Positions 1 through 64,000 are shown, counted from the first letter of the stretch. The stretch is 64,000 bases of DNA from Candidatus Latescibacterota bacterium (GCA_965261395.1 OZ253462.1:1664001-1728000); one strand, 5' to 3'. Notes: generated by a model from the sequence alone, not told the origin. Made by a program: numbers and translations.

Positions 1-723
1 GAAGAATGCGAGCAAATATGCAGACGCGTCGACCAGATCTTCGCCGAACCCTATTTCGCCGAAATGCGGAATGTAAAAATAAGGCCAGAGCTCGATGACA
101 AAGCGCCCATCGTTGTACATCGGCTATTTGAATGCGACCGGATGTTCCGCGATCTGCTCGTGCGCGAGCCTATCATATCTATTGCCGAAACAGTCCTCGG
201 CCCACAGTGCCATTGCATGGCGCAGGGATGCATCTTGAACCGCAGGGATCTGGGTATTAACCGCTTTCACGTAGATGACAGCCTGGAATTTCCAATTGCG
301 GACGACAATATCAGCCGTCATGACAGGCGTCTGCAGATGCCCGTTTTTCGCATGTCGTTCCAGATCGCCCTGACAGACCAGGACGAAGACCAGTATGGCC
401 CCAGCCAATTCGTGCCGGGCAGCCACTATGCGGGCAGACAACCCAACGATCCAGAAAATCCAACCTTCGATGGCCAAGGCCCCACGTCCCTGCTCATGCA
501 AGCAGGTGACCTCTACCTCCTCAGTAGCCAAACCTGGCATCGCGGTGTCCCCAATACATCGGATCGCGTCCGCTACCTCTTTCATCAGGTCTATGGTCAG
601 CGTTTCGTCGCCCAGCGATTCTGGCCCTATCTCAACTATCACATGCCCGATTACGTCCTCGAAGACGCCGACGAACGCCTCCTGCGCGTTCTCGGGAAAC
701 ACCCCGAAATGGCCTATGGATAA
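1..723 (+). CDS. PhyH/phytanoyl-CoA dioxygenase family Fe(II)/2OG enzyme (5' partial)
   Basis: Frame is open from base 1 (EECEQICRR...); FHVDD, FVPGSH, AGD...WHRG motifs. Confidence 0.85.
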   Translation, partial: EECEQICRRVDQIFAEPYFAEMRNVKIRPELDDKAPIVVHRLFECDRMFRDLLVREPIISIAETVLGPQCHCMAQGCILNRRDLGINRFHVDDSLEFPIADDNISRHDRRLQMPVFRMSFQIALTDQDEDQYGPSQFVPGSHYAGRQPNDPENPTFDGQGPTSLLMQAGDLYLLSSQTWHRGVPNTSDRVRYLFHQVYGQRFVAQRFWPYLNYHMPDYVLEDADERLLRVLGKHPEMAYG

Positions 724-770
724 GCCGCCACGCAACATTAGGCGTAAAATTCACTTGAAAGGGGATATAG

Positions 771-1558
771 ATGCTTACCGAAAAGCAGGTTGAAGCGTAT
801 AAACGCGATGGTTATGTCAAAGCCGAAGGGCTTTTACCCCGGACGAGGTTGAGGAATTTGGGTCAGCAATGAACTGGATTATCAAAGAATGGTGGGGCGA
901 AGAGAGCATGGGCTGGCGTGGACCGTGGCGTGACGAGTATTTGTCTGAAGCAGAGCGCAAGAATACCAAAGCGGTATTTATCGGCAATCCGCAATTCTAT
1001 TCCGCGGCGTGGGGACGGATTATCTTCCACGAGGGGCTTGTCGGGTGTCTCCAAACCCTGATCGGCCCCGCCGTTCAGTGGCACCACACAATTTTGCACG
1101 GCAAGCCGCCGGAGTTAGGCACCCCGTTCCCGATGCATCAGGACTATCCGTTTTACCCGCACGACGGTCCAGATTTTGTCGATTGCCTCGTTCACCTTGA
1201 TGATACGCCCCTTGATAGTGGATGTCTGCATGTCGTTCCCGGCAGCCACAAGAACGGGCCGCTCGAACACATCACAGGTGAACATACCCGTCCCTATCTC
1301 CCGACAGAGCAATACCATCCCGACAAAGTAGAGACAGTCCCTATCCCCGCAAAGGCTGGAGACGTGATCTTCTTCAGCTATCTCACGATTCACTGGTCCA
1401 ACGTCAACAGGACCGACAAATGGCGAAAGTCGGTGCGTATTGGCTATCACGCACCACAGATGCACCCGCTTGGAATGGATGCAACACAGCCTAACCATAA
1501 GATCATGGCTGGCGGTTTGAAAAATAGGGGGCAGGAGCCGAAGGTGACGTACCGTTGA
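771..1558 (+). pseudogene. PhyH family dioxygenase with 1-nt frameshift near 831-840 (pseudogene or sequencing indel)
   Basis: RBS + ATG at 771 gives MLTEKQVEAYKRDGYV (typical PhyH N-terminus); one added T in CTTTTACCCC joins it to ORF 869..1558 (MHQDY, VVPGSH, IHWS). Confidence 0.8.
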
Positions 1559-1587
1559 GTTGAACAATGTATTTTTTCTAAAAGAAA

Positions 1588-3069
1588 TCACTGCGGCGTC
1601 ACGTCTCCCGCAAAGGGTCCGTACATGCCCTTCCCCCATTCGATCCGCGCCGTTTCCACATTTGCGACAACTTTGGGATCGGCCGGCGCGGATGCGATCT
1701 CTGCACCATCCTGGGCAATCGCGATCCGGTCACCATCAGCGATGAACTCAAGTGTGGTTTCTCCCTCTCTCCAAGCCACTGGACCCGCGACGCATCCCGG
1801 CTTGCGCAGCCGGTGCACCGTCCGATACTCGTTCCAGACCTCGTCGTCGTGCAGAAACTCCATTCTCATGTCCCGTTCCGAACACCCCTTCGCGCTTGTC
1901 GAGATGAAGAGCGAATCATCCATCGGGACCATACCCGTTGTTCGATTGCCCCAGCCGTTCCAGACGACCTCCTCGCCGTGAATCTCGTTGTAGCCGACGA
2001 CCCGATCTTCCCAAGGGTGGTTCATCTCATCCGTGATTGCAGGATGCTCGAACATCCTGCGGACAAAGTGCCATTCGTCACCGTGGCGATCGTAGCGCCA
2101 TAACTCGGCCCACGGCCAAATCCCCACGTATATATCTCCTCCGAACAGGCAGATCGTCTGCGCCTCGCGGACGGCGGTTGAAACACCGGGCATCACCGGC
2201 GGCCAATCCTCCAGGTGACGTAGCGCCGTCCCCTTTTTCGCGTATTCCAAGAGGTTCCCGGTCGGATAATGGCCGATCAGCATTCGATCGTACCAGTCCA
2301 ACATCGAATAGAGCTGGTGACTGATGCCCTTCTGCGACTGGCGAATGATCCTCCACGCCGAGCCGTCGAAGGCATAGACTCCTCCGACGTTCGAGGACTG
2401 AATGGTCTCGTCACCTAGTTGCCCGGCGGAGAAAGAGGTTTCGCCCGCGTAGCGAAGATCCAGCGTGATCGCCTTGTCCAGATCGAGCGGACCATCGCCC
2501 GACCGCCAGGGAACCGCATGAAGCTTGCTCCATTCGGGGTCGTTGTTCTGATAGAAGACGAGATGGCCGTGGGAGTAATAGAAATGGTGGTAATGGCCCT
2601 CGTCGGGCTTCATCAGGATCTTCGCACCGTCGTACCATGCCTCGCCGCCCTTGAACTGAAGCAGTTTTCCGGCCAGACGCATCATCCCCTCGCCGCTTGT
2701 CGTCTCCTTGACGCCAAACCTTTCATCGACAACCCAAGTCTTGGATTGGTCATCGTACCATCGCGCGGTGCGATCGAGATGATTACTGAACTGGTAAACC
2801 TTGCCGTCAAGGTCGAACAGATAGTTGCCACCGTCGTCGGATGGAAACGGCAACTTCTCGTAAGTCACCTCTCCACCGTCGTGACGAACGAAAAACTGCA
2901 GCGTCCATCGGTCCATGCGGAAGTGCGTGTTGAAAAGCCCCATGAACCCCGCGCCAAACAGCACCTGACCGTCGCTATCTCGGGCTTCAAACACGGTCCC
3001 TATGTTCTGCCCGAGATCTTCCCCGAAGTTCACCTTCGCAGTGATCTGCATGCCTATCCTCGTACTCAT
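1588..3069 (-). CDS. Hypothetical protein, probable beta-propeller-like fold
   Basis: 493-aa ORF, W/G/Y-rich strand repeats (GGVYAFDG, ELWRYD). Confidence 0.7.
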   Translation of the reverse strand: MSTRIGMQITAKVNFGEDLGQNIGTVFEARDSDGQVLFGAGFMGLFNTHFRMDRWTLQFFVRHDGGEVTYEKLPFPSDDGGNYLFDLDGKVYQFSNHLDRTARWYDDQSKTWVVDERFGVKETTSGEGMMRLAGKLLQFKGGEAWYDGAKILMKPDEGHYHHFYYSHGHLVFYQNNDPEWSKLHAVPWRSGDGPLDLDKAITLDLRYAGETSFSAGQLGDETIQSSNVGGVYAFDGSAWRIIRQSQKGISHQLYSMLDWYDRMLIGHYPTGNLLEYAKKGTALRHLEDWPPVMPGVSTAVREAQTICLFGGDIYVGIWPWAELWRYDRHGDEWHFVRRMFEHPAITDEMNHPWEDRVVGYNEIHGEEVVWNGWGNRTTGMVPMDDSLFISTSAKGCSERDMRMEFLHDDEVWNEYRTVHRLRKPGCVAGPVAWREGETTLEFIADGDRIAIAQDGAEIASAPADPKVVANVETARIEWGKGMYGPFAGDVTPQ

Positions 3070-3171
3070 CTAGCCTCTGGTTGTCACCCTGAGTGAAGAG
3101 GAGAGTACCTCTACGACTTTGGTGCGGATTGTTAAATTGTTAAGATGTATAGATGCATAGGGATTATAAAA

Positions 3172-3273
3172 GGCCTTTAGATGTGTGTCCAGCGGTGTAG
3201 TTGTCCTACGCCGTAACGCAAGCGAGGCCGCCCCAAAAACACCTACACCGCTTGACCTGACCTCCTAAAGGCC
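3172..3273. repeat. Long imperfect inverted repeat / stem-loop
   Basis: GGCCTTTAG (3172-3180) pairs with CTAAAGGCC (3265-3273); AGCGGTGTAG (3191-3200) pairs with CTACACCGCT (3243-3252). Confidence 0.6.
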
Positions 3274-3280
3274 CTTTGGA

Positions 3281-4144
3281 ATGGAAAAATTCGCCAAACT
3301 CGGCTCCACCGACCTCAAGGTCAGTCGCCATGGATTCGGTGCGGCGCGCATCGGTGCCGGCGTTCCCCTCAACCAGATAGAGAGCCTGCTCGACAGCCTC
3401 ATCGATCTAGGCATCACCTTCATCGACACCGCTGACTGCTACGCCCGGAGCGAAGAACTCATCGGCCGCTATCTCGGCAACCGCATCGGCGAGTTCGTCA
3501 TAGCCACCAAGTGCGGCTGTATCACTGACGGCGATGAGGGAGAGGCGTATTCCCGCGCCGTTATCGAGCGCAGCATCGACCGGTCGCTCAAGCGGATGGG
3601 TCTCGAGTGTCTCGATCTCGTCTTCCTGCACACCTGTTCGGCCGAGATATTGCGCGCCGGCGAGGCGGCGGATGCCCTACTGCGGGCGCGCGACGCCGGC
3701 AAGGTGCGCTACCTAGGCTATAGCGGCGATGATGAAGATGCCATGCAGGCGATCTCGCTGGGGATTTTCGACGCGCTCCAGGTGACCTTCAACATCCTCA
3801 ATCAGGATGCTCTGGATGAGGTGCTGCCGGCAGCCGCAGGCACCGGCATGGGCGTGGTGGCCAAACGCCCTATTGCCAACGCTAGGCTGCTGCCCAAGGA
3901 CTCGCCGCATTATCACGCTGGTCCTTACTGGGATCCCGTGCGCTCCTTGCTGACGGATGAAGGGGCATGGGACGATCCGCTGGCGTATTCTTTGCGCTTT
4001 ACCTTGTCACATCCGGTGATCACTTCGGCCATCATCGGTACAACCGACCCCGTGCACGCGCGGGAGAACGCCAAACGAGCCCAGGCCGAACCGCTCTCGC
4101 CGCTGTTGCTAGATGCGCTCCACAAGCTGCGTCCGGGAGACTAA
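3281..4144 (+). CDS. Aldo/keto reductase
   Basis: LGSTDLKVS, FIDTADCY, SEELIG, IATKCG, SLKRMG...DLVFLH, GKVRYLGYS. Confidence 0.92.
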   Translation: MEKFAKLGSTDLKVSRHGFGAARIGAGVPLNQIESLLDSLIDLGITFIDTADCYARSEELIGRYLGNRIGEFVIATKCGCITDGDEGEAYSRAVIERSIDRSLKRMGLECLDLVFLHTCSAEILRAGEAADALLRARDAGKVRYLGYSGDDEDAMQAISLGIFDALQVTFNILNQDALDEVLPAAAGTGMGVVAKRPIANARLLPKDSPHYHAGPYWDPVRSLLTDEGAWDDPLAYSLRFTLSHPVITSAIIGTTDPVHARENAKRAQAEPLSPLLLDALHKLRPGD

Positions 4145-4148
4145 CTCA

Positions 4149-5736
4149 ATGCCGGTTCCCCCCGACTATCGAATCATCTACAACTGGGATGGCGCCCCCC
4201 ATGGATATTCTCCGGTGCCGCAGTCGCTGGAGGATTTTCTCGAAAAGGTGTATGCCCCCCTCGAAGACACCCAAGTCGGCGCCCTGTTCTGGAGCGCGGG
4301 CGGCCGGGGTTCACGCTGGCCCAGCGAGGTGGTGGAATTTATCGGCGACGCTCGGGAGCGTCCCTACTCCAGTGCCGCAGCATACAACGGTACTGAGAAC
4401 ATCCTGCAGATGTACGACCGCGGTGAAGATCCTCAGGAGGCCTTGATCGCGCGGGGGCACGAGCTCGGTCTCGATGTTTACGCCTCCGTGCGCATGAACG
4501 ACAACCATTTTGGCGGTGCCCAGGTCGCCGACCTGAACGCGCTGTACAAAGCACACCGCGTCGAAGCCTTGCGGCATGGGCACCCGGAGTGGGTGCTGGG
4601 GGAACGCACCTCGGAGTGGTTTGCCCTGTCCTGGAACATGGCAGTGCCCGAAATCAGACAGCATCGCTTCAATCACGTCGAAGAGATCTGCCGGCGTTAT
4701 GACTGGGATGGCGTCGAGCTCGACTGGCAGCGTCACGCCTTCCACTTCCCCGACGACGAAGGATACCGGCTGCGCTACCTGCTTACCGATTTGCAGCGAG
4801 CCATCCGCCAGATGACCGAGGCTCTTGGACGAGAGCGAGGCCGCCCCGTTTTCCTAGCGGCGCGAGTCTCTGGATCACTCGAGATGTGCCGCCGCATCGG
4901 TTACGACATCCCTACCTGGATCGAGGAGGGACTCGTCGATCTCCTCATTCCGGCGGGTAACGCCGTCACGGACGCCAGCATCGACGTCGCGGGGTTCGCA
5001 AAGCTGTGCGAGGGAACGGACGTCGCCGTCTATCCCGGCTTGGACAGCAATCTTCCCGATCCCTTCGTCGGCCCGGAAGAGCAGGATGAGAAGGATCGCC
5101 TGCGCACGCGCGCCATCGCCAGCCGCTATCACCGTGCGGGTGCTTCGGGCATATACGTCTTCAACTGGCACGCCAACCGCGACTCGAAGCGGCCGCTGCT
5201 GACGACGATAGGATCCCTTGAGACCCTTGGCCGCTACGGACAAGATCTACGCGGCCACCCATCGTTACATACAGCGAGAGGGGGCCTGGCGTGGTGCCTT
5301 CCGCATCGACCGGATCTACGGTCAGGTGCCGGTCGACCTCGTCAGGACGCTGACCGGGGAGGGGCCCACTGTCACGCTCGAGATCGCCGAGGATTTCGAT
5401 GCCCACATGCCAGCTTCGCTGCAGCTGCGACTGCGGGTGAACGAGTGGACGAACAGGGACTCAGTGCAGGTATGGTGGGACGGAGTGGAGCTCGAGCCAC
5501 CGCAGATCGACTATTGCAGGCTCGAGGATCCCTCGCCCCCTGGCGGAGCCTTTCAACCATTGCCGCGCTGGCGAGACCTAGCTGAAGTGAGCAGTGCGGT
5601 TTGGCTTAGCTGGAACTTCAGCGAGAGCGGAGTGTCGGCGGGTGAGCACGCGGTCCGACTCGCGGTGCAGGAACGCAATCCGCAAGTCGCAGCAGGCCTG
5701 ACCCTCACTGACGTCGAATTCGTCGTGCGGTACTAG
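4149..5736 (+). pseudogene. Glycoside hydrolase-like (GHL10/DUF187-type TIM barrel) protein, frameshifted near 5224
   Basis: RIIYNWDG, SVRMNDNH, DGVELDWQRH, WIEEGLVD, GIYVFNW; extra C in GAGACCCTTGG separates ORF 4113..5585 from its continuation 5218..5736 (LAATDKIYAA...VEFVVRY). Confidence 0.7.
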
Positions 5737-5786
5737 AATTTCGCAACCGCAAAGAGCCATTTCAACAGAGAGGGGGCGATCAGACT

Positions 5787-7040
5787 TTGAAGGTCACCGA
5801 TATCGACATCCACCGGGTAACGCTGCAGTACGACGAGGCCAGGGCCTATGAGCTCATTCACTACCACGACCTGACTCAGCGCACCATTTACGTCGCCCAC
5901 ACCGACAGCGGCCTGATCGGCCTGGGGGAGTCGGAGGGGGTCGAAAAACAGGAGGTGCTGGACCAGTACATCGGCTCGAATCCATTCGACTGGTTAGGCG
6001 ACGAGACCTCCCTCGGTTTGGGGACGGCGATGTACGACCTCATGGGTAAAGCCGCCGGCGTTCCCGTGTACAAGCTCTTCGGCCAGAAGTATCGCTCCTG
6101 GGTTGCTGTCGCGGCGTGGACGGTGAGCACGCATCCCGACCGCATGGCCAGAGCCGTGTTGGCCTACGCTAGGCAGGGCCACACGTGGATGAAGTTCCAT
6201 CTGTCCCCTTTCGAAAACGTGATCGATCAGACCGAGGCCATGCAGAAGGTGGCACCCAAGGGGTTCAAGCTGCACTACGATTTCACCATGCACGGCACCG
6301 AAGACTACATGCCGGGTTTGCTCGACAAACTGTCCGAATACGAGATCGCCGGCTGCTTCGAGGATCCTCTGCCCGGCGAGAACGTTGACGGTTACATAGA
6401 GTTGCGCCAGCGCTCGCGCCGGCCCATCGTACTGCACCACTTCCCGACCGGGGCCACCTATGAAGTCTATCGCCGACCTGCTGACGCATACATGCTGGGC
6501 CATGCAAAAATCGGCGACGCGGTGCGCAAGGCCGGCCTGTTCGCGGCCAGCGACAGCCCTTTCATGCTGCAGAACACGGGTAGCGACATCATCCGCGCCA
6601 TGAACGTCCACATGATGGCGGCCTTCCCCACAGCGAACTTCCACTTCGTCAACGCCACCACCGAAGTATCGAGCGAACGTTTCGTCACCGAACCCCTGAA
6701 TCCGATCAACGGCTTCATTCGCGTGCCCGAGCAACTAGGTCTCGGAGTCGAGTTGGACATGAATGAGGTGAAGCGCCTCGAGCAGATCCGGCCAAGGTCG
6801 AAACCGAAGTTCATCATCGTGTGCAAGTACGACAGTGGGGCGACCCTCTACACCCGCCCCGACCCTGAAAACCCGCATTTCATGGTCCGGCCGGACTGGA
6901 GCCGCACGTTGATGCCGGTGAGCTTCGTGGCGCCGTTGAAGACCGAGTACTGGGATGACGACGGCTCAGTGAACTTCAACGCCATGATGGCGCGTCTCGA
7001 GCGAGATGGGGCCGTTTTGGAAGGCGGCGACGAAGGCTGA
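5787..7040 (+). CDS. Mandelate racemase/muconate lactonizing enzyme (enolase superfamily) with C-terminal extension
   Basis: HTDSGLIGLGE, AMYDLMGKAAGVPVYKLFG, FEDP, GLGVELD; RBS before TTG start. Confidence 0.85.
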   Translation: MKVTDIDIHRVTLQYDEARAYELIHYHDLTQRTIYVAHTDSGLIGLGESEGVEKQEVLDQYIGSNPFDWLGDETSLGLGTAMYDLMGKAAGVPVYKLFGQKYRSWVAVAAWTVSTHPDRMARAVLAYARQGHTWMKFHLSPFENVIDQTEAMQKVAPKGFKLHYDFTMHGTEDYMPGLLDKLSEYEIAGCFEDPLPGENVDGYIELRQRSRRPIVLHHFPTGATYEVYRRPADAYMLGHAKIGDAVRKAGLFAASDSPFMLQNTGSDIIRAMNVHMMAAFPTANFHFVNATTEVSSERFVTEPLNPINGFIRVPEQLGLGVELDMNEVKRLEQIRPRSKPKFIIVCKYDSGATLYTRPDPENPHFMVRPDWSRTLMPVSFVAPLKTEYWDDDGSVNFNAMMARLERDGAVLEGGDEG

Positions 7041-7165
7041 CACCAGCTGAAGCGCGGCACGACTGGTGCTGCGAGGCCGGCGCCGTCACTTTGGCCCTGC
7101 CCTCTTCCCAGTCGACACAGGTGCCCGCCTGCACCCGGTCGAAAGCAGCCTGTACGCGGATCAGC

Positions 7166-9301
7166 TCATCGCCCTGCAACACGTCCTCGATTATATGGAT
7201 CGCCCTTACCGTTTGCTTGCAGATGCAGGACGCTCATGCCGTAGACGATGAGGCGAGGAATGGTGAAGCGGACGTTTGATCCGCTCTTTTTGTGCTCGAG
7301 CACAATTGGCTCTCGCATCTCCGGATAGTGCCATTCAACCCGCTCTACCTGCAAGCCGTCGGGTATTTCACACTCTGCTTGGAGCGGCCCGACCGGAAGC
7401 GGTATTTCGATTGCGGCCTCCTCATCCTGCTGGTAGTTGATCCAGTGAATGACCACCGCGTCCACATCCTGTGGACGCCATGCCCGCACCCGCACGAACC
7501 AAGGGGCATCGGTGACCAGCCGGGGCCGGCCGACGAACTGTTCCAGCTCCAACAGAAACCGTTGACCAAAGGTATCGTCTTCGAGCTTGGGAAAAATCGG
7601 CATCTCTTGCGGGATTCCCTTGATCGGCATCGTCTCCGGAGTCCAGGGTCCGTCGGGAATGTACATCCCCCCTCCCATGCGGCCGGCGATCGATCCTGCG
7701 GCCGGCGATGCTCTCAGAGCTTGAAGCAGCGGCTCCTCGTGCGGCGACCCATCGACGTCGAGACGGCCACTATTGCCCGTAAATACCAGACGGCCTCCTG
7801 CGCGGACGAACGCTGCTAACCACTCGCCTTCCGCCGCACTCAGTCTCTGTATTTCCGGTAAAACGAGGACCTCGTAGTCACCGGCGCGCTCCATTAACTG
7901 TTCGTCGAGGATGATGTCGAAGAACCAGTGGCTGTCCTCTAGATGTTGTCCGAGTCGCTTGAGCGCGTCGAGACAATCCATCTCCGCTTGCATCTCGGCT
8001 CTCTTGGGATAGACGAGGGCGATCTGAGACCACGGGGTCGCCGGGTGAAGCAGCTTTTCGTGGTGGAACATGAATCGCTGGTAGCGAATGACGGGGCCGT
8101 AATAATCCTCCGGCGCAACATTGACGCTTTCTTCCTGATCAAGGCGTGGAGGTCCGGCGTGAAAGGCCAGCGCCGTGCCGTGATGGGCCAGCGCCTCGGC
8201 AGCCCAGATGCGCCAACGCTTGTAGTCGTACTTGTTTATGACGAAGGGTCTGCCGCCACCGGCGGCGTACATGAAGCGGGATGGCAAACCCATGTCTGCG
8301 AGGTATCCCTGAGCGAGCGAGCTGATCGCCTTGGATGGCCCCTGGCTGTACCAGATATAGTCCTCCCCCCTCGCCCACAACTCCTGCGGCAGCAGACAGC
8401 GCTCGTCGTGCGGTCGGAAATCGTATTTGTGATTCCATTGCGCTAGGAGCAGGTCCGGTTTGAGCGATCGCCCGTATTCAATGAAAACTTCGTCGAAGGA
8501 CTCTTTGCGTTTCAGGTCGGACCCTTGGGCCAGGACGAACTGCAAACGGGCTGCCAGCTCTTCCGAGCAGTCGGAACTCGCCGTGAACACGTCGGGCACC
8601 TCCTCTAGGTCGGCGATTCCGAAAATCCCCTGAATCTCTTCTGTGGTCAGTCGCGTGCCCAGAAAACGGCGCGCATAGTCGGAGCAGTATTGGCAGTGGC
8701 AGAGGGACTCGTAGTGGTGGGTGGCATTGAAGCCGTCGAGACCAAGCTCGATGCCCTTGTACACCATCGCCTTAAGGACCGCCAACCACTTTGGATTGCT
8801 CATGCAGCCGCGATAGGTGCGATAGGGTCGGCCCGGTATGGTGTGCCATTTGAGCGATCCATCGGCATTGCGCTGCAGGCCCTCTTCAACGGCAGCGCAC
8901 GGCGGTGGTCCCAGCAGATCGTCGGTCCACATGCGCGCCCACTTCTCGCCGAACAGGCCGAGTCGCTCCTCGTGATCCCCGAAGTGCATGGTTGTCGACA
9001 ACTGGCCGGTGACGAGTGCGCCGGCTTCCTGTATTTGAGGAATGACCTCGGCGGCCAAGTCCAGGTTGGCCTTCGCACTCCGCAAGGGCATGCCCGACCA
9101 CGACGGTTCGATATTCTCATCGCCGACAAGCGAATAGAAATCGACTCCAAAGTTCCCCACCTGCACCAACTGGATCCTAGCTCGGCGCACGTGATCGACG
9201 ACCTGAGACGCGGCGGGCAGGGTCCAGTGCTCGATGATGCGGCTTATGCGGCGATGTGCATCCATTTTCTGCCTCGCTTGATTTCCCATTGCGATGCCCA
9301 C
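7166..9301 (-). CDS. Hypothetical protein, GH42/beta-galactosidase-like with trimerisation-domain-like C-terminus
   Basis: 711 aa; CMSNPKW, LGLDG, CHCQYC; YEVLVLPEIQRLS...FVRAGGRLVFTG. Confidence 0.65.
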   Translation of the reverse strand: MGIAMGNQARQKMDAHRRISRIIEHWTLPAASQVVDHVRRARIQLVQVGNFGVDFYSLVGDENIEPSWSGMPLRSAKANLDLAAEVIPQIQEAGALVTGQLSTTMHFGDHEERLGLFGEKWARMWTDDLLGPPPCAAVEEGLQRNADGSLKWHTIPGRPYRTYRGCMSNPKWLAVLKAMVYKGIELGLDGFNATHHYESLCHCQYCSDYARRFLGTRLTTEEIQGIFGIADLEEVPDVFTASSDCSEELAARLQFVLAQGSDLKRKESFDEVFIEYGRSLKPDLLLAQWNHKYDFRPHDERCLLPQELWARGEDYIWYSQGPSKAISSLAQGYLADMGLPSRFMYAAGGGRPFVINKYDYKRWRIWAAEALAHHGTALAFHAGPPRLDQEESVNVAPEDYYGPVIRYQRFMFHHEKLLHPATPWSQIALVYPKRAEMQAEMDCLDALKRLGQHLEDSHWFFDIILDEQLMERAGDYEVLVLPEIQRLSAAEGEWLAAFVRAGGRLVFTGNSGRLDVDGSPHEEPLLQALRASPAAGSIAGRMGGGMYIPDGPWTPETMPIKGIPQEMPIFPKLEDDTFGQRFLLELEQFVGRPRLVTDAPWFVRVRAWRPQDVDAVVIHWINYQQDEEAAIEIPLPVGPLQAECEIPDGLQVERVEWHYPEMREPIVLEHKKSGSNVRFTIPRLIVYGMSVLHLQANGKGDPYNRGRVAGR

Positions 9302-9360
9302 AGTTTACGGTGCGCTCGACGATTCACAAAATGCTGCAATTGCCTTAGGGAGACAGATAC

Positions 9361-10362
9361 ATGATTAAACTAGGTATGATCGGCTGTGGCGGCATGGGGG
9401 GTGCCCACATGCGGCGGTTTCACACCCTGAGCGATCGGGTCGCATTGGCTGCGGCGGTCGATGTTGTTCCAGAGCGCGCAGCAGCCGTCGCGCAACAATT
9501 TCCAGGAGCCTGTGTGGCGACGGATTATCGCGAGATTTTAGACTCGGTAGATGCCGTATTGCTCGCGCTACCCCACCATTTGCACTCTTCCGTCGGACAG
9601 GCGTGTCTCAATGCTGGCGTTCACGTCTTGCTCGAAAAACCCATGGCCAATGACGAAGTCGCCTGCCAAGAACTGATTGCGGCATCTGCAACCTCGGGTA
9701 GAGTGCTGATGATTGCGTATTGCATGCGCTTTCATCCCATTGTCCAGCGTCTGCAAGCATTGTTAGATGAAGGCGCGTACGGCGATGTATTTCAAGTGTC
9801 GATCTGGACCGAGCAACTCACTCGCTATCCCCCCGATCACTGGGCTGCGAGCCAAGAGCGCTTGGGCGGAGGGCAGTTGTTTAGTCATGGCTGTCACTAC
9901 ATCGATTTGCTGCTCTGGTTTTTGGGGCGACCCGTGCGCGGCATACACATGGGCACCAATTTTGGTACGCCGTGGATGGAGCGCGAAGGCACGAGCAATG
10001 TGACGATGGAATTTGCCGATGGCCGCCTGGGCTATCACTTCGGCACCTGGGGCGCGCGGGGCACTCGGTTGCGCTACTCAATCCACGCGCATTGCACAGA
10101 AGGTTTGCTCGATGCCGATATCTCAGGCGGCAAACTCGTGCATATCCTACGCGGCCAAGAAAAAGTTTTGTTCGAAGCAGAGCCGGGCAAACACACGGAA
10201 AACGAGATGGCCCATTTTCTCGATTGCATTGCAACCGGGCAAACACCGCTGACCGATGGCAAAAGCAGCTTGCAGGGCTTGCGCGTGATCTGGCAGCTAT
10301 ACGAAGCCGAGCAAGCAGGGCATATTGCAGATTTGACGGGCTTGGGTTTGGACGAGGCCTAA
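9361..10362 (+). CDS. Gfo/Idh/MocA family oxidoreductase
   Basis: IGCGGMG, HVLLEKPMA, GGGQLFSHGCHYIDL. Confidence 0.93.
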   Translation: MIKLGMIGCGGMGGAHMRRFHTLSDRVALAAAVDVVPERAAAVAQQFPGACVATDYREILDSVDAVLLALPHHLHSSVGQACLNAGVHVLLEKPMANDEVACQELIAASATSGRVLMIAYCMRFHPIVQRLQALLDEGAYGDVFQVSIWTEQLTRYPPDHWAASQERLGGGQLFSHGCHYIDLLLWFLGRPVRGIHMGTNFGTPWMEREGTSNVTMEFADGRLGYHFGTWGARGTRLRYSIHAHCTEGLLDADISGGKLVHILRGQEKVLFEAEPGKHTENEMAHFLDCIATGQTPLTDGKSSLQGLRVIWQLYEAEQAGHIADLTGLGLDEA

Positions 10363-10379
10363 TAAGATGCATTGGCCGC

Positions 10380-11447
10380 CTACGAACTGTATTGCTCAAT
10401 CTTCGCTTCGTCTACTTCAACGCCCAGTCCTGGCCCCAACGGCACGCGGATGCGCCCATTTTCAAACTGCAACGGTTCAGTTAGCACATCATCCGTCAGG
10501 CCGTGGTAGCAGGTGTCGTTCGGCCCGGAAAAATTGGGGGTTGCTGCCGCAATGTGGGTGATGGCGGCGGTCTTGAGCCCGAGGTCGTGCGAACAGTGCA
10601 TCAGGCACGGCACGTCATACGCCTCGGCGACGGTAGCGACTTTCTTGACCCGTAGCATGCCGCCCGCCGCTGGGGTGTCTGGCATCAGGATATCAGCGCC
10701 CTCGTTGGCCAGTAGGTTCACAACGGTGTCCGCAGTGACAACGCCCATGTTCACCAAGATACCCATGCCGATTTCCGCGCGGAACCGAATCAGCGCGTCG
10801 AGGTACTCAGACGAGCACGGGTCTTCAAAATAGCGAATCCCGAGGTCTTTCATTTTCCGTAGTGTGACTTCTGCATCTTCGGGGGAATACCCATTGTTTG
10901 CATCTGGGCGGAGTATGGCTTGGTCGCCAACAACGGCTTGTATTGCCTCGGCAATCTGCAGGTCCTGTTGTGGGTCGTCCCCCGCTTTTGTTTTTAAGAA
11001 GCGAAACCCCCAGCGGTCCATGTACTCGCGAGCGGTTGCCGCGGACTCCGACGGTGCCTTGAGTCCCATACAGGCGCAGAAGTCCACTTCCTCCCGCACC
11101 ACGCCGCCGAGCAGTTTACAGACCGGCAAATCCGCGCCCTTGCCCATGGCGTCCCAAAGTGCCATCTCAATGCCAGACATCGGGCCTTTGCTGATGCCCC
11201 CTGCTTCCAGCGCTGCAATGGCCCCTTCGATGTTGGCCACATCTTTGCCCGTCAGCATTGCGTTTGGGTCCGTTTCAAACCTGCCCGTTCCTTCGCCCCA
11301 ACCCACTACATCCGTGTCTGTCTCAATTTTCACGATAAGTCCCGCTGCACCCAAAGTGCCACTACTACCACCACGCCCAACGTAAGGTCCAACGGGCGAA
11401 GCGTATGGGATGGCGACGTTCGTTCCTGTGATTCGCTTGATTTTCAT
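10380..11447 (-). CDS. Mandelate racemase/muconate lactonizing enzyme family protein
   Basis: Start MKIKRI at 11447 after GAGG; VGWGEG, EMALWDAMGK, LKTKAG, PDANNG, FEDP, PGLGVEVD. Confidence 0.9.
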   Translation of the reverse strand: MKIKRITGTNVAIPYASPVGPYVGRGGSSGTLGAAGLIVKIETDTDVVGWGEGTGRFETDPNAMLTGKDVANIEGAIAALEAGGISKGPMSGIEMALWDAMGKGADLPVCKLLGGVVREEVDFCACMGLKAPSESAATAREYMDRWGFRFLKTKAGDDPQQDLQIAEAIQAVVGDQAILRPDANNGYSPEDAEVTLRKMKDLGIRYFEDPCSSEYLDALIRFRAEIGMGILVNMGVVTADTVVNLLANEGADILMPDTPAAGGMLRVKKVATVAEAYDVPCLMHCSHDLGLKTAAITHIAAATPNFSGPNDTCYHGLTDDVLTEPLQFENGRIRVPLGPGLGVEVDEAKIEQYSS

Positions 11448-11623
11448 TTTGGCACCTCTGAATGAGATTTGTGGTTTCCACTTGGCGTAGCCTAACACCC
11501 TTAGCGCCTTGTTGTCAATGTAATAGATAACGCGCCTTGGGCAGGCTGTTGACGAGTATGCGGGGGGCGTTACCTTACGGCAGGCTCGCAACCAACCTTC
11601 TTACGGAGGTCGATCCGCCGGTG

Positions 11624-12439
11624 ATGGTGATCTCGGAAAAAGACAAGCAGACGTATGCCGTGCAGGGGTTTCTCATTCTGCGGCAGGCCTTTGCGCAAAC
11701 CCGCATCGCGGCGCTGCTCAAGGGGGTCGAACGCCTGATCGACAAGGGGCTTGCGGGAGCGTGCGAGATAGGCTGGATCGACCGCGAGCGCCGTCTGCCG
11801 GGACGCACCGGCCACCTGCTCGACCCCGACAAGTACCACCCCGCCTTTGCCGACTGGATCGACGAGGATCTCGCACCCCATCTCGAGGCCCTGGTCTGCG
11901 GCCCGGGAGTGCGCCACAGTCTGTTCGGCATGCTCGCCAGCGGCGGTGAGAAGCCGTACACCCAGAAATGGCACCGCGACCTCTGCCGACCGGGCGACGC
12001 GGAGGAAACCGCGTACCTGCGCCGGCACGAAGGCCGCTTCGTGCAGTTCAACGCCCCGCTCGTTGCCGGAGACCGCTTCCTCCATATCGTCCCCGAGAGT
12101 CACCTGCGGGCATCGACGGCTGAGGAAATCGAAGCGTCCCGCAGCGAATCGGGAGAGATGCCGAACGCCCTCGTCGTCGATCTGGAACCGGGAGACATCG
12201 CCTACTACAACGCCAACCTTTGGCACCGGGGCTGGAACCCGGAGGGGCGCAAGCGCTGGACCATGCACTGCGCCTTCTGGAACGCTGGAGCCACGGTGAT
12301 GGCCCACGAGTACGGACAGCGCGAGCAGTTGACCCAACAAGGGCATATGGAGCAAATGCCCCCCGTTACGCGGCAGTACATCCAGAGCTACCTCGACAAC
12401 TATCCCGAGGCGGATCCGCCTTCCCTATTCGATCTGTAG
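11624..12439 (+). CDS. PhyH family dioxygenase
   Basis: GGAGGT RBS; YAVQGFLILR, WHRDL, IVPESH, PGD...WHRG. Confidence 0.88.
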   Translation: MVISEKDKQTYAVQGFLILRQAFAQTRIAALLKGVERLIDKGLAGACEIGWIDRERRLPGRTGHLLDPDKYHPAFADWIDEDLAPHLEALVCGPGVRHSLFGMLASGGEKPYTQKWHRDLCRPGDAEETAYLRRHEGRFVQFNAPLVAGDRFLHIVPESHLRASTAEEIEASRSESGEMPNALVVDLEPGDIAYYNANLWHRGWNPEGRKRWTMHCAFWNAGATVMAHEYGQREQLTQQGHMEQMPPVTRQYIQSYLDNYPEADPPSLFDL

Positions 12440-12469
12440 CCATGCACTACTTGAACATTTTCGCGGGAC

Positions 12470-12644
12470 GTGCCGGTTCCCAAGGGAGCCAACGAAACCG
12501 CCGCGGCCATTACCAACTGCAGCAATCCTCATGTGCGCAGGCTCATGCTCGACGGGGTTTATGTCGATGGAGACGACGCTCCGGTTTCCGTAGCGGCCCC
12601 GCCGTTGTCCAAAGATGTGCAGTCGATCATGCAGATGAGGCTTT
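12470..12644 (+). pseudogene. Degenerate IS91-family (Y2/HUH) transposase fragment
   Basis: NPHVRRLMLDGVYVDGDDAP resembles the IS91-type N-x-H-x-H...LDGVY motif with the second His lost. Confidence 0.5.
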
Positions 12645-13445
12645 ATGACAAAAAGCAGACCTCCAATCCCCGCCGAAGTTGCCGCAGAAATCCAGTTTGC
12701 CTGCAATAACACGTGCTGCATCTGTGAAGAGCGAGGTAAGGCCATTCAGATACACCATCTAGATGGAGATCGGTGTAATCATAGGCTTAGTAATCTTTCA
12801 GTTCTCTGCCTTGAGTGTCACGACCAAACGCAGACTCGCGGCGGCTTCGCGCGCAGACTAACCCAAGAGGTGGTAACCAAATACCGAAATGAGTGGATTA
12901 CACGGGTAACAGAACGGAGACGGGAGGCCGATCGTATTGCTGCTGAGCGTGCTGTGGGTCCTCTCATCAGCACGTCGAAGGCGACCTATCGAGAGTCGGA
13001 GAGAGCCAAGGTCATGCCAAAGGGAGATGCTCTGGAGTACATCAACACGCTTCCAGGCCTGAAGGCAGAACTTCTAAGGAGGGCGCAACCAGAGTGGGAC
13101 AGCGGCGTAACCTCACGGATGGTCCAAGCCTCATACTATTACATCGACGCTCTATCTGGAATACTCTCCGCTCTTGCGGGTTACTACCCGGATGGGCATT
13201 TCAGGAATAAAGATCCACACCAGTTCTTTGCCGAGCAGATCGCTGCGAGGTTTGAATGGCACCGCTCACATGCTGAGCCAAGCGGACCGGGGACAGGAGG
13301 CACAATGGTGAACTTGTTGTGTTGCACAAACGTACAGGCTGACGTTGAAAAGATGGTCGAAGACATGGTCACGTCGATCGTGGGCTACGACGACGAGTTT
13401 GACTGGAAAAGGTGGCCAATCAGGTGGAAGGGAAAAACAACCTAA
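12645..13445 (+). CDS. HNH endonuclease domain protein with uncharacterised helical C-terminus
   Basis: CCIC...IHHLDGDRCNHRLSNLSVLCLECH. Confidence 0.88.
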   Translation: MTKSRPPIPAEVAAEIQFACNNTCCICEERGKAIQIHHLDGDRCNHRLSNLSVLCLECHDQTQTRGGFARRLTQEVVTKYRNEWITRVTERRREADRIAAERAVGPLISTSKATYRESERAKVMPKGDALEYINTLPGLKAELLRRAQPEWDSGVTSRMVQASYYYIDALSGILSALAGYYPDGHFRNKDPHQFFAEQIAARFEWHRSHAEPSGPGTGGTMVNLLCCTNVQADVEKMVEDMVTSIVGYDDEFDWKRWPIRWKGKTT

Positions 13446-13531
13446 CAAACAAATTTCCTGTTTGCACGGTGAAACGGAAAAACGAGATAGTTGATACTGG
13501 CTTTGTTAGACGAGTTAGGAGATAGACGGCG

Positions 13532-14473
13532 ATGAGCGCGAAATACGAATGGTGCTGCGTAACGGAGAACGCTGCCTTCGCAGCTCGCGATGGCGCTGGC
13601 GCATTGGTGTTCCATGATAAAATGTGGCTGCTGGGCGGCTGGAATCCCGGGGACAAAGTCCACTTCCCGCTGATCTGCAACAGTGAGGTCTGGTCGTCGC
13701 CCGATGGCACCTCCTGGACGCTTGAGAATCCTCATGCGCCTTGGGAGGGGCGGCATACGGCTGGATATGCGGTGCATGACGGCCGAATGTGGATCGTCGG
13801 CGGCGATTGCAATCAAGGCCATTATCAGAACGATGTCTGGAGCAGTGCGGACGGCATTCATTGGGAGCTGGCGAATGATCGCGTGCCGTGGGCTCCCCGA
13901 GCGCTTCATTATACCCTAGCTTTCGCCGGCCGGATCTGGGTGATGGGCGGACAGACGCTGCCCGAATTTGCCGGCGCTGATGAGGTCTTCCACAACGACG
14001 TGTGGAGTTCGGCAAATGGGATTAGCTGGACTCGGGTTATCGACAGCGCTCCGTGGGTGCCCAGAGGGATGATCGGGGGAGCCGCTGTGCACGACAACAG
14101 GATGTGGATTCTCGGTGGGGGCACATACGATACGCCTACAACTCCTATCCGCAAATTCTACAACGACGTGTGGAGTTCAGAAGATGGGATCAACTGGGAA
14201 CAGCACATAGCGCACGCTCCGTGGGCACCCAGGCAATACCACGAGGTGGCCGCTTTCGATGGCTGTATGTGGGTGTTAGAAGGCTATGCGGCAGAGAGTG
14301 GAAATCGCCGCGATGTGTGGTATTCACCCGATGGCGTGGACTGGACCGAATTGCCCGATACCCCTTGGGCACCCCGACATGCGGGGAGCGTGTTCGTGTA
14401 CGACGGGTCGTTGTGGATGGTGGCGGGAAATAATATGGAGCCGGATGTCTGGCGGCTTTCGCGTAAGGAATAG
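13532..14473 (+). CDS. Kelch/galactose-oxidase-type beta-propeller protein
   Basis: About six repeats of DVWSSxDGxxW...APWxPR...GxMWxxGG. Confidence 0.88.
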   Translation: MSAKYEWCCVTENAAFAARDGAGALVFHDKMWLLGGWNPGDKVHFPLICNSEVWSSPDGTSWTLENPHAPWEGRHTAGYAVHDGRMWIVGGDCNQGHYQNDVWSSADGIHWELANDRVPWAPRALHYTLAFAGRIWVMGGQTLPEFAGADEVFHNDVWSSANGISWTRVIDSAPWVPRGMIGGAAVHDNRMWILGGGTYDTPTTPIRKFYNDVWSSEDGINWEQHIAHAPWAPRQYHEVAAFDGCMWVLEGYAAESGNRRDVWYSPDGVDWTELPDTPWAPRHAGSVFVYDGSLWMVAGNNMEPDVWRLSRKE

Positions 14474-14480
14474 GTGTCTT

Positions 14481-15326
14481 ATGGACCGAAGAATGGAAGA
14501 ATACCGCGCTCAGGGTTATACCGTATTCGAGGGGCTGTACGACGAAACCACCATGCCGGCCTGGCGCGATGAGCAGGATCGGCTGCAAGCCCTCTCCACG
14601 GAGGGACCCGATGTGCGAGAACCGACCACTTGGTTCGGCAATATGCTCGAACGAGCGCCAGAGCTGATGTGGCCAGCAGTGGCTCATCCAGTCATTCTCG
14701 ACTTTGCCGAGCAGGTAGTGGGGCCTCTCGTGCAGCTCGACAACCTCACCTTAGCCGCCTTTCCCTCCATGGATCCAGAAGAAGCCGCCGGCAAGGCCAG
14801 TGCTTGGCACCGAGACCGCTGGGCTCGTATGCCCAACGGCGCGTACGAACGCCCCTTGGCCTTTAATGCCATCTGCTATCTGCAGGATCTGGACGACGAG
14901 TACGGACCGCTTAGGGTGCTGCCCGGTTCTCACGTCGAGCCCATTGCCTTAGCCGAGGAGGAGGTCCGCAAGCCGCACCAAGACGAGCAGTTGATCTACA
15001 TGAAAGCCGGCGATGTGGTTTTGACCCACAATGGCCTGCTGCACTCGGGCACGCCCAATACCTCGGGGCGCAAGCGCTACTTCTTCAGTGTGTACTACAA
15101 TATCTCTTGGCTCAAACACACGGATACGTTCACCGGTCCCAACTGCCAACAACTCATCAACTGGGCCCGGAGCCGACAGGACCACCGGGCCCTGCGCCTG
15201 TTGGGTCAGGACGAGCACTTGCAAGGCCGCGCCAACAGCGGTTTCCTGCAGCCCGATGAAGTGTGCTGGCATCAGTGGACTCAAGCCGACCAGCGCGCTC
15301 TCGAAGAGGCCGCCAGACGGGAATAG
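14481..15326 (+). CDS. PhyH family dioxygenase
   Basis: YRAQGYTVF, WHRDR, VLPGSH, AGD...LHSG. Confidence 0.9.
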   Translation: MDRRMEEYRAQGYTVFEGLYDETTMPAWRDEQDRLQALSTEGPDVREPTTWFGNMLERAPELMWPAVAHPVILDFAEQVVGPLVQLDNLTLAAFPSMDPEEAAGKASAWHRDRWARMPNGAYERPLAFNAICYLQDLDDEYGPLRVLPGSHVEPIALAEEEVRKPHQDEQLIYMKAGDVVLTHNGLLHSGTPNTSGRKRYFFSVYYNISWLKHTDTFTGPNCQQLINWARSRQDHRALRLLGQDEHLQGRANSGFLQPDEVCWHQWTQADQRALEEAARRE

Positions 15327-15334
15327 TGTCCACG

Positions 15335-16552
15335 ATGTTAGCTTTCAAACCACCTAAACCGAGTGTGACAACGATTCAAATTATACAAGCCCTGATACCG
15401 CTTGCGAATCGCTTGTATTTGAAAGGGTTAACGCTGGATGTCGATGCAGAGTCCATTGCTCGGTTGGAGGCGATACATGGGCATCCTACGGTCTTAGCCC
15501 CGAACCATCCGGCGCACGAAGATCCTATGGTTATGTTTCTCCTGTCAAAGCGGTTATCGCAACCGTACTACTACATGGCAGCTCGGGAAGCCTTCGACAA
15601 GGGTAGATTCGGGGCTATCCAATGCTATCTGATGCAGCGGGTCGGTGTGTACTCGATTGTGCGCGGCACTGTAGATAGAGATGCCTTCCGCACGACGCGG
15701 GAGCTTTTGTTTAAGGGCGACTGGCCGATTGTCATCTTTGGCGAAGGGGAAATTTCGCGCCAAAATGACACCGTCATGCGTTTTGAGAGAGGCATTGTCC
15801 AGATGTGCTTCTGGGCTTTGGACGATATGGAAAAAGCGCAAGTCAGCAAATCGCTCTATGCTGTGCCCGTCGGCATCAAATATCACTATCCGCGCGACAT
15901 GTGGAATTCTATTGATGCTGCTCTCACGAGGTTAGAACGGTATATCCTCCCGCCTGCCGAACAGACGCCGGTAGAACGCTACGATCGGTTGCGCCGCATC
16001 GGTGTCGCGATAGTCAGGACACTCGCAGCGGAATATCAGTATGAGATAGACGAAGCTGTGTCCCTTGATGTACATATCGAAAGGTTGAAAGATGCGATCC
16101 TGTCCCATGCCGAAGGGATTATGGGTATCCACCCTGAAGCCGACATACTCACAAGGACACGTGCGTTGAAAAATATAGTCGATGCCGAAATCTATAAGGA
16201 CATTGAGCAGATGACGGAGTACGAGCAGAAAATACATGGAGAGCAGCTGCAGAAATTTCAACAATTCTATCCCGATCTGGAGCGGTTGATTAATTTTATA
16301 TCAATTTCTGACGGGTATGTTGCTGAAGAACCATCGCCAGAGCGGTTTCTCGATGTGATTCTCCGTCTTGAAAGAGAAGTCTTTGGTAGGTCAGAAATGC
16401 GCGGACCGCGGGTGGCATCAGTCCGCGTCGGTGAACCGAAAAATCTCCGGGAATATTACGATACCTATAGAACTCAGAAAAGAGAAACGGTAGAACAGAT
16501 AACCCATGAACTTGAAACATCGGTTCAGAGTTTGGTCGGTGGGTTATCCTAA
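15335..16552 (+). CDS. PlsC-like glycerol-phosphate/phospholipid acyltransferase
   Basis: NHPAHED (HX4D), IFGEGE, VPVGIKY. Confidence 0.85.
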   Translation: MLAFKPPKPSVTTIQIIQALIPLANRLYLKGLTLDVDAESIARLEAIHGHPTVLAPNHPAHEDPMVMFLLSKRLSQPYYYMAAREAFDKGRFGAIQCYLMQRVGVYSIVRGTVDRDAFRTTRELLFKGDWPIVIFGEGEISRQNDTVMRFERGIVQMCFWALDDMEKAQVSKSLYAVPVGIKYHYPRDMWNSIDAALTRLERYILPPAEQTPVERYDRLRRIGVAIVRTLAAEYQYEIDEAVSLDVHIERLKDAILSHAEGIMGIHPEADILTRTRALKNIVDAEIYKDIEQMTEYEQKIHGEQLQKFQQFYPDLERLINFISISDGYVAEEPSPERFLDVILRLEREVFGRSEMRGPRVASVRVGEPKNLREYYDTYRTQKRETVEQITHELETSVQSLVGGLS

Positions 16553-16657
16553 CCTTATACAGGCAGATCCTCCGGTTTCTGTAGCGTCCCTGCCCGCTAT
16601 CTTGACATCAACGACGAGCGCTAGCTTATTTTCCCTCTTGCACGCAGAGGATTGTCC

Positions 16658-17809
16658 ATGCCCTTCCAAACTCACTCCGACTTCCGCCATCCCACCCGCA
16701 TTATCCACGGCCCCGGGTCCATCGCCTGTTTGGCAGATTGCTTCTCGCCGGCCGACAAGGTCCTAATCGTCTCCGATCAGGTCTTAGGGGAAATCGGCAT
16801 AGTGGAAGCGGTCGTCGCCGCCCTCGGCGACATCCCCCATGCCGTCTATCTCAAAGACGGTTCGAGTGAGCCCACCGAAGAATCTGTCGAGGCCGGTGCC
16901 CAGACCTACCAACAAGAACGCTGCACGGCCATCATCGGCCTCGGCGGTGGCTCACCCATGGACGTAGCCAAGATGATCGGCGTCCTCGCGTCCAACGACG
17001 GCCGCATCACCGAGTATTTAGGCAGCGACAAAGTCGCAAACGACCTGCCCTATCTCGCCTGCGTCCCCACGACCTACGGCACTGCCAGCGAAGTCACGCC
17101 CTTCGCCGTGCTGGACAATCCCGCCAGCGGCAACAAAGACCCGGTTATTAGCTGGAAGATCGCCCCCCAACTCGGCGTCCTCGACCCAGACCTGTCGGTC
17201 GCCCTGCCCGCCCTTGTCGGCGCAGCCACTGGCATGGACGCCCTGACTCACGCGCTTGAATCCTATATCAATCTGGCGGCCACGCCCATCACCGAAGGCA
17301 TCGCGCTGCACGCCATCCGCCTCATCGGCGACAACCTGCGCCTCGCCTGCGCCAACGATCACGCGCTAGCCGCCACCGAAAATATGCTCATCGCCAGTAT
17401 GCTGGCCGGCGTCGCCTTTTCGCAAACGCGCCTCGGCAATGTCCACGCCATGTCCCATCCAGCGGGCGCCCACTACCACGTGCATCACGGGCTGCTCAAC
17501 GCCATCTTGCTGCCCTATGTCATGGAGTTCAATTGGTTCGCCTGCCCCGGCAAATTCGCCGCTATCGCCGAGGCGCTAGGTGAGCACATTTCCGGCTTAG
17601 ACCAACGCCAAGCCGCACAAGCCGCCATCACCGCAGTGCGCCATATCAGCGCCGACTTAGGCATCCCGGCCAAGCTGGGGGATGTCGGCGTTGATACGGC
17701 CCGCATCCCCACCATGGCGAGCATTGCCATGCAGAGCGGCAACATCGCTGTCAACCCGCGCAAGACCAGCCAGCGCGATCTCGAAATTCTATTCCAACAA
17801 GCCATTTAG
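16658..17809 (+). CDS. Iron-containing alcohol dehydrogenase
   Basis: GLGGGSPMDVAK, VPTTYGTASE, GMDALTHALE, HAMSH, HGLLNAILLP. Confidence 0.95.
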   Translation: MPFQTHSDFRHPTRIIHGPGSIACLADCFSPADKVLIVSDQVLGEIGIVEAVVAALGDIPHAVYLKDGSSEPTEESVEAGAQTYQQERCTAIIGLGGGSPMDVAKMIGVLASNDGRITEYLGSDKVANDLPYLACVPTTYGTASEVTPFAVLDNPASGNKDPVISWKIAPQLGVLDPDLSVALPALVGAATGMDALTHALESYINLAATPITEGIALHAIRLIGDNLRLACANDHALAATENMLIASMLAGVAFSQTRLGNVHAMSHPAGAHYHVHHGLLNAILLPYVMEFNWFACPGKFAAIAEALGEHISGLDQRQAAQAAITAVRHISADLGIPAKLGDVGVDTARIPTMASIAMQSGNIAVNPRKTSQRDLEILFQQAI

Positions 17810-17819
17810 GAGGTCCTCC

Positions 17820-19079
17820 ATGTCCCTACCCCGCATGTTCCGCGTTCGCCAGCATTTCTCCGCGCCCACGGTCGAGGATATCCCCGCCGCTGTACGCGCC
17901 GAAGTCCAGCGCCTCGACTTAGGCCCCAAAGTCAATCCCGGCGAGACCATCGCCATCTCCGTCGGCAGTCGCGGCATTGCCAATATCGCACTCGTGATCA
18001 AAAGCCTCGTGGCCGAGTTCAAGGCCCTCGGCCTCCAGCCCTTCCTCGTCCCGGCCATGGGCAGCCACGGCGGCGGTATCGCCGAGGCGCAACAGGGAAT
18101 CATCGAAGGCTACGGCGTCACCGAGGAGTACACTGGCGCACCGATCAAGTCTTCCATGGAGACCGTACAGGTGGGTGCGACTGAGGACGGCATCCCCGTC
18201 TTTTTCGACAAGTACGCGTTCGAAGCCGACCACGTAGCCGTCGTCGGCCGCGTCAAGCCACACACCGACTTTGTCGGCGAAATCGAAAGCGGCCTGCACA
18301 AGATGATGCTCATCGGCTTGGGCAAGCACAAAGGCGCGGCCCTGTACCACCAAGCCATTGTCCACTACAGCTTCGACCGCATCGTCCGCTCGGTCGGCCA
18401 AACCGTCATCGACCAGTGCGGCGTGCTCATGGGGCTGGCCTTAGTCGAAAACCAGTACGACCAAACCGCGCTCATCAAGGGCGTGGGGGCCGACGAATTC
18501 GTGGAGCGCGAAAAGGAATTGCTAGTCCTTGCCAAGCAATGGATGCCGTGCCTGCCCTTCGACGGAGTCGATCTGCTCATCGTCGATGCGATCGGCAAAA
18601 ACATCTCCGGTGCCGGCATGGACACCAACGTCGTCGGCCGCAAGTTCCACGACAACCACGCCGCCGACAAGGAGTACCCCAAGGTCACCCGCATCCTAGT
18701 CCGCGGCCTGACCGAAGAAACCCACGGCAACGCCTCGGGCATCGGCACGGCCGAATACGCCCACAAGCGCGCTATCGAGGAGATGGACCGCGAGATCACC
18801 TACATCAACTGCATGACCGGCAACCACCCCTCTGGTGCACACATTCCCCTCTACTTTGACACGGACCGCATCTGCATTGAAAAGGCCCTAGAGACCGTCG
18901 GCCTCGTCGAGCCTGAAAACGCCAAGGTCCTACGCATCCACAACACCCTAGCGCTAGGCGAGCTCCTCGTCTCAGAAACCTTTCGGTCCGAAGTCGAACA
19001 GCGCGAGGACTTGGAAATCATCACCGAGCCCGAGGAAATGGCCTTCGACGAAAACGGCGATTTGCCGCTTGCGTTCTAA
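17820..19079 (+). CDS. Lactate racemase N-terminal domain (LarA-like/DUF2088) protein
   Basis: AISVGSRGIANI, VPAMGSHGG, RVKPHTDF, GKNISGAGMDTNV; AGGAGG RBS. Confidence 0.75.
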   Translation: MSLPRMFRVRQHFSAPTVEDIPAAVRAEVQRLDLGPKVNPGETIAISVGSRGIANIALVIKSLVAEFKALGLQPFLVPAMGSHGGGIAEAQQGIIEGYGVTEEYTGAPIKSSMETVQVGATEDGIPVFFDKYAFEADHVAVVGRVKPHTDFVGEIESGLHKMMLIGLGKHKGAALYHQAIVHYSFDRIVRSVGQTVIDQCGVLMGLALVENQYDQTALIKGVGADEFVEREKELLVLAKQWMPCLPFDGVDLLIVDAIGKNISGAGMDTNVVGRKFHDNHAADKEYPKVTRILVRGLTEETHGNASGIGTAEYAHKRAIEEMDREITYINCMTGNHPSGAHIPLYFDTDRICIEKALETVGLVEPENAKVLRIHNTLALGELLVSETFRSEVEQREDLEIITEPEEMAFDENGDLPLAF

Positions 19080-19159
19080 GTCGCAGGGCGTGTCCCCCAT
19101 CATTCGCAACATCCAGCGACCGTAAGCTGTAACGCGTCGCCGAGAGGAATTGTGCTGCC

Positions 19160-20038
19160 GTGGATGTGGATCAAAAGATAAAAATGGATAACAACGTCCA
19201 AGACTATCTATTCGACCTCCAAGGTTATTTGATCTTAAAAAATGCGATCTCGGCGGCAGATTTGCGCGAGATGAACCAGTGGATAGACGATCACGAATCG
19301 TATGTGGAAGAGCCGTGGTCAACAAATGGTGATTCGCAAAAAAGCAGTCGCTGGATTGGTCATGTAGAAACGCACACCTACAATGAAGAAAATGGCGTCA
19401 ACTTCCAGAGTATCATCGAGGGTGGCCCTATTTTTGAGCGATTGATAGATCATCCCGCTTGGATCGACTCGGTCAAGAAATACATTCACTCCTCAGTAAA
19501 CGGCCTTTCCATTCACGAGAACTTTCTCAACGTCCGCGGTCCGGGTGGTTACATCCACATTCACTGCGGCGGACATGTTCCACTCAGTTATTTGACGTTT
19601 CGTCAGAATAACACTGGAGAATGGATGGTCGGACAGATTAACGTACTGATGGCCCTCAACGACATCGGTGAAGGCGATGGACCACCTGTCCTAATTCCGG
19701 GCAGCCACAAGTGTACCGAAATTCACCCTCGGCTGGAAGTGGATGGCCGAGGCCTAGTTTACGACGGCGTGAGCGGCAAACCCGCCGGGACCGCCATTGC
19801 TGTAGAGGAAATGTATCTAGAAGCAGGGGATGTTTTGTTATTCACGGATGCGATAACACACGGCTCTGCGGAACGCACCAATCCCGGCTATCGGCGAACG
19901 ATTGTTTACCGCTATTCCCCAAAATATGTGCGCGAGCGATTCAACTATCAAATTTCGGCAGAATTGTTACAACGTTTGACTCCGGAAAGACGGGCAATTA
20001 TTGAGCCCATTGCGCCGCGGCAACCGCCATCCGCATAA
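19160..20038 (+). CDS. PhyH family Fe(II)/2OG enzyme, HxG variant
   Basis: YLFDLQGYLIL, IHCGG, LIPGSHK, AGD...THGS; start could be ATG 19184. Confidence 0.87.
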   Translation: MDVDQKIKMDNNVQDYLFDLQGYLILKNAISAADLREMNQWIDDHESYVEEPWSTNGDSQKSSRWIGHVETHTYNEENGVNFQSIIEGGPIFERLIDHPAWIDSVKKYIHSSVNGLSIHENFLNVRGPGGYIHIHCGGHVPLSYLTFRQNNTGEWMVGQINVLMALNDIGEGDGPPVLIPGSHKCTEIHPRLEVDGRGLVYDGVSGKPAGTAIAVEEMYLEAGDVLLFTDAITHGSAERTNPGYRRTIVYRYSPKYVRERFNYQISAELLQRLTPERRAIIEPIAPRQPPSA

Positions 20039-20056
20039 CGTTTCAAGGGCTGCTCA

Positions 20057-22147
20057 TTAGTAAACCACCGCTACGCACGCCATCCGCTCCTCGCGCTGCC
20101 GATCCGTCTCCACCGCCACTCTGACCAAATACAAACCCGGCCCGACCAACCGGCCCGATTGATCGCGGCCATCCCATAGCACCGCATGGCGACCGGCCTC
20201 CCGCCCACTTGGGCCGGCGCGCCATAGGCAACGGCCGCGCAGGTCGAACACCTCCTCCACCACCTCGGGCGCGGCCAGCACCTTTAGCAGCGTATAGCCG
20301 ATCCGCACCTCGTCGTTCACCGCGTCCCCCTGCGGCGTAAAAGCAACCGGCTCCACTTCCATTGCGGCTAGTACCGATCCCTGCGCTGCGGCCACGATCC
20401 GCAACTGATTAGTGCCCATATCCTCGCTCACATCCCCGGCCACCACCAACTAGGGAAAACCCGCTCGGCCGCGCGCAAAGACTTCGGCGGCAATCTCCCC
20501 AGCCGCGCTGTAGAGTGCCGTCTCCAGCCGCAGCCGCAGCCGCTGGACGCCGTCCCGCTGGACCGGCTGCGGTAGGTACACGACAAAACCTCCGGCCTCG
20601 GCCACGACGCTGTCGGGCGTGGTCGCCTCCCAAGGTGCACCTATCTCCAACCCGCGCAACACCCCCTCGGCTGGAGTAAAAACCCGCACGGCATCAAAGC
20701 CTGCCTGCGTATCCTCGGTAAAACGCGCCCCAATGTCGCAGACCAACTCGACGCGGCTTCCAGCGGTCACCTCAGCTACGGCCCCTTCGGGGTGCAGATC
20801 GCCGACCGCGGCCACTTCGCCCAGTACGCGCCCGGCCAACAGCGGCGCAAACTCCAACGCCAGCGAGTCGAGGCGGACAAATTCCCACAGATCCTCGGTC
20901 TCAAAACGCACTTGCATTTGGACGAAACGCCCTGGCGGCACTCGCGGCCGGTCCCCGCCCTCGCGCAGCGGAGCTGTCCAGAAACTCCAGTTGTCGGCAT
21001 CGTCTGTGACCGGCCCCTGCCAGCCGAGGGCCAACGGGTCACTGGTGAATCGGCGCACCTTCAAAAACTCGTACTCGGAGCGCGGCACTTCTATCGCCTG
21101 CCCTAGATCGTCGAAGGTATAATAGATTGTGGGCGTCTCGTCCCGCCCGCTCTTGATCGCGACCCTGACCGCAGCCGGTGCCTGCGGAGCTGGCACCAGT
21201 TCGCCCGCTTCGCGCCGCCAAGTACTCGTCTTAAACGACACCTGTCCCACATTGGCCACCTGCCCCAAGTCTATGACCCGCGATTCCCAGCGCGACCGTG
21301 GGACAAAACCGCGACCGTAAACTTCCATTTCCGCGATAGCAAAGCGAGAGTAGAAACCAGAGCCGAGCGGCGGCCCGGCCTGCGGGGACGAACCGAGGGT
21401 CATGTCGGCCTCGCCGTCGGGAAAGGGCCGGAAACGAAAAAAGCGCAGATAGCTCAGCGAAAATTCCACCTCAATAATCGAATCGAAATTTTGCTCCTCA
21501 TCGGCCAAGACGATATCCAGCGGCGCGACCGATTTGGCAAATCCGGCGATGGGGAACACCTGACCGAGATAGGTGTACGAAGCGAGGGATTTCGGCTCTT
21601 GCGTATTGACTAGTTGCTCGTCGTTGCTGGCCGTCAGCGCATAGCCTTCAAAGGCCCAGAAGGGGCGATACGGTATCTGGGTCCCCGGATCCACACCCTC
21701 CGGCGGTACCACCACAAAGCGCTCCGCCGGGACCTGACCCCCCATATCAAGGGTGTAAAAAACCTCCCCGGCCGGCATAATGACATCTACAAAGGCGGTA
21801 TTGATATCGCCGTCTATGAACTTCAGAAAGTTTTGGAACTGCAGTCCCCGCGAAGATGTGCCCGTGCCCTGCCATATCCGGGGCATACCAGAGCGCCAGA
21901 GTGGATCGACGGGTCGCCGGTAGAGCGAGCGCTCCCAGTAGGGCAATTGGGTAATTACATTCTCGTCGGGCCTTAATTCCAGCGGCTGGAGCGCGGGGGT
22001 CGCATCCTCCACCATCAGATCCAGCAGCGTCCATTCGGACCAAGGCTCGCCACCGGTGCCGCCAAAGTGCAATGTGGACACTTCCGCCACGACTTCAACG
22101 GATGCTCCCAGCAGTCCTATTAGGGCCAAGCGGCACCACAAGCCCAT
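20057..22147 (-). pseudogene. Secreted protein with C-terminal FlgD-Ig-like domain, interrupted by in-frame TAG at 20450-20452
   Basis: Signal peptide; ORFs 20450..22147 and 20057..20449 are contiguous in one frame; C-terminus FTPQGDAVND...VFDLRGR...WDGRDQSGRLVGPGLYLVRV. Confidence 0.8.
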
Positions 22148-22304
22148 ATACCGGCCTCCGACGAATCGACGCTGCGAATGCCAATAATAATGATTTCGTC
22201 ACGCAGCCGTCCATATGAGGCCCAAACACTGGACAAGAAGCGGACAGCCCGGTTTCTTTATCCGCAAGCAATATCCACCCAACCTATAAAGAAGCGCCCC
22301 TATT

Positions 22305-23399
22305 ATGACTACCGAATACATCGGCATGACCCGCGACGCCATCGACACCCCCGTCCTCTTGGTCGATCTCGACGCACTCGAATACAACATCGCCCGGCTC
22401 GCCGAGCACTTCCGCATGGCGGGCAAAAACCTCCGGCCGCACACCAAGTCGCACAAAACCCCGGCCATCGCCCACCTCCAGCTCTCAGCCGGCGCACAGG
22501 GAATCACCTGCGCCAAGGTCGGAGAGGCCGAGGTCATGGCCGACGCCGGCATCCAAGACATTCTCATTGCCAACGAAGTCGTCGGCCGCCGCAAGATCGA
22601 GCGCCTCATGGCATTGGCCGCTCGTTGCGACATTATGGTCGCGGTCGATGACCCACAAAATCTCGCCGACCTCAACGAGGCCGCCTACGCTTACAAGGTC
22701 TGCCCCCGCGTACTCGTGGAGGTCAACATCGGCCACAACCGTTGCGGCGTCGCGCCCGCCACAGTCGTCGATCTCGCCCGCGCGGCCTCCCAAGCACCGC
22801 ACCTTCGCTTCTGCGGCCTGATGGGCTACGAAGGCCACATCATCGACCTCGAAGACAAAGCCGCCCGCGACGACGGTGCCTCCACCTGCCTCCAGCGCCT
22901 CGTCGATGCCCGCGACGACGTGGAACGCGCCGGCCTCGACTGCCCGATTTGCAGCGCCTCGGGCACGGGCGATTACTACATCAGCACCTCCTACGACGGC
23001 ATTACCGAGGTCCAAGCCGGCTCGTACGCGCTGATGGACGCGGCGTACGCCAAGCTGGACTTGGGCTTCAAAAACGCCCTCAGCGTGCTGACCACCGTTA
23101 CCAGCCGCCCCGCGCCCGGGCAGGTCATCACCGACGCCGGCCTCAAGAGTCTAACACCCGAACACGGCTTCCCCCTCGTCAAGGATCGCCCCGACTTGGA
23201 ATGCCATGCCCTCTCCGAAGAGCACGGCCGCCTCAAGACCCTAGCTGGCCCCTGCACCGATCTCCACCCCGGCGACCTGCTCGAATTTATCCCCGGCCAC
23301 GGCTGCACCACCGTCAACCTCCACGACCGCCTCTACGCGCTGCGCGCAGGTCGATTGGAGGCAATTTGGGAAATCGCTGGCCGCGGCAAAGTCCGCTAA
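22305..23399 (+). CDS. DSD1/D-threonine aldolase family PLP-dependent enzyme
   Basis: IDTPVLLVDLD, LRPHTKSHK, GLMGYEGH, DAGLKS, LSEEHG, HGCTTVNLHD. Confidence 0.92.
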   Translation: MTTEYIGMTRDAIDTPVLLVDLDALEYNIARLAEHFRMAGKNLRPHTKSHKTPAIAHLQLSAGAQGITCAKVGEAEVMADAGIQDILIANEVVGRRKIERLMALAARCDIMVAVDDPQNLADLNEAAYAYKVCPRVLVEVNIGHNRCGVAPATVVDLARAASQAPHLRFCGLMGYEGHIIDLEDKAARDDGASTCLQRLVDARDDVERAGLDCPICSASGTGDYYISTSYDGITEVQAGSYALMDAAYAKLDLGFKNALSVLTTVTSRPAPGQVITDAGLKSLTPEHGFPLVKDRPDLECHALSEEHGRLKTLAGPCTDLHPGDLLEFIPGHGCTTVNLHDRLYALRAGRLEAIWEIAGRGKVR

Positions 23400-23421
23400 C
23401 CACCCAAGAAGCTGCTGTTGT

Positions 23422-24951
23422 TCATCGTCTCTTCCTAGCCACCGCGGATTCCCAGCTAAGGTTGCGGGACCGATACTGCATCAGCACGCTGCGCCGGTCC
23501 TGCTCGCCCATCCACGGATAGGCACCATGGGTCTGAGCACCGGCGAGAAAAATAAGTAGGTCCCCCGCTTCCATGCCGATGTGTCGAATCATGTCCATAT
23601 CGCGATCGGCGGACAGCACCCCTTTGGGTATGGGATAGACCCCCTTGTGGCTGCCCGGAATACAACAGAAACCGCCGTCGGCCGCCGGCACATCCCGCAA
23701 CTGCCAGGCGACGTTGATATACTCGCTATAACAGCGGCCATTGCGAAAGGTGTAGTGATTGGTCTCGGACGGGGTGACGCCGCTGGCATGCAGGTGGACC
23801 CCCGCCCCGCCGCGCTTACTGCAGAGGACTTCGCACTTGGTCACCTCGTAGCCGCTGCCCATCATCCAGTTGAGGCGTTTGATAATCTCCGGATGGGCAA
23901 TCATCCGCCGAAACGGTTCGCCGTGAGGCTGGGGCAGACTCCACGCATCCTCGAGCTTCGACCGATGCGTCCCCCGCAGACGAACGCAATCCGGCTCCCC
24001 CTCCGTCGATACCGTATCGATCCAATCCGCGTTGGCGTCGATCGCCTCGTTGGCCGCGGCCAACGAGGCGGCGTCCATCGCTCCCTTGACCACCAGATGG
24101 CCACACAGATCCCAGTAGTAAAACTCCTTATCGTCGATCGACGGATCGGGATTGCGGATATAGATCGAGGGGTGATAGATATCCGGCTCCGGTTCCAGAC
24201 GGCTGGTCTCACCGTCCGCCCGCACGACTACCGGAGCGCCGCTGCGTTGGGGATCGTGCAATACCGCTCGTTCCGCCGCCGGCAGATCTCCCGCCCACTC
24301 GTAGCAGTCGTCCGCGTCCAAATTGGACCAGTCGTGGGGTCTAACGTGCTTGTTGACGAATCCGTACGCCAGCGTCCGCTGCGGTTCGGTTCCACGCCAT
24401 GCCCGCACCCCGCGCACCAAGGCATCGGCGCAGAGCAAGAGGTCTCCAGCCTGTAGCCTCGGCTGCTCCGGCAGGTCCATATCGTCGGCACCGGTCAGCA
24501 CCGCCTCCGGTGTTTCCACCTCACTGTTATGGCTGGCCGGAATCAGCACTAGGCCGCCATCGCCCGGGCCGACATCGTGCAGCACCCACAACGCGGCCAG
24601 CCCCTGACAGTGGCGGACGCCGTTGCGGTGAAAATAGGCCCGCGACCAGTCCATCCACTCGCTGCCGCCGCTCAGCCGATCATCAGCCTTCCCGCCCGCC
24701 CCCAGCAACGTCGGTCCCGTGTCCGGTCGATAGCCCTCCCCGCACAAGGCCTCCGCATAGCTAGCCAAGACCGGGTGGTCGCGTAGTTGCAGCAACGGGT
24801 CGCAGGCTCCGGCCATAGGCAGCAGGTCTCCGTCGCCGTCAAGCATCTGGTCGATCGCTTTGTTGTACGTGGCCAATTCACCCGGCGACAGGACGCCACG
24901 CACGACAATGAAGCCGGAAATATCGAATCGGTAGCTTTCTTCGTCGTTCAT
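23422..24951 (-). CDS. Tandem two-domain PhyH family protein
   Basis: Start MNDEESYRFDISGF at 24951; two repeats (LIPASHN / CIPGSHK); second domain LHASG...THGA. Confidence 0.85.
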   Translation of the reverse strand: MNDEESYRFDISGFIVVRGVLSPGELATYNKAIDQMLDGDGDLLPMAGACDPLLQLRDHPVLASYAEALCGEGYRPDTGPTLLGAGGKADDRLSGGSEWMDWSRAYFHRNGVRHCQGLAALWVLHDVGPGDGGLVLIPASHNSEVETPEAVLTGADDMDLPEQPRLQAGDLLLCADALVRGVRAWRGTEPQRTLAYGFVNKHVRPHDWSNLDADDCYEWAGDLPAAERAVLHDPQRSGAPVVVRADGETSRLEPEPDIYHPSIYIRNPDPSIDDKEFYYWDLCGHLVVKGAMDAASLAAANEAIDANADWIDTVSTEGEPDCVRLRGTHRSKLEDAWSLPQPHGEPFRRMIAHPEIIKRLNWMMGSGYEVTKCEVLCSKRGGAGVHLHASGVTPSETNHYTFRNGRCYSEYINVAWQLRDVPAADGGFCCIPGSHKGVYPIPKGVLSADRDMDMIRHIGMEAGDLLIFLAGAQTHGAYPWMGEQDRRSVLMQYRSRNLSWESAVARKRR

Positions 24952-25238
24952 AAAGCATGTCTCCGGGTCCTGGGTTGGTGGTGATCTTACGATAGTATGT
25001 AAAAGACCGCCCTCCTTATATAACATGGCTCCTGAATAGGGTAATTTAGACCTACTGTACTGGCTGCTCAACACGTGCTCAAAGGATATGTCGCTTATAC
25101 TTATACTTTCGACGATTGGGAGGTCCCGGCCAAACGGCACCATATCCTTTATTGAGTCCTGCAAATATAAAGGAATATTTTACAGTTTAAGACCGGCCAA
25201 CACCCAGATTCGGTCAAACACCTACTTGAGGAAGAGCA

Positions 25239-26291
25239 ATGGAAAATTTGACTAAACGCACCCTGAGTCGCATAGACGAGCTCGTCGAGGAGCACGCTTT
25301 CTCCGGCGTCGTCCGTGTCCGGCGACATGGCCAGCCGATGTATGAGAGATCTGCAGGGTTTGCCGACCGCGCCAACTCCATCGCTAACACCGCAGAGACG
25401 CGCTTTGGAATCGCTTCTGGAACGAAGCTGCTGACGGCATTGACCGTGGGGCGTCTCATCGACGCGGGTCGGCTGGCATTGACTACTCAAGTGCGCGACT
25501 GCATCTCAGTGGAGCTGCCGGATTACTCAGCGGCCATCACCATCCAGCATCTGCTTACCCACACCTCCGGGATTCCCGACTATTACGACGAGGAGCTCAT
25601 CGAGGATTTCGACAATTTCACCGTCGCCATCCCTTGGTACGAGTTAAGAGGTCCGAAGGACTATCTGCCGGTGTTCCCACAACGGGAGATGAAGTTCGCA
25701 CCGGGGGAAGGGTTCTCGTACTGCAACGGCGGTTACATCCTGCTAGGTGTAGTGGTGGAAGAGGTAACAGGGAAGCGCTTTCAAGACGTCGTCGCCGAGG
25801 AGATCCTCAGGCCAGCAAGAATGGATCGCTCTGGATTCTTTGCCATGAACCAACTACCGGAATGCACGGCCCTCGGCTACATCGAAGACGGAGAGAGCTG
25901 GCGGACGAACATCTACAACCTGCCCATCGTCGGTGCCTCGGACGGCGGTTTGTTTTCGACGCTGGCAGACATCACGGCTCTCTGGGACGGATTCTGGAAC
26001 GGCAAGATCGTCTCCGAGGAATTGGTGCGTACCTTCAGTGCGCCTTTCTCCGGTGCCAGCGACGGCGATTCCAGTCTCCACTACGGACACGGAATGTGGA
26101 TTCGCAGACGCGCAGACGGAACTCTCCAGCACTATATCATGGGAGCGGATGCCGGTATCTCCTTCAAGTCTGCCGTCGACTGTCAGCGGCAGTTGGACTA
26201 CGCGGTTCTCTCGAACACTTCCGAGGGCGCGTGGCCGATTGCAAGGGCTATCGACGACGTTCTCGGAAAAGAGGATGGGGACCCTAGCTGA
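25239..26291 (+). CDS. Serine hydrolase, beta-lactamase class C-like
   Basis: ASGTK (SxxK), LLTHTSG, FSYCNGGY. Confidence 0.92.
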   Translation: MENLTKRTLSRIDELVEEHAFSGVVRVRRHGQPMYERSAGFADRANSIANTAETRFGIASGTKLLTALTVGRLIDAGRLALTTQVRDCISVELPDYSAAITIQHLLTHTSGIPDYYDEELIEDFDNFTVAIPWYELRGPKDYLPVFPQREMKFAPGEGFSYCNGGYILLGVVVEEVTGKRFQDVVAEEILRPARMDRSGFFAMNQLPECTALGYIEDGESWRTNIYNLPIVGASDGGLFSTLADITALWDGFWNGKIVSEELVRTFSAPFSGASDGDSSLHYGHGMWIRRRADGTLQHYIMGADAGISFKSAVDCQRQLDYAVLSNTSEGAWPIARAIDDVLGKEDGDPS

Positions 26292-27054
26292 GCATGGCGC
26301 GTTCTTCGTCGCTCATGTCGAGGATGTAATCGGGGGCTTGCGTCTGATGGTAGCCGGGCGCGTGGGCTTGGAAAGATGGACTGTACTTGTAGATCAGCGA
26401 GCGGCGCTGGTGTTGGCCCTGCCATACTAGGGTGCCGTGGGTCAGTGCTTCGGTGAAGATAATGGCGTCGCCGGCTTGGCTGTGGACCTCCTTGACGTAC
26501 TCGCGGTGTTCTTCGTATAGGGACAGCTTCTCGGGCAGGGGAAAATTGGCTTTGTGGGATCCGGGTATGACCGCTAGGCCGCCGTCGCCGGGGCCTTCGT
26601 CGGCTAGCTGGAATTCGACCACGGTCAAGCCGCAAAACATCTGGCCGAATTTGAAGGTGTAGGTCTGCGAGAAGTCTTGGCGCTCAACGCCGCCGCCGTG
26701 CAGCAAGTGGCCGCCGTCACCTTTGTCCATGGCAATGAGCAAGGGACCGTGATCTAGGCGATAGCCGCCGCCGAGCAACTCGTTGAGATAGGGCTGGATC
26801 ACGGCGTGGACGAGTAGGTCGCGAAAAGGCTCGCAGTGCGGGCGCTCCCATTCCAACATGCCCTCCATCCACTTTTGCTTGTTCGTGCCGCCGAGAACCT
26901 TGGAGTTTCCTTCGAGGGTGCGCTCGGTCTGGAAAAAGCGATCGGCGTGGGCGTCGATGGCGGCGTTGCAGCGATCCACTTCCTCCTGGCTCAGCACCCC
27001 CTTGAGGTGGACGAAGCCTTTGAGGTCGAAGAAGAATTTATCGTCGTCTGTCAT
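26284..27054 (-). CDS. PhyH family Fe(II)/2OG enzyme, HxG variant
   Basis: FFFDLKGFVHL, LHGGG, VIPGSHK, AGD...THGT. Confidence 0.88.
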   Translation of the reverse strand: MTDDDKFFFDLKGFVHLKGVLSQEEVDRCNAAIDAHADRFFQTERTLEGNSKVLGGTNKQKWMEGMLEWERPHCEPFRDLLVHAVIQPYLNELLGGGYRLDHGPLLIAMDKGDGGHLLHGGGVERQDFSQTYTFKFGQMFCGLTVVEFQLADEGPGDGGLAVIPGSHKANFPLPEKLSLYEEHREYVKEVHSQAGDAIIFTEALTHGTLVWQGQHQRRSLIYKYSPSFQAHAPGYHQTQAPDYILDMSDEERAMLS

Positions 27055-27332
27055 ACGCCAATTTCCCGTAAACAGTGGGACCAGGTGTCGATCTGATCGA
27101 GGGGAAAGCGCTTGCGGATCAGGCCGATGCCAAAGCGGATGCGGAGGTGTTCGGTGTCAATCTCGACCGTCAGGCTGAAGAACAGGGCCAAGAGCACCAC
27201 CAGACTGCCCAAGATCAGCCAAGCGACGGTGGCTGTTCCGGCCAGCCACGCGGGCAGGGCGGCCAGCGGCATGACGGCGATCGTGGTGATGACGGTGACC
27301 GTGCCAAACTGGGTGTGGCGATAGGCGCTCAC
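27051..27332 (-). CDS. Small two-TM membrane protein, probably C-terminally truncated
   Basis: GTG start overlaps upstream stop (GTGA); YRHTQFG, two hydrophobic helices, SLTVEID...IRFGIGLIRKRFPL then an abrupt end. Confidence 0.55.
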   Translation of the reverse strand: MSAYRHTQFGTVTVITTIAVMPLAALPAWLAGTATVAWLILGSLVVLLALFFSLTVEIDTEHLRIRFGIGLIRKRFPLDQIDTWSHCLREIGV

Positions 27333-27739
27333 AGCATCTGCTCCTGCCAGGGTTTGATCCACAGGCCCACCAACTTGCCGTCCCGGTCGAGGACGACGCG
27401 CACTTCGGGCGCTTGGGACGCGGCTCCGTACCGGCCTCTGAAGCGGTGGATCAGCAGATGCGGCTGGTTTTCTATGGAGTGGGTCTCGACGAAGTCCAAG
27501 CCCTCAAAGGTGCCAAAGAGCTGCCGGATTTGTTGGTAGCTGTGGCGCTGGATTTCTGCGGTGAAAGCCTTGCGAAAGCTCTCGGTGGCTTCTGGCCCCA
27601 AGGCTTCAAAGCGACCCTGCTCGTGGGCTTGGAGGATCTGGGTGGCCAGTTGTGCGGCCAGATGGTGTTGTTCGGACTGGACGGGTGCGCTAGCAATGGT
27701 CTGGGGGGCTGAGGTCGTGCGGGTGTGGGGAGCGTCCAT
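27329..27739 (-). CDS. Hypothetical protein (DUF3887-like)
   Basis: QIRQLFGTF...EVRVVLDRDGKLVGLWIKP; stop overlaps next start. Confidence 0.6.
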   Translation of the reverse strand: MDAPHTRTTSAPQTIASAPVQSEQHHLAAQLATQILQAHEQGRFEALGPEATESFRKAFTAEIQRHSYQQIRQLFGTFEGLDFVETHSIENQPHLLIHRFRGRYGAASQAPEVRVVLDRDGKLVGLWIKPWQEQML

Positions 27740-27950
27740 GGCGAGCTTCTTTCTATGCAATGCGCGTCCCTAATTGTAATGAATGGCGAGCTATATGTCG
27801 CGTCCCGGAAGCAACTTGGTGAATAGTACTTATTTATTGATTCATTTGCTAATATTTGACGATATACGGTGAATAAGTGCATGTAGCGCACCAGAGCTAA
27901 GGTCTGATGCTGGCTCGCTCACTGGGACAACAGTCTGGAGAGGAGCAATT

Positions 27951-28769
27951 ATGGACGAACTCGCACTGGCGGAGGATTTCCAGTTCGACGCGCAGGGTTT
28001 TCTCATGCTGCGGAATGTCTTTGACGCCGAGGGCTGTCGGCGCTATCTCGAAGAACTTGAGCGGCTGTTCGCGCGCCAGTACGAAGACCCTTGGCTGCGC
28101 GACGGGGTTCGCGGGCAGACGACGGTCCAGATCGCCGAAGGTCAGCGGCGGGTCAACGGCTTGCCACTGTGGACGGAAGTGTTCGATGAGGTCATCAGCT
28201 TTGCGCCGGCGGTGGAGCGCCTGCGGCGCTGGATGCAGCATCCCCAACTCGTCAACACTTGGGCTATCGACAAGACGGAGGGCACGCCTTGGGGTGGGTG
28301 GCACCGGGGGTTAAATCCAGACGATTACACGGTGCGTAGAGGGACGATCCGCACGCGCATGTTGAACTGTGTGTACTTTCTGACGGACAACGATGAGGAA
28401 GACGGCTGCTTAGCGGTGGTGCCCGGCGCACACAAGTCGGAGATCGACTTGCCCATGGCCGAGTACCGGGGCCGCGATTTGCCCGGGGCCGTGCGGGTCA
28501 CCGGCAAGGCAGGGGATATGGTCATGTTCTCGGAGACGCTGCTTCACACTGGCGCGGCAAAGAGTTCATCCCGCCAGCGCACGAACCTCTATTTCAATTA
28601 CATCGACGCCACCTACAACCCGGCGATGCGAGAACTGCTGGCCGGGAACCAAGGCAACGTCAACCACTACGTGTTCCCACCAAAGGTGCGCTCTCGCTTC
28701 GACGCAACCCAGCGCGAGCTTACCGAGTGGATGGAGTGGCAGCGCACGGCACCGGCGTCGAGCGGCTAG
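27951..28769 (+). CDS. PhyH family Fe(II)/2OG enzyme, HxG variant
   Basis: GAGGAG RBS; FQFDAQGFLML, WHRGL, VVPGAHK, AGD...LHTG. Confidence 0.88.
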   Translation: MDELALAEDFQFDAQGFLMLRNVFDAEGCRRYLEELERLFARQYEDPWLRDGVRGQTTVQIAEGQRRVNGLPLWTEVFDEVISFAPAVERLRRWMQHPQLVNTWAIDKTEGTPWGGWHRGLNPDDYTVRRGTIRTRMLNCVYFLTDNDEEDGCLAVVPGAHKSEIDLPMAEYRGRDLPGAVRVTGKAGDMVMFSETLLHTGAAKSSSRQRTNLYFNYIDATYNPAMRELLAGNQGNVNHYVFPPKVRSRFDATQRELTEWMEWQRTAPASSG

Positions 28770-28820
28770 GCGAGATACGCGCGGAAGCAAGCGATTAAAC
28801 GGGAGATAAAGGAGAATCAC

Positions 28821-30200
28821 TTGACCAATACACCCTCTTCCTCGCCAGAGGAAGTCTTGGCCGAAGGGGAAGTGCAGGAGCGACGAGACGTTCTTCGGCG
28901 CACGGTCCAAGAAGCCTTTGCGGCCGAGGATCTGGGCACCCTGCGTCTCATCCTCAACGATCATCATCCTGCGGACTTGGCCGATTTGTTCCGCCACCTA
29001 GACGACGATGAGCAACCCGTAGCATTGCAGGCCTTGGCCGAGCCGCTGGCCGCCGCGGTCTTGGCCGAGATGGACGCGGATGTCCTGCGCGACGTGGCCG
29101 AAGATCTGCCCGCGGACGATTTGTCGGGACTGGTCGATGAAATGGCCCCCGACGATGCGGCCGATGTCTTGGGCGACCTGTCCGAGGAGCAGAGTGCCGA
29201 AGTTCTCGATTTGCTCGAGGGCGAGGAAGCGGGTCAGGTGCGCGAGTTGTTGGCCCATCCCGAGGATACGGCCGGCGGGCTGATGACCTCGCGTTTTATC
29301 GCCGTGTCCGAGGATCTAAGCGCAGCCCAAGCCATAGAGCAGGTGCGGGCTTGGGCCGAAGACGAAGATGAGGTGTTCTATCTCTATTTGACCGACCAAG
29401 AGGGGATGCTGAGTGGCTTGGTGCCGCTCAAGCGGTTGTTGTTGGCCCCGGCCGATGCCCCGGTTGGCACCTTGGCCAAGCGCAATCCGATCACGGTGCG
29501 GAGCGATATGGACCAAGAGGAGATCGCCTATATCTTCGCCGAGTACGATCTGTTGGTATTGCCGGTGGTCGATGATGCAGGGCGCTTGGTAGGCGTGGTG
29601 ACCGTGGACGACATCTTCGACGTCATCGAAGAGGAGACCACCGAGGATATGTACGAGATGGCGGCCATTCCCTCGGAAGAGCGCACGGATCGCTCGGCTG
29701 CGGGCGTGGTGCGTCTGCGGCTGCCTTGGCTGTTGGTTTGCTTGGGGGGGACTCTGCTTGCGGGCGCGGTGATCGAGGGTTTTGCCGATACGCTCGCCAC
29801 GGCGCTTGCCCTGTCTTTTTTCGTGCCCGCGGTCATGGCTATGGGCGGCAATACGGGTATCCAAACTGCCACGGTGACTGTGCGGAGCTTGGCTATTGGC
29901 CGGGGGCAATGGGGCTTGGTGGGCCGCGAACTGCGGGTGGCTTTGGGTATGGGGGTTATTCTGGGCGTTTTGTCTTGGGGCGTGGCTAGCTGGTGGACCG
30001 GCGATGTACTCTTGGGGGGATGCGTCGGCTTGGCGATGGGAGCGGCGGTGATACTGGCGGCGGTGATGGGTGCTGTGGTGCCTTTGGTTTTTCGCCGCCT
30101 CGGGATTGATCCGGCCGTGGCTTCGGGGCCGCTGATCACGACGATCAACGACGGCTTGTCGCTGCTGCTCTATTTTGGGATTGCTGCGTTTTTCTTGTAG
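28821..30200 (+). CDS. mgtE: Magnesium transporter MgtE
   Basis: HPADLAD N-domain, PEDTAGGLMT CBS pair, RLPWL, GGNTGIQT, DPAVASGPLITTIND. Confidence 0.95.
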   Translation: MTNTPSSSPEEVLAEGEVQERRDVLRRTVQEAFAAEDLGTLRLILNDHHPADLADLFRHLDDDEQPVALQALAEPLAAAVLAEMDADVLRDVAEDLPADDLSGLVDEMAPDDAADVLGDLSEEQSAEVLDLLEGEEAGQVRELLAHPEDTAGGLMTSRFIAVSEDLSAAQAIEQVRAWAEDEDEVFYLYLTDQEGMLSGLVPLKRLLLAPADAPVGTLAKRNPITVRSDMDQEEIAYIFAEYDLLVLPVVDDAGRLVGVVTVDDIFDVIEEETTEDMYEMAAIPSEERTDRSAAGVVRLRLPWLLVCLGGTLLAGAVIEGFADTLATALALSFFVPAVMAMGGNTGIQTATVTVRSLAIGRGQWGLVGRELRVALGMGVILGVLSWGVASWWTGDVLLGGCVGLAMGAAVILAAVMGAVVPLVFRRLGIDPAVASGPLITTINDGLSLLLYFGIAAFFL

Positions 30201-30276
30201 GGGTGGGGGTGAGGGGGCGTATTCTCCCACTTAGTAGCGGGTTGATCCTGATACGTACCAAAAGGCAATAAGACCG

Positions 30277-30414
30277 TGGAGTTGTCCCGATTTCGTCGAC
30301 ACCCTTTACTTGAGCAAAGGAGGAGGTCCTAGCATGCCGAAATCTCATGTCCCGTACCCGCTGGAACTCTGGAAACAGAAGGTTGAGCTCGTAAAGGCAA
30401 GTCGTAGCCCATGA
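30277..30414 (+). mobile_element. IS3-family left-end remnant (IR + first 26 codons of orfA)
   Basis: TGGAGTTGTCCCGATTTCGTCGACACC IR-like end, AGGAGG RBS, ATG 30334 MPKSHVPYPLELWKQKVELVKASRSP* resembling IS3 OrfA N-termini. Confidence 0.65.
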
Positions 30415-31250
30415 CAGGAGCCAAAAAACCGTACAAGTTTGATTTTGCAATCTCATTCTCGGGGGAAGACAGGTCAGTAGCCGAGGAACTAGCGGGGCAG
30501 CTTGTCGAGCGAGGAGCCGTCGTTTTCTGCGACAAGTTCTATCGTGGAAGCCTGTTGGGAAAACGCTTGGATCTCGAGTTCGACGGCGTATTCGGTGCTG
30601 GGACGCAATTCTTTGTGCCAATCGTATCAGCTAGCTATGTGGAGAGGCCTTGGCCGCAGTATGAGTGGAACGTTGCCAAACGCGAGGCTGAGAAGCGACG
30701 GGAAGAATTCATTCTGCCGGTTCGTTTGGACGATTCTCTCCTTGTCGGTCTGCTAGATACTGTATGCTACTTAGATCTTCGGTGCCACCCTGTGAGCGAA
30801 GTGGCCGACCTCCTTATCGAGAAGCTTGGGGGTTCGACGGCTGTTATGAACCGCCAGCTAGGAGAGCAAACGTGGGTGGCGGCTTTTGGTCTTCTCACAC
30901 AAGGCCTCCTAGACTGTGAGAACATCCCTCCGGAAGTATCCTCGAGCTATGCTAGATTGTGCGATTGGCTCACCGAAGATTTAAAGGGTCGTTTAGCCCG
31001 AATTCCCTTGGCAGACCCACGGATTACTGAGGACGCTAGAAACGGAGAGACCTTTGGCCTGCGGGTGGCCTTCGAGTGGGGTCCTTCCAAAGGACCACTG
31101 CAACTCGGTGACCTAGGGTGGTGGGAGTTACTGGAGCTTCTTCCGTACGATCAGATTTATGATTCCGCGAGCAACGTCGAAAATTTTGGCCAGCGGCTCG
31201 CTGGGGGGAGGGCTTCGAACTCACCAAGCGAAAGCGAAATGCGACAATGA
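30411..31250 (+). CDS. TIR domain protein with uncharacterised C-terminal domain
   Basis: FDFAISFSGEDR...AEELA...VFCD...SASYVERPWPQYEW...ILPVRLDD; NADase-type Glu present. Confidence 0.88.
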   Translation: MTGAKKPYKFDFAISFSGEDRSVAEELAGQLVERGAVVFCDKFYRGSLLGKRLDLEFDGVFGAGTQFFVPIVSASYVERPWPQYEWNVAKREAEKRREEFILPVRLDDSLLVGLLDTVCYLDLRCHPVSEVADLLIEKLGGSTAVMNRQLGEQTWVAAFGLLTQGLLDCENIPPEVSSSYARLCDWLTEDLKGRLARIPLADPRITEDARNGETFGLRVAFEWGPSKGPLQLGDLGWWELLELLPYDQIYDSASNVENFGQRLAGGRASNSPSESEMRQ

Positions 31251-31296
31251 CCCCAAAAAATCGTCAAACTGTTTAATGATCGCTTGCTTAGTGTGC

Positions 31297-31614
31297 CTAC
31301 GCCACCGTCGATAGCCGCTCGACCTTGATTTGGTCGGCCTGTTTCATCGCTTGGGCTAAGTCGTAGGCCGCCTGCAACCGGTACCATGTATTCGCTCCGC
31401 CGCCGAATGCCTTGTCGAGGCGAATCGCCATCTGTGGCGAGATCCCCGAATGACCATTCACGACATCGGATAGCTGCTTCCGGCTGACTCTAAGTTTTTT
31501 TGCCGCTTCCGTCACGCTAAGCCCCAACGGCTCTAGGCAATCGTGACGGACGGATAGTCCCGGATGGGGTGGATTCTTCATCTGGAGATCGTTGTGTCGA
31601 AAGCGGACAATCAT
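31297..31614 (-). CDS. higA: HigA family antitoxin (HTH); core starts at 31581
   Basis: MKNPPHPG...[17 protein letters not shown]...[10 protein letters not shown]...[10 protein letters not shown]. Confidence 0.9.
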
Positions 31615-31643
31615 TCATAGAATGTAACCTATCACCTCTCAGG

Positions 31644-31692
31644 TTGCCATTCTTCTTGGTGAACCAGAGATTTGCTCCTAGGAGGCTGCGTC
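31644..31692 (+). repeat. ~48-bp dispersed direct repeat, copy 1
   Basis: TTGCCATTCTTCTTGGTGAACCAGAGATTTGCTCCTAGGAGGCTGCGTC; near-identical copy at 33842-33889. Confidence 0.85.
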
Positions 31693-31696
31693 ACCA

Positions 31697-31987
31697 ATGA
31701 ACGAAAATTCTACTATGCGCGACCGGACGAATCTTAAGAGGCTGGATAGCCTTACCGACGAAGAGATTGAACAGGCGGCTCGGTCCGATGCCGATACCTT
31801 GCTGTTAGAAGAGTGCGATATAGCGTCCCTAGAAGTCGTGATGCCTGAGAGGAAACAATCGATTTCTTTGCGTGTTGACTCGGATGTATTGGCCTATTTC
31901 AAGTCCTTTGGTAAAGGCTACCAAACGCGGATGAACGCTGTATTGCGCACCTATATGCAAGCCCAACAACGCCAAAAAGAGGTCTGA
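31697..31987 (+). CDS. brnA: BrnA family antitoxin (RHH)
   Basis: LTDEEIE...KQSISLRVDSDVLAYFKSFGKGYQTRMNAVLRTYM. Confidence 0.88.
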   Translation: MNENSTMRDRTNLKRLDSLTDEEIEQAARSDADTLLLEECDIASLEVVMPERKQSISLRVDSDVLAYFKSFGKGYQTRMNAVLRTYMQAQQRQKEV

Positions 31988-32014
31988 GATACGGTTTTAC
32001 TCCCCTCTAATAGG

Positions 32015-32068
32015 TTTCACTCGAATCAGGATTTTCACTATTTGATGAAAACGCCTATTCGAGTGAAA
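32015..32068. repeat. AT-rich inverted repeat / possible terminator hairpin
   Basis: TTTCACTCGAAT (32015-32026) and ATTCGAGTGAAA (32057-32068), inner TTTTCA/TGAAAA, followed by T-run. Confidence 0.65.
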
Positions 32069-32092
32069 TTTTTTGATTTTTTCACTGAAATA

Positions 32093-32184
32093 AACTACCC
32101 CGCCGCAAGCAGCGGGGTAGTAGCGGGAACTACTTGACGGCCTACGCCGCAAGCGGCGGGGTATTAGACCCGAATGAGAATCAA
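32093..32184. mobile_element. Miniature IS200/IS605-type or REP-like element with two GCCGCAAGC hairpins
   Basis: ACTACCCCGCCGCAAGCAGCGGGGTAGT hairpin and CGCCGCAAGCGGCGGGGTATTAGACCC; no transposase. Confidence 0.55.
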
Positions 32185-32344
32185 TGGCAACAGGACGCCT
32201 TCGGACAGGTCGATGCTTGGCTTGTAGAGCTTGGCTTGAGGTGATCCCCCCTAATCTCCTAGCCGTAGGTCAATGGGTAGAGACCGCTTCTCCATGCGTT
32301 TAGATCGCATGGAGATTTTTTTGTTAAAAAACGCAGGGGCCTTT

Positions 32345-32372
32345 TTACCTTTGCCTCCGCTGGGGCGTCTTT
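32345..32372 (+). promoter_or_regulatory. Possible ECF sigma promoter (autoregulatory)
   Basis: TTACC-N16-CGTCT upstream of the ECF gene. Confidence 0.3.
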
Positions 32373-32411
32373 ATCTGTAGAAGGTCGATAGACGCCACCG
32401 GATACATATCT

Positions 32412-33170
32412 ATGGACAACTTCCATCCCGAACTCTTCGTCGAGCGCTGCCTGACGGGCAACGCGCAAGCCTTTGAGCCGCTCGTCCGGCACTATCAGAA
32501 TGCGGCTTTTGCCACGGCCCTGCGCTACGTGCGCTCACGAGTCGATGCCCAAGACATCGTGCAGGACGCCTTTGTCACTGCGTACTGTCGCCTAGGGCAA
32601 CTGCGCGATAGGGAGCGCTTCGGCGGCTGGCTGATGCACATCGTGGCCAACCGCTGCAAGGGTTGGCTGCGTGACTGCGCTCGCATGCAGCCACTCGATT
32701 CAGCCGATACAGCCTTGGAGGATTCGGCGGCGACGGAGCACGCGGACCAGATGCGGCGGCTGGATTTGCAGGAAGCCATCGATCAACTGCCCGACCACTA
32801 TCGCTCGGCAGTGCTGATGTATTACCTGAGCGGCCTGTCCTACCGAGAAATCGCCGAGCTGATGGAAGTCCCCCTGAGTACAGTACGTGGCCGACTGCAA
32901 CAAGGACGCATCCGGCTGCGCCAGCTATTGGACGAACCCGACTACGAGGAGATTGCCATGCAGCCAATCGACGTGACCGAGCAGGTTCAGGAAGTGGTGT
33001 GCCAGATCGCCACCCGACAGGTGCGGGAGACGATTCCGCTAGCGGGCCACACGAGGGCGAGGTATTCATGGGGACCAGAGAGCGAAACGGCCAACCCGAG
33101 TCTATGTCAATGGGTAGCGGACAGATCTGGCGAACCTATTTCTTGGGGAGCTGCCATCCGTGGGGTGTGA
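32412..33170 (+). CDS. ECF RNA polymerase sigma factor; C-terminal extension appears frameshifted
   Basis: AQDIVQDAF, FGGWLMHIVAN, LPDHYRSAVLMYYLSGLSYREIAELMEVPLSTVRGRL. Confidence 0.88.
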   Translation: MDNFHPELFVERCLTGNAQAFEPLVRHYQNAAFATALRYVRSRVDAQDIVQDAFVTAYCRLGQLRDRERFGGWLMHIVANRCKGWLRDCARMQPLDSADTALEDSAATEHADQMRRLDLQEAIDQLPDHYRSAVLMYYLSGLSYREIAELMEVPLSTVRGRLQQGRIRLRQLLDEPDYEEIAMQPIDVTEQVQEVVCQIATRQVRETIPLAGHTRARYSWGPESETANPSLCQWVADRSGEPISWGAAIRGV

Positions 33171-33766
33171 CACATGGAGTTAAGACGACGGATGCCTTTC
33201 CCCAGATGCAGGCATATACCGGCAGTATGCCGGCTGATGTGCGCTGGGGATTGGGGCGGGCCACGCGGATAACGGTCTATCGCGAAAAGCTCAAAGACAT
33301 AATCCTGCCGCCCTCAGCTCTTACGGCGGAAGTCCAAAAGGTCTTTCGCCCCTGCATGTCGTCGCCCGAAAGGGTCCACGGACCGGTGGGCTCCGCCAAC
33401 TTGGTGTTGCTGGTGCCCAAAGGCAAACGCGTGACCGTCATCAAAGGGAAGCAGGTCCGCGCCTGCGGTTTGCAGGCCTCAATCAGTATCGAACTGGAAT
33501 CGTGCGCCGGCGATATCCATCTCTCGCTTGAAGAGGCCCTGCGCGGCGAGATTTTGCTGGACAAGGTGCACCTGACTGCGTTCACGCTATGCGGCCGGAT
33601 CCAGTCTACGGCCTTTGAGGGTAGGGATAAGGACAAGCCTCTCACTATAGCCAACAACTCCGAGGTGATGGTGCTGTCGAACGCGCATAGCGGCCTTGAT
33701 ATACTGGCAGCGGATTTTATGCTCAAAAGCGAGGCCGGCGCGATCGCTATCGAGAAGATGACGTAG
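33040..33766 (+). pseudogene. Probable degraded continuation of the ECF extension or partner gene
   Basis: ORF 32999..33766 overlaps the ECF tail in another frame; beta-rich C-terminus (MLKSEAGAIAIEK). Confidence 0.4.
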
Positions 33767-33841
33767 GAGAAAGGCGCGGCGGCTTAGGCCAAATACAGCG
33801 TCCGGGCCGCCAAAGACCTGACCACCCTGGTACTTCCCAGT

Positions 33842-33889
33842 TTGCCATTCTTCTCGGTGGACCAGAGATTTGCTCCTAGAGACTGCGTC
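33842..33889 (+). repeat. ~48-bp dispersed direct repeat, copy 2
   Basis: TTGCCATTCTTCTCGGTGGACCAGAGATTTGCTCCTAGAGACTGCGTC. Confidence 0.85.
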
Positions 33890-33958
33890 GGCTTGGCGAT
33901 CCCCCAGTCCCGTTACAAGCCCTCAGACAAATCCATTCCTCAGAGCAAATAGACCGTA

Positions 33959-34642
33959 GTGAAACTGATCGTTACCAACGACGACGGCATAGAAGCAGAG
34001 GGCCTACAGACCCTGGTCCGTCTAGCCTCGCGGTGGGGCGAAGTCGTCGTTGTCGCGCCGGCGGAGCCGCAGTCCGGTGTTGGACATCAGTTGACGACCG
34101 ATAGGCCCATTCGCGTGGATAAACTGACGGAAGAACGCTACAGGATATGGGGCACGCCGGCCGACTGTTCCCGTCTGGCGCTCAACTGCCTAGCGTCCGA
34201 TGGTGACTGGGTACTCTCCGGGATCAATCACGGCGGCAATCTTGGGGTGGATGTGTACGAATCCGGCACGGTAGCCGCCGCTAGAGAGGCTGCTATTCAC
34301 GGGTGTAAGGCCATCGCCCTGTCCCACTATACCGTAAAAGGTCGATCGGTTGATTGGCCGCTGGCCGCCGAACGGCTTCAGCCGGTTTTGGATAACCTGC
34401 TAAACGAGACGCTGGAAGCCGGATGTTTTCTGAACGTGAATCTGCCCCATCCTGAACACAACCGGACGTGCTTGGAAACCAAACACGTCCCGGTAGACAC
34501 GAGCCCCCACAGAACCACATTCTCGCGAACCGGTGACGGCTTTCTATACACCGGAATCTATCAGGAGCGCTGGCGACGACCCGGCAGTGACGTGGATCAC
34601 TGTTTCAAGGGTCATATTTCGCTGTCGAAAATCGCTGTTTGA
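33959..34642 (+). CDS. surE: 5'/3'-nucleotidase SurE
   Basis: IVTNDDGI, VVAPAEPQSG, GTPADC, SGINHGGNLG...SGTVAAARE. Confidence 0.93.
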   Translation: MKLIVTNDDGIEAEGLQTLVRLASRWGEVVVVAPAEPQSGVGHQLTTDRPIRVDKLTEERYRIWGTPADCSRLALNCLASDGDWVLSGINHGGNLGVDVYESGTVAAAREAAIHGCKAIALSHYTVKGRSVDWPLAAERLQPVLDNLLNETLEAGCFLNVNLPHPEHNRTCLETKHVPVDTSPHRTTFSRTGDGFLYTGIYQERWRRPGSDVDHCFKGHISLSKIAV

Positions 34643-34797
34643 ATGGATTGCATTGTCAGCTCCTCAGTGGGCGATGTGCGCACGTGCCCAGAGGGCGGTC
34701 GCCGTCAGGAAATTATCTCACCTATGCAAGCCCAAAAACGCCAAAAAGAAGCTACCATGCATTCAGGTTTATCGACGAAACACAGCGGAGCAGATCG

Positions 34798-35958
34798 ATG
34801 AAGATAGCCGATGTTAGAGCATTTCCGTTGCGGATTAGTGAACGCGCCGAGGGGGCGTCGCGACCGCCGATGATCGATGTCGGCGATTACCATGTGAACC
34901 GTTCGACGTCCACCACGATCTACTCGCGCCATCACGAGACCACAGTTATCCGGGTTGAGACGGACAATGGGATCGTTGGGTGGGGTGAGGCGCAGTCGCC
35001 GGTGTCGCCGAACACTACTGCGACGATAGTGCGCGAATTAGTGCGGCCGTTGGTGATGGGGTGCGATCCATTCGACATCGAGGCGATTTGGACGCGCAAC
35101 TATGGGGCGATGCGAGAGCGCGGACATCTGACGGGTTTCTACATCGACGCTCTCGCAGGGACTGACATCGCGTTGTGGGATATCGTGGGCAAGGCCGTCG
35201 GAAAGCCGGTGCACAAGATTGCGGGTGGGCGGTATCGAGATGAGATACCGCTCTACGCAGGGGTTGGTGGCACAGACCCGGTGAAGGTTGCGGATGCGGC
35301 TGAGGAGCATGTGGGCTATGGGTACAAGGCGTTGAAGTTGCACTTATTGCTGGATGTGGAGGGCGTTGCGGAGATTTGCCGCGCAGTGCGGCAGCGCGTT
35401 GGGCCGAGCATCATGCTGATGGTCGATACGCACATGCGGCAGACGGTTGCGAGTTCGATACGGCTGGGTCGTGAACTGGAGAAGCTAAGTTTCACTTGGC
35501 TGGAGGCACCAATAATACCGGAGGATATCCCAGGTCAAGCTGAGATAACCCGGGCGTTGGATATGGCGGTGGCGGTAGGGGAGTGGACGCGCACTCGCTA
35601 CGAGATGCGCGAGCAATTCGAGCGCCGGGCGTACGACATCTTGATGCACGACATCGCGCGGACGGGGATTACCGAGGGACATCGGATTGCGACGCTGGCC
35701 GACACCTACAACATCCCGGTCGCGCCGCATATCGGCGGTGGTGGGATCCTGGCGGTTGCAGCGACCGTCGAGTGGTCGGCGTCGTGTCCGAACTTCATGA
35801 TCATGGAGCACAGCCATCACGCCAACGCAGTCAAGAGCCAGATCCTCAAGGAGCCGTACGAACCTGAAAATGGCTACTACAAAGTTACGGATCGGTCGGG
35901 TTTGGGGGTTGAGGTGGATGAGGCGGCGTTGGAGACGTACGCGTTTCCGGGGAGTTGA
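34798..35958 (+). CDS. Mandelate racemase/muconate lactonizing enzyme family protein
   Basis: Start MKIADV at 34798; ETDNGIVGWGE, DIALWDIVGK, WLEAP, VAVGE, APH, GLGVEVD. Confidence 0.92.
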   Translation: MKIADVRAFPLRISERAEGASRPPMIDVGDYHVNRSTSTTIYSRHHETTVIRVETDNGIVGWGEAQSPVSPNTTATIVRELVRPLVMGCDPFDIEAIWTRNYGAMRERGHLTGFYIDALAGTDIALWDIVGKAVGKPVHKIAGGRYRDEIPLYAGVGGTDPVKVADAAEEHVGYGYKALKLHLLLDVEGVAEICRAVRQRVGPSIMLMVDTHMRQTVASSIRLGRELEKLSFTWLEAPIIPEDIPGQAEITRALDMAVAVGEWTRTRYEMREQFERRAYDILMHDIARTGITEGHRIATLADTYNIPVAPHIGGGGILAVAATVEWSASCPNFMIMEHSHHANAVKSQILKEPYEPENGYYKVTDRSGLGVEVDEAALETYAFPGS

Positions 35959-35996
35959 GAAACTGGGTGTAGAGCGGGTGAGAGAGCTATGAATTT

Positions 35997-36036
35997 GATT
36001 CCGCCGGAAATCTCAGTGCTGAAATCCGGCGGAATC
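35997..36036. terminator. Hairpin between convergent genes
   Basis: 12-bp perfect stem GATTCCGCCGGA / TCCGGCGGAATC. Confidence 0.55.
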
Positions 36037-36109
36037 GATGGGGTCCTATGTATTCCTGCTGTCAGAAACTCGCCTTCGGACATCGGTGCAGGATATATGC
36101 TGTCCGGTT

Positions 36110-38146
36110 TCACTCATCGCGGAGGCATCCGTTTATCTTGTGATTTGGATCGTCGGGCAAAGCGGCGTGGTCGATATTTGCATCGACACCACTGGAAACC
36201 GCCTTGATGGTGCCCCCGTTCAGGTTTACCGGACCTGGGGAGACGGCTATTCCGCTCATATCCCGATCCCACCGGCCAACACAGTACTCAAAGACAAGCC
36301 TCTCCGTGCCTGATCCGTTCTTGTAGCGGGCCCTGCGCGATTCATCGTGGTCAAATTCGAGCATCAGATAGGGTCTGCCTGTTACTGTCACAGGCATGTC
36401 GAAGGCCACCTCTACCTTTATGATCTCACCACGGCCATAGGTGGTCCCACTCTCGGGAGTGGAAATTATCCGGAGTCCCTCGATTACAGGTATTGGTTCC
36501 TCCAAGGCCACCTTTGCGGTAGCTGGCGTTTCCGGAGTCACATTCTTTGGCAGGTCACCGAAGTTTATCCAGATGATCTCTTCGGCACCTTCATCGTGGT
36601 CGCTATCCTGTATGGCCATCAAAGTGAAGGTCTGCATGCTTTCGCCCGGTGCAAAAGTGATACTCGACGGTACGCCGGAATAGTCTTCGGGACCAGCTCC
36701 GTCTTCCTCTACCACAGAAATGGGGATCGCGATCGGCAAAGCTCCTGCCGCTGGGTCCAGATATACCTCAATCTCGACGCCGTCGGGATCTCCCTCCCTA
36801 GTGGCGTAATGCGATTCCATAAAGCAAATGGTGCGTTTGATCTGCTCGGCTCGTATCGTCGAGGACCAAGCTCCGCTACCTTCGCTATTGTTGGCCCGCA
36901 CTTGAATTTCGTAGGCATCTTCCGTCAAATCTTCTAGCGTGACGGTCGTCCCCGTCAGATCGGTGTCTGTCACTTCGGTCCAGGCCGCTGCTCCGGCTGG
37001 CCGATAGCGGTAGTCGTGATCGGTAACCTCGAAGCCTGCTGGGAATTCCACCAAGCTCCCGTTTTCGCTGAAGCCTTCAGACGCGGTCCAGTTCACGTCT
37101 ATCTTGGTGTCGTCGGTGTCCTGAAATCCGGCTTCCACATCTCCAGGCGGCATCGGAGCCCCTACGTCCTTGACTCGGATGGTCACGTCGAGCACCGATC
37201 CACTGCACCCTGTTGGAGTTCCTTCATTGTTCAAGAGGTGGATGTCGTGTGTGTTTACGACGCGCACCTGGTACTCGTTGTCCGCGTTGCTGTCGCCGGG
37301 CGTTTCATAGTCCGGCGCGGTCTTGAAGGCCAGCGACACGGTTCCCGCTGTCGCCCTCTCTTCCGAATTCAAGGAAAACAGGGCATTGTCATCGCCCCCG
37401 TCGGGTAGCGTGTATGGATCGAAGATAGTAACGATCTCACAGCGGATAGAGAGGGGCGGCCAAGCAAACCCCCACTTCCGAGGCTGTGCCGTAACCGCCG
37501 TCCAAGCGGGCAAATCCTCGCTCTCGGGCATCGTTGCTCCCTCGTACATCTCTATGGGAGTAGAGATCTCCCAGCGTTGATCTTCTATGTATTCGGCTGG
37601 GGCTGAGAACTGAGCTGAGCCGTCGTAAACCAGATGCAAGTTGAAGACCTCAGGATCGCTTTCATCGGTTCCATCACTTGCGTAGATTGCAGACGGAAAG
37701 GTAGGAACGTAGGCGATTTCTCCGTACACTGAGGTGAACTGGGTTGGGCTTATATCGCCGTCTGGCTGGAATATAAATCGGTTGCCCTCTCGCGTGATTC
37801 GCAACAAGGCTTCCGCAGGGGTCTGAATGCCCGAAAGACCGGGCACTGCGAATGCGAACCGGTAGGTAATGTCGTCTCCGTCCGGGTCCGTCGCTGGCTC
37901 TTCTCCTAAGTCCATTAGGGCTGCGGGACCCCTCGGGAGCAAGAGGGTCAGATCCTGACGTTTTATGGAACTATTGAGAATTGGGGTATGGTTGGCCCCG
38001 TGATCCTTGGTTGCCACCGCTTTGCCAGCAGGAAACAGTTGGGTCTGTTGAGCCGGTTGGGTCGCTTGGGTCGGCTTGGAGTCGTTGCCACAGGCGACTA
38101 CAAAAAGCGCCAGCATAAGGCTTAGGTATAAAGATAGCCGTTTCAT
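36110..38146 (-). CDS. Surface lipoprotein with cadherin-like, fibronectin type III and Calx-beta-like domains
   Basis: Lipobox FVVAC; ATDPDGDDITY, APDYETPGDSNADNEY, YEIQVRANNSEGSGAWS, DYSGVPSSITF. Confidence 0.85.
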   Translation of the reverse strand: MKRLSLYLSLMLALFVVACGNDSKPTQATQPAQQTQLFPAGKAVATKDHGANHTPILNSSIKRQDLTLLLPRGPAALMDLGEEPATDPDGDDITYRFAFAVPGLSGIQTPAEALLRITREGNRFIFQPDGDISPTQFTSVYGEIAYVPTFPSAIYASDGTDESDPEVFNLHLVYDGSAQFSAPAEYIEDQRWEISTPIEMYEGATMPESEDLPAWTAVTAQPRKWGFAWPPLSIRCEIVTIFDPYTLPDGGDDNALFSLNSEERATAGTVSLAFKTAPDYETPGDSNADNEYQVRVVNTHDIHLLNNEGTPTGCSGSVLDVTIRVKDVGAPMPPGDVEAGFQDTDDTKIDVNWTASEGFSENGSLVEFPAGFEVTDHDYRYRPAGAAAWTEVTDTDLTGTTVTLEDLTEDAYEIQVRANNSEGSGAWSSTIRAEQIKRTICFMESHYATREGDPDGVEIEVYLDPAAGALPIAIPISVVEEDGAGPEDYSGVPSSITFAPGESMQTFTLMAIQDSDHDEGAEEIIWINFGDLPKNVTPETPATAKVALEEPIPVIEGLRIISTPESGTTYGRGEIIKVEVAFDMPVTVTGRPYLMLEFDHDESRRARYKNGSGTERLVFEYCVGRWDRDMSGIAVSPGPVNLNGGTIKAVSSGVDANIDHAALPDDPNHKINGCLRDE

Positions 38147-38169
38147 GACGTAGCTCCGTGGTTACGAGG

Positions 38170-38406
38170 TGGGAGAAAAGGGAAGGATGGAATTACCGCT
38201 ATCGTCGAGGAAGCGTGGGACCGGAGGTCAGAGGCATCCACGGCGACGGGTACTGTTAGTGCCGTCGGTATAGATGAGGTGAGTTTGACCGGCGATCCGT
38301 TCGATGGCGAACCAGTCGCGGTCGAGAGAGGGCGTGAACTCGCCGGAGGCTGTGTTGCCGCCGACATATTCAATGTCGAGGTGTCCTGTGCGAAATCACC
38401 GGTCAT
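38170..38406 (-). pseudogene. Degenerate remnant of a PPC-like (pre-peptidase C-terminal) surface repeat
   Basis: MTGDFAQDTST then, in a shifted frame, VGGNTASGEFTPSLDRDWFAIERIAGQTHLIYTDG...*...FLDDSGNSI. Confidence 0.5.
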
Positions 38407-38453
38407 AAGGCAGCCTCCCGTCTACGTCGTCTACGCCTAAATGCGCTACCGTT

Positions 38454-38469
38454 GGTGAGTGCACTCACC
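38454..38469. promoter_or_regulatory. Perfect 16-bp palindrome, candidate operator
   Basis: GGTGAGTGCACTCACC in a divergent intergenic region. Confidence 0.5.
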
Positions 38470-38645
38470 TTTCAAAACGGGTGAAGGGGTGTTTCCGTTC
38501 CCGCGAAGTCTTGCCGTCCTTTATTTCGCCCCTTGTGGACGATATTAAGACCTTGACAGAGGGCCTCGAAAAGACGCCTTATTATGCCTATGCTTTTAGC
38601 TAGTGGACCAGAGATGTGCTTCGCCTGTACAGAGAGGGAAAAATC

Positions 38646-39449
38646 ATGACCGATCTCACCATGAGTGCCGAACAGATTCGCCAGTTTGACGAGGACGGCT
38701 ACCTAATCCTCGAAAACCTCTTGCCCCCGGAGGATGTCGAGCGAATTTTGCGCATCGCCCGCCGCGATCCTCAGTTGGCCGCCGACGCCAAGGGCAACCA
38801 GAACTACGAGGGCGCAGGACTCGACACCCGCCTATCCTACCGCCCCGGCCTTGCCGACGATGTGTACAGCGCCTTGGCTCGCAGCCGCCGACTCGTCGAA
38901 CCACTCGAACAGTTGTTCGGCGACCGGGTGCGCTACTACTATCAATTGCAAATGCTGAAAGATCCGCAGACCGGCGGGTGGCAATATCACCAGGACTACG
39001 GCTACCACTACGAGCAATTCTTTTACCCCGCGTTCGCCAGCGTCATGGTCGCCCTCGATCCGGCCACCCGCGCCAATGGTTGCCTGAAAGTGGTGCGCGG
39101 CTCCAACCGCCTAGGCCGGCTCGAACACCAGTCCTCCGGCTCCCAGCGCATCGCCGATCCGCAGCGAGTCGCAATGGCGCTGCAGGAAATGGAGGAGGTG
39201 TACTGTGAACTGGCGCCGGGATCGGTTCTATACTTTCACGGCAACACGCTGCACGCCTCAGAGCCAAACCTTAGCTCGCAGCCGCGCTGGTCGTTCATCT
39301 ACGCATACGTGGCTGCCTCCAATACGTACGTCCTGCCCGACTGGCCCGACGACCAGTGTCCCCTCATAGAAAAATGGGACGATTCCAAAGTGGACGCCGC
39401 TGCTCGGCGACACTGGGAGGCCGTGGCCGCAACTAAAAAAAGAGGATAA
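38646..39449 (+). CDS. PhyH family dioxygenase
   Basis: QFDEDGYLIL, YHQDYGY, NGCLKVVRGS, PGSVLYFHGNTLHAS. Confidence 0.92.
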   Translation: MTDLTMSAEQIRQFDEDGYLILENLLPPEDVERILRIARRDPQLAADAKGNQNYEGAGLDTRLSYRPGLADDVYSALARSRRLVEPLEQLFGDRVRYYYQLQMLKDPQTGGWQYHQDYGYHYEQFFYPAFASVMVALDPATRANGCLKVVRGSNRLGRLEHQSSGSQRIADPQRVAMALQEMEEVYCELAPGSVLYFHGNTLHASEPNLSSQPRWSFIYAYVAASNTYVLPDWPDDQCPLIEKWDDSKVDAAARRHWEAVAATKKRG

Positions 39450-39451
39450 GC

Positions 39452-40270
39452 GTGGAGGATTTCAGAGGGAACGTTGCAGCCGTTTTAATGGTTGCTTCTG
39501 CATTGTGCTTTATTCATGCCGTTCCCGGGCTGTCGCAGCCGGCCGATAAAAAAAGAAAGGTGTACGTCGGCACTATGGTGGCCGTCACTTTTGGCCAAGA
39601 CCTGCACCATAAAACGGCTTTTACCACCCCTGATAATACAGAGATGACAGTTTCGAGCCATCTCGTTATTGATTACGGAATCGGGTTCGCGGCCATTGCG
39701 GGAAAAGGAATTTCCGATTATACGGCGCTTGAATTTACCGGCTCTTGGGCGAGACTGCCATCCCATCTCGAAGTTCCCCTGCCCCTACCCACCTTCTTTA
39801 CGGAGGGGCTCTCCCAAAGCGGTTTTGAACTACCTAGCGGTTTCAACTATGACGGGAAATTAGTGACACTGCAGTCGAAGATCGATCTTTTGCTTTACCC
39901 GATAAAGATGGCCACGGGTCCCGGCGGCGGCGCGAAGCCGTACTTGGGAGGTGGCGTGGGAATCGTGCGATCGAACATGGACATGGATATTGAAAAGGAG
40001 GGGTCGCAGGCAGTTGTCGAGACTTTGGGGAGTTTTGCCGAACTGATCCCCAAAAATTTTGCCGAACTGATCCCCGAAAAGATAGACGAACTGATCCCCG
40101 AAAAGATAGACGAAAAAGAAACGGATTTTCAGTTGACCCTGCGCGCGGGCATAAACGTGCCCTTCAACAGCATAGACTTAGATTTGGGTTGGCAGTTTTA
40201 CAGAACATACGTTAAAGGGGAAGACAACAGTTCTCACGCGGCGGGCGGCATCCTGAAGTACGTGTTTTAA
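39452..40270 (+). CDS. Outer-membrane beta-barrel protein (OmpW/OmpA-like) with internal 8-aa tandem repeat
   Basis: Signal peptide, KPYLGGGVG, C-terminal KYVF. Confidence 0.75.
   Translation: MEDFRGNVAAVLMVASALCFIHAVPGLSQPADKKRKVYVGTMVAVTFGQDLHHKTAFTTPDNTEMTVSSHLVIDYGIGFAAIAGKGISDYTALEFTGSWARLPSHLEVPLPLPTFFTEGLSQSGFELPSGFNYDGKLVTLQSKIDLLLYPIKMATGPGGGAKPYLGGGVGIVRSNMDMDIEKEGSQAVVETLGSFAELIPKNFAELIPEKIDELIPEKIDEKETDFQLTLRAGINVPFNSIDLDLGWQFYRTYVKGEDNSSHAAGGILKYVF
40033..40114 (+). repeat. 24-bp in-frame tandem repeat, about 3.4 copies
   Basis: TTTTGCCGAACTGATCCCC(A/G)AAAA x2, GATAGACGAACTGATCCCCGAAAA, partial GATAGACGAA. Confidence 0.9.
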
Positions 40271-40274
40271 GCGC

Positions 40275-40631
40275 TCAGGGGTCGATCCACTCCTCCCGAA
40301 TGGTAAATGGCTCCCCGCGATCGATGTCGCTGTGGTGGATGATCAGGCGCAAGGTCCCTTCCGCGTCGATGACGTGCAGGTCGAGGGCCGTGTCCGATAC
40401 CCGGTGCGCGATTTGGCGGCAGATCAGTTGCCCGCCCGCCGTCTCGGTGCGCGTGTTGACCAGCGGCTCTGCGCCGCAGAACTCGCCGGTGAATTCGTAG
40501 CGTTCGATTTCGACCAGATTGCCGTCCGCGTCGTAAACATGCGCGATAGCACCGTCCTTAAGCTCTTCCTGCATTTCCTTGTGCCAGCCGGGTTGCCAGC
40601 GGTCTCGGCACATCGGCATGCGCTTGCCCAT
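40275..40631 (-). CDS. Hypothetical protein
   Basis: 118-aa ORF with purine-rich upstream sequence and protein-like composition. Confidence 0.55.
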   Translation of the reverse strand: MGKRMPMCRDRWQPGWHKEMQEELKDGAIAHVYDADGNLVEIERYEFTGEFCGAEPLVNTRTETAGGQLICRQIAHRVSDTALDLHVIDAEGTLRLIIHHSDIDRGEPFTIREEWIDP

Positions 40632-40852
40632 GTTTTGCTCTTCTCATCTACGCCAAAAAGCGTTTGGCATTCCCGGCAAAGTGATCCTCGATTCCATCCC
40701 CGTCAATCCCAGCACTCAGCACCTTGACAGAATTATCGTTACAGTTCCTTATTATGATTATGCGCAAATGGAGCAACTTATATCGCTTAATTAACGATGG
40801 GATTAGCTAATGGAAAAAAAGCAAGCTACCATCAAAGATATTGCACGGGAGT

Positions 40853-42037
40853 GGCTTTGGTGCATGAATTGGTGTTTTTTTCGGTTGATCGGTTGAATAA
40901 AAACAGGCTCCTCAGTAGATTGAGCACGACTTTCGCCAAAAAACCCATGCTTTCTCGTCCAAGGAACCTGTCATGGCCAACCTATCGTCTTGCCCCTCTT
41001 CCGTCAAGCCTGGTCGCTCGCCTCGCCGTCGCTCCAACGTCGTGTACCGGGTACGTAATTGGGCCGACTATGAGGCCGGGCTGCAACAGCGCGGTAGTCT
41101 GACGGTGTGGTTCACGCCCCAGGCCGTCGAAGCTTGGTATTATCAAGGGCCGCCTCAGCGGGGGGCGCAATATACCTTTTCGGAGGTCGCCATCCAAACG
41201 GCGTTGACGCTGCGTCTTTTGTATCACTTGCCCCTACGCCAAACCGAGGGGTTTGTCGCTTCGGTGTTGGCCCTGATGGGCTTGGATCTGCGGGTGCCCG
41301 ATCACACGACCCTGTCGCGCCGTCAGGCGGGTTTAGCCGTGGCGTGGCCGCCCCAGCGGGGAGACCAACCGATGCACTTGGTGGTGGATTCGACCGGGCT
41401 GAAAGTGTATGGCGAAGGCGAATGGAAGGTGCGTCAGCACGGCTGGAGCAAGCGGCGCACGTGGCGCAAATTGCACCTCGGGGTTAATGAAGCCACCGGC
41501 GAGATCGTCGCGCAGACCTTGACGACGAATAGCCACGATGATGCGGGGCAGGTGGAGCCGTTGCTGGCACAGATCGAGGCCCCCGTGGAGGCGTTGGGCG
41601 GCGATGGGGCCTATGACAAACGCAAGGTGTTCAAGGCGTTGGCCGCGCCCGAGCAGGGGGCACCTATTCATCCGATCATTCCGCCGCGCAAGGACGCCAA
41701 AATCGAGCAACATGGCAACACCAACGCCGAGCCGTTGCCCCGCGATGAGACGATTCGAGCCATCCGCAAACGGGGCCGTCGAGGTTGGAAACACGAGAGC
41801 GGCTATCATCGACGCTCGGTAGCCGAAACGCAGATAGGCCGCTACAAACAGATACTTGGTGACACCTTGCGCACCCGAACCCTAACCAACCAACAGACCG
41901 AAGCGCGGTTGGGCTGTGCCTTGCTCAACCGGATGCGGGCGTTGGCGAAACCTGAGTCCTATCCGCTAACCAAAAAAGCGTAAATCACACGCGAAAGAAG
42001 CCAACACGGCCCCGACCGGTTTTCATGCAACAAAGCC
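40853..42037 (+). mobile_element. IS5 family (IS903 group) insertion sequence, 1185 bp, 9-bp TSD CACGGGAGT
   Basis: IRs GGCTTTGGTGCATGAA / TTCATGCAACAAAGCC; TSD at 40844-40852 and 42038-42046. Confidence 0.95.
40973..41983 (+). CDS. IS5/IS903-group DDE transposase
   Basis: YRVRNWADY...RGSLTVW, PDHTTLSRR, DSTGLKVYGEGEW, WRKLH, GDGAYD, GYHRRSVAET. Confidence 0.95.
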   Translation: MANLSSCPSSVKPGRSPRRRSNVVYRVRNWADYEAGLQQRGSLTVWFTPQAVEAWYYQGPPQRGAQYTFSEVAIQTALTLRLLYHLPLRQTEGFVASVLALMGLDLRVPDHTTLSRRQAGLAVAWPPQRGDQPMHLVVDSTGLKVYGEGEWKVRQHGWSKRRTWRKLHLGVNEATGEIVAQTLTTNSHDDAGQVEPLLAQIEAPVEALGGDGAYDKRKVFKALAAPEQGAPIHPIIPPRKDAKIEQHGNTNAEPLPRDETIRAIRKRGRRGWKHESGYHRRSVAETQIGRYKQILGDTLRTRTLTNQQTEARLGCALLNRMRALAKPESYPLTKKA

Positions 42038-43052
42038 CACGGGAGTTGAAGATTTCGCATTCAACCGTCTCTCGGGCACTATCTGAGGATCGGAAGGTGT
42101 CGGCCTTGGTGAAGGAGGAGACTCGAAAACGGGTGCAACAAAAAGCCACCGAGTTGGACTACAGTCCCAATTTGATGGCGCAGGGGTTTGTAACGGGGAG
42201 GACGGGTACCCTAGTCTGCTGACCCATCAGGTTTCCCGGGCGATGTTTAGCAGTCAGATTGATCAGATTCTGCAGGCGGTTAACAAGCATAATTATCATA
42301 TCGTGGTGGGCATGGCCGTTAACCGGACTCCTCTGATTCCACAAGACGACCAGACCACGCAGATCAAGCAGTTGCTTTCCCGGGGTGTAGACGGGCTGTT
42401 GATTAATGCGCGGGGCCACGAAGATGAGTCCGAGCGCATTTTGACTGCCGTGCGGGGACGAGTGCCGGTGGTGACGTTTCACCACCCGACGCTCAACCTG
42501 GGCGGGGTCGTGTTGGACCTTATGACAGATTTTTTTGAGGTCACAGAGCATTTGATCAAGTTGGGGCACGAGCGGATCGGGTTTATCGGCCCGGGCTGGG
42601 ATGATGCCGGCGCGATTTCGTCCAAGGCCAAGGGGTATTTACAGGCGATGCAAAAGCACGGCCTGTCGTACGAATCCCTACCGGCCTTGGGCCTCCATGC
42701 GGAAGGGGGGTATCGTCTGGGCCAAAGGCTTGGCGACCGGTTTACGGCTATTGTGTGCCGGGACGATCATACGGCCATAGGTGTTTGTCGCGGGCTGCGG
42801 GAATTAGGTCTTCGCGTGCCCGAGGATGTGGCTGTGGTGGGTTGGGGAGATATAGGCGTGGCGGCGTATGTGACACCGGCACTGACGACCCTGGCAATTC
42901 CCTACGAGGCGATTGCCGAGGCGGCGATGGAACTGATGCTGGAACAGCTTGAGGGGCAGGAGACGCCTCGGCAAATAACCTTGAGATCGCCTCTGGTCGT
43001 GCGGGAGTCCTGCGGGGCGAACATAAGTGAAAAATGATCGAAAGGGCGCGCA

Positions 43053-43081
43053 TTGCCCCGAGTGAGGGCGCGGCCTATATT
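43053..43081 (+). promoter_or_regulatory. Sigma70-like promoter upstream of the riboswitch
   Basis: TTGCCC-N17-TATATT. Confidence 0.45.
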
Positions 43082-43104
43082 GTAGAGACATTGAGAATAT
43101 AGTT

Positions 43105-43188
43105 TCCGTTGGGGGTGGCCCGGTAGCGGGCCTGAGATTTTAATACCCTTCGAACCTGAACTGGATCGTGCCAGCGTAGGGAAACGGA
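43105..43188 (+). ncRNA. TPP (THI-box) riboswitch
   Basis: P1 TCCGTT/AACGGA, GGGG...CTGAGA...ATACCC, GAACCTGA, TGGATCGTGCCAGCGTAGGGAA; upstream of thiamine genes. Confidence 0.93.
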
Positions 43189-43208
43189 TGTCGTACGAAC
43201 CGCGTACG

Positions 43209-43242
43209 AACCGCTGGCCCATCTTGGGCAAGCGGTTTTTTT
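43209..43242 (+). terminator. Intrinsic terminator of the riboswitch expression platform
   Basis: AACCGCT.GCCC-loop-GGGC.AGCGGTT followed by T-run. Confidence 0.8.
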
Positions 43243-43293
43243 GTGCGCCCTCGACGGAATTCTTCCGCAAATGCGAAACGAGGGAGCAGATAT

Positions 43294-45635
43294 ATGAAAA
43301 TTTCAATGCCGTTGGTCAGCTTGCTGACCGGTTTATTGACGCTGCCGGCGCTGTCCTGGGCGCAGGCCGAGGAGGTACCCGGCTTGGTGTTGGATGCGGC
43401 CACGAGTCGTCCTTGGAAGGGGCCAATGTGCAGGTCGGCAACACGGCCACTACCACCGACGCCCAAGGCCGCTTCAAGGTGGAGGCGGCTCCGGGCGACT
43501 CGCTCAACATTTCCTTTATCGGCTACCAGCGCGCACGGGTAGCGGTCGTCTTGCCGCTGGTCGTGGCCCTGGAGCGCGCGATTTTGCAAGTGCCCGAAGT
43601 GGTGGTGGAAGGCGGCTTGGTGCGCCAGCGGCTCGACCGCTTGGCCGCCAGCGTCACGGTGGTAGATGGAGATCGTTCCCGGACCAGCGGGGCCGGGCAC
43701 TTGCAGGACGCGACCCATGCGGTGCCCAATTTGAATTGGGCCGGTGGCTCGTCTCGGCCGCGCTATTTCCAGATCCGGGGCATTGGCGAGCGCAGCCATT
43801 ACGCCGGCGAAGGGCCGCCTAGTTTTTCGGTGGGATTCGTCATGGACGATGTTGACTTGAGCGGCATGGGCACGGCTGGTTTGCTCTTTGACGTCGATCA
43901 GGTCGAAGTCTTCAAAGGCCCCCAGTCAACTATTTTTGGCCCCAACGCCTTGGCCGGGCTGATCAACTTGCGCTCGGCCGATCCCCAGCAGGGGTTTGCC
44001 GGGATGGGCAGCGCCGAGATGGGCAGCGATGGGTTAGGGCGTTTTTCCGGGGCGGTGAACCTGCCGGTCGGGACCGATTTGGCGCTGCGCGTGGGGTACG
44101 AGAATGGCCGTGCCAACGGCTTTCGCAGCAACGCCTTTCTCGACGCCGACGATACCAACGGCCGCCGCGAGCAATTGCTGCGCGCCAAGGTCGGCTGGAC
44201 CCCGGCGGCTGGCCCCGAGGTGTTGGGCACCTTCTTTTGGGCCGATATGGACAATGGGTACGACGCTTGGGTGCCCGACAACAACGAGGATTTGACCACC
44301 TACTCCGACAAGCCGGGCAAGGACCGCCAACAGACGACCGGGGCCTCGCTTAAGAGCACTTGGGGGCTGGGCGCGAGCGGTGCCGAACTGGTGACAATTA
44401 CTGCGTTTTCGCGCAGCGAATTGGAGCACAGCTTCGACGGCGATTGGGGCAACGACGAGTACTGGCTGCAAGCGCCGTACAACTTCGATCCAGACGTCGA
44501 GGGATGGAACTACGACTTTTTCGACCACAATGTGCGAGACCGCACGGTTGTGAGCCAGGAGGCCCGGCTCTTGGTCGAGGAACTAGTGGTGGGAGCCTAT
44601 TGGAAGCGGCTCGAAGAAGAAGACGATGCCGCGGGCTATTTGTTCGGCGGCGACGCCACGGACCTGAACGGGCGCTACGAGATCGACAACTTGGCTTTTT
44701 ACGGTCAGTACGGGCTGGCCTTGGGCGAGGGATTGCGGCTGGAAGTCAATGCGCGGATCGACCGCAACGATACGGTTTATGAAGGAACGACGACGAATTA
44801 CGGGGCCGACAGCACCAGCACCGCTTTCGCTGTCGATCAATGGCTGGGCGGCGGCAAAGCGGCCCTCAGTTACAACTGGCGTCCGGGCCAAACCCTGTAC
44901 GCTTCGGCCTCGCGCGGTTACCGCTCCGGCGGGGTCAACCAGCACCCGTACTTGGCCGCGGAAAACCGCCCCTATGACCCCGAGTACATAGTCAATCTTG
45001 AAATCGGCTGGCGGGGCAGCGGACCGCGTTATTCCACCGGGCTTACCCTATTCCACGCCCTGCGCTCGGACCAGCAGGTCGAACTGTCGAGCCAGCAGGA
45101 TCCCGGCGACCCCAACAGCTTTTTCTACTTCACGGCCAATGCCGTCACAGGCCGCAACAGTGGCATAGAATGGGAGTCAACCGTCCTTCTCCTGCCCCAA
45201 GTCGAACTCTCCGGCTCGCTGGGTCTGCTCACTACTCACATTGATACGTACACCTTTCCCACGGAAGACGGGGAAGTAACGCTGGGCGACCGGGCCGCCG
45301 CCCACGCCCCCAACTACACCTTTAGCTTGGGCGGCGAATACCGCCATCGGTCGGGTTTGGGCGCGCGGCTGGCCCTGACCGGCATGGACCAATTCTTCTA
45401 CTCCGATGGCCACGACCAAGTCTCAGAGCCGTACCAATTGGTCAACGGTCACATCGCCTATCAGTTGGGTACATGGTCTGTGCAGTTATGGGGCCGCAAC
45501 TTGCTCGACGAACGCTATGGGGTGCGGGGCTTCTACTTTGGCTTGGAGCCGCCCGATTACGCCGACAAGCTGTACAAAACCTACGGCGATCCGCGCCAAG
45601 TCGGCGTGCGGCTGACGACGCGATTTGGAGACTAA
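43294..45635 (+). CDS. TonB-dependent receptor, probably for thiamine; 1-nt frameshift near 43411 after the signal peptide
   Basis: ATG 43294 MKISMPLV...SWAQ signal peptide in another frame joins LEGANV...; FQIRGIG, VEVFKGPQSTIFG, WGRNLLDERY; TPP riboswitch upstream. Confidence 0.85.
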
Positions 45636-46308
45636 AGCCGTGGGCGGTCAGTTCGCTTTAATCGTCGGCAACGGCGAGCCGCCTTCCCGAGAATTATTCG
45701 CCGCCTGCGCCCAAGAAGCCGAGCTGATCCTGTGCGCCGATGGCGGAGCTAATACCGCCTCGGCGTACGGGTACGTGCCCGATTACGTCGTCGGCGACCT
45801 CGATTCGGTCAGCCCCCAAAGCAAGGCCGCCCTTGCCGCCGACCGCCTCATCCTCGTTGACCCCGAAGGCGATATAGCCACGGATGGCCAGAAAGTCCTC
45901 AACCACGCTGTTGCCTTGGGCGTCACCCAAGCCGTCCTCCTCGGTTTTACGGGACGGCGCACCGACCATCTGCTGGGCAATTTGAGCCTGCTCAAGACCT
46001 TTGCCGACCGCCTCGCCTTGCGAATAGTTGACGATTACTGCGACATCCGCCTCATCGACCGCCGCATTCGCTTCCGCGCCGCCCTTGGCCAGAAAATTTC
46101 CCTGTGCCCACTCGACGGCGCGGCCGAGGGTGTTGAGACGTCTGGATTAAAGTGGCCCCTGCGGTCCGAGAGCCTCATTCCGGGCGTGCGCGGCGGCATC
46201 TCCAACGAGGTGGTGGACAACCCGGTCGAAATTCGGGTCGGGCGCGGCGATCTACTGTTGTGTGTACAGCGGGAGAGCGCGTCTGGGCAAATCGAGTTGC
46301 TGGATTAG
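45625..46308 (+). CDS. thiN: Thiamine diphosphokinase
   Basis: ILCADGGAN, PDYVVGDLDS, TD, GRRTDHLLGNL, GLKWPL, GISN. Confidence 0.93.
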   Translation: METKAVGGQFALIVGNGEPPSRELFAACAQEAELILCADGGANTASAYGYVPDYVVGDLDSVSPQSKAALAADRLILVDPEGDIATDGQKVLNHAVALGVTQAVLLGFTGRRTDHLLGNLSLLKTFADRLALRIVDDYCDIRLIDRRIRFRAALGQKISLCPLDGAAEGVETSGLKWPLRSESLIPGVRGGISNEVVDNPVEIRVGRGDLLLCVQRESASGQIELLD

Positions 46309-46320
46309 TTCCCCGACGAG

Positions 46321-47271
46321 TCAGGCCGAGCAGCTAGCGCCTCCGAGGACGCAGAACTGGGCGCAGTGGGGGTGGTTGAGCTTCACCGGGCTCCAGGCTT
46401 CGGCTAGGGTCCGGCCCATCTCAAAGGCCGCGTCGTACGGCAGCAGGGTACAGGGGAGCACGACTGGAGAATCCGCTCCCTTGCGCTTGACGACCATGCG
46501 CGACGAGGCGCACATGATGTCGTCGGGCGACTGGCCGAGAAGGTCCCAGCAGCCGGTGGTGATCTCGGGCACGTCAACGGAGGAGTTCATCTCTGGGAAG
46601 ATGATGAGCTGGCTGGGGTCGATCGCGTCAATGCGCACGCCGAGGTCGGCGAAGAGACGGGCGAAGTCAGCACGCAATTCGCTCTCTTCGTCACCCCAGA
46701 GCGTGCGGCCAGCGGCTGTTAAGCGAAAGCCGCAATCGGAGAGCCAGCGCAAGCCCTCGATCATTGGTGTCCAAGAGTGCTCGCCGCGCTCCGCCTCGTG
46801 CTGCGTCGACTCGTAGTGGTCGATGGAGACGCGGATCGTCAGCCGCTCGCCGTGCGCCTCGCGCAGCCGCAGCAGGCCGTCGGCGCACTTCATCATCGGT
46901 CGCATGGCGTTGGTCAGCACCAAGCTCTCGAAACCCCGCTCCAGCACGTCCTCAAGCATGCCGAGCATCTCGGGATTCATAAAAGGCTCGCCGCCAGTGA
47001 AGCCGATCGCGCGCGTGCCCAGCCGGTCGCGCTCGATCTCGTCGAGATAGGCGGCCACTTCTGCCGCTGTGAGGTACATTAGACGGTCGTTGCGCGGACT
47101 CGATTCGATGTAGCAGTTGGTACATTCTAGGTTGCAAAGGGTGCCGGTGTTGAACCACAAGGTTTCCAGCCGCGTCAACGCTACGCGAGCTCGCTCCTCT
47201 CCGTCGGCGGTGACGTCGGGGTCTTGGAACTTGCGTGGGTCTAGGCGGGGCGGGGCTTGCGCTTGTGTCAT
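46321..47271 (-). CDS. Radical SAM protein
   Basis: GGAGG RBS, start MTQAQ at 47271; CNLECTNC, FTGGEPF, Cys-rich C-terminus (HPHCAQFCVLGGASC). Confidence 0.9.
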   Translation of the reverse strand: MTQAQAPPRLDPRKFQDPDVTADGEERARVALTRLETLWFNTGTLCNLECTNCYIESSPRNDRLMYLTAAEVAAYLDEIERDRLGTRAIGFTGGEPFMNPEMLGMLEDVLERGFESLVLTNAMRPMMKCADGLLRLREAHGERLTIRVSIDHYESTQHEAERGEHSWTPMIEGLRWLSDCGFRLTAAGRTLWGDEESELRADFARLFADLGVRIDAIDPSQLIIFPEMNSSVDVPEITTGCWDLLGQSPDDIMCASSRMVVKRKGADSPVVLPCTLLPYDAAFEMGRTLAEAWSPVKLNHPHCAQFCVLGGASCSA

Positions 47272-47481
47272 GCTGCCTCCGGTCTGGGTCTCGTCGTCCA
47301 AGGCGACGGAGATGCGGGTGTTGACCGCTTGGGCGTCGTGCGGCTGCACAAAGAGTCGATAGCTTAATAGACTGTCAAGGTAAGCTACAGTTCTGGGAGC
47401 CGTATTTACAGGGGCTATGGGTGGAGGAGGGTTGCGGCGCGATCGTAAAGTAGAGTCTTATCTAGGGCCTCCGCGATGGCC

Positions 47482-47586
47482 TCTCCAACGAGGTGGTGGA
47501 CAACCCGGTAAATGGTGGGACGCGGCGATCTGCTGTTGTGCGTGCAGCGGCAGCGCGCGTCCGGGCAGATCGAGCCGCTGAATTAG
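47482..47586 (+). repeat. Diverged duplicate of the thiN 3' end (46199-46308)
   Basis: 28-bp identity TCTCCAACGAGGTGGTGGACAACCCGGT followed by similar sequence to the TAG. Confidence 0.9.
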
Positions 47587-48245
47587 TCGCTGTCCCAAGC
47601 CAGCGATAGTCGAACCCCAACCTGCCCGGTCCCCAGTTCCAAACGCGGGGCGACCGCCACTCCCTGCTCCTGCTTTTCGTCGCCCAACGCGAGCAACTGC
47701 CACCCAGCGAGGGCAAAGGCCGCCGCAGTCATCCAGCTCATCTGGCTTTGGGTGTCGCGGCTGTTGGCGCGGTCCAAAAAGCGCTCGGCTTCTTGCGGCG
47801 TGCTGGCCTTTTGGTAGCGCCGATAAGCGTCGTCGCCCTGCTGGCGAAAGTCCCAGCTTTTGACGAGCAGTATCGCGCTCCCGCCGCAAAGGGCCCAGCC
47901 CCAAGCGCGGCGCGACGTCATCCAGCCGCGATCTGCGCCCTTTACCGACCATGCCACCGCCCCTAAACCCATCGCCCCCATCACCACCGCCCGCGTGTCG
48001 AATCGCCGGCGCTCGTCGTAGAAGATCTGCGCGTCGCTTTTGGACTCTGCCCGCTCGTAGCGCTCGTCGGCCCGGTTGGCTTCCCGCCGCGCCTGATAGG
48101 CTTCGCTGAGCAGCCAGCCGCCGGCACCCAGCGCGATATAGCTGGCTACTTTGCGCGAGAGGCGCGGACCATCCGCTCGCGCCTCTCCGAGCGACGCCAG
48201 CGTCAGGATGCAGGCCAGTGTTAGAATGCTCCGTCTATTGTTCAC
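47583..48245 (-). CDS. Hypothetical exported/membrane protein with two internal repeats
   Basis: Signal peptide; two units of TM - (AD/DD)xYxRYxxA...A..F.D...DT - TM; start overlaps tolC stop. Confidence 0.7.
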   Translation of the reverse strand: MNNRRSILTLACILTLASLGEARADGPRLSRKVASYIALGAGGWLLSEAYQARREANRADERYERAESKSDAQIFYDERRRFDTRAVVMGAMGLGAVAWSVKGADRGWMTSRRAWGWALCGGSAILLVKSWDFRQQGDDAYRRYQKASTPQEAERFLDRANSRDTQSQMSWMTAAAFALAGWQLLALGDEKQEQGVAVAPRLELGTGQVGVRLSLAWDSD

Positions 48246-49621
48246 CGCAGGTCTCCGCGCCCTCTGTCGGCGACGGGTTTCCCCACCGCTTGGTCGAGCT
48301 GGGCTAGCTGGATGTGGTAGTTGAAAATGGCCTGGACCAAGCCGCTGCGCGCGGCAAAAAGGCTCGCTTGCGCTTGCAGCCGCTCTAGCTGCGTTCCAGT
48401 GGACAAAGCATAGCGCTCCTGCGCCAGCTTGTAGCTTTCCTCGGCAGCGCTGACCGCGATCTGGTTGGCCTCAATGCTGCGCCGATATAGCTCGATATTG
48501 AGGAAGGCTCTTTTAATATCCAGTGCCACCTGCCGCTTAGCCTGGTCGAAGTCTTCCATGCGCTGGCGGTAATTCAGCTTTTGCGACTTGATGGAATTCT
48601 GGGTGCTCAAGCGGTTGAATAACGGCAGTCCCAAGCTCACGTTGAACGAGTAGCCGTAGTTTTTCAAAAAGAGATCTTCCGGCCCCGCAAACGCCTCGTC
48701 GGCCCGCAGTCGCCAGTTGTAGCCAGTGCTCATGCTCACCGTCGGGTGCAGCAACTCGTAGCGGGTCCCGCGCAGGTCCTCCTCGGCTTGCAGCAGCAAA
48801 AACTCCTGCGACCGCAAGTCCGGGCGGTGTTCCAGCGCCAAGGCCAAGGCTTCCTCGTAGCTCAGCGCGAGCGGTACCATCGCAAATTCCTCCTCGACCG
48901 GCACAATCGGTTCGTAGGTCCGCAAGCCCATGGCAAAGGCCAAGTCGGCACCAGTCACCGCGACGCTGTTTTCGCGGTCGATTAGGTTCGCCCGTGCGCT
49001 GGCCAACGCGGCCCGCTCCGTCAGCACATCCGACAGGGGCACCGAGCGGACCTCGAAGAGCGTCTCGGCCCGGCGCAGGCTCTCCTCTGAGACCCGCACC
49101 TGCTCGGTCTGCACCTTCATCAGTTCAATAGCCTGCAATAAGCTGAAGTATCCCTGCTTGACCTCAAAGACTACTTGCTGCTGGCTCGTACTCAGGTCCA
49201 TCTCGGCCGCCTTGTGCCCCAGTTTGCTCGACGCTAGGGCGGTCCAGTTGCCGCGATTGTACAGGTTCATACTGAAGCCGGTACCCAGCGACTGCGAGCC
49301 GCTGGAGGTGCTCTCGCCGAGGGTAGAGGTGACCTCGCCGGTGGCTGGATCGACAAAGGATCCCTCGCGCGGCCCAGAGACGCTGCGCGACATCCCGTAG
49401 GAGGCGCTGATCGATGGTAGAAAGGCATTGCGAGCGTTCCCGATTTGGATCGCCGCGGCTTCGATATTGGAGCGGCCCTGGATGACCGCGGCGCTCTGCT
49501 CTAGGGCGATGGCGATGCAGTCGTCCATGCTCAAGCGGAGCGCCGCTGGCTCTGTTGCGCCGCTGGGGCGCGTCAGGATTCCCACCACCAGCCAGCAAAA
49601 AACGGTGTGTTTACTTTTCAC
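48242..49621 (-). CDS. TolC family outer-membrane channel
   Basis: GTG start overlapping upstream TGA; LSMDDCIAIALEQS, FLPSISAS, VKQGYFSL, AQERY, LDQAVG. Confidence 0.92.
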   Translation of the reverse strand: MKSKHTVFCWLVVGILTRPSGATEPAALRLSMDDCIAIALEQSAAVIQGRSNIEAAAIQIGNARNAFLPSISASYGMSRSVSGPREGSFVDPATGEVTSTLGESTSSGSQSLGTGFSMNLYNRGNWTALASSKLGHKAAEMDLSTSQQQVVFEVKQGYFSLLQAIELMKVQTEQVRVSEESLRRAETLFEVRSVPLSDVLTERAALASARANLIDRENSVAVTGADLAFAMGLRTYEPIVPVEEEFAMVPLALSYEEALALALEHRPDLRSQEFLLLQAEEDLRGTRYELLHPTVSMSTGYNWRLRADEAFAGPEDLFLKNYGYSFNVSLGLPLFNRLSTQNSIKSQKLNYRQRMEDFDQAKRQVALDIKRAFLNIELYRRSIEANQIAVSAAEESYKLAQERYALSTGTQLERLQAQASLFAARSGLVQAIFNYHIQLAQLDQAVGKPVADRGRGDLR

Positions 49622-50330
49622 GACAGCAGCCTTTCTCGCTGCGCCATCTGCCGCAGCCCCGAAAAGAGCAAGAGCGCGCCGCCGAGCACCAGCGTCGCGC
49701 GGTTGAGCGCGACCATCTCGGCCCACACGGCATGGTCCATGCCCAGCGGCAGGCTAAAGGGATTTAAAAAGAGAAAGTAAGCGGTCTCCGCCAGCGACTC
49801 GGCGCTCAGCAACACCGCGACCAGTACTCCCAGCGAAAGCATCCCGGCCGTATTGCTGCTCTTGCAGAGCACCGAAAAGAAGAAGGTCAGATTGGCGATC
49901 AGAAACGCCGGTGCGAACGCATTGAGTCCGCCCAGCGCGAACGGAAATTCGGCGAAGAGGAAATAGGCCGCCGCACTCATGCCCAGCAGGGTCGCCGCCA
50001 ATAGCAGGTAAACGGCCACCATCCGCAGCACCCAGATCCCGTAGTGCGAGGTGGAAGTGCTAAAGAGCGCCTCCAGCGTCCGACGGTCGCGCTCGCCGGA
50101 CACTAGATCCATCGCTAGGTAAATCGCCAAGACCGCGCCGGGGATCTCCACCAGCACGTAGGGGGCCTGCCCGGCGCTGAACCCCTCGTCCGGCCGGAAC
50201 ACCGCCAGTGCGTAGAGCACTCCGTAGTACGCGGCAATGCCCAAGACCATGAGCAGCAGCTTGCGGTGAAAGACGATTTGCGTGCTGAGCCGGCACTGCG
50301 TTACCAAGCTCGCAAACAGAGTGGTCCAAG

Positions 50331-50337
<7 letters not shown>
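49618..50337 (-). CDS. ABC-2 type permease
   Basis: GGAGG RBS, GTG 50337; about six TM helices; VSGERDRRTLEALFST loop. Confidence 0.8.
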
Positions 50338-55018
<4,681 letters not shown>

Positions 55019-55022
<4 letters not shown>

Positions 55023-58000
55023 CGCAGCCGCTCCACGGTCTCGTAGGCCACGGGAATGACCACCAGCGCCATCACCGTCGAGGAAACAAGCCCGCCGATC
55101 ACCGCAATCGCCATCGGTGCCCGCAAACCCGCTCCCTCGCCCAGCCCGACAGCCATCGGCGCCAGTGCCAAAATGGTGGTCGCCGTCGTCATCAGGATTG
55201 GGCGCATCCGATCCTGCGCGCCCTGCAGCACGGCCGCGCGCACCGTCGGCAACTGCGCCCGCAATTGGTTGATGCGGTCAACCAGCACGATTGAATCGTT
55301 GACCGCGATCCCGCCCAGCATGATGATGCCGATATAGGCCATCACGCTCAGTGGCTCGCCCAGCCCCCAGAAGACCCACACCACGCCCACGCCAGCCAGC
55401 GGCACGGTCAGCATCACAGTAAAGGGGTGCAGCAGCGACTCAAAGAGCGAGGCCATCACCATGTACACCAGCACCACCGAGAGCAGCAGCGCGAACTGCA
55501 AGTTGGCAAAGGACTCCTGCCGCTCGCGCTCCTCGCCGCCAATTTCGATCCGGTAGCCATCGGGCAGTTCCATCGCGCCGACGATTTGCTCGACCTGCCC
55601 GATGGCCTCGCCCAACACCGCGCCTTCGACCAGATAGCCGACCACCCGCCCGAGCCGGCGCTGGTCCTCGCGCAAAATCTCGCGCGGCCCTTCGACCAGT
55701 ATGGGATCCGACAAATCGCCCAAGGCCAGAATCGCCCCAGCCGGCGCGTCGATCCGCAACTGCGGCAGCTCGCGCAAGTCGAGGCGCTCGAAACCGACGC
55801 GGATATCGCGCGAGCGTTGGTCTTTGGACAACTCGCCGATTACCTCGCCCGACAGCCGGCGCTCCAGCGCCTGCACGATGGTCGCGACGGTCAGCCCGCT
55901 GGCGACGACCGCGTCTTCGCGCAGCCGCAGGTCGATTTCGGGCTGGCCGCCTTGGAAGTTCGAAGTGACGTTGTACACGCTTGGCAACTCCTCCAAGCGG
56001 GCAGCGAGATCGGCGCACAGGCGGCGCAACACTTCCACCTCGTCGCCGATAATCTCCACTTGGACCGGGGCCGTCCGCTCGCCCAGCACTCCTTCGAGCG
56101 CGGTCTCGTGTAGCTGGTATTGCACGTCTAGTTCGGGGATTTGCGCCAATTGCGCGTCAACCATCTCGACCAGTTGCGGCAGGCTGCGGCGCGTCTCCGG
56201 GGCCAGCGCGACCGACAGCGTGGCGCGGTTGGGTCCGGTAGGGTCGCCGATGTTGGCCAGCCGCGCCGGGTCCACGCCCGCCCGGGCGTACACTGCGGCC
56301 ACATCGTCGCCGCCTACCTCGCCGATGATCTCCCCCACCCGCTTGGCCACCCGATCGGTCAGCTCCAGCCGCGACCCTTGTGCCAGGGACAACTCCACGT
56401 GGAAAAGCCCTTGGTCTTCGCGCGGGATAAACTCGGTGGGGATTGCGCGGGCGATGTAGGCCGTGCCCGCGACCGTTGCGGCCACCAGCAACAAAACCAC
56501 TCCCTTGTGGTCGAGCACCGCGTTGAGCAAAGCGCGGAAGCGCAACCAGCGCTGCTCGGTTGTCGCCCCGCCGCGCCCGCGCAAAAAACGCGAGGTTAGC
56601 ATCGGCACGGTCATCATCGCCACCGCCAGTGACGAGACGAGCGAAAAAGCCACGGTCCAGGCTTGGTCCTTAAACAGTTCGCTGGTCAGCCCTTGCAGGT
56701 AAATAATCGGCAAGAAAACCGACACGGTCGTCAGCGTCGAGGCCATAATCGCCACCCCGACCTCGCTGGCTCCCTTGGTCGAAGCCTGGCGCGCGTCTTC
56801 GCCCCGCTCGAGGTGGCGGTAGATATTTTCAATGACCACGATCGCGTTATCGACCAGCATCCCCGCCCCTAGCGCCAAGCCGCCGAGGGTCATGATATTG
56901 AGCGTCAGATCCTCGAAATACATCAGGGTAAAGGTCGCTAGCATCGAAATCGGAATCGCCAGGCCGATCACCAAAGTCGCCGTCCACGAGCGCAAGAAAA
57001 ACAGCAATACCCCCACCGCCAACACCGCCCCGTGCAACGCCGCCTCTTCGACTTCGGCTACGGCCTCCTCGATAAAGCGCGCTTGGTTTTCAACCACCGC
57101 AAAGCGCAACTCGGGCAAGTCTTGGTCGAGCTCGCCGATGGATTCGAGCACCCGGTCGATGACCTGTACCGTATTGCTACCGGCCTCTTTGTAGATCGCC
57201 AAGCCGATGCACTCGACTCCGTCGAGCCGCACGATGGTTTCCCGTTCCTCGTACTCCAACGCCACCTCCCCCACATCGCGCACGTACACCGGCACCTGCA
57301 ACCCCTCCTCCACGCCTTCCCCCTGCCGCGCCCCGACGATCACATTGCGCACATCCTCCAAGTCTGCCAGCCGCCCTAGCCCCTTGACTTGGTACGATTG
57401 CTGTGCCTCGCGCAAGGTCCCCCCAGACACGTCCTCATTGGCCGAGGTGATCGCCGCGATGACTTGGTCGGCGTCCTGCCCGAAGGCTTCGAGCAGATAC
57501 GGATCCAACGTCACCCGGATTTCTTTTTCTGCATCCCCTTCAATGTCTGCCGAGGCCACCCCATTGAGCGCTTCGAGCTTGGGCTTGACCACGGTCTCGA
57601 CCGCGCCCAACAGCTCGTCGAGGTCGGCCAGCCCGGTCGCCGAGACCGCGATCCGCATCACCGGCAGCGCCTGCGGATCCTCCTGAATGACATCGAGCGT
57701 TTCAATGTCTTCGTCGGTGGCGTACCCCCCCATCTTTTTTTGCACGTCGATCAGGGCAAAATCCATATCCGCTTCCCAATCGAACTCGGCCACCACCACA
57801 GACTGCCCTGAGCGGGTGATCGAATAGACCCGAGCGACTCCGCTGATCGTGCTAATGTCGCGCTCCAGCCGCCGCGTATATTGCTCTTCCACCTCCTGCG
57901 GTGCCTTGCCGGGCACCTGCAAGTCAACCGTGATGACCGGCGTGTGCATGTTGGGCAGCAGGTCGGTTCCCAGTTTGCTTAGGGAGATCGCCCCCAACAG

Positions 58001-58066
58001 CGCCACTGCTAGGGTCAGCATCAGCACGGTGACGGGATAGCGGATGGAAAATTCAGGTAGCGACAT
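55019..58066 (-). CDS. RND (AcrB-like) permease subunit
   Basis: MSLPEFSIRYPVTV, GMLVDNAIVVIENI, YMVMASLFES, RMRPILMT, AVIGGL. Confidence 0.95.
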
Positions 58067-58076
58067 GATGCGCGTA

Positions 58077-59174
58077 CTATCTCCCCGGCCTGCCCCGACC
58101 ACCCGGCCTCGCAGCCTCTCCCGCCCCGGTCACGCTGACCCGCGTCCGCGACCGCAGGGTCTCGTAATTGCTCGTAATCAATCGCTCCCCTTCCTCCACG
58201 CCGCGCAGCACCTCCGCGAATGTTGCGTCTTCTAGCCCGATCTCGATCTCCCGCATCTGCGCCCGGGCGCTTTCTTCGACGAATACCACCTTGCGATTCC
58301 TCCTCACTAGCACCAACTCGCGCGGCACCAGCACCGCGTCGGCGTGCGACTCGACCACGATCTCGGCCTTGACGAACATCCCCGGCCGCAGCAAGTGCTC
58401 GGGGTTATCTATCGTCGCCACGGCGCGAAAGGTGCGCGTCGCGGCATCCACCACCGGGTCAACGGCTGAGATGTGGCCGACGAATACCTCGTCCGGGTAG
58501 GAGTAATCAACCGCCCGCACGGGCTGATCCAGCGCGATGTGGCGGATTTGCGAGTTGGGAATCTGCAAGTCGAGCAGCACCTTGCTGTAAGCGACAATGC
58601 GGCAGATCGGCGTGCCGGCCTCGACCAGCGTCTGCTCGCTGGCATCGGTGAACTCGCTGAGTACCCCAGCAATCGGGGCGATGATTGCGGTCTTGCCGAT
58701 CTGGACCAAGGCGTCGTCGTAGTCCGACTGCGCGTCGGCCAAATCCTTGCGCGCCGCTTCGACATCGAACTGGGTCACCAAGCCGCGCTCGACCAATACT
58801 TCTTGTTCGGCAAGGGTTTGGCGCGCGTTCTGCACGGCCAGCTTGCGCGCTACCAGCCGGGCACCGACCATCAGTTCCTCGTTGTCGAGGCGGGCGAGGA
58901 CTTGCCCCTGTTGCACGGCCATCCCCTCGGTCGGCTTGCGCCCGTCGCCTAGTTGGACCAGCGACAAAAACCCCCGCGTCTCGGTTACTACCACTGCTTC
59001 CTGTATCGGCCGCAGCGTCCCCGTGGAGGTCACCACCGACTCGATGGTCCCCAACCCCACCGGCTGCACGGTGACCGGGACCGTCAAATCGGCTGTCTGC
59101 TGAACGGTCTCGCTTTCGCAGCCGACTAGCAACAGGAGCGCCCACGCCGAGGCGCATAGAATTGTATGTCGCAT
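58077..59174 (-). CDS. RND periplasmic adaptor (MFP), lipoprotein
   Basis: Lipobox LLVGC; VQQGQVLARLD, IIAPIAG, VDAATRTF, LRPGMFV. Confidence 0.93.
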   Translation of the reverse strand: MRHTILCASAWALLLLVGCESETVQQTADLTVPVTVQPVGLGTIESVVTSTGTLRPIQEAVVVTETRGFLSLVQLGDGRKPTEGMAVQQGQVLARLDNEELMVGARLVARKLAVQNARQTLAEQEVLVERGLVTQFDVEAARKDLADAQSDYDDALVQIGKTAIIAPIAGVLSEFTDASEQTLVEAGTPICRIVAYSKVLLDLQIPNSQIRHIALDQPVRAVDYSYPDEVFVGHISAVDPVVDAATRTFRAVATIDNPEHLLRPGMFVKAEIVVESHADAVLVPRELVLVRRNRKVVFVEESARAQMREIEIGLEDATFAEVLRGVEEGERLITSNYETLRSRTRVSVTGAGEAARPGGRGRPGR

Positions 59175-59189
59175 GTTTTCCTCAGAGCA

Positions 59190-59214
59190 GGGCAAGCACA
59201 AGGGTTGTCCCTAC
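59190..59214 (-). repeat. GTAG-type REP-like palindrome
   Basis: Minus strand GTAGGGACAACCCTTGTGCTTGCCC: GTAG tetranucleotide + imperfect hairpin. Confidence 0.6.
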
Positions 59215-59248
59215 AAGATTTGTTGGTATAGATGTACGCGGATAGGAC

Positions 59249-62200
59249 TCAAAATACCCTGTTCAGCCAACGGGTAAGAGCGCTCGGTTGCGACCGCTCG
59301 CCACCGCGGCCGCGCCAATTGCCAAAAGACCCCACGTCTTCCTCGTAGGCCGCTTCCGGCTTGTCTGGGTCAACCCAGCGCCAGCGCACGGCATCGGCGT
59401 AGAGTTGGCCGCTGGCTTGGTCGGACAGTTCGACCGAGGCTTGCTCGCCGCCGGCAAAGTGAAACCGTCCCAGCAAGTTCCAGCCGCCCGTGAGCGCCTC
59501 GCTCTTGAGCGCCAGCGTATCGACCTCACCGCCATGCGCCACGGCGAGCGAAAACGATTCGGCCAAGTTCAAGCCAAAGCGCCGACTAAACTGCGACGGC
59601 ACGAAATAGTACGCCACGTCGTAATCGCCGTCCTTAGGTAGCGTCGCCGTCCACACCGCTGGCTGTGCCCCGTCTCCGGGCTGCTTCCAGCGGAAATTGG
59701 TCTCGTAGCGACCGAAGGCAAGGGGCAGCTCCTGCACCTGCCAGTTGTCGCCTTTAAGCCCGGGCCGCAGATAGCGTTGCACCCGGCGGATCGGCATGGA
59801 AAAGCCCTCGTCGTCGTTATCGACTACGATCTCCGAGAAAAAGTTTTCCTCGTCATCGACGACCCGCACATAGGACTTGGGATAGCCGGCGAAGACCTTT
59901 TCGGGGATGCTCAAGGCCGCGACAATCGGCCGCTGGTTTTTGGCCAGAAACGGCTCGACCATCACCCGGAATGGCCGCGCAAAGAGCACCATGGACACCT
60001 CGACCTCCTGCCCGCCCTCAATGGCGATGGCCTTGGCGGCTTGGTCCTCGCGCCCAAGGGCTTGCACTTCGACAAAACCTCGGCCCGGCTCGCCGTTTTT
60101 GACCCGCACGATCACTTGGTACACCACTTCGCCCCAGCCGTCGTCCATCTTCTTGGCCGTCGCTCGGGTCAGGGTATAGCCCGGCACGTGGGTCCCGTAA
60201 ATCCAGTCGTGGACGAGCTGCTGCACGTCGATTTGCTGGCTACCGACTTCCCCATCGGGGACGACGGCCGCCTCAAAATCGGCAAAGGAGACCTGCTGGT
60301 ACTTGTTGTTCTCGTCAAAGGTGCCGATCGCTTCGATGAACCTGTCGGCTCCCACCACTGACTTGATTACCCGGAAAATGGACAGGCTCTTGGCCTTGAG
60401 GATCGCCCGGTAGAGGCTGGGTTCGGCGTCCTTATCCATCTTTGCCAGCGAGTTCTGCTGCATCTCTACCACTAGCGTGTCCCAGACCGGGCCGGTGTTG
60501 GCGGCGGACTGACGAGTCCCGCCGGGGCCGCCACCCCGCGCGCGCATCATGCTGCCGATCATCCGCGCCATCCCGCCGCCCATCCGGCCACCCCAGCGCC
60601 CCGAAAACATCGCCACTCGCAAGTCGGCGCTGACGTCTTCCTGCATGTAGAGCGGCAACCCGCGCGCGACTAGATCGGCGTGCTCGCCGCCGAAGCCGCG
60701 GTCGAAGGACCATAGCTGCACCAGCGGGCTGCGAAACAGGCCGCTGCGCTCTCCTTCGGGACTGAGAAAATCCTGGAAGACCGCCCCGACCAGCACGTCC
60801 TTTTTTATTTGCGCCTCGTCTTGGTTGCCACGCCGCCGCGCCACCCGCGCCTTGAAGTCGCGCTGGAAGCGGTGGCCCATCAACACGTCTTCCTCGATCA
60901 TCAGCACCCCCGGCTGCACGAGGCCGCCGCGTTCCTCCCAGCCTTCGTAGTACCACTGCACCAGAAAGGGTACCTCCACCAGCGACAGCCTCGGATACGG
61001 GTATCGCAGCCCGGTCTCCTGCTCCATCGCGTCGAAAAGCTGGTCGATGGTCTCGATGACTTTGTCGGCAGCGTCGGCGAAAAAGTGCACCGGGCGCAGG
61101 TGGGCCGGGTGGACGTAGAAAGCGAAGTCAACCTCGCGGACCGTGGCCTCGTACACTTCGTAGCGGCCGGCATTTAGCGAGAGCAGGGGCACCGGATACT
61201 CGACCTGCCACTGCGTGCGGACGCGTTCGCCTTGCGGCTCTTTGGCCACCGGCTGCCCTTGGGTGATCACCTCTAAGCCAGCGGGTACCGACACCGCAAT
61301 TTCCGCGGTGGCGAACGAAGGGGGCGGCGGTGCTTGTGGGTGATAAGCTACCCCGGCGATGGGGTACCAGCCGCTGCGCGGGGGTAAGAAGACGGATTCG
61401 TCGCGGATCCAGGCCGTCAGGTCGCCCTTGATAAAGGGCCATTTGTTCTTGCGCAGCCGCGTCTCGTCGCGCAGCAGGTCAAAGCCTTGGCGATCGATGT
61501 CGCCGTCGTAGGTCAGCGTCAACGTTCGCTCGGCACCGGCCGCCATGGGCGCGGCGACCCGGATCACGGCCGCGCCCCGCGTCCACGCCACCGCATGGCC
61601 CGCTGCATCTTGCACCGAGCGCAGCGTCAAGCCGGGGTTGAGCGCAAAAGTCAGCGTGTCCAGTGCGCCGTCGTGGTAGTTGTACAGCCGCAGCTCGGCC
61701 TTGGCCACAAGCGGTGCAGCTTCGCCGACCAACGCGACTTCTAACTCGTAGTGCTCCACCTGCGGTGCGGGCGCGTCTGCGTAGCGATAGTGCTCGGCGA
61801 GCAGGCGCTGGCGATAGGCTTGGTTGGCTTGGTCCTGCGCGTCGATGTGCTGATACAGCCCCACCGCCGCCAACAGCCCGCCCCCGGCCATCCCCCGCCC
61901 GACCCAAACCCATCTCACCGACTGGGACAGGCGCGGATAAAGCTCAATCGACAGGCCAAAAAGGAACAGCCCCAGAGATAAATAAAATAGCCGCTGGTCA
62001 ATCACCCGCGCTAGGTCGCCCACGCCGATTATGTCCGAGTAGAACAGCGGGGCGAAAAAGGCACCAAAGTCCCACAAGCCGCCGTGGGTCTCGCCGAGGT
62101 AAAACAGCACGGCGAGCGCGTAGGCCATCGTCAGTAGAGCGACGGCCGTCTGGTGCCGCAAGAGTGCCCCTAAAAAGAAGGTCAAGGCCGACATGTACAG

Positions 62201-62680
62201 CAGAGCTGGCAGGGTCATCACCAGCAGGTACAGCAGATAGGGCCGGAGCGTGAAGGGTGCGTCGAGTAGGCTGATCTTGGCCGCTTGGATGGCCACCGTC
62301 AAAACCAGCACCACCAAGCTCAAAGTCAGCAGGGCACCGACGACCCCTAGGTACTTGCCGATGACCAGCTCGGCCGTCGCGATCGGCCGCCCGGCGATCA
62401 CCTCGTGGACCCCGGCCCGCTCGTCCGCGGCGCGGAAGTCGCCGACGATAAAGGCGATCACCATCGCCTGCACGTAGCTATAGACGTAAAAGGGGACAAA
62501 TGCCCCCATGCCCAGCGCCGAGCTGAATTCCATCCCCTGGGCCTCTAGCACCGATAGGCCGATGCCAATCAGCAGCGGCAGCGCGATCCCAATGCCGCCA
62601 AGGATGCGGAAGCGGGTGGTCCGCAAGAGCAGCATCCGCTCGTAGCGGGCCACGCCGAGGATGTTGTGGACGGCGCGCAT
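59249..62680 (-). CDS. ABC-2 permease fused to an M1-aminopeptidase-like domain (no HEXXH) and a C-terminal golvesin/xanthan-lyase CBM-like domain
   Basis: N-terminal TM bundle (ELVIGKYLG); HYELEV, WYP, YPYPRLSLVEVP, DWIYGTHVPGY; C-terminal IVVDNDD...GWNLLGRFHF...ADAVRW. Confidence 0.8.
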   Translation of the reverse strand: MRAVHNILGVARYERMLLLRTTRFRILGGIGIALPLLIGIGLSVLEAQGMEFSSALGMGAFVPFYVYSYVQAMVIAFIVGDFRAADERAGVHEVIAGRPIATAELVIGKYLGVVGALLTLSLVVLVLTVAIQAAKISLLDAPFTLRPYLLYLLVMTLPALLYMSALTFFLGALLRHQTAVALLTMAYALAVLFYLGETHGGLWDFGAFFAPLFYSDIIGVGDLARVIDQRLFYLSLGLFLFGLSIELYPRLSQSVRWVWVGRGMAGGGLLAAVGLYQHIDAQDQANQAYRQRLLAEHYRYADAPAPQVEHYELEVALVGEAAPLVAKAELRLYNYHDGALDTLTFALNPGLTLRSVQDAAGHAVAWTRGAAVIRVAAPMAAGAERTLTLTYDGDIDRQGFDLLRDETRLRKNKWPFIKGDLTAWIRDESVFLPPRSGWYPIAGVAYHPQAPPPPSFATAEIAVSVPAGLEVITQGQPVAKEPQGERVRTQWQVEYPVPLLSLNAGRYEVYEATVREVDFAFYVHPAHLRPVHFFADAADKVIETIDQLFDAMEQETGLRYPYPRLSLVEVPFLVQWYYEGWEERGGLVQPGVLMIEEDVLMGHRFQRDFKARVARRRGNQDEAQIKKDVLVGAVFQDFLSPEGERSGLFRSPLVQLWSFDRGFGGEHADLVARGLPLYMQEDVSADLRVAMFSGRWGGRMGGGMARMIGSMMRARGGGPGGTRQSAANTGPVWDTLVVEMQQNSLAKMDKDAEPSLYRAILKAKSLSIFRVIKSVVGADRFIEAIGTFDENNKYQQVSFADFEAAVVPDGEVGSQQIDVQQLVHDWIYGTHVPGYTLTRATAKKMDDGWGEVVYQVIVRVKNGEPGRGFVEVQALGREDQAAKAIAIEGGQEVEVSMVLFARPFRVMVEPFLAKNQRPIVAALSIPEKVFAGYPKSYVRVVDDEENFFSEIVVDNDDEGFSMPIRRVQRYLRPGLKGDNWQVQELPLAFGRYETNFRWKQPGDGAQPAVWTATLPKDGDYDVAYYFVPSQFSRRFGLNLAESFSLAVAHGGEVDTLALKSEALTGGWNLLGRFHFAGGEQASVELSDQASGQLYADAVRWRWVDPDKPEAAYEEDVGSFGNWRGRGGERSQPSALTRWLNRVF

Positions 62681-62685
62681 GGCGT

Positions 62686-63558
62686 TCAGGCCGATCCCAT
62701 AAAATAGATATAGGCGTCTTCGAGATTGGGCGCGGTCGGCACGGCACTCGGCGGCGGGGCCGCGTCGCCGACGAGCCTGAGCGCCATGCCGCCGCCGTCG
62801 GCACTGATAGTGACCACGTTAAAGCGGTCGGCGATGGCTTCAAACCCTGCGTCGTCCGTCTGCAAAAGCCAAGTTTTGCCCTCGGCCTTGGCGACGAAGT
62901 CCGCCGGCGCACCGTGGAAGCGCAACCGCCCCTGATGCAATACGGCTAGGTCCTCGCAGGTGCTCGAAATATCGCCGACGATGTGGGTCGAGATGAGAAT
63001 GGTGCGGCTGGCGCTCAGCTTCCCCAAGATGGCCCGGAAGCGGATTCGCTCCTCTGGGTCCAGCCCGACGGTCGGCTCATCGACGATGATGAACTCAGGA
63101 TCGGCCAAAATCACCTGCGCGATGCCAAGCCGCCGCCGCATCCCCCCCGAAAAGGTGCCCGTCTTGCGCTCGCACACCTCGTAGAGACCCACGTCCTCTA
63201 AGGCTTGGGCGATCCGTTCTCGGCGCTGCCGCTGGTCGTGCAAGCCGCCGAGCCGCCCCATGTAGTCGAGGAATTCCCAAGCCGAAAGCTGCGGGTAGGC
63301 ACCAAAGTGCTGCGGCAAGTAGCCGAGTCGCCGCCGCACTTGGGCGCAGTCCCGCTGGAGGTCCCAGCCGTTGATCTCCACCGCACCCGTGCTGGGTGCC
63401 ATCTGGGTGGAGAGAATTTTGATCAGCGTGGTCTTACCCGCGCCGTTGGGTCCTAAGAGACCAAACGTCCCGTGGCGGATCTCCAAGTTCAGGTCGGAAA
63501 GCGCCGGAACACCACCGCGACCGTAGGTCTTGCTCAGGTTTTGGATGCGTATTCTCAA
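62686..63558 (-). CDS. ABC transporter ATP-binding protein (ABC-2/DRA-like)
   Basis: GPNGAGKTT, FSGGMRRR, IIVDEPT, STH, PNLEDAY. Confidence 0.95.
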   Translation of the reverse strand: MRIRIQNLSKTYGRGGVPALSDLNLEIRHGTFGLLGPNGAGKTTLIKILSTQMAPSTGAVEINGWDLQRDCAQVRRRLGYLPQHFGAYPQLSAWEFLDYMGRLGGLHDQRQRRERIAQALEDVGLYEVCERKTGTFSGGMRRRLGIAQVILADPEFIIVDEPTVGLDPEERIRFRAILGKLSASRTILISTHIVGDISSTCEDLAVLHQGRLRFHGAPADFVAKAEGKTWLLQTDDAGFEAIADRFNVVTISADGGGMALRLVGDAAPPPSAVPTAPNLEDAYIYFMGSA

Positions 63559-64000
63559 AAGCCGCCGCCGTCGCCGCCGCCACCACCGCGGGGACCACCA
63601 CCGCCGCGGGGACCGCCCCGGCCGCCGAAGTTCCTGCGGCGCTCTTGCTGCTCTTGCATATGCGTTTTCAGCACCTCGATCTGCTCTTCGCTGAGGGTCT
63701 CGGTAAGTGCCGTCATAATCTTGCCCCGTATCTCTATTTGCTTCTCGCGCAGGGTCTCGCGCAGGGCCCGGAAATCGCCTTCGCCGCTGAACAGCTCACT
63801 CATCATCTGCTGCCGCTCTGTGTAGAGTGGCTTGAGGCTGCCCCGCAGCGCGAGCAGTTGCTCGTCGGTCACGTTGAATTTCTCCTCAAAGGCCAGCAGA
63901 CCGAAAATCTGGTCCGGCGACATGCCACCACCGCCGCCGCGACCACTCCCGCGACCACTGCCGCCCGGCTGTGCCTCAAGCGACAAAATGCTCAACAGAC
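63555..64000 (-). CDS. Gly/Arg-rich exported helical protein, Spy/CpxP-like (5' partial)
   Basis: Frame open to window edge; signal-peptide tail SLEA-QP; VTDEQ and LSEEQ (LTxxQ-like) motifs. Confidence 0.6.
   Translation of the reverse strand, partial: LLSILSLEAQPGGSGRGSGRGGGGGMSPDQIFGLLAFEEKFNVTDEQLLALRGSLKPLYTERQQMMSELFSGEGDFRALRETLREKQIEIRGKIMTALTETLSEEQIEVLKTHMQEQQERRRNFGGRGGPRGGGGPRGGGGGDGGGF

Follow-up and report, generated by a model that had tools for sequence, protein, structure and literature searches.

In a nine-gene operon of a Candidatus Latescibacterota bacterium, an RND subunit and an ABC motor are joined in one polypeptide, and this join is conserved across several bacterial phyla. 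We consider it probable (about 0.6) that its products make up a conserved composite exporter of the diderm envelope, joining two transporter classes that are normally found in separate pumps. The preliminary description had singled out the locus as its best candidate for an undescribed system, and a full-text literature search found no published paper describing the RND-ABC fusion architecture.

The nine-gene operon

The ORF listing of the window (the whole stretch of DNA that was analysed, 64 kb) contained nine consecutive minus-strand ORFs from 47583 to just past 64000, with start/stop overlaps of 4 nt at most junctions, in agreement, coordinates included, with the at least nine same-strand genes and overlapping junctions reported in the preliminary description. 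The first gene, an ORF for a Spy-like secreted protein of ~161 aa (63555..64000), runs off the window, and its start (MKRIRKS..., with a signal peptide) is seen in locus L009 to lie ~40 nt past base 64000; as the gene upstream of it is on the opposite strand, the operon comprises nine genes. Its stop overlaps by 4 nt the TTG start (63558) of NBD1, a stand-alone ABC ATPase of 290 aa with a C-terminal extension (62686..63558). The NBD1 stop at 62686 is separated by 5 nt from the ATG (62680) of perm1 (59249..62680), a 1143-aa protein in which Pfam, the structure model and Foldseek indicate an ABC-2 permease, an M1 fold and a CBM-like module. The perm1 stop (59249) is followed after ~74 nt by the ATG (59174) of the MFP, a periplasmic adaptor lipoprotein (58077..59174). 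After the MFP stop (58077) comes RND1, a full-length HAE-type RND permease (55019..58066) starting at ATG 58066 or, alternatively, at GTG 58102.

The RND1 stop overlaps by 4 nt the GTG start (55022) of the RND2::NBD2 fusion, whose stop (50331) overlaps the GTG start (50337) of perm2, a putative ABC-2 permease of 239 aa (49618..50337) preceded by AGGAGG. Further 4-nt overlaps join the perm2 stop to the GTG start (49621) of the OMF, a TolC-family outer-membrane channel (48242..49621), and the OMF stop to the GTG start (48245) of p220, an ORF for a secreted or membrane protein of 220 aa and no named family (47583..48245), which is translationally coupled to the OMF.

The domain names given earlier were all recovered by Pfam and NCBIfam, except that the Spy-like protein had no Pfam match (E up to 0.01 and 0.001 in two scans, LTXXQ included) and no NCBIfam match; its name has as its lead only atlas feature scores of 0.86-0.88 to LTXXQ-bearing clusters. 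This gene was seen only in the same-genus loci L104 and L105 and is a genus-specific accessory. The p220 protein likewise had no Pfam or NCBIfam match, only unnamed atlas clusters, and occurs in the nearest relative only (L105, at 96% identity; absent from L102-L104). Together with the position of the OMF in most close relatives, these two genes lie outside the conserved core (three of the nine).

The RND2::NBD2 fusion and its conserved partners

The fusion protein of 1563 aa combines a full-length ACR_tran match (Pfam, 633.5 bits, residues 4-1027, profile 2-1018) with an ABC_tran match at residues 1291-1431 (97 bits). In the same polypeptide, the RND2 body (residues 1-1030; 51933..55022) is followed by two additional TM helices and then by a whole ABC ATPase, NBD2; in all, this RND paralogue bears six additional predicted helices besides the ATPase. 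In the model of the linker and NBD2, helices 3-61 and 65-98 (TM13-14) lead into strand 104-114, the first β-strand of NBD2 (residues ~1031-1117, delimited by model and conservation; 51672..51932), in which the motif I-R-x-x-x-L-T-K-I-Y-G carries K1112 and Y1114, both invariant in 28 sequences. Model and conservation also place an insertion of ~165 aa between β1 and β2 (51171..51671), with helices 119-136, 144-167, 171-197, 199-221 and 224-248, after which β2 follows; it consists of one cytoplasmic helix and four hydrophobic helices, conserved across phyla. The remainder of NBD2, from Walker A to the C-terminal extension and stop codon (50331..51170; ABC_tran, VIA), has GPNGAGKT, SGGM, VDEPT and STH invariant in 28 sequences of the family. 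Whole solved NBDs align from model residue ~101-104 to ~557 over ~230-264 residues (VIA; for 4yer_B, Z 27.4, rmsd 3.7, 264 residues aligned), and NBD2 is thus split but intact, with β1 parted from the rest by the conserved four-helix membrane insertion.

The covalent RND-ABC tether proposed in the preliminary description is established by this continuous frame, and the fusion is real. That a stop codon lost in assembly, or a frameshift, joined two adjacent genes was considered, and indeed one in-frame stop each was found in three (G023, G016, G014) of the 20 junction matches, the frame of locus L036 is broken, and draft metagenome assemblies are involved. However, closed genomes and isolates from several phyla carry the same continuous frame, conservation of the linker is seen at the protein level, and all of the best 120 database matches, most of them 1486-1646 aa long, carry both PF00873 and PF00005. 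A junction-spanning frame was found in 20 of 41 related genomes (7/25 in the genus, 12/12 and 1/1 in two other families, 0/3 in a fourth), and a frame of 1565-1604 aa in 23 of 24 genome_contigs loci. Continuous frames of ~1570-1600 aa occur in Latescibacterota, in Bacteroidota (among them cultured Draconibacterium, Marivirga and Parabacteroides) and in Zixibacteria, and source labels also name KSB1, Calditrichota and Acidobacteriota. The insertion matches 40 representative clusters, every full-length one of which is a fused protein of ~1560-1590 aa. An artefact of assembly or sequencing is refuted by these frames in relatives, database matches and cross-phylum loci, and we regard its probability as negligible. 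A contig from run X1, which may derive from the source sample, spans 50084-52561 with 2 differences.

A fixed set of components, namely NBD1, perm1, OMF, MFP, RND1, RND2::NBD2 and perm2, accompanies the fusion across phyla, as had been asked of the fusion, the permease-M1-like protein and the second permease. All 24 linker-positive loci that reach far enough upstream have RND1 and MFP ahead of the fusion; perm1 was found in 23, the remaining contig ending first, and NBD1 in 20, the other four stretches ending first. By tblastn, 24 of 26 loci have perm2 downstream of the fusion. The OMF lies between perm1 and MFP in 24/24 loci from Bacteroidota, Zixibacteria and other sources (16 by tblastn, 8 by Pfam OEP); in the window's closer relatives L102-L104 it was not in the locus. 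A six-gene core was found in all four class-level loci. Locus L042 keeps all seven components in an interleaved order (MFP, NBD1, perm2, RND1, perm1, RND2::NBD2, OMF), and no further flanking gene was common to more than 3 of the 25 loci having a perm2 match. Among 168 genomes of the phylum 83 carried the linker, as did only 6 of 30 others in the genus, a patchy distribution that marks the system as accessory. Contigs from RNA libraries, which can also hold DNA, cover parts of the operon and come from strains 90-99% alike.

Components of the RND and ABC modules

RND1 matches ACR_tran with 770.5 bits over profile positions 3-1020 of 1021 (Pfam) and is 34% identical to RND2, and the sequences of both match the full-length AcrB architecture of 12 TM helices and two periplasmic loops. 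The closest solved relative of RND2 is MdtB (9lyq, E 9e-85), and both proteins have MdtC and MdtB among their highest NCBIfam matches. The scores against the MdtB and MdtC equivalog models (NCBIfam NF007798 and NF007905) lie below cut-off for RND1 (387.9 vs 1774 for MdtC, 370.3 vs 1584 for MdtB) and for RND2 (359.5 and 321.3, in the same order). The canonical proton relay of AcrB consists of an Asp-Asp pair in TM4 and a Lys in TM10, and MdtB, aligned with RND2, shows DD and KKN at these positions. The canonical relay was not found in either protein: TM4 reads D-N in both, and TM10 reads N-D in RND1 and N-N in RND2. Other RND paralogues of the same genome are also DN/NN wherever the pattern matched, and the change is therefore a subfamily trait and not a defect. 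The TM4 Asp is retained in 23/23 RND1 and at least 20/23 RND2 sequences.

Genes for the other parts of a tripartite pump are present with family-level matches. The MFP matches TIGR01730 RND_mfp with 184.6 bits (NCBIfam cut-off 94.9) and HlyD_D23 with 80 bits (Pfam) and carries the lipoprotein signal LLVGC, and the OMF matches OEP in two repeats with 215 bits (Pfam cut-off 22) and TIGR01844 with 168.7 bits, under the NCBIfam cut-off of 225.

NBD1 matches ABC_tran with 108 bits (Pfam) and is 46% identical to NBD2 over 272 residues. Its Walker A, Q-loop, signature, Walker B-Glu and H-loop, read from the translation, are all intact, and both NBDs have the sequence features of ABC ATPases; with the TM4 Asp retained, both energy modules look competent. 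The closest solved sequences to NBD1 are ABCA7/4/3/1 (E ~1e-58 to 1e-62) and NosF (E 9e-41). Against the GldA/GldF equivalogs (TIGR03522, TIGR03518), NBD1 (180.4 vs 402.6) and perm1 (21.1 vs 288.5) are both under cut-off.

The perm1 protein begins with a putative ABC-2 (type V-like) membrane domain, which has a seventh TM helix and is followed by ~850 periplasmic residues. Pfam gave 56.5 bits for Golvesin_C, a module that is Golvesin_C/CBM6-35-36-like, 18.1 bits for ABC2_membrane_5 (gathering score 25) and 18.2 bits for Peptidase_M1 (cut-off 27.7), the last two below threshold. In the model (pLDDT 74.8), which has a long stalk helix at 252-299, residues ~300-960 match the fold of IRAP, ERAP1, APN and F3 (Foldseek E 7e-19 to 1e-15, ~620-700 columns, probability 1.00). 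M1 aminopeptidases are defined by the zinc site HEXXH-(18)-E and the exopeptidase motif GxMEN, and neither HEXXH nor GxMEN occurs in perm1 or any of 19 homologues. The M1-like domain has the family fold with no zinc site and is by its sequence a pseudo-enzyme, not an active member. The second permease, also traced by tblastn, matches ABC2_membrane_2 with 26.2 bits, just under the cut-off of 27.2, which its L042 counterpart exceeds (39.6); hhalign of perm1 and perm2 (probability 46%, E 2e-4, 167 collinear columns) indicates that perm2 is a distant paralogue of the perm1 membrane domain. No FtsX or MacB_PCD match was found in either permease (Pfam, E up to 0.01).

Relation to known transporters and a possible mechanism

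Two neighbouring RND paralogues of the HAE type, together with a single MFP and an OMF, recall MdtABC-TolC and MuxABC-OpmB, in contrast to which the present scores fall far below cut-off, TM4 is DN and TM10 ND/NN instead of DD and K, RND2 carries six helices and an ATPase, and the operon holds four ABC genes. MacAB-TolC also has an ABC ATPase alongside an MFP and OMF, and alignment of the NBD2 model to the NBD of MacB (5nik_J) gave a VIA Z of 23.1, with rmsd 3.0 and 214 residues aligned. MacB, however, is a type VII ABC that forms homodimers, has a permease of the FtsX type and comes with no RND, whereas here ABC-2-like permeases stand beside an RND pair. Type V exporters (ABCA1/3/4/7; NosDFY) resemble the ABC module in NBD1 sequence, in the C-terminal extension of the NBD and in a large extracytoplasmic permease domain, but this part is M1-fold and CBM-like here, not an ABCA ECD or NosD, and one of the two NBDs is both joined to an RND and interrupted by a membrane insertion. 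The M1 zinc aminopeptidases (IRAP, ERAP1/2, APN/PepN, tricorn factor F3) share the multi-domain fold with perm1, which is 10-14% identical to them, lacks HEXXH and GxMEN, and is anchored to an ABC permease. A further parallel is in Aquimarina brevivitae (L080), where a 289-aa NBD1-like ATPase (38% identity) adjoins a 1190-aa membrane protein ending in an M1-type domain, an example of what NCBI annotation names an ABC permease fused to an M1 aminopeptidase in Flavobacteriia. Unlike perm1, the 1190-aa protein has an intact HEIAH zinc motif, and its first ~560 residues hold many more hydrophobic segments (~12 TM by eye from the translation); no RND, MFP or OMF genes were detected around it, and we know of no characterisation of this system.

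The preliminary description read the whole locus as a single machine. Of that reading, the covalent tether and the co-occurrence of the parts stood, one heterodimeric ABC is suggested by the conserved paralogous pairs of NBDs and permeases and by a weak complex score, and an all-parts machine is a tentative proposal. The prediction for perm2 against linker-NBD2 and the perm1 TMD (RND body left out) scored 0.53 (best control 0.00), past a mark that was attained by 58 of 80 solved complexes and by 2 of 110 mismatches, with just 7 of the solved complexes and both passing mismatches at 0.60 or below. Agreement between the runs extends to at least 82% of contacts, and partner pLDDT is at least 74; solved structures of ABC permease-ATPase complexes exist, and resemblance to these may account for the pass. 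We take the prediction as weakly supportive.

The locus might instead encode two functionally separate pumps, an ABC-2 exporter made of NBD1/NBD2 with perm1/perm2 and an RND-MFP-OMF pump of the ordinary MdtBC-like kind, acting sequentially or on different substrates, with the fusion providing co-expression or co-localisation and no mechanical coupling. Each module has all the motifs for working alone, and the fusion could therefore do no more than co-localise the modules or set the stoichiometry of their expression; the established link of ABC to RND parts is the peptide bond, and a 1:2 RND1:RND2 trimer would give two NBD2 copies, permitting two separate homodimeric ABCs. Perm1 relatives that have an NBD but no RND occur in a Paenibacillus locus and in Aquimarina, where the peptidase site is intact, and cooperation of inner-membrane transporters and tripartite pumps without physical linkage is established (PMC4338810). 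We nevertheless think this reading rather unlikely: conservation across phyla covers both the fusion and its specific linker, every full-length cluster representative of which is fused, the gene set stays together even when shuffled, and the conserved membrane insertion of NBD2 is not explained by plain co-expression.

Improbable, too, in our view is an ABC module that transports no inner-membrane cargo and acts as a mechanotransducer like MacB, LolCDE or FtsEX, with ATP hydrolysis moving the M1-like/CBM domain of perm1 or, via the membrane insertion, the RND2 protomer, and so loading, gating or regulating the RND pump or extracting an outer-leaflet molecule. The very large periplasmic domain of perm1 on its modelled stalk helix, an M1 fold without catalytic site, and an insertion that in the model puts four helices in or at the membrane beside RND2 would suit such a role, as would the nearest solved ATPases, which are ABCA lipid extractors and NosF, whose complex serves a periplasmic partner. 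Against it, the permeases match ABC-2 models, weakly, and no FtsX/MacB-type domain.

Within the composite export system that we favour, RND1 and RND2 may form a heterotrimer like MdtB2C, for which MdtB2C1 is a precedent of a two-gene RND trimer (PMC7015380). A 2:1 RND1:RND2 trimer would present a single NBD2, which would pair with NBD1, and this would resolve the mismatch between three-fold and two-fold symmetry, while the membrane part of one type-V-like ABC, docked on the trimer, would be a heterodimer of perm1 and perm2. Driven by ATP, the ABC module would take a substrate out of the cytoplasm or inner membrane, by extraction or flipping, and deliver it to the zinc-less M1-like cavity in the periplasm, from which the tethered, proton-driven RND trimer would take it through its porter and out via MFP and OMF; ATP hydrolysis and proton flux might be mechanically coupled through the 18-helix RND2::NBD2 and its intramembrane insertion. 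The pseudo-peptidase cavity, the CBM-like module and the ABCA/NosF-like ATPases would point to an amphipathic peptide, glycoconjugate or lipid-linked substrate. That all parts act in this way as one dual-energy tripartite machine is a tentative proposal, to which we give less than even odds. If true, it would be the first pump uniting primary and secondary active transport in one assembly.

Operon layout and traces in RNA libraries

The window, bases 1664001-1728000 of a single-contig 6.55-Mb genome, carries nine ORFs on the minus strand from 47583 to just beyond 64000, and their junctions consist of five 4-nt start/stop overlaps, one 7-nt overlap and gaps of 5, about 10 and about 74 nt. According to Pfam and NCBIfam, gene 1 (the Spy-like gene) encodes a secreted protein without a family match, followed by the stand-alone ABC ATPase NBD1 (290 aa) and the permease perm1 (1143 aa), in which ABC-2 and Peptidase_M1 matches fall below threshold and Golvesin_C lies above it. 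Genes 4 and 5 encode the adaptor lipoprotein MFP and the RND permease RND1 (ACR_tran, 770 bits). Gene 6 encodes RND2::NBD2, a protein of 1563 aa with ACR_tran at residues 4-1027 and ABC_tran at residues 1291-1431, and is followed by perm2 (a 239-aa ABC-2-like permease), an outer-membrane factor of the OEP family (OMF), and p220 (220 aa), which again has no Pfam or NCBIfam family match. The nearest named relatives of the window proteins carry the source labels Candidatus Latescibacterota (79% identity) and "Gemmatimonadetes" (75%).

The next gene upstream lies on the opposite strand, and a radical-SAM gene follows downstream beyond a gap of 234 nt. A promoter and terminator scan of 46000-48400 returned no minus-strand site downstream of p220, and its one promoter-like site falls within the radical-SAM gene; the operon end is defined only by the 234-nt gap together with conservation. 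In all testable particulars the operon is as the preliminary description had set it out. Downstream of it (43188-47349), the plus strand encodes a TonB-dependent receptor (815 aa) and a thiamin pyrophosphokinase (227 aa), and the minus strand the radical-SAM protein (342 aa). About 4.3-13.9 kb past the right end of the window, a minus-strand ORF of 3211 aa (L009:5294-14929) carries eight or more Calx-beta domains, which together score 485 bits, also matches a fibronectin type-III family, and ends in a C-terminal region free of repeats.

Three metatranscriptome libraries from two studies contain contigs that match large parts of the operon at 90-99%; these contigs cover 28, 23 and 17 of 30 bins and span the MFP/RND1, NBD1/perm1 and Spy/NBD1 junctions as well as the boundary between the membrane insertion and NBD2. 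All four runs consist of contigs, which give neither transcript ends nor levels, and empty bins prove nothing; since RNA libraries can also hold DNA, these matches are only a hint of operon transcription. The many apparent contig joints either have sides shorter than 30 letters or stem from other ABC genes, which match at the peak over Walker A (50806-51356). In RNA-library contigs and related strains, the Spy-like gene varies in length, in frame and by 15-36 nt, within its Gly-rich C-terminal tail (63567-63604, 63568-63594).

The RND2::NBD2 fusion and its distribution

The fusion of RND2 with NBD2 is real, and an assembly artefact is excluded. Of 41 related genomes searched with residues 1001-1563 (the RND end, linker and ATPase), 20 gave a full-length match, each in an open frame of about 1575-1700 aa, comprising 7 of 25 in the genus (own genome included), 12/12 and 1/1 in two other families and 0/3 in a fourth; three of the 20, all drafts, contain one in-frame stop. 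Both PF00873 and PF00005 were present in all of the 120 best matches from a collection of 5.8 billion proteins. Most of these 120 are 1486-1646 aa long, they carry only generic names such as "efflux RND transporter permease subunit" or "ATP-binding cassette domain-containing protein", and their source labels include Latescibacterota, Gemmatimonadota, Acidobacteriota, KSB1 and Calditrichaeota. A scan with one genome per species gave 80 loci, 26 of which have the linker region; the RND2 gene was also found in L033, L042 and L047, with the ATPase too in L033 and L042. The frame is continuous over 1565-1604 aa in 23 of 24 loci examined and broken in one nanopore-type MAG. Carriers include the isolates Draconibacterium mangrovi, Labilibacter sediminis, Parabacteroides massiliensis and Marivirga tractuosa, and also a Zixibacteria MAG. 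Frames of 1700-2600 aa had suggested further fusions (RND1-RND2 or NBD2-perm2); at eight loci fetched for inspection the neighbouring genes lie in other reading frames, and the long frames are stop-free overlaps in G+C-rich DNA.

The linker alone (261 aa) has few relatives: a search of 1.84 billion proteins at E up to 0.001 gave 40 representative clusters. The 14 full-length ones measure 1559-1590 aa without exception, and in them the linker occupies about 1017-1303. Within the phylum its distribution is patchy (83 of 168 genomes): 6 of 30 other genomes of the genus have it, as do 29/31, 19/22 and 13/13 in three other families, and several families have none. Four short linker representatives were read, of which two are fragments with RND ends and one looks chimeric. 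The fourth, the database protein P0157 (526 aa), starts with Met within the first linker helix and runs on through the insertion and the ATPase; it may be an unfused linker-ATPase, or else a mis-called gene or fragment.

Past RND helix 12, the protein continues with two hydrophobic helices, a positively charged stretch and a short strand with the motif I-R-L-Q-T-L-T-K-I-Y-G. The K and Y of this motif never vary among 28 sequences from three phyla, and NBD1 has a similar first strand, I-R-I-Q-N-L-S-K-T-Y-G. About 165 residues forming one amphipathic and four hydrophobic helices come next, and then the second strand and Walker A. An AlphaFold model from a 28-row alignment (mean pLDDT 78.6) reproduces exactly this order of strand, helical insertion and second strand. 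Whole solved ATPase domains compared with the linker-NBD2 model by VIA span residues from about 101 to about 557 with only about 230-264 aligned, and therefore skip the insertion; the best match is 4yer_B (Z 27.4, rmsd 3.7, 264 aligned). These matches are ATPase domains only, and residues 1-98 and the insertion are barely covered by them. As we read the sequence, the NBD2 ATPase would remain cytoplasmic, given that the helices are even in number and the charges follow the positive-inside pattern. In RND2, residues about 640-670 (window about 53040-53120) form a Gly/Arg-rich loop, GGGRGRTGGRGGRTGGSGG, in a periplasmic part, and 18 nt are absent from it at 53083 in two RNA-library contigs.

Conserved gene set and paired components

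The company of the fusion was assessed by tblastn of the window proteins against the fetched loci. RND1 and MFP accompany it in 24/24 loci, perm1 in 23/24 and NBD1 in 20/24, the four misses being loci where the fetched stretch ends first. For perm2 the count is 24/26, and L023 has a 240-aa ORF at the perm2 position which tblastn missed. OMF was detected by tblastn in 16 loci, and in the other eight Pfam assigns the ORF of the corresponding gap, between perm1 and MFP, to OEP. The co-occurrence across genomes of the RND-NBD fusion, the permease-M1-like fusion and the second permease, which the preliminary description had named among the checks of its proposal, is thereby borne out. In loci reaching far enough the gene order is fixed as NBD1, perm1, OMF, MFP, RND1, RND2::NBD2, perm2. 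The six-gene core is present in 4/4 class-level relatives; OMF follows perm2 only in the nearest of these, L105, which alone of the four also has p220 and the radical-SAM gene, and the Spy-like gene is confined to the genus. No neighbour beyond the operon was common to more than three of 25 perm2-positive loci. From the fixed order, the core in relatives and the lack of another common flank, we concluded that the conserved unit is NBD1, perm1, MFP, RND1, RND2::NBD2 and perm2, usually with OMF.

All seven components are also present, interleaved, at L042:5618-20929, from a MAG labelled only "bacterium", in the order MFP, NBD1, perm2-like, RND1, perm1-like, RND2::NBD2, OMF. Its fusion runs to only 1438 aa, with ACR_tran at 5-1041 and ABC_tran beginning at 1159, which leaves a linker of only about 115 aa, and its perm1-like protein of 919 aa has no Golvesin_C match. 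Five loci from another genus of the window's family (L106-L109 and L113) form a second subtype, with RND2 29-36% and NBD2 about 55% identical to those of the window; in L106, the sole one reaching that far, OMF lies upstream of MFP, as in the Bacteroidota order.

The NBD2 family shows no variation in Walker A, Q-loop, signature, Walker B-Glu or H-loop, and the same five motifs are present in NBD1, whose closest sequences are ABCA lipid transporters and NosF. NBD1 and NBD2 are 46% identical, C-terminal extension included, and perm2 is collinear with the membrane domain of perm1 (hhalign probability 46%, E 2e-4); both the ATPases and the permeases are therefore conserved paralogous pairs.

The perm1 model (18-row alignment, pLDDT 74.8) has an N-terminal interface helix, six membrane helices and a seventh prolonged into a long stalk (252-299), followed by a β-rich domain, an α/β domain, a β-sandwich and a final β-module, which is Golvesin_C by Pfam; InterPro names the golvesin module CBM6-CBM35-CBM36-like (PMC9166713). 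The periplasmic part resembles the M1 aminopeptidases IRAP, ERAP1/2, APN and factor F3 (Foldseek E 7e-19 to 1e-15), over about 620-700 alignment columns at 10-14% identity. Neither HEXXH nor GxMEN occurs in the window perm1 or in any of 19 homologues, and judged by these motifs the M1-like domain is a pseudo-peptidase. Database relatives of perm1 are labelled "hypothetical protein" or bear a NosY-type COG label.

RND1 and RND2 are 34% identical. Among solved structures RND2 matches MdtB best, and in NCBIfam the top matches of both proteins include MdtC and MdtB, at scores far below cut-off. MdtBC is the known two-gene RND and functions as a B2C1 trimer (PMC7015380). In RND1 and RND2, TM4 carries D-N, against D-D in MdtB, and TM10 carries N-D or N-N, against K-K-N. 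A degenerate RND2 that had lost the proton relay and become ATP-driven was considered and rejected: DN/NN is common to the other RND paralogues of the genome and kept in the RND1 orthologues, which makes it a subfamily trait and no evidence of a loss of proton coupling.

Working model and relation to known pumps

Our model starts from what is shown: RND2 and NBD2 are joined by a peptide bond, the gene set is conserved, both energy modules keep intact catalytic motifs, and the periplasmic M1 fold is zinc-less. By analogy with MdtB2C, RND1 and RND2 may share one trimer; in a 2:1 RND1:RND2 arrangement a single NBD2 would be exposed and need a partner, for which NBD1 is the conserved candidate, and perm1 and perm2 would form a heterodimeric membrane part. 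A three-chain prediction of linker-NBD2 and the perm1 membrane domain with perm2 as partner scored 0.53 against 0.00 for the best control, with at least 82% of contacts agreeing between runs and a partner pLDDT of at least 74. Of 80 solved complexes 58 attain the mark for such predictions, as do 2 of 110 mismatches, but scores of 0.60 or less include only 7 of the 80 solved complexes and both passing mismatches; the support is weak, and since ABC complexes have already been solved, the score may reflect likeness only. The ABC module would then hand its substrate to the periplasmic cavity of perm1, from which the RND trimer would expel it via MFP and OMF. The same conserved gene set could instead encode two independent pumps, kept together for expression or co-localisation only, or the ABC module could be a mechanotransducer or regulator and no carrier. 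That the RND-ABC hybrid is a real, widespread architecture is well supported, and its coupled mechanism is what we infer.

Tripartite pumps are classed in reviews by one energising transporter, ABC, RND or MFS (PMC8277102). Unlike this operon, MdtABC has no ATPase, and MacAB-TolC has no RND and uses another permease type. The parts are members of known superfamilies, and their assembly matches no described pump type. Exact-word searches of open-access full texts and the first 300,000 characters of PMC8277102 yielded no description of an RND-ABC fusion, in agreement with the preliminary description, which had put the hybrid forward as a candidate for an undescribed system.

Simpler related ABC units occur without RND in Paenibacillus and Aquimarina. 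At the Paenibacillus sp. locus (L090:10004-16303), an NBD1-like ATPase is accompanied by a perm1 relative of 727 aa (hhalign probability 98%, E 4e-14) that comprises the membrane domain and first β-domain. The locus also has a permease of 232 aa, two ORFs, of which one is ECF sigma factor-like and the other a membrane ORF, and a second ATPase; it may be a monoderm relative of the ABC module. The 232-aa permease found no support as a perm2 relative (hhalign probability 5%). In Aquimarina brevivitae (L080:9950-14415), an ATPase is paired with a 1190-aa permease/membrane protein ending in an M1 aminopeptidase domain with an intact zinc motif (HEIAHQW), and no RND, MFP or OMF gene was detected around the pair.

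As the system is present in cultured, tractable Bacteroidota, including a gut Parabacteroides, the question can be put to a direct test. With a conserved covalent RND-ABC hybrid, the tripartite pumps would gain a class that draws on ATP as well as the proton gradient and brings along a paralogous pair of ATPases and of permeases together with a periplasmic domain of pseudo-peptidase type. The hybrid would also be a case of an ABC ATPase domain that accepts a membrane insertion within its first hairpin, and would offer a natural system for the hand-over from inner-membrane export to an RND pump.
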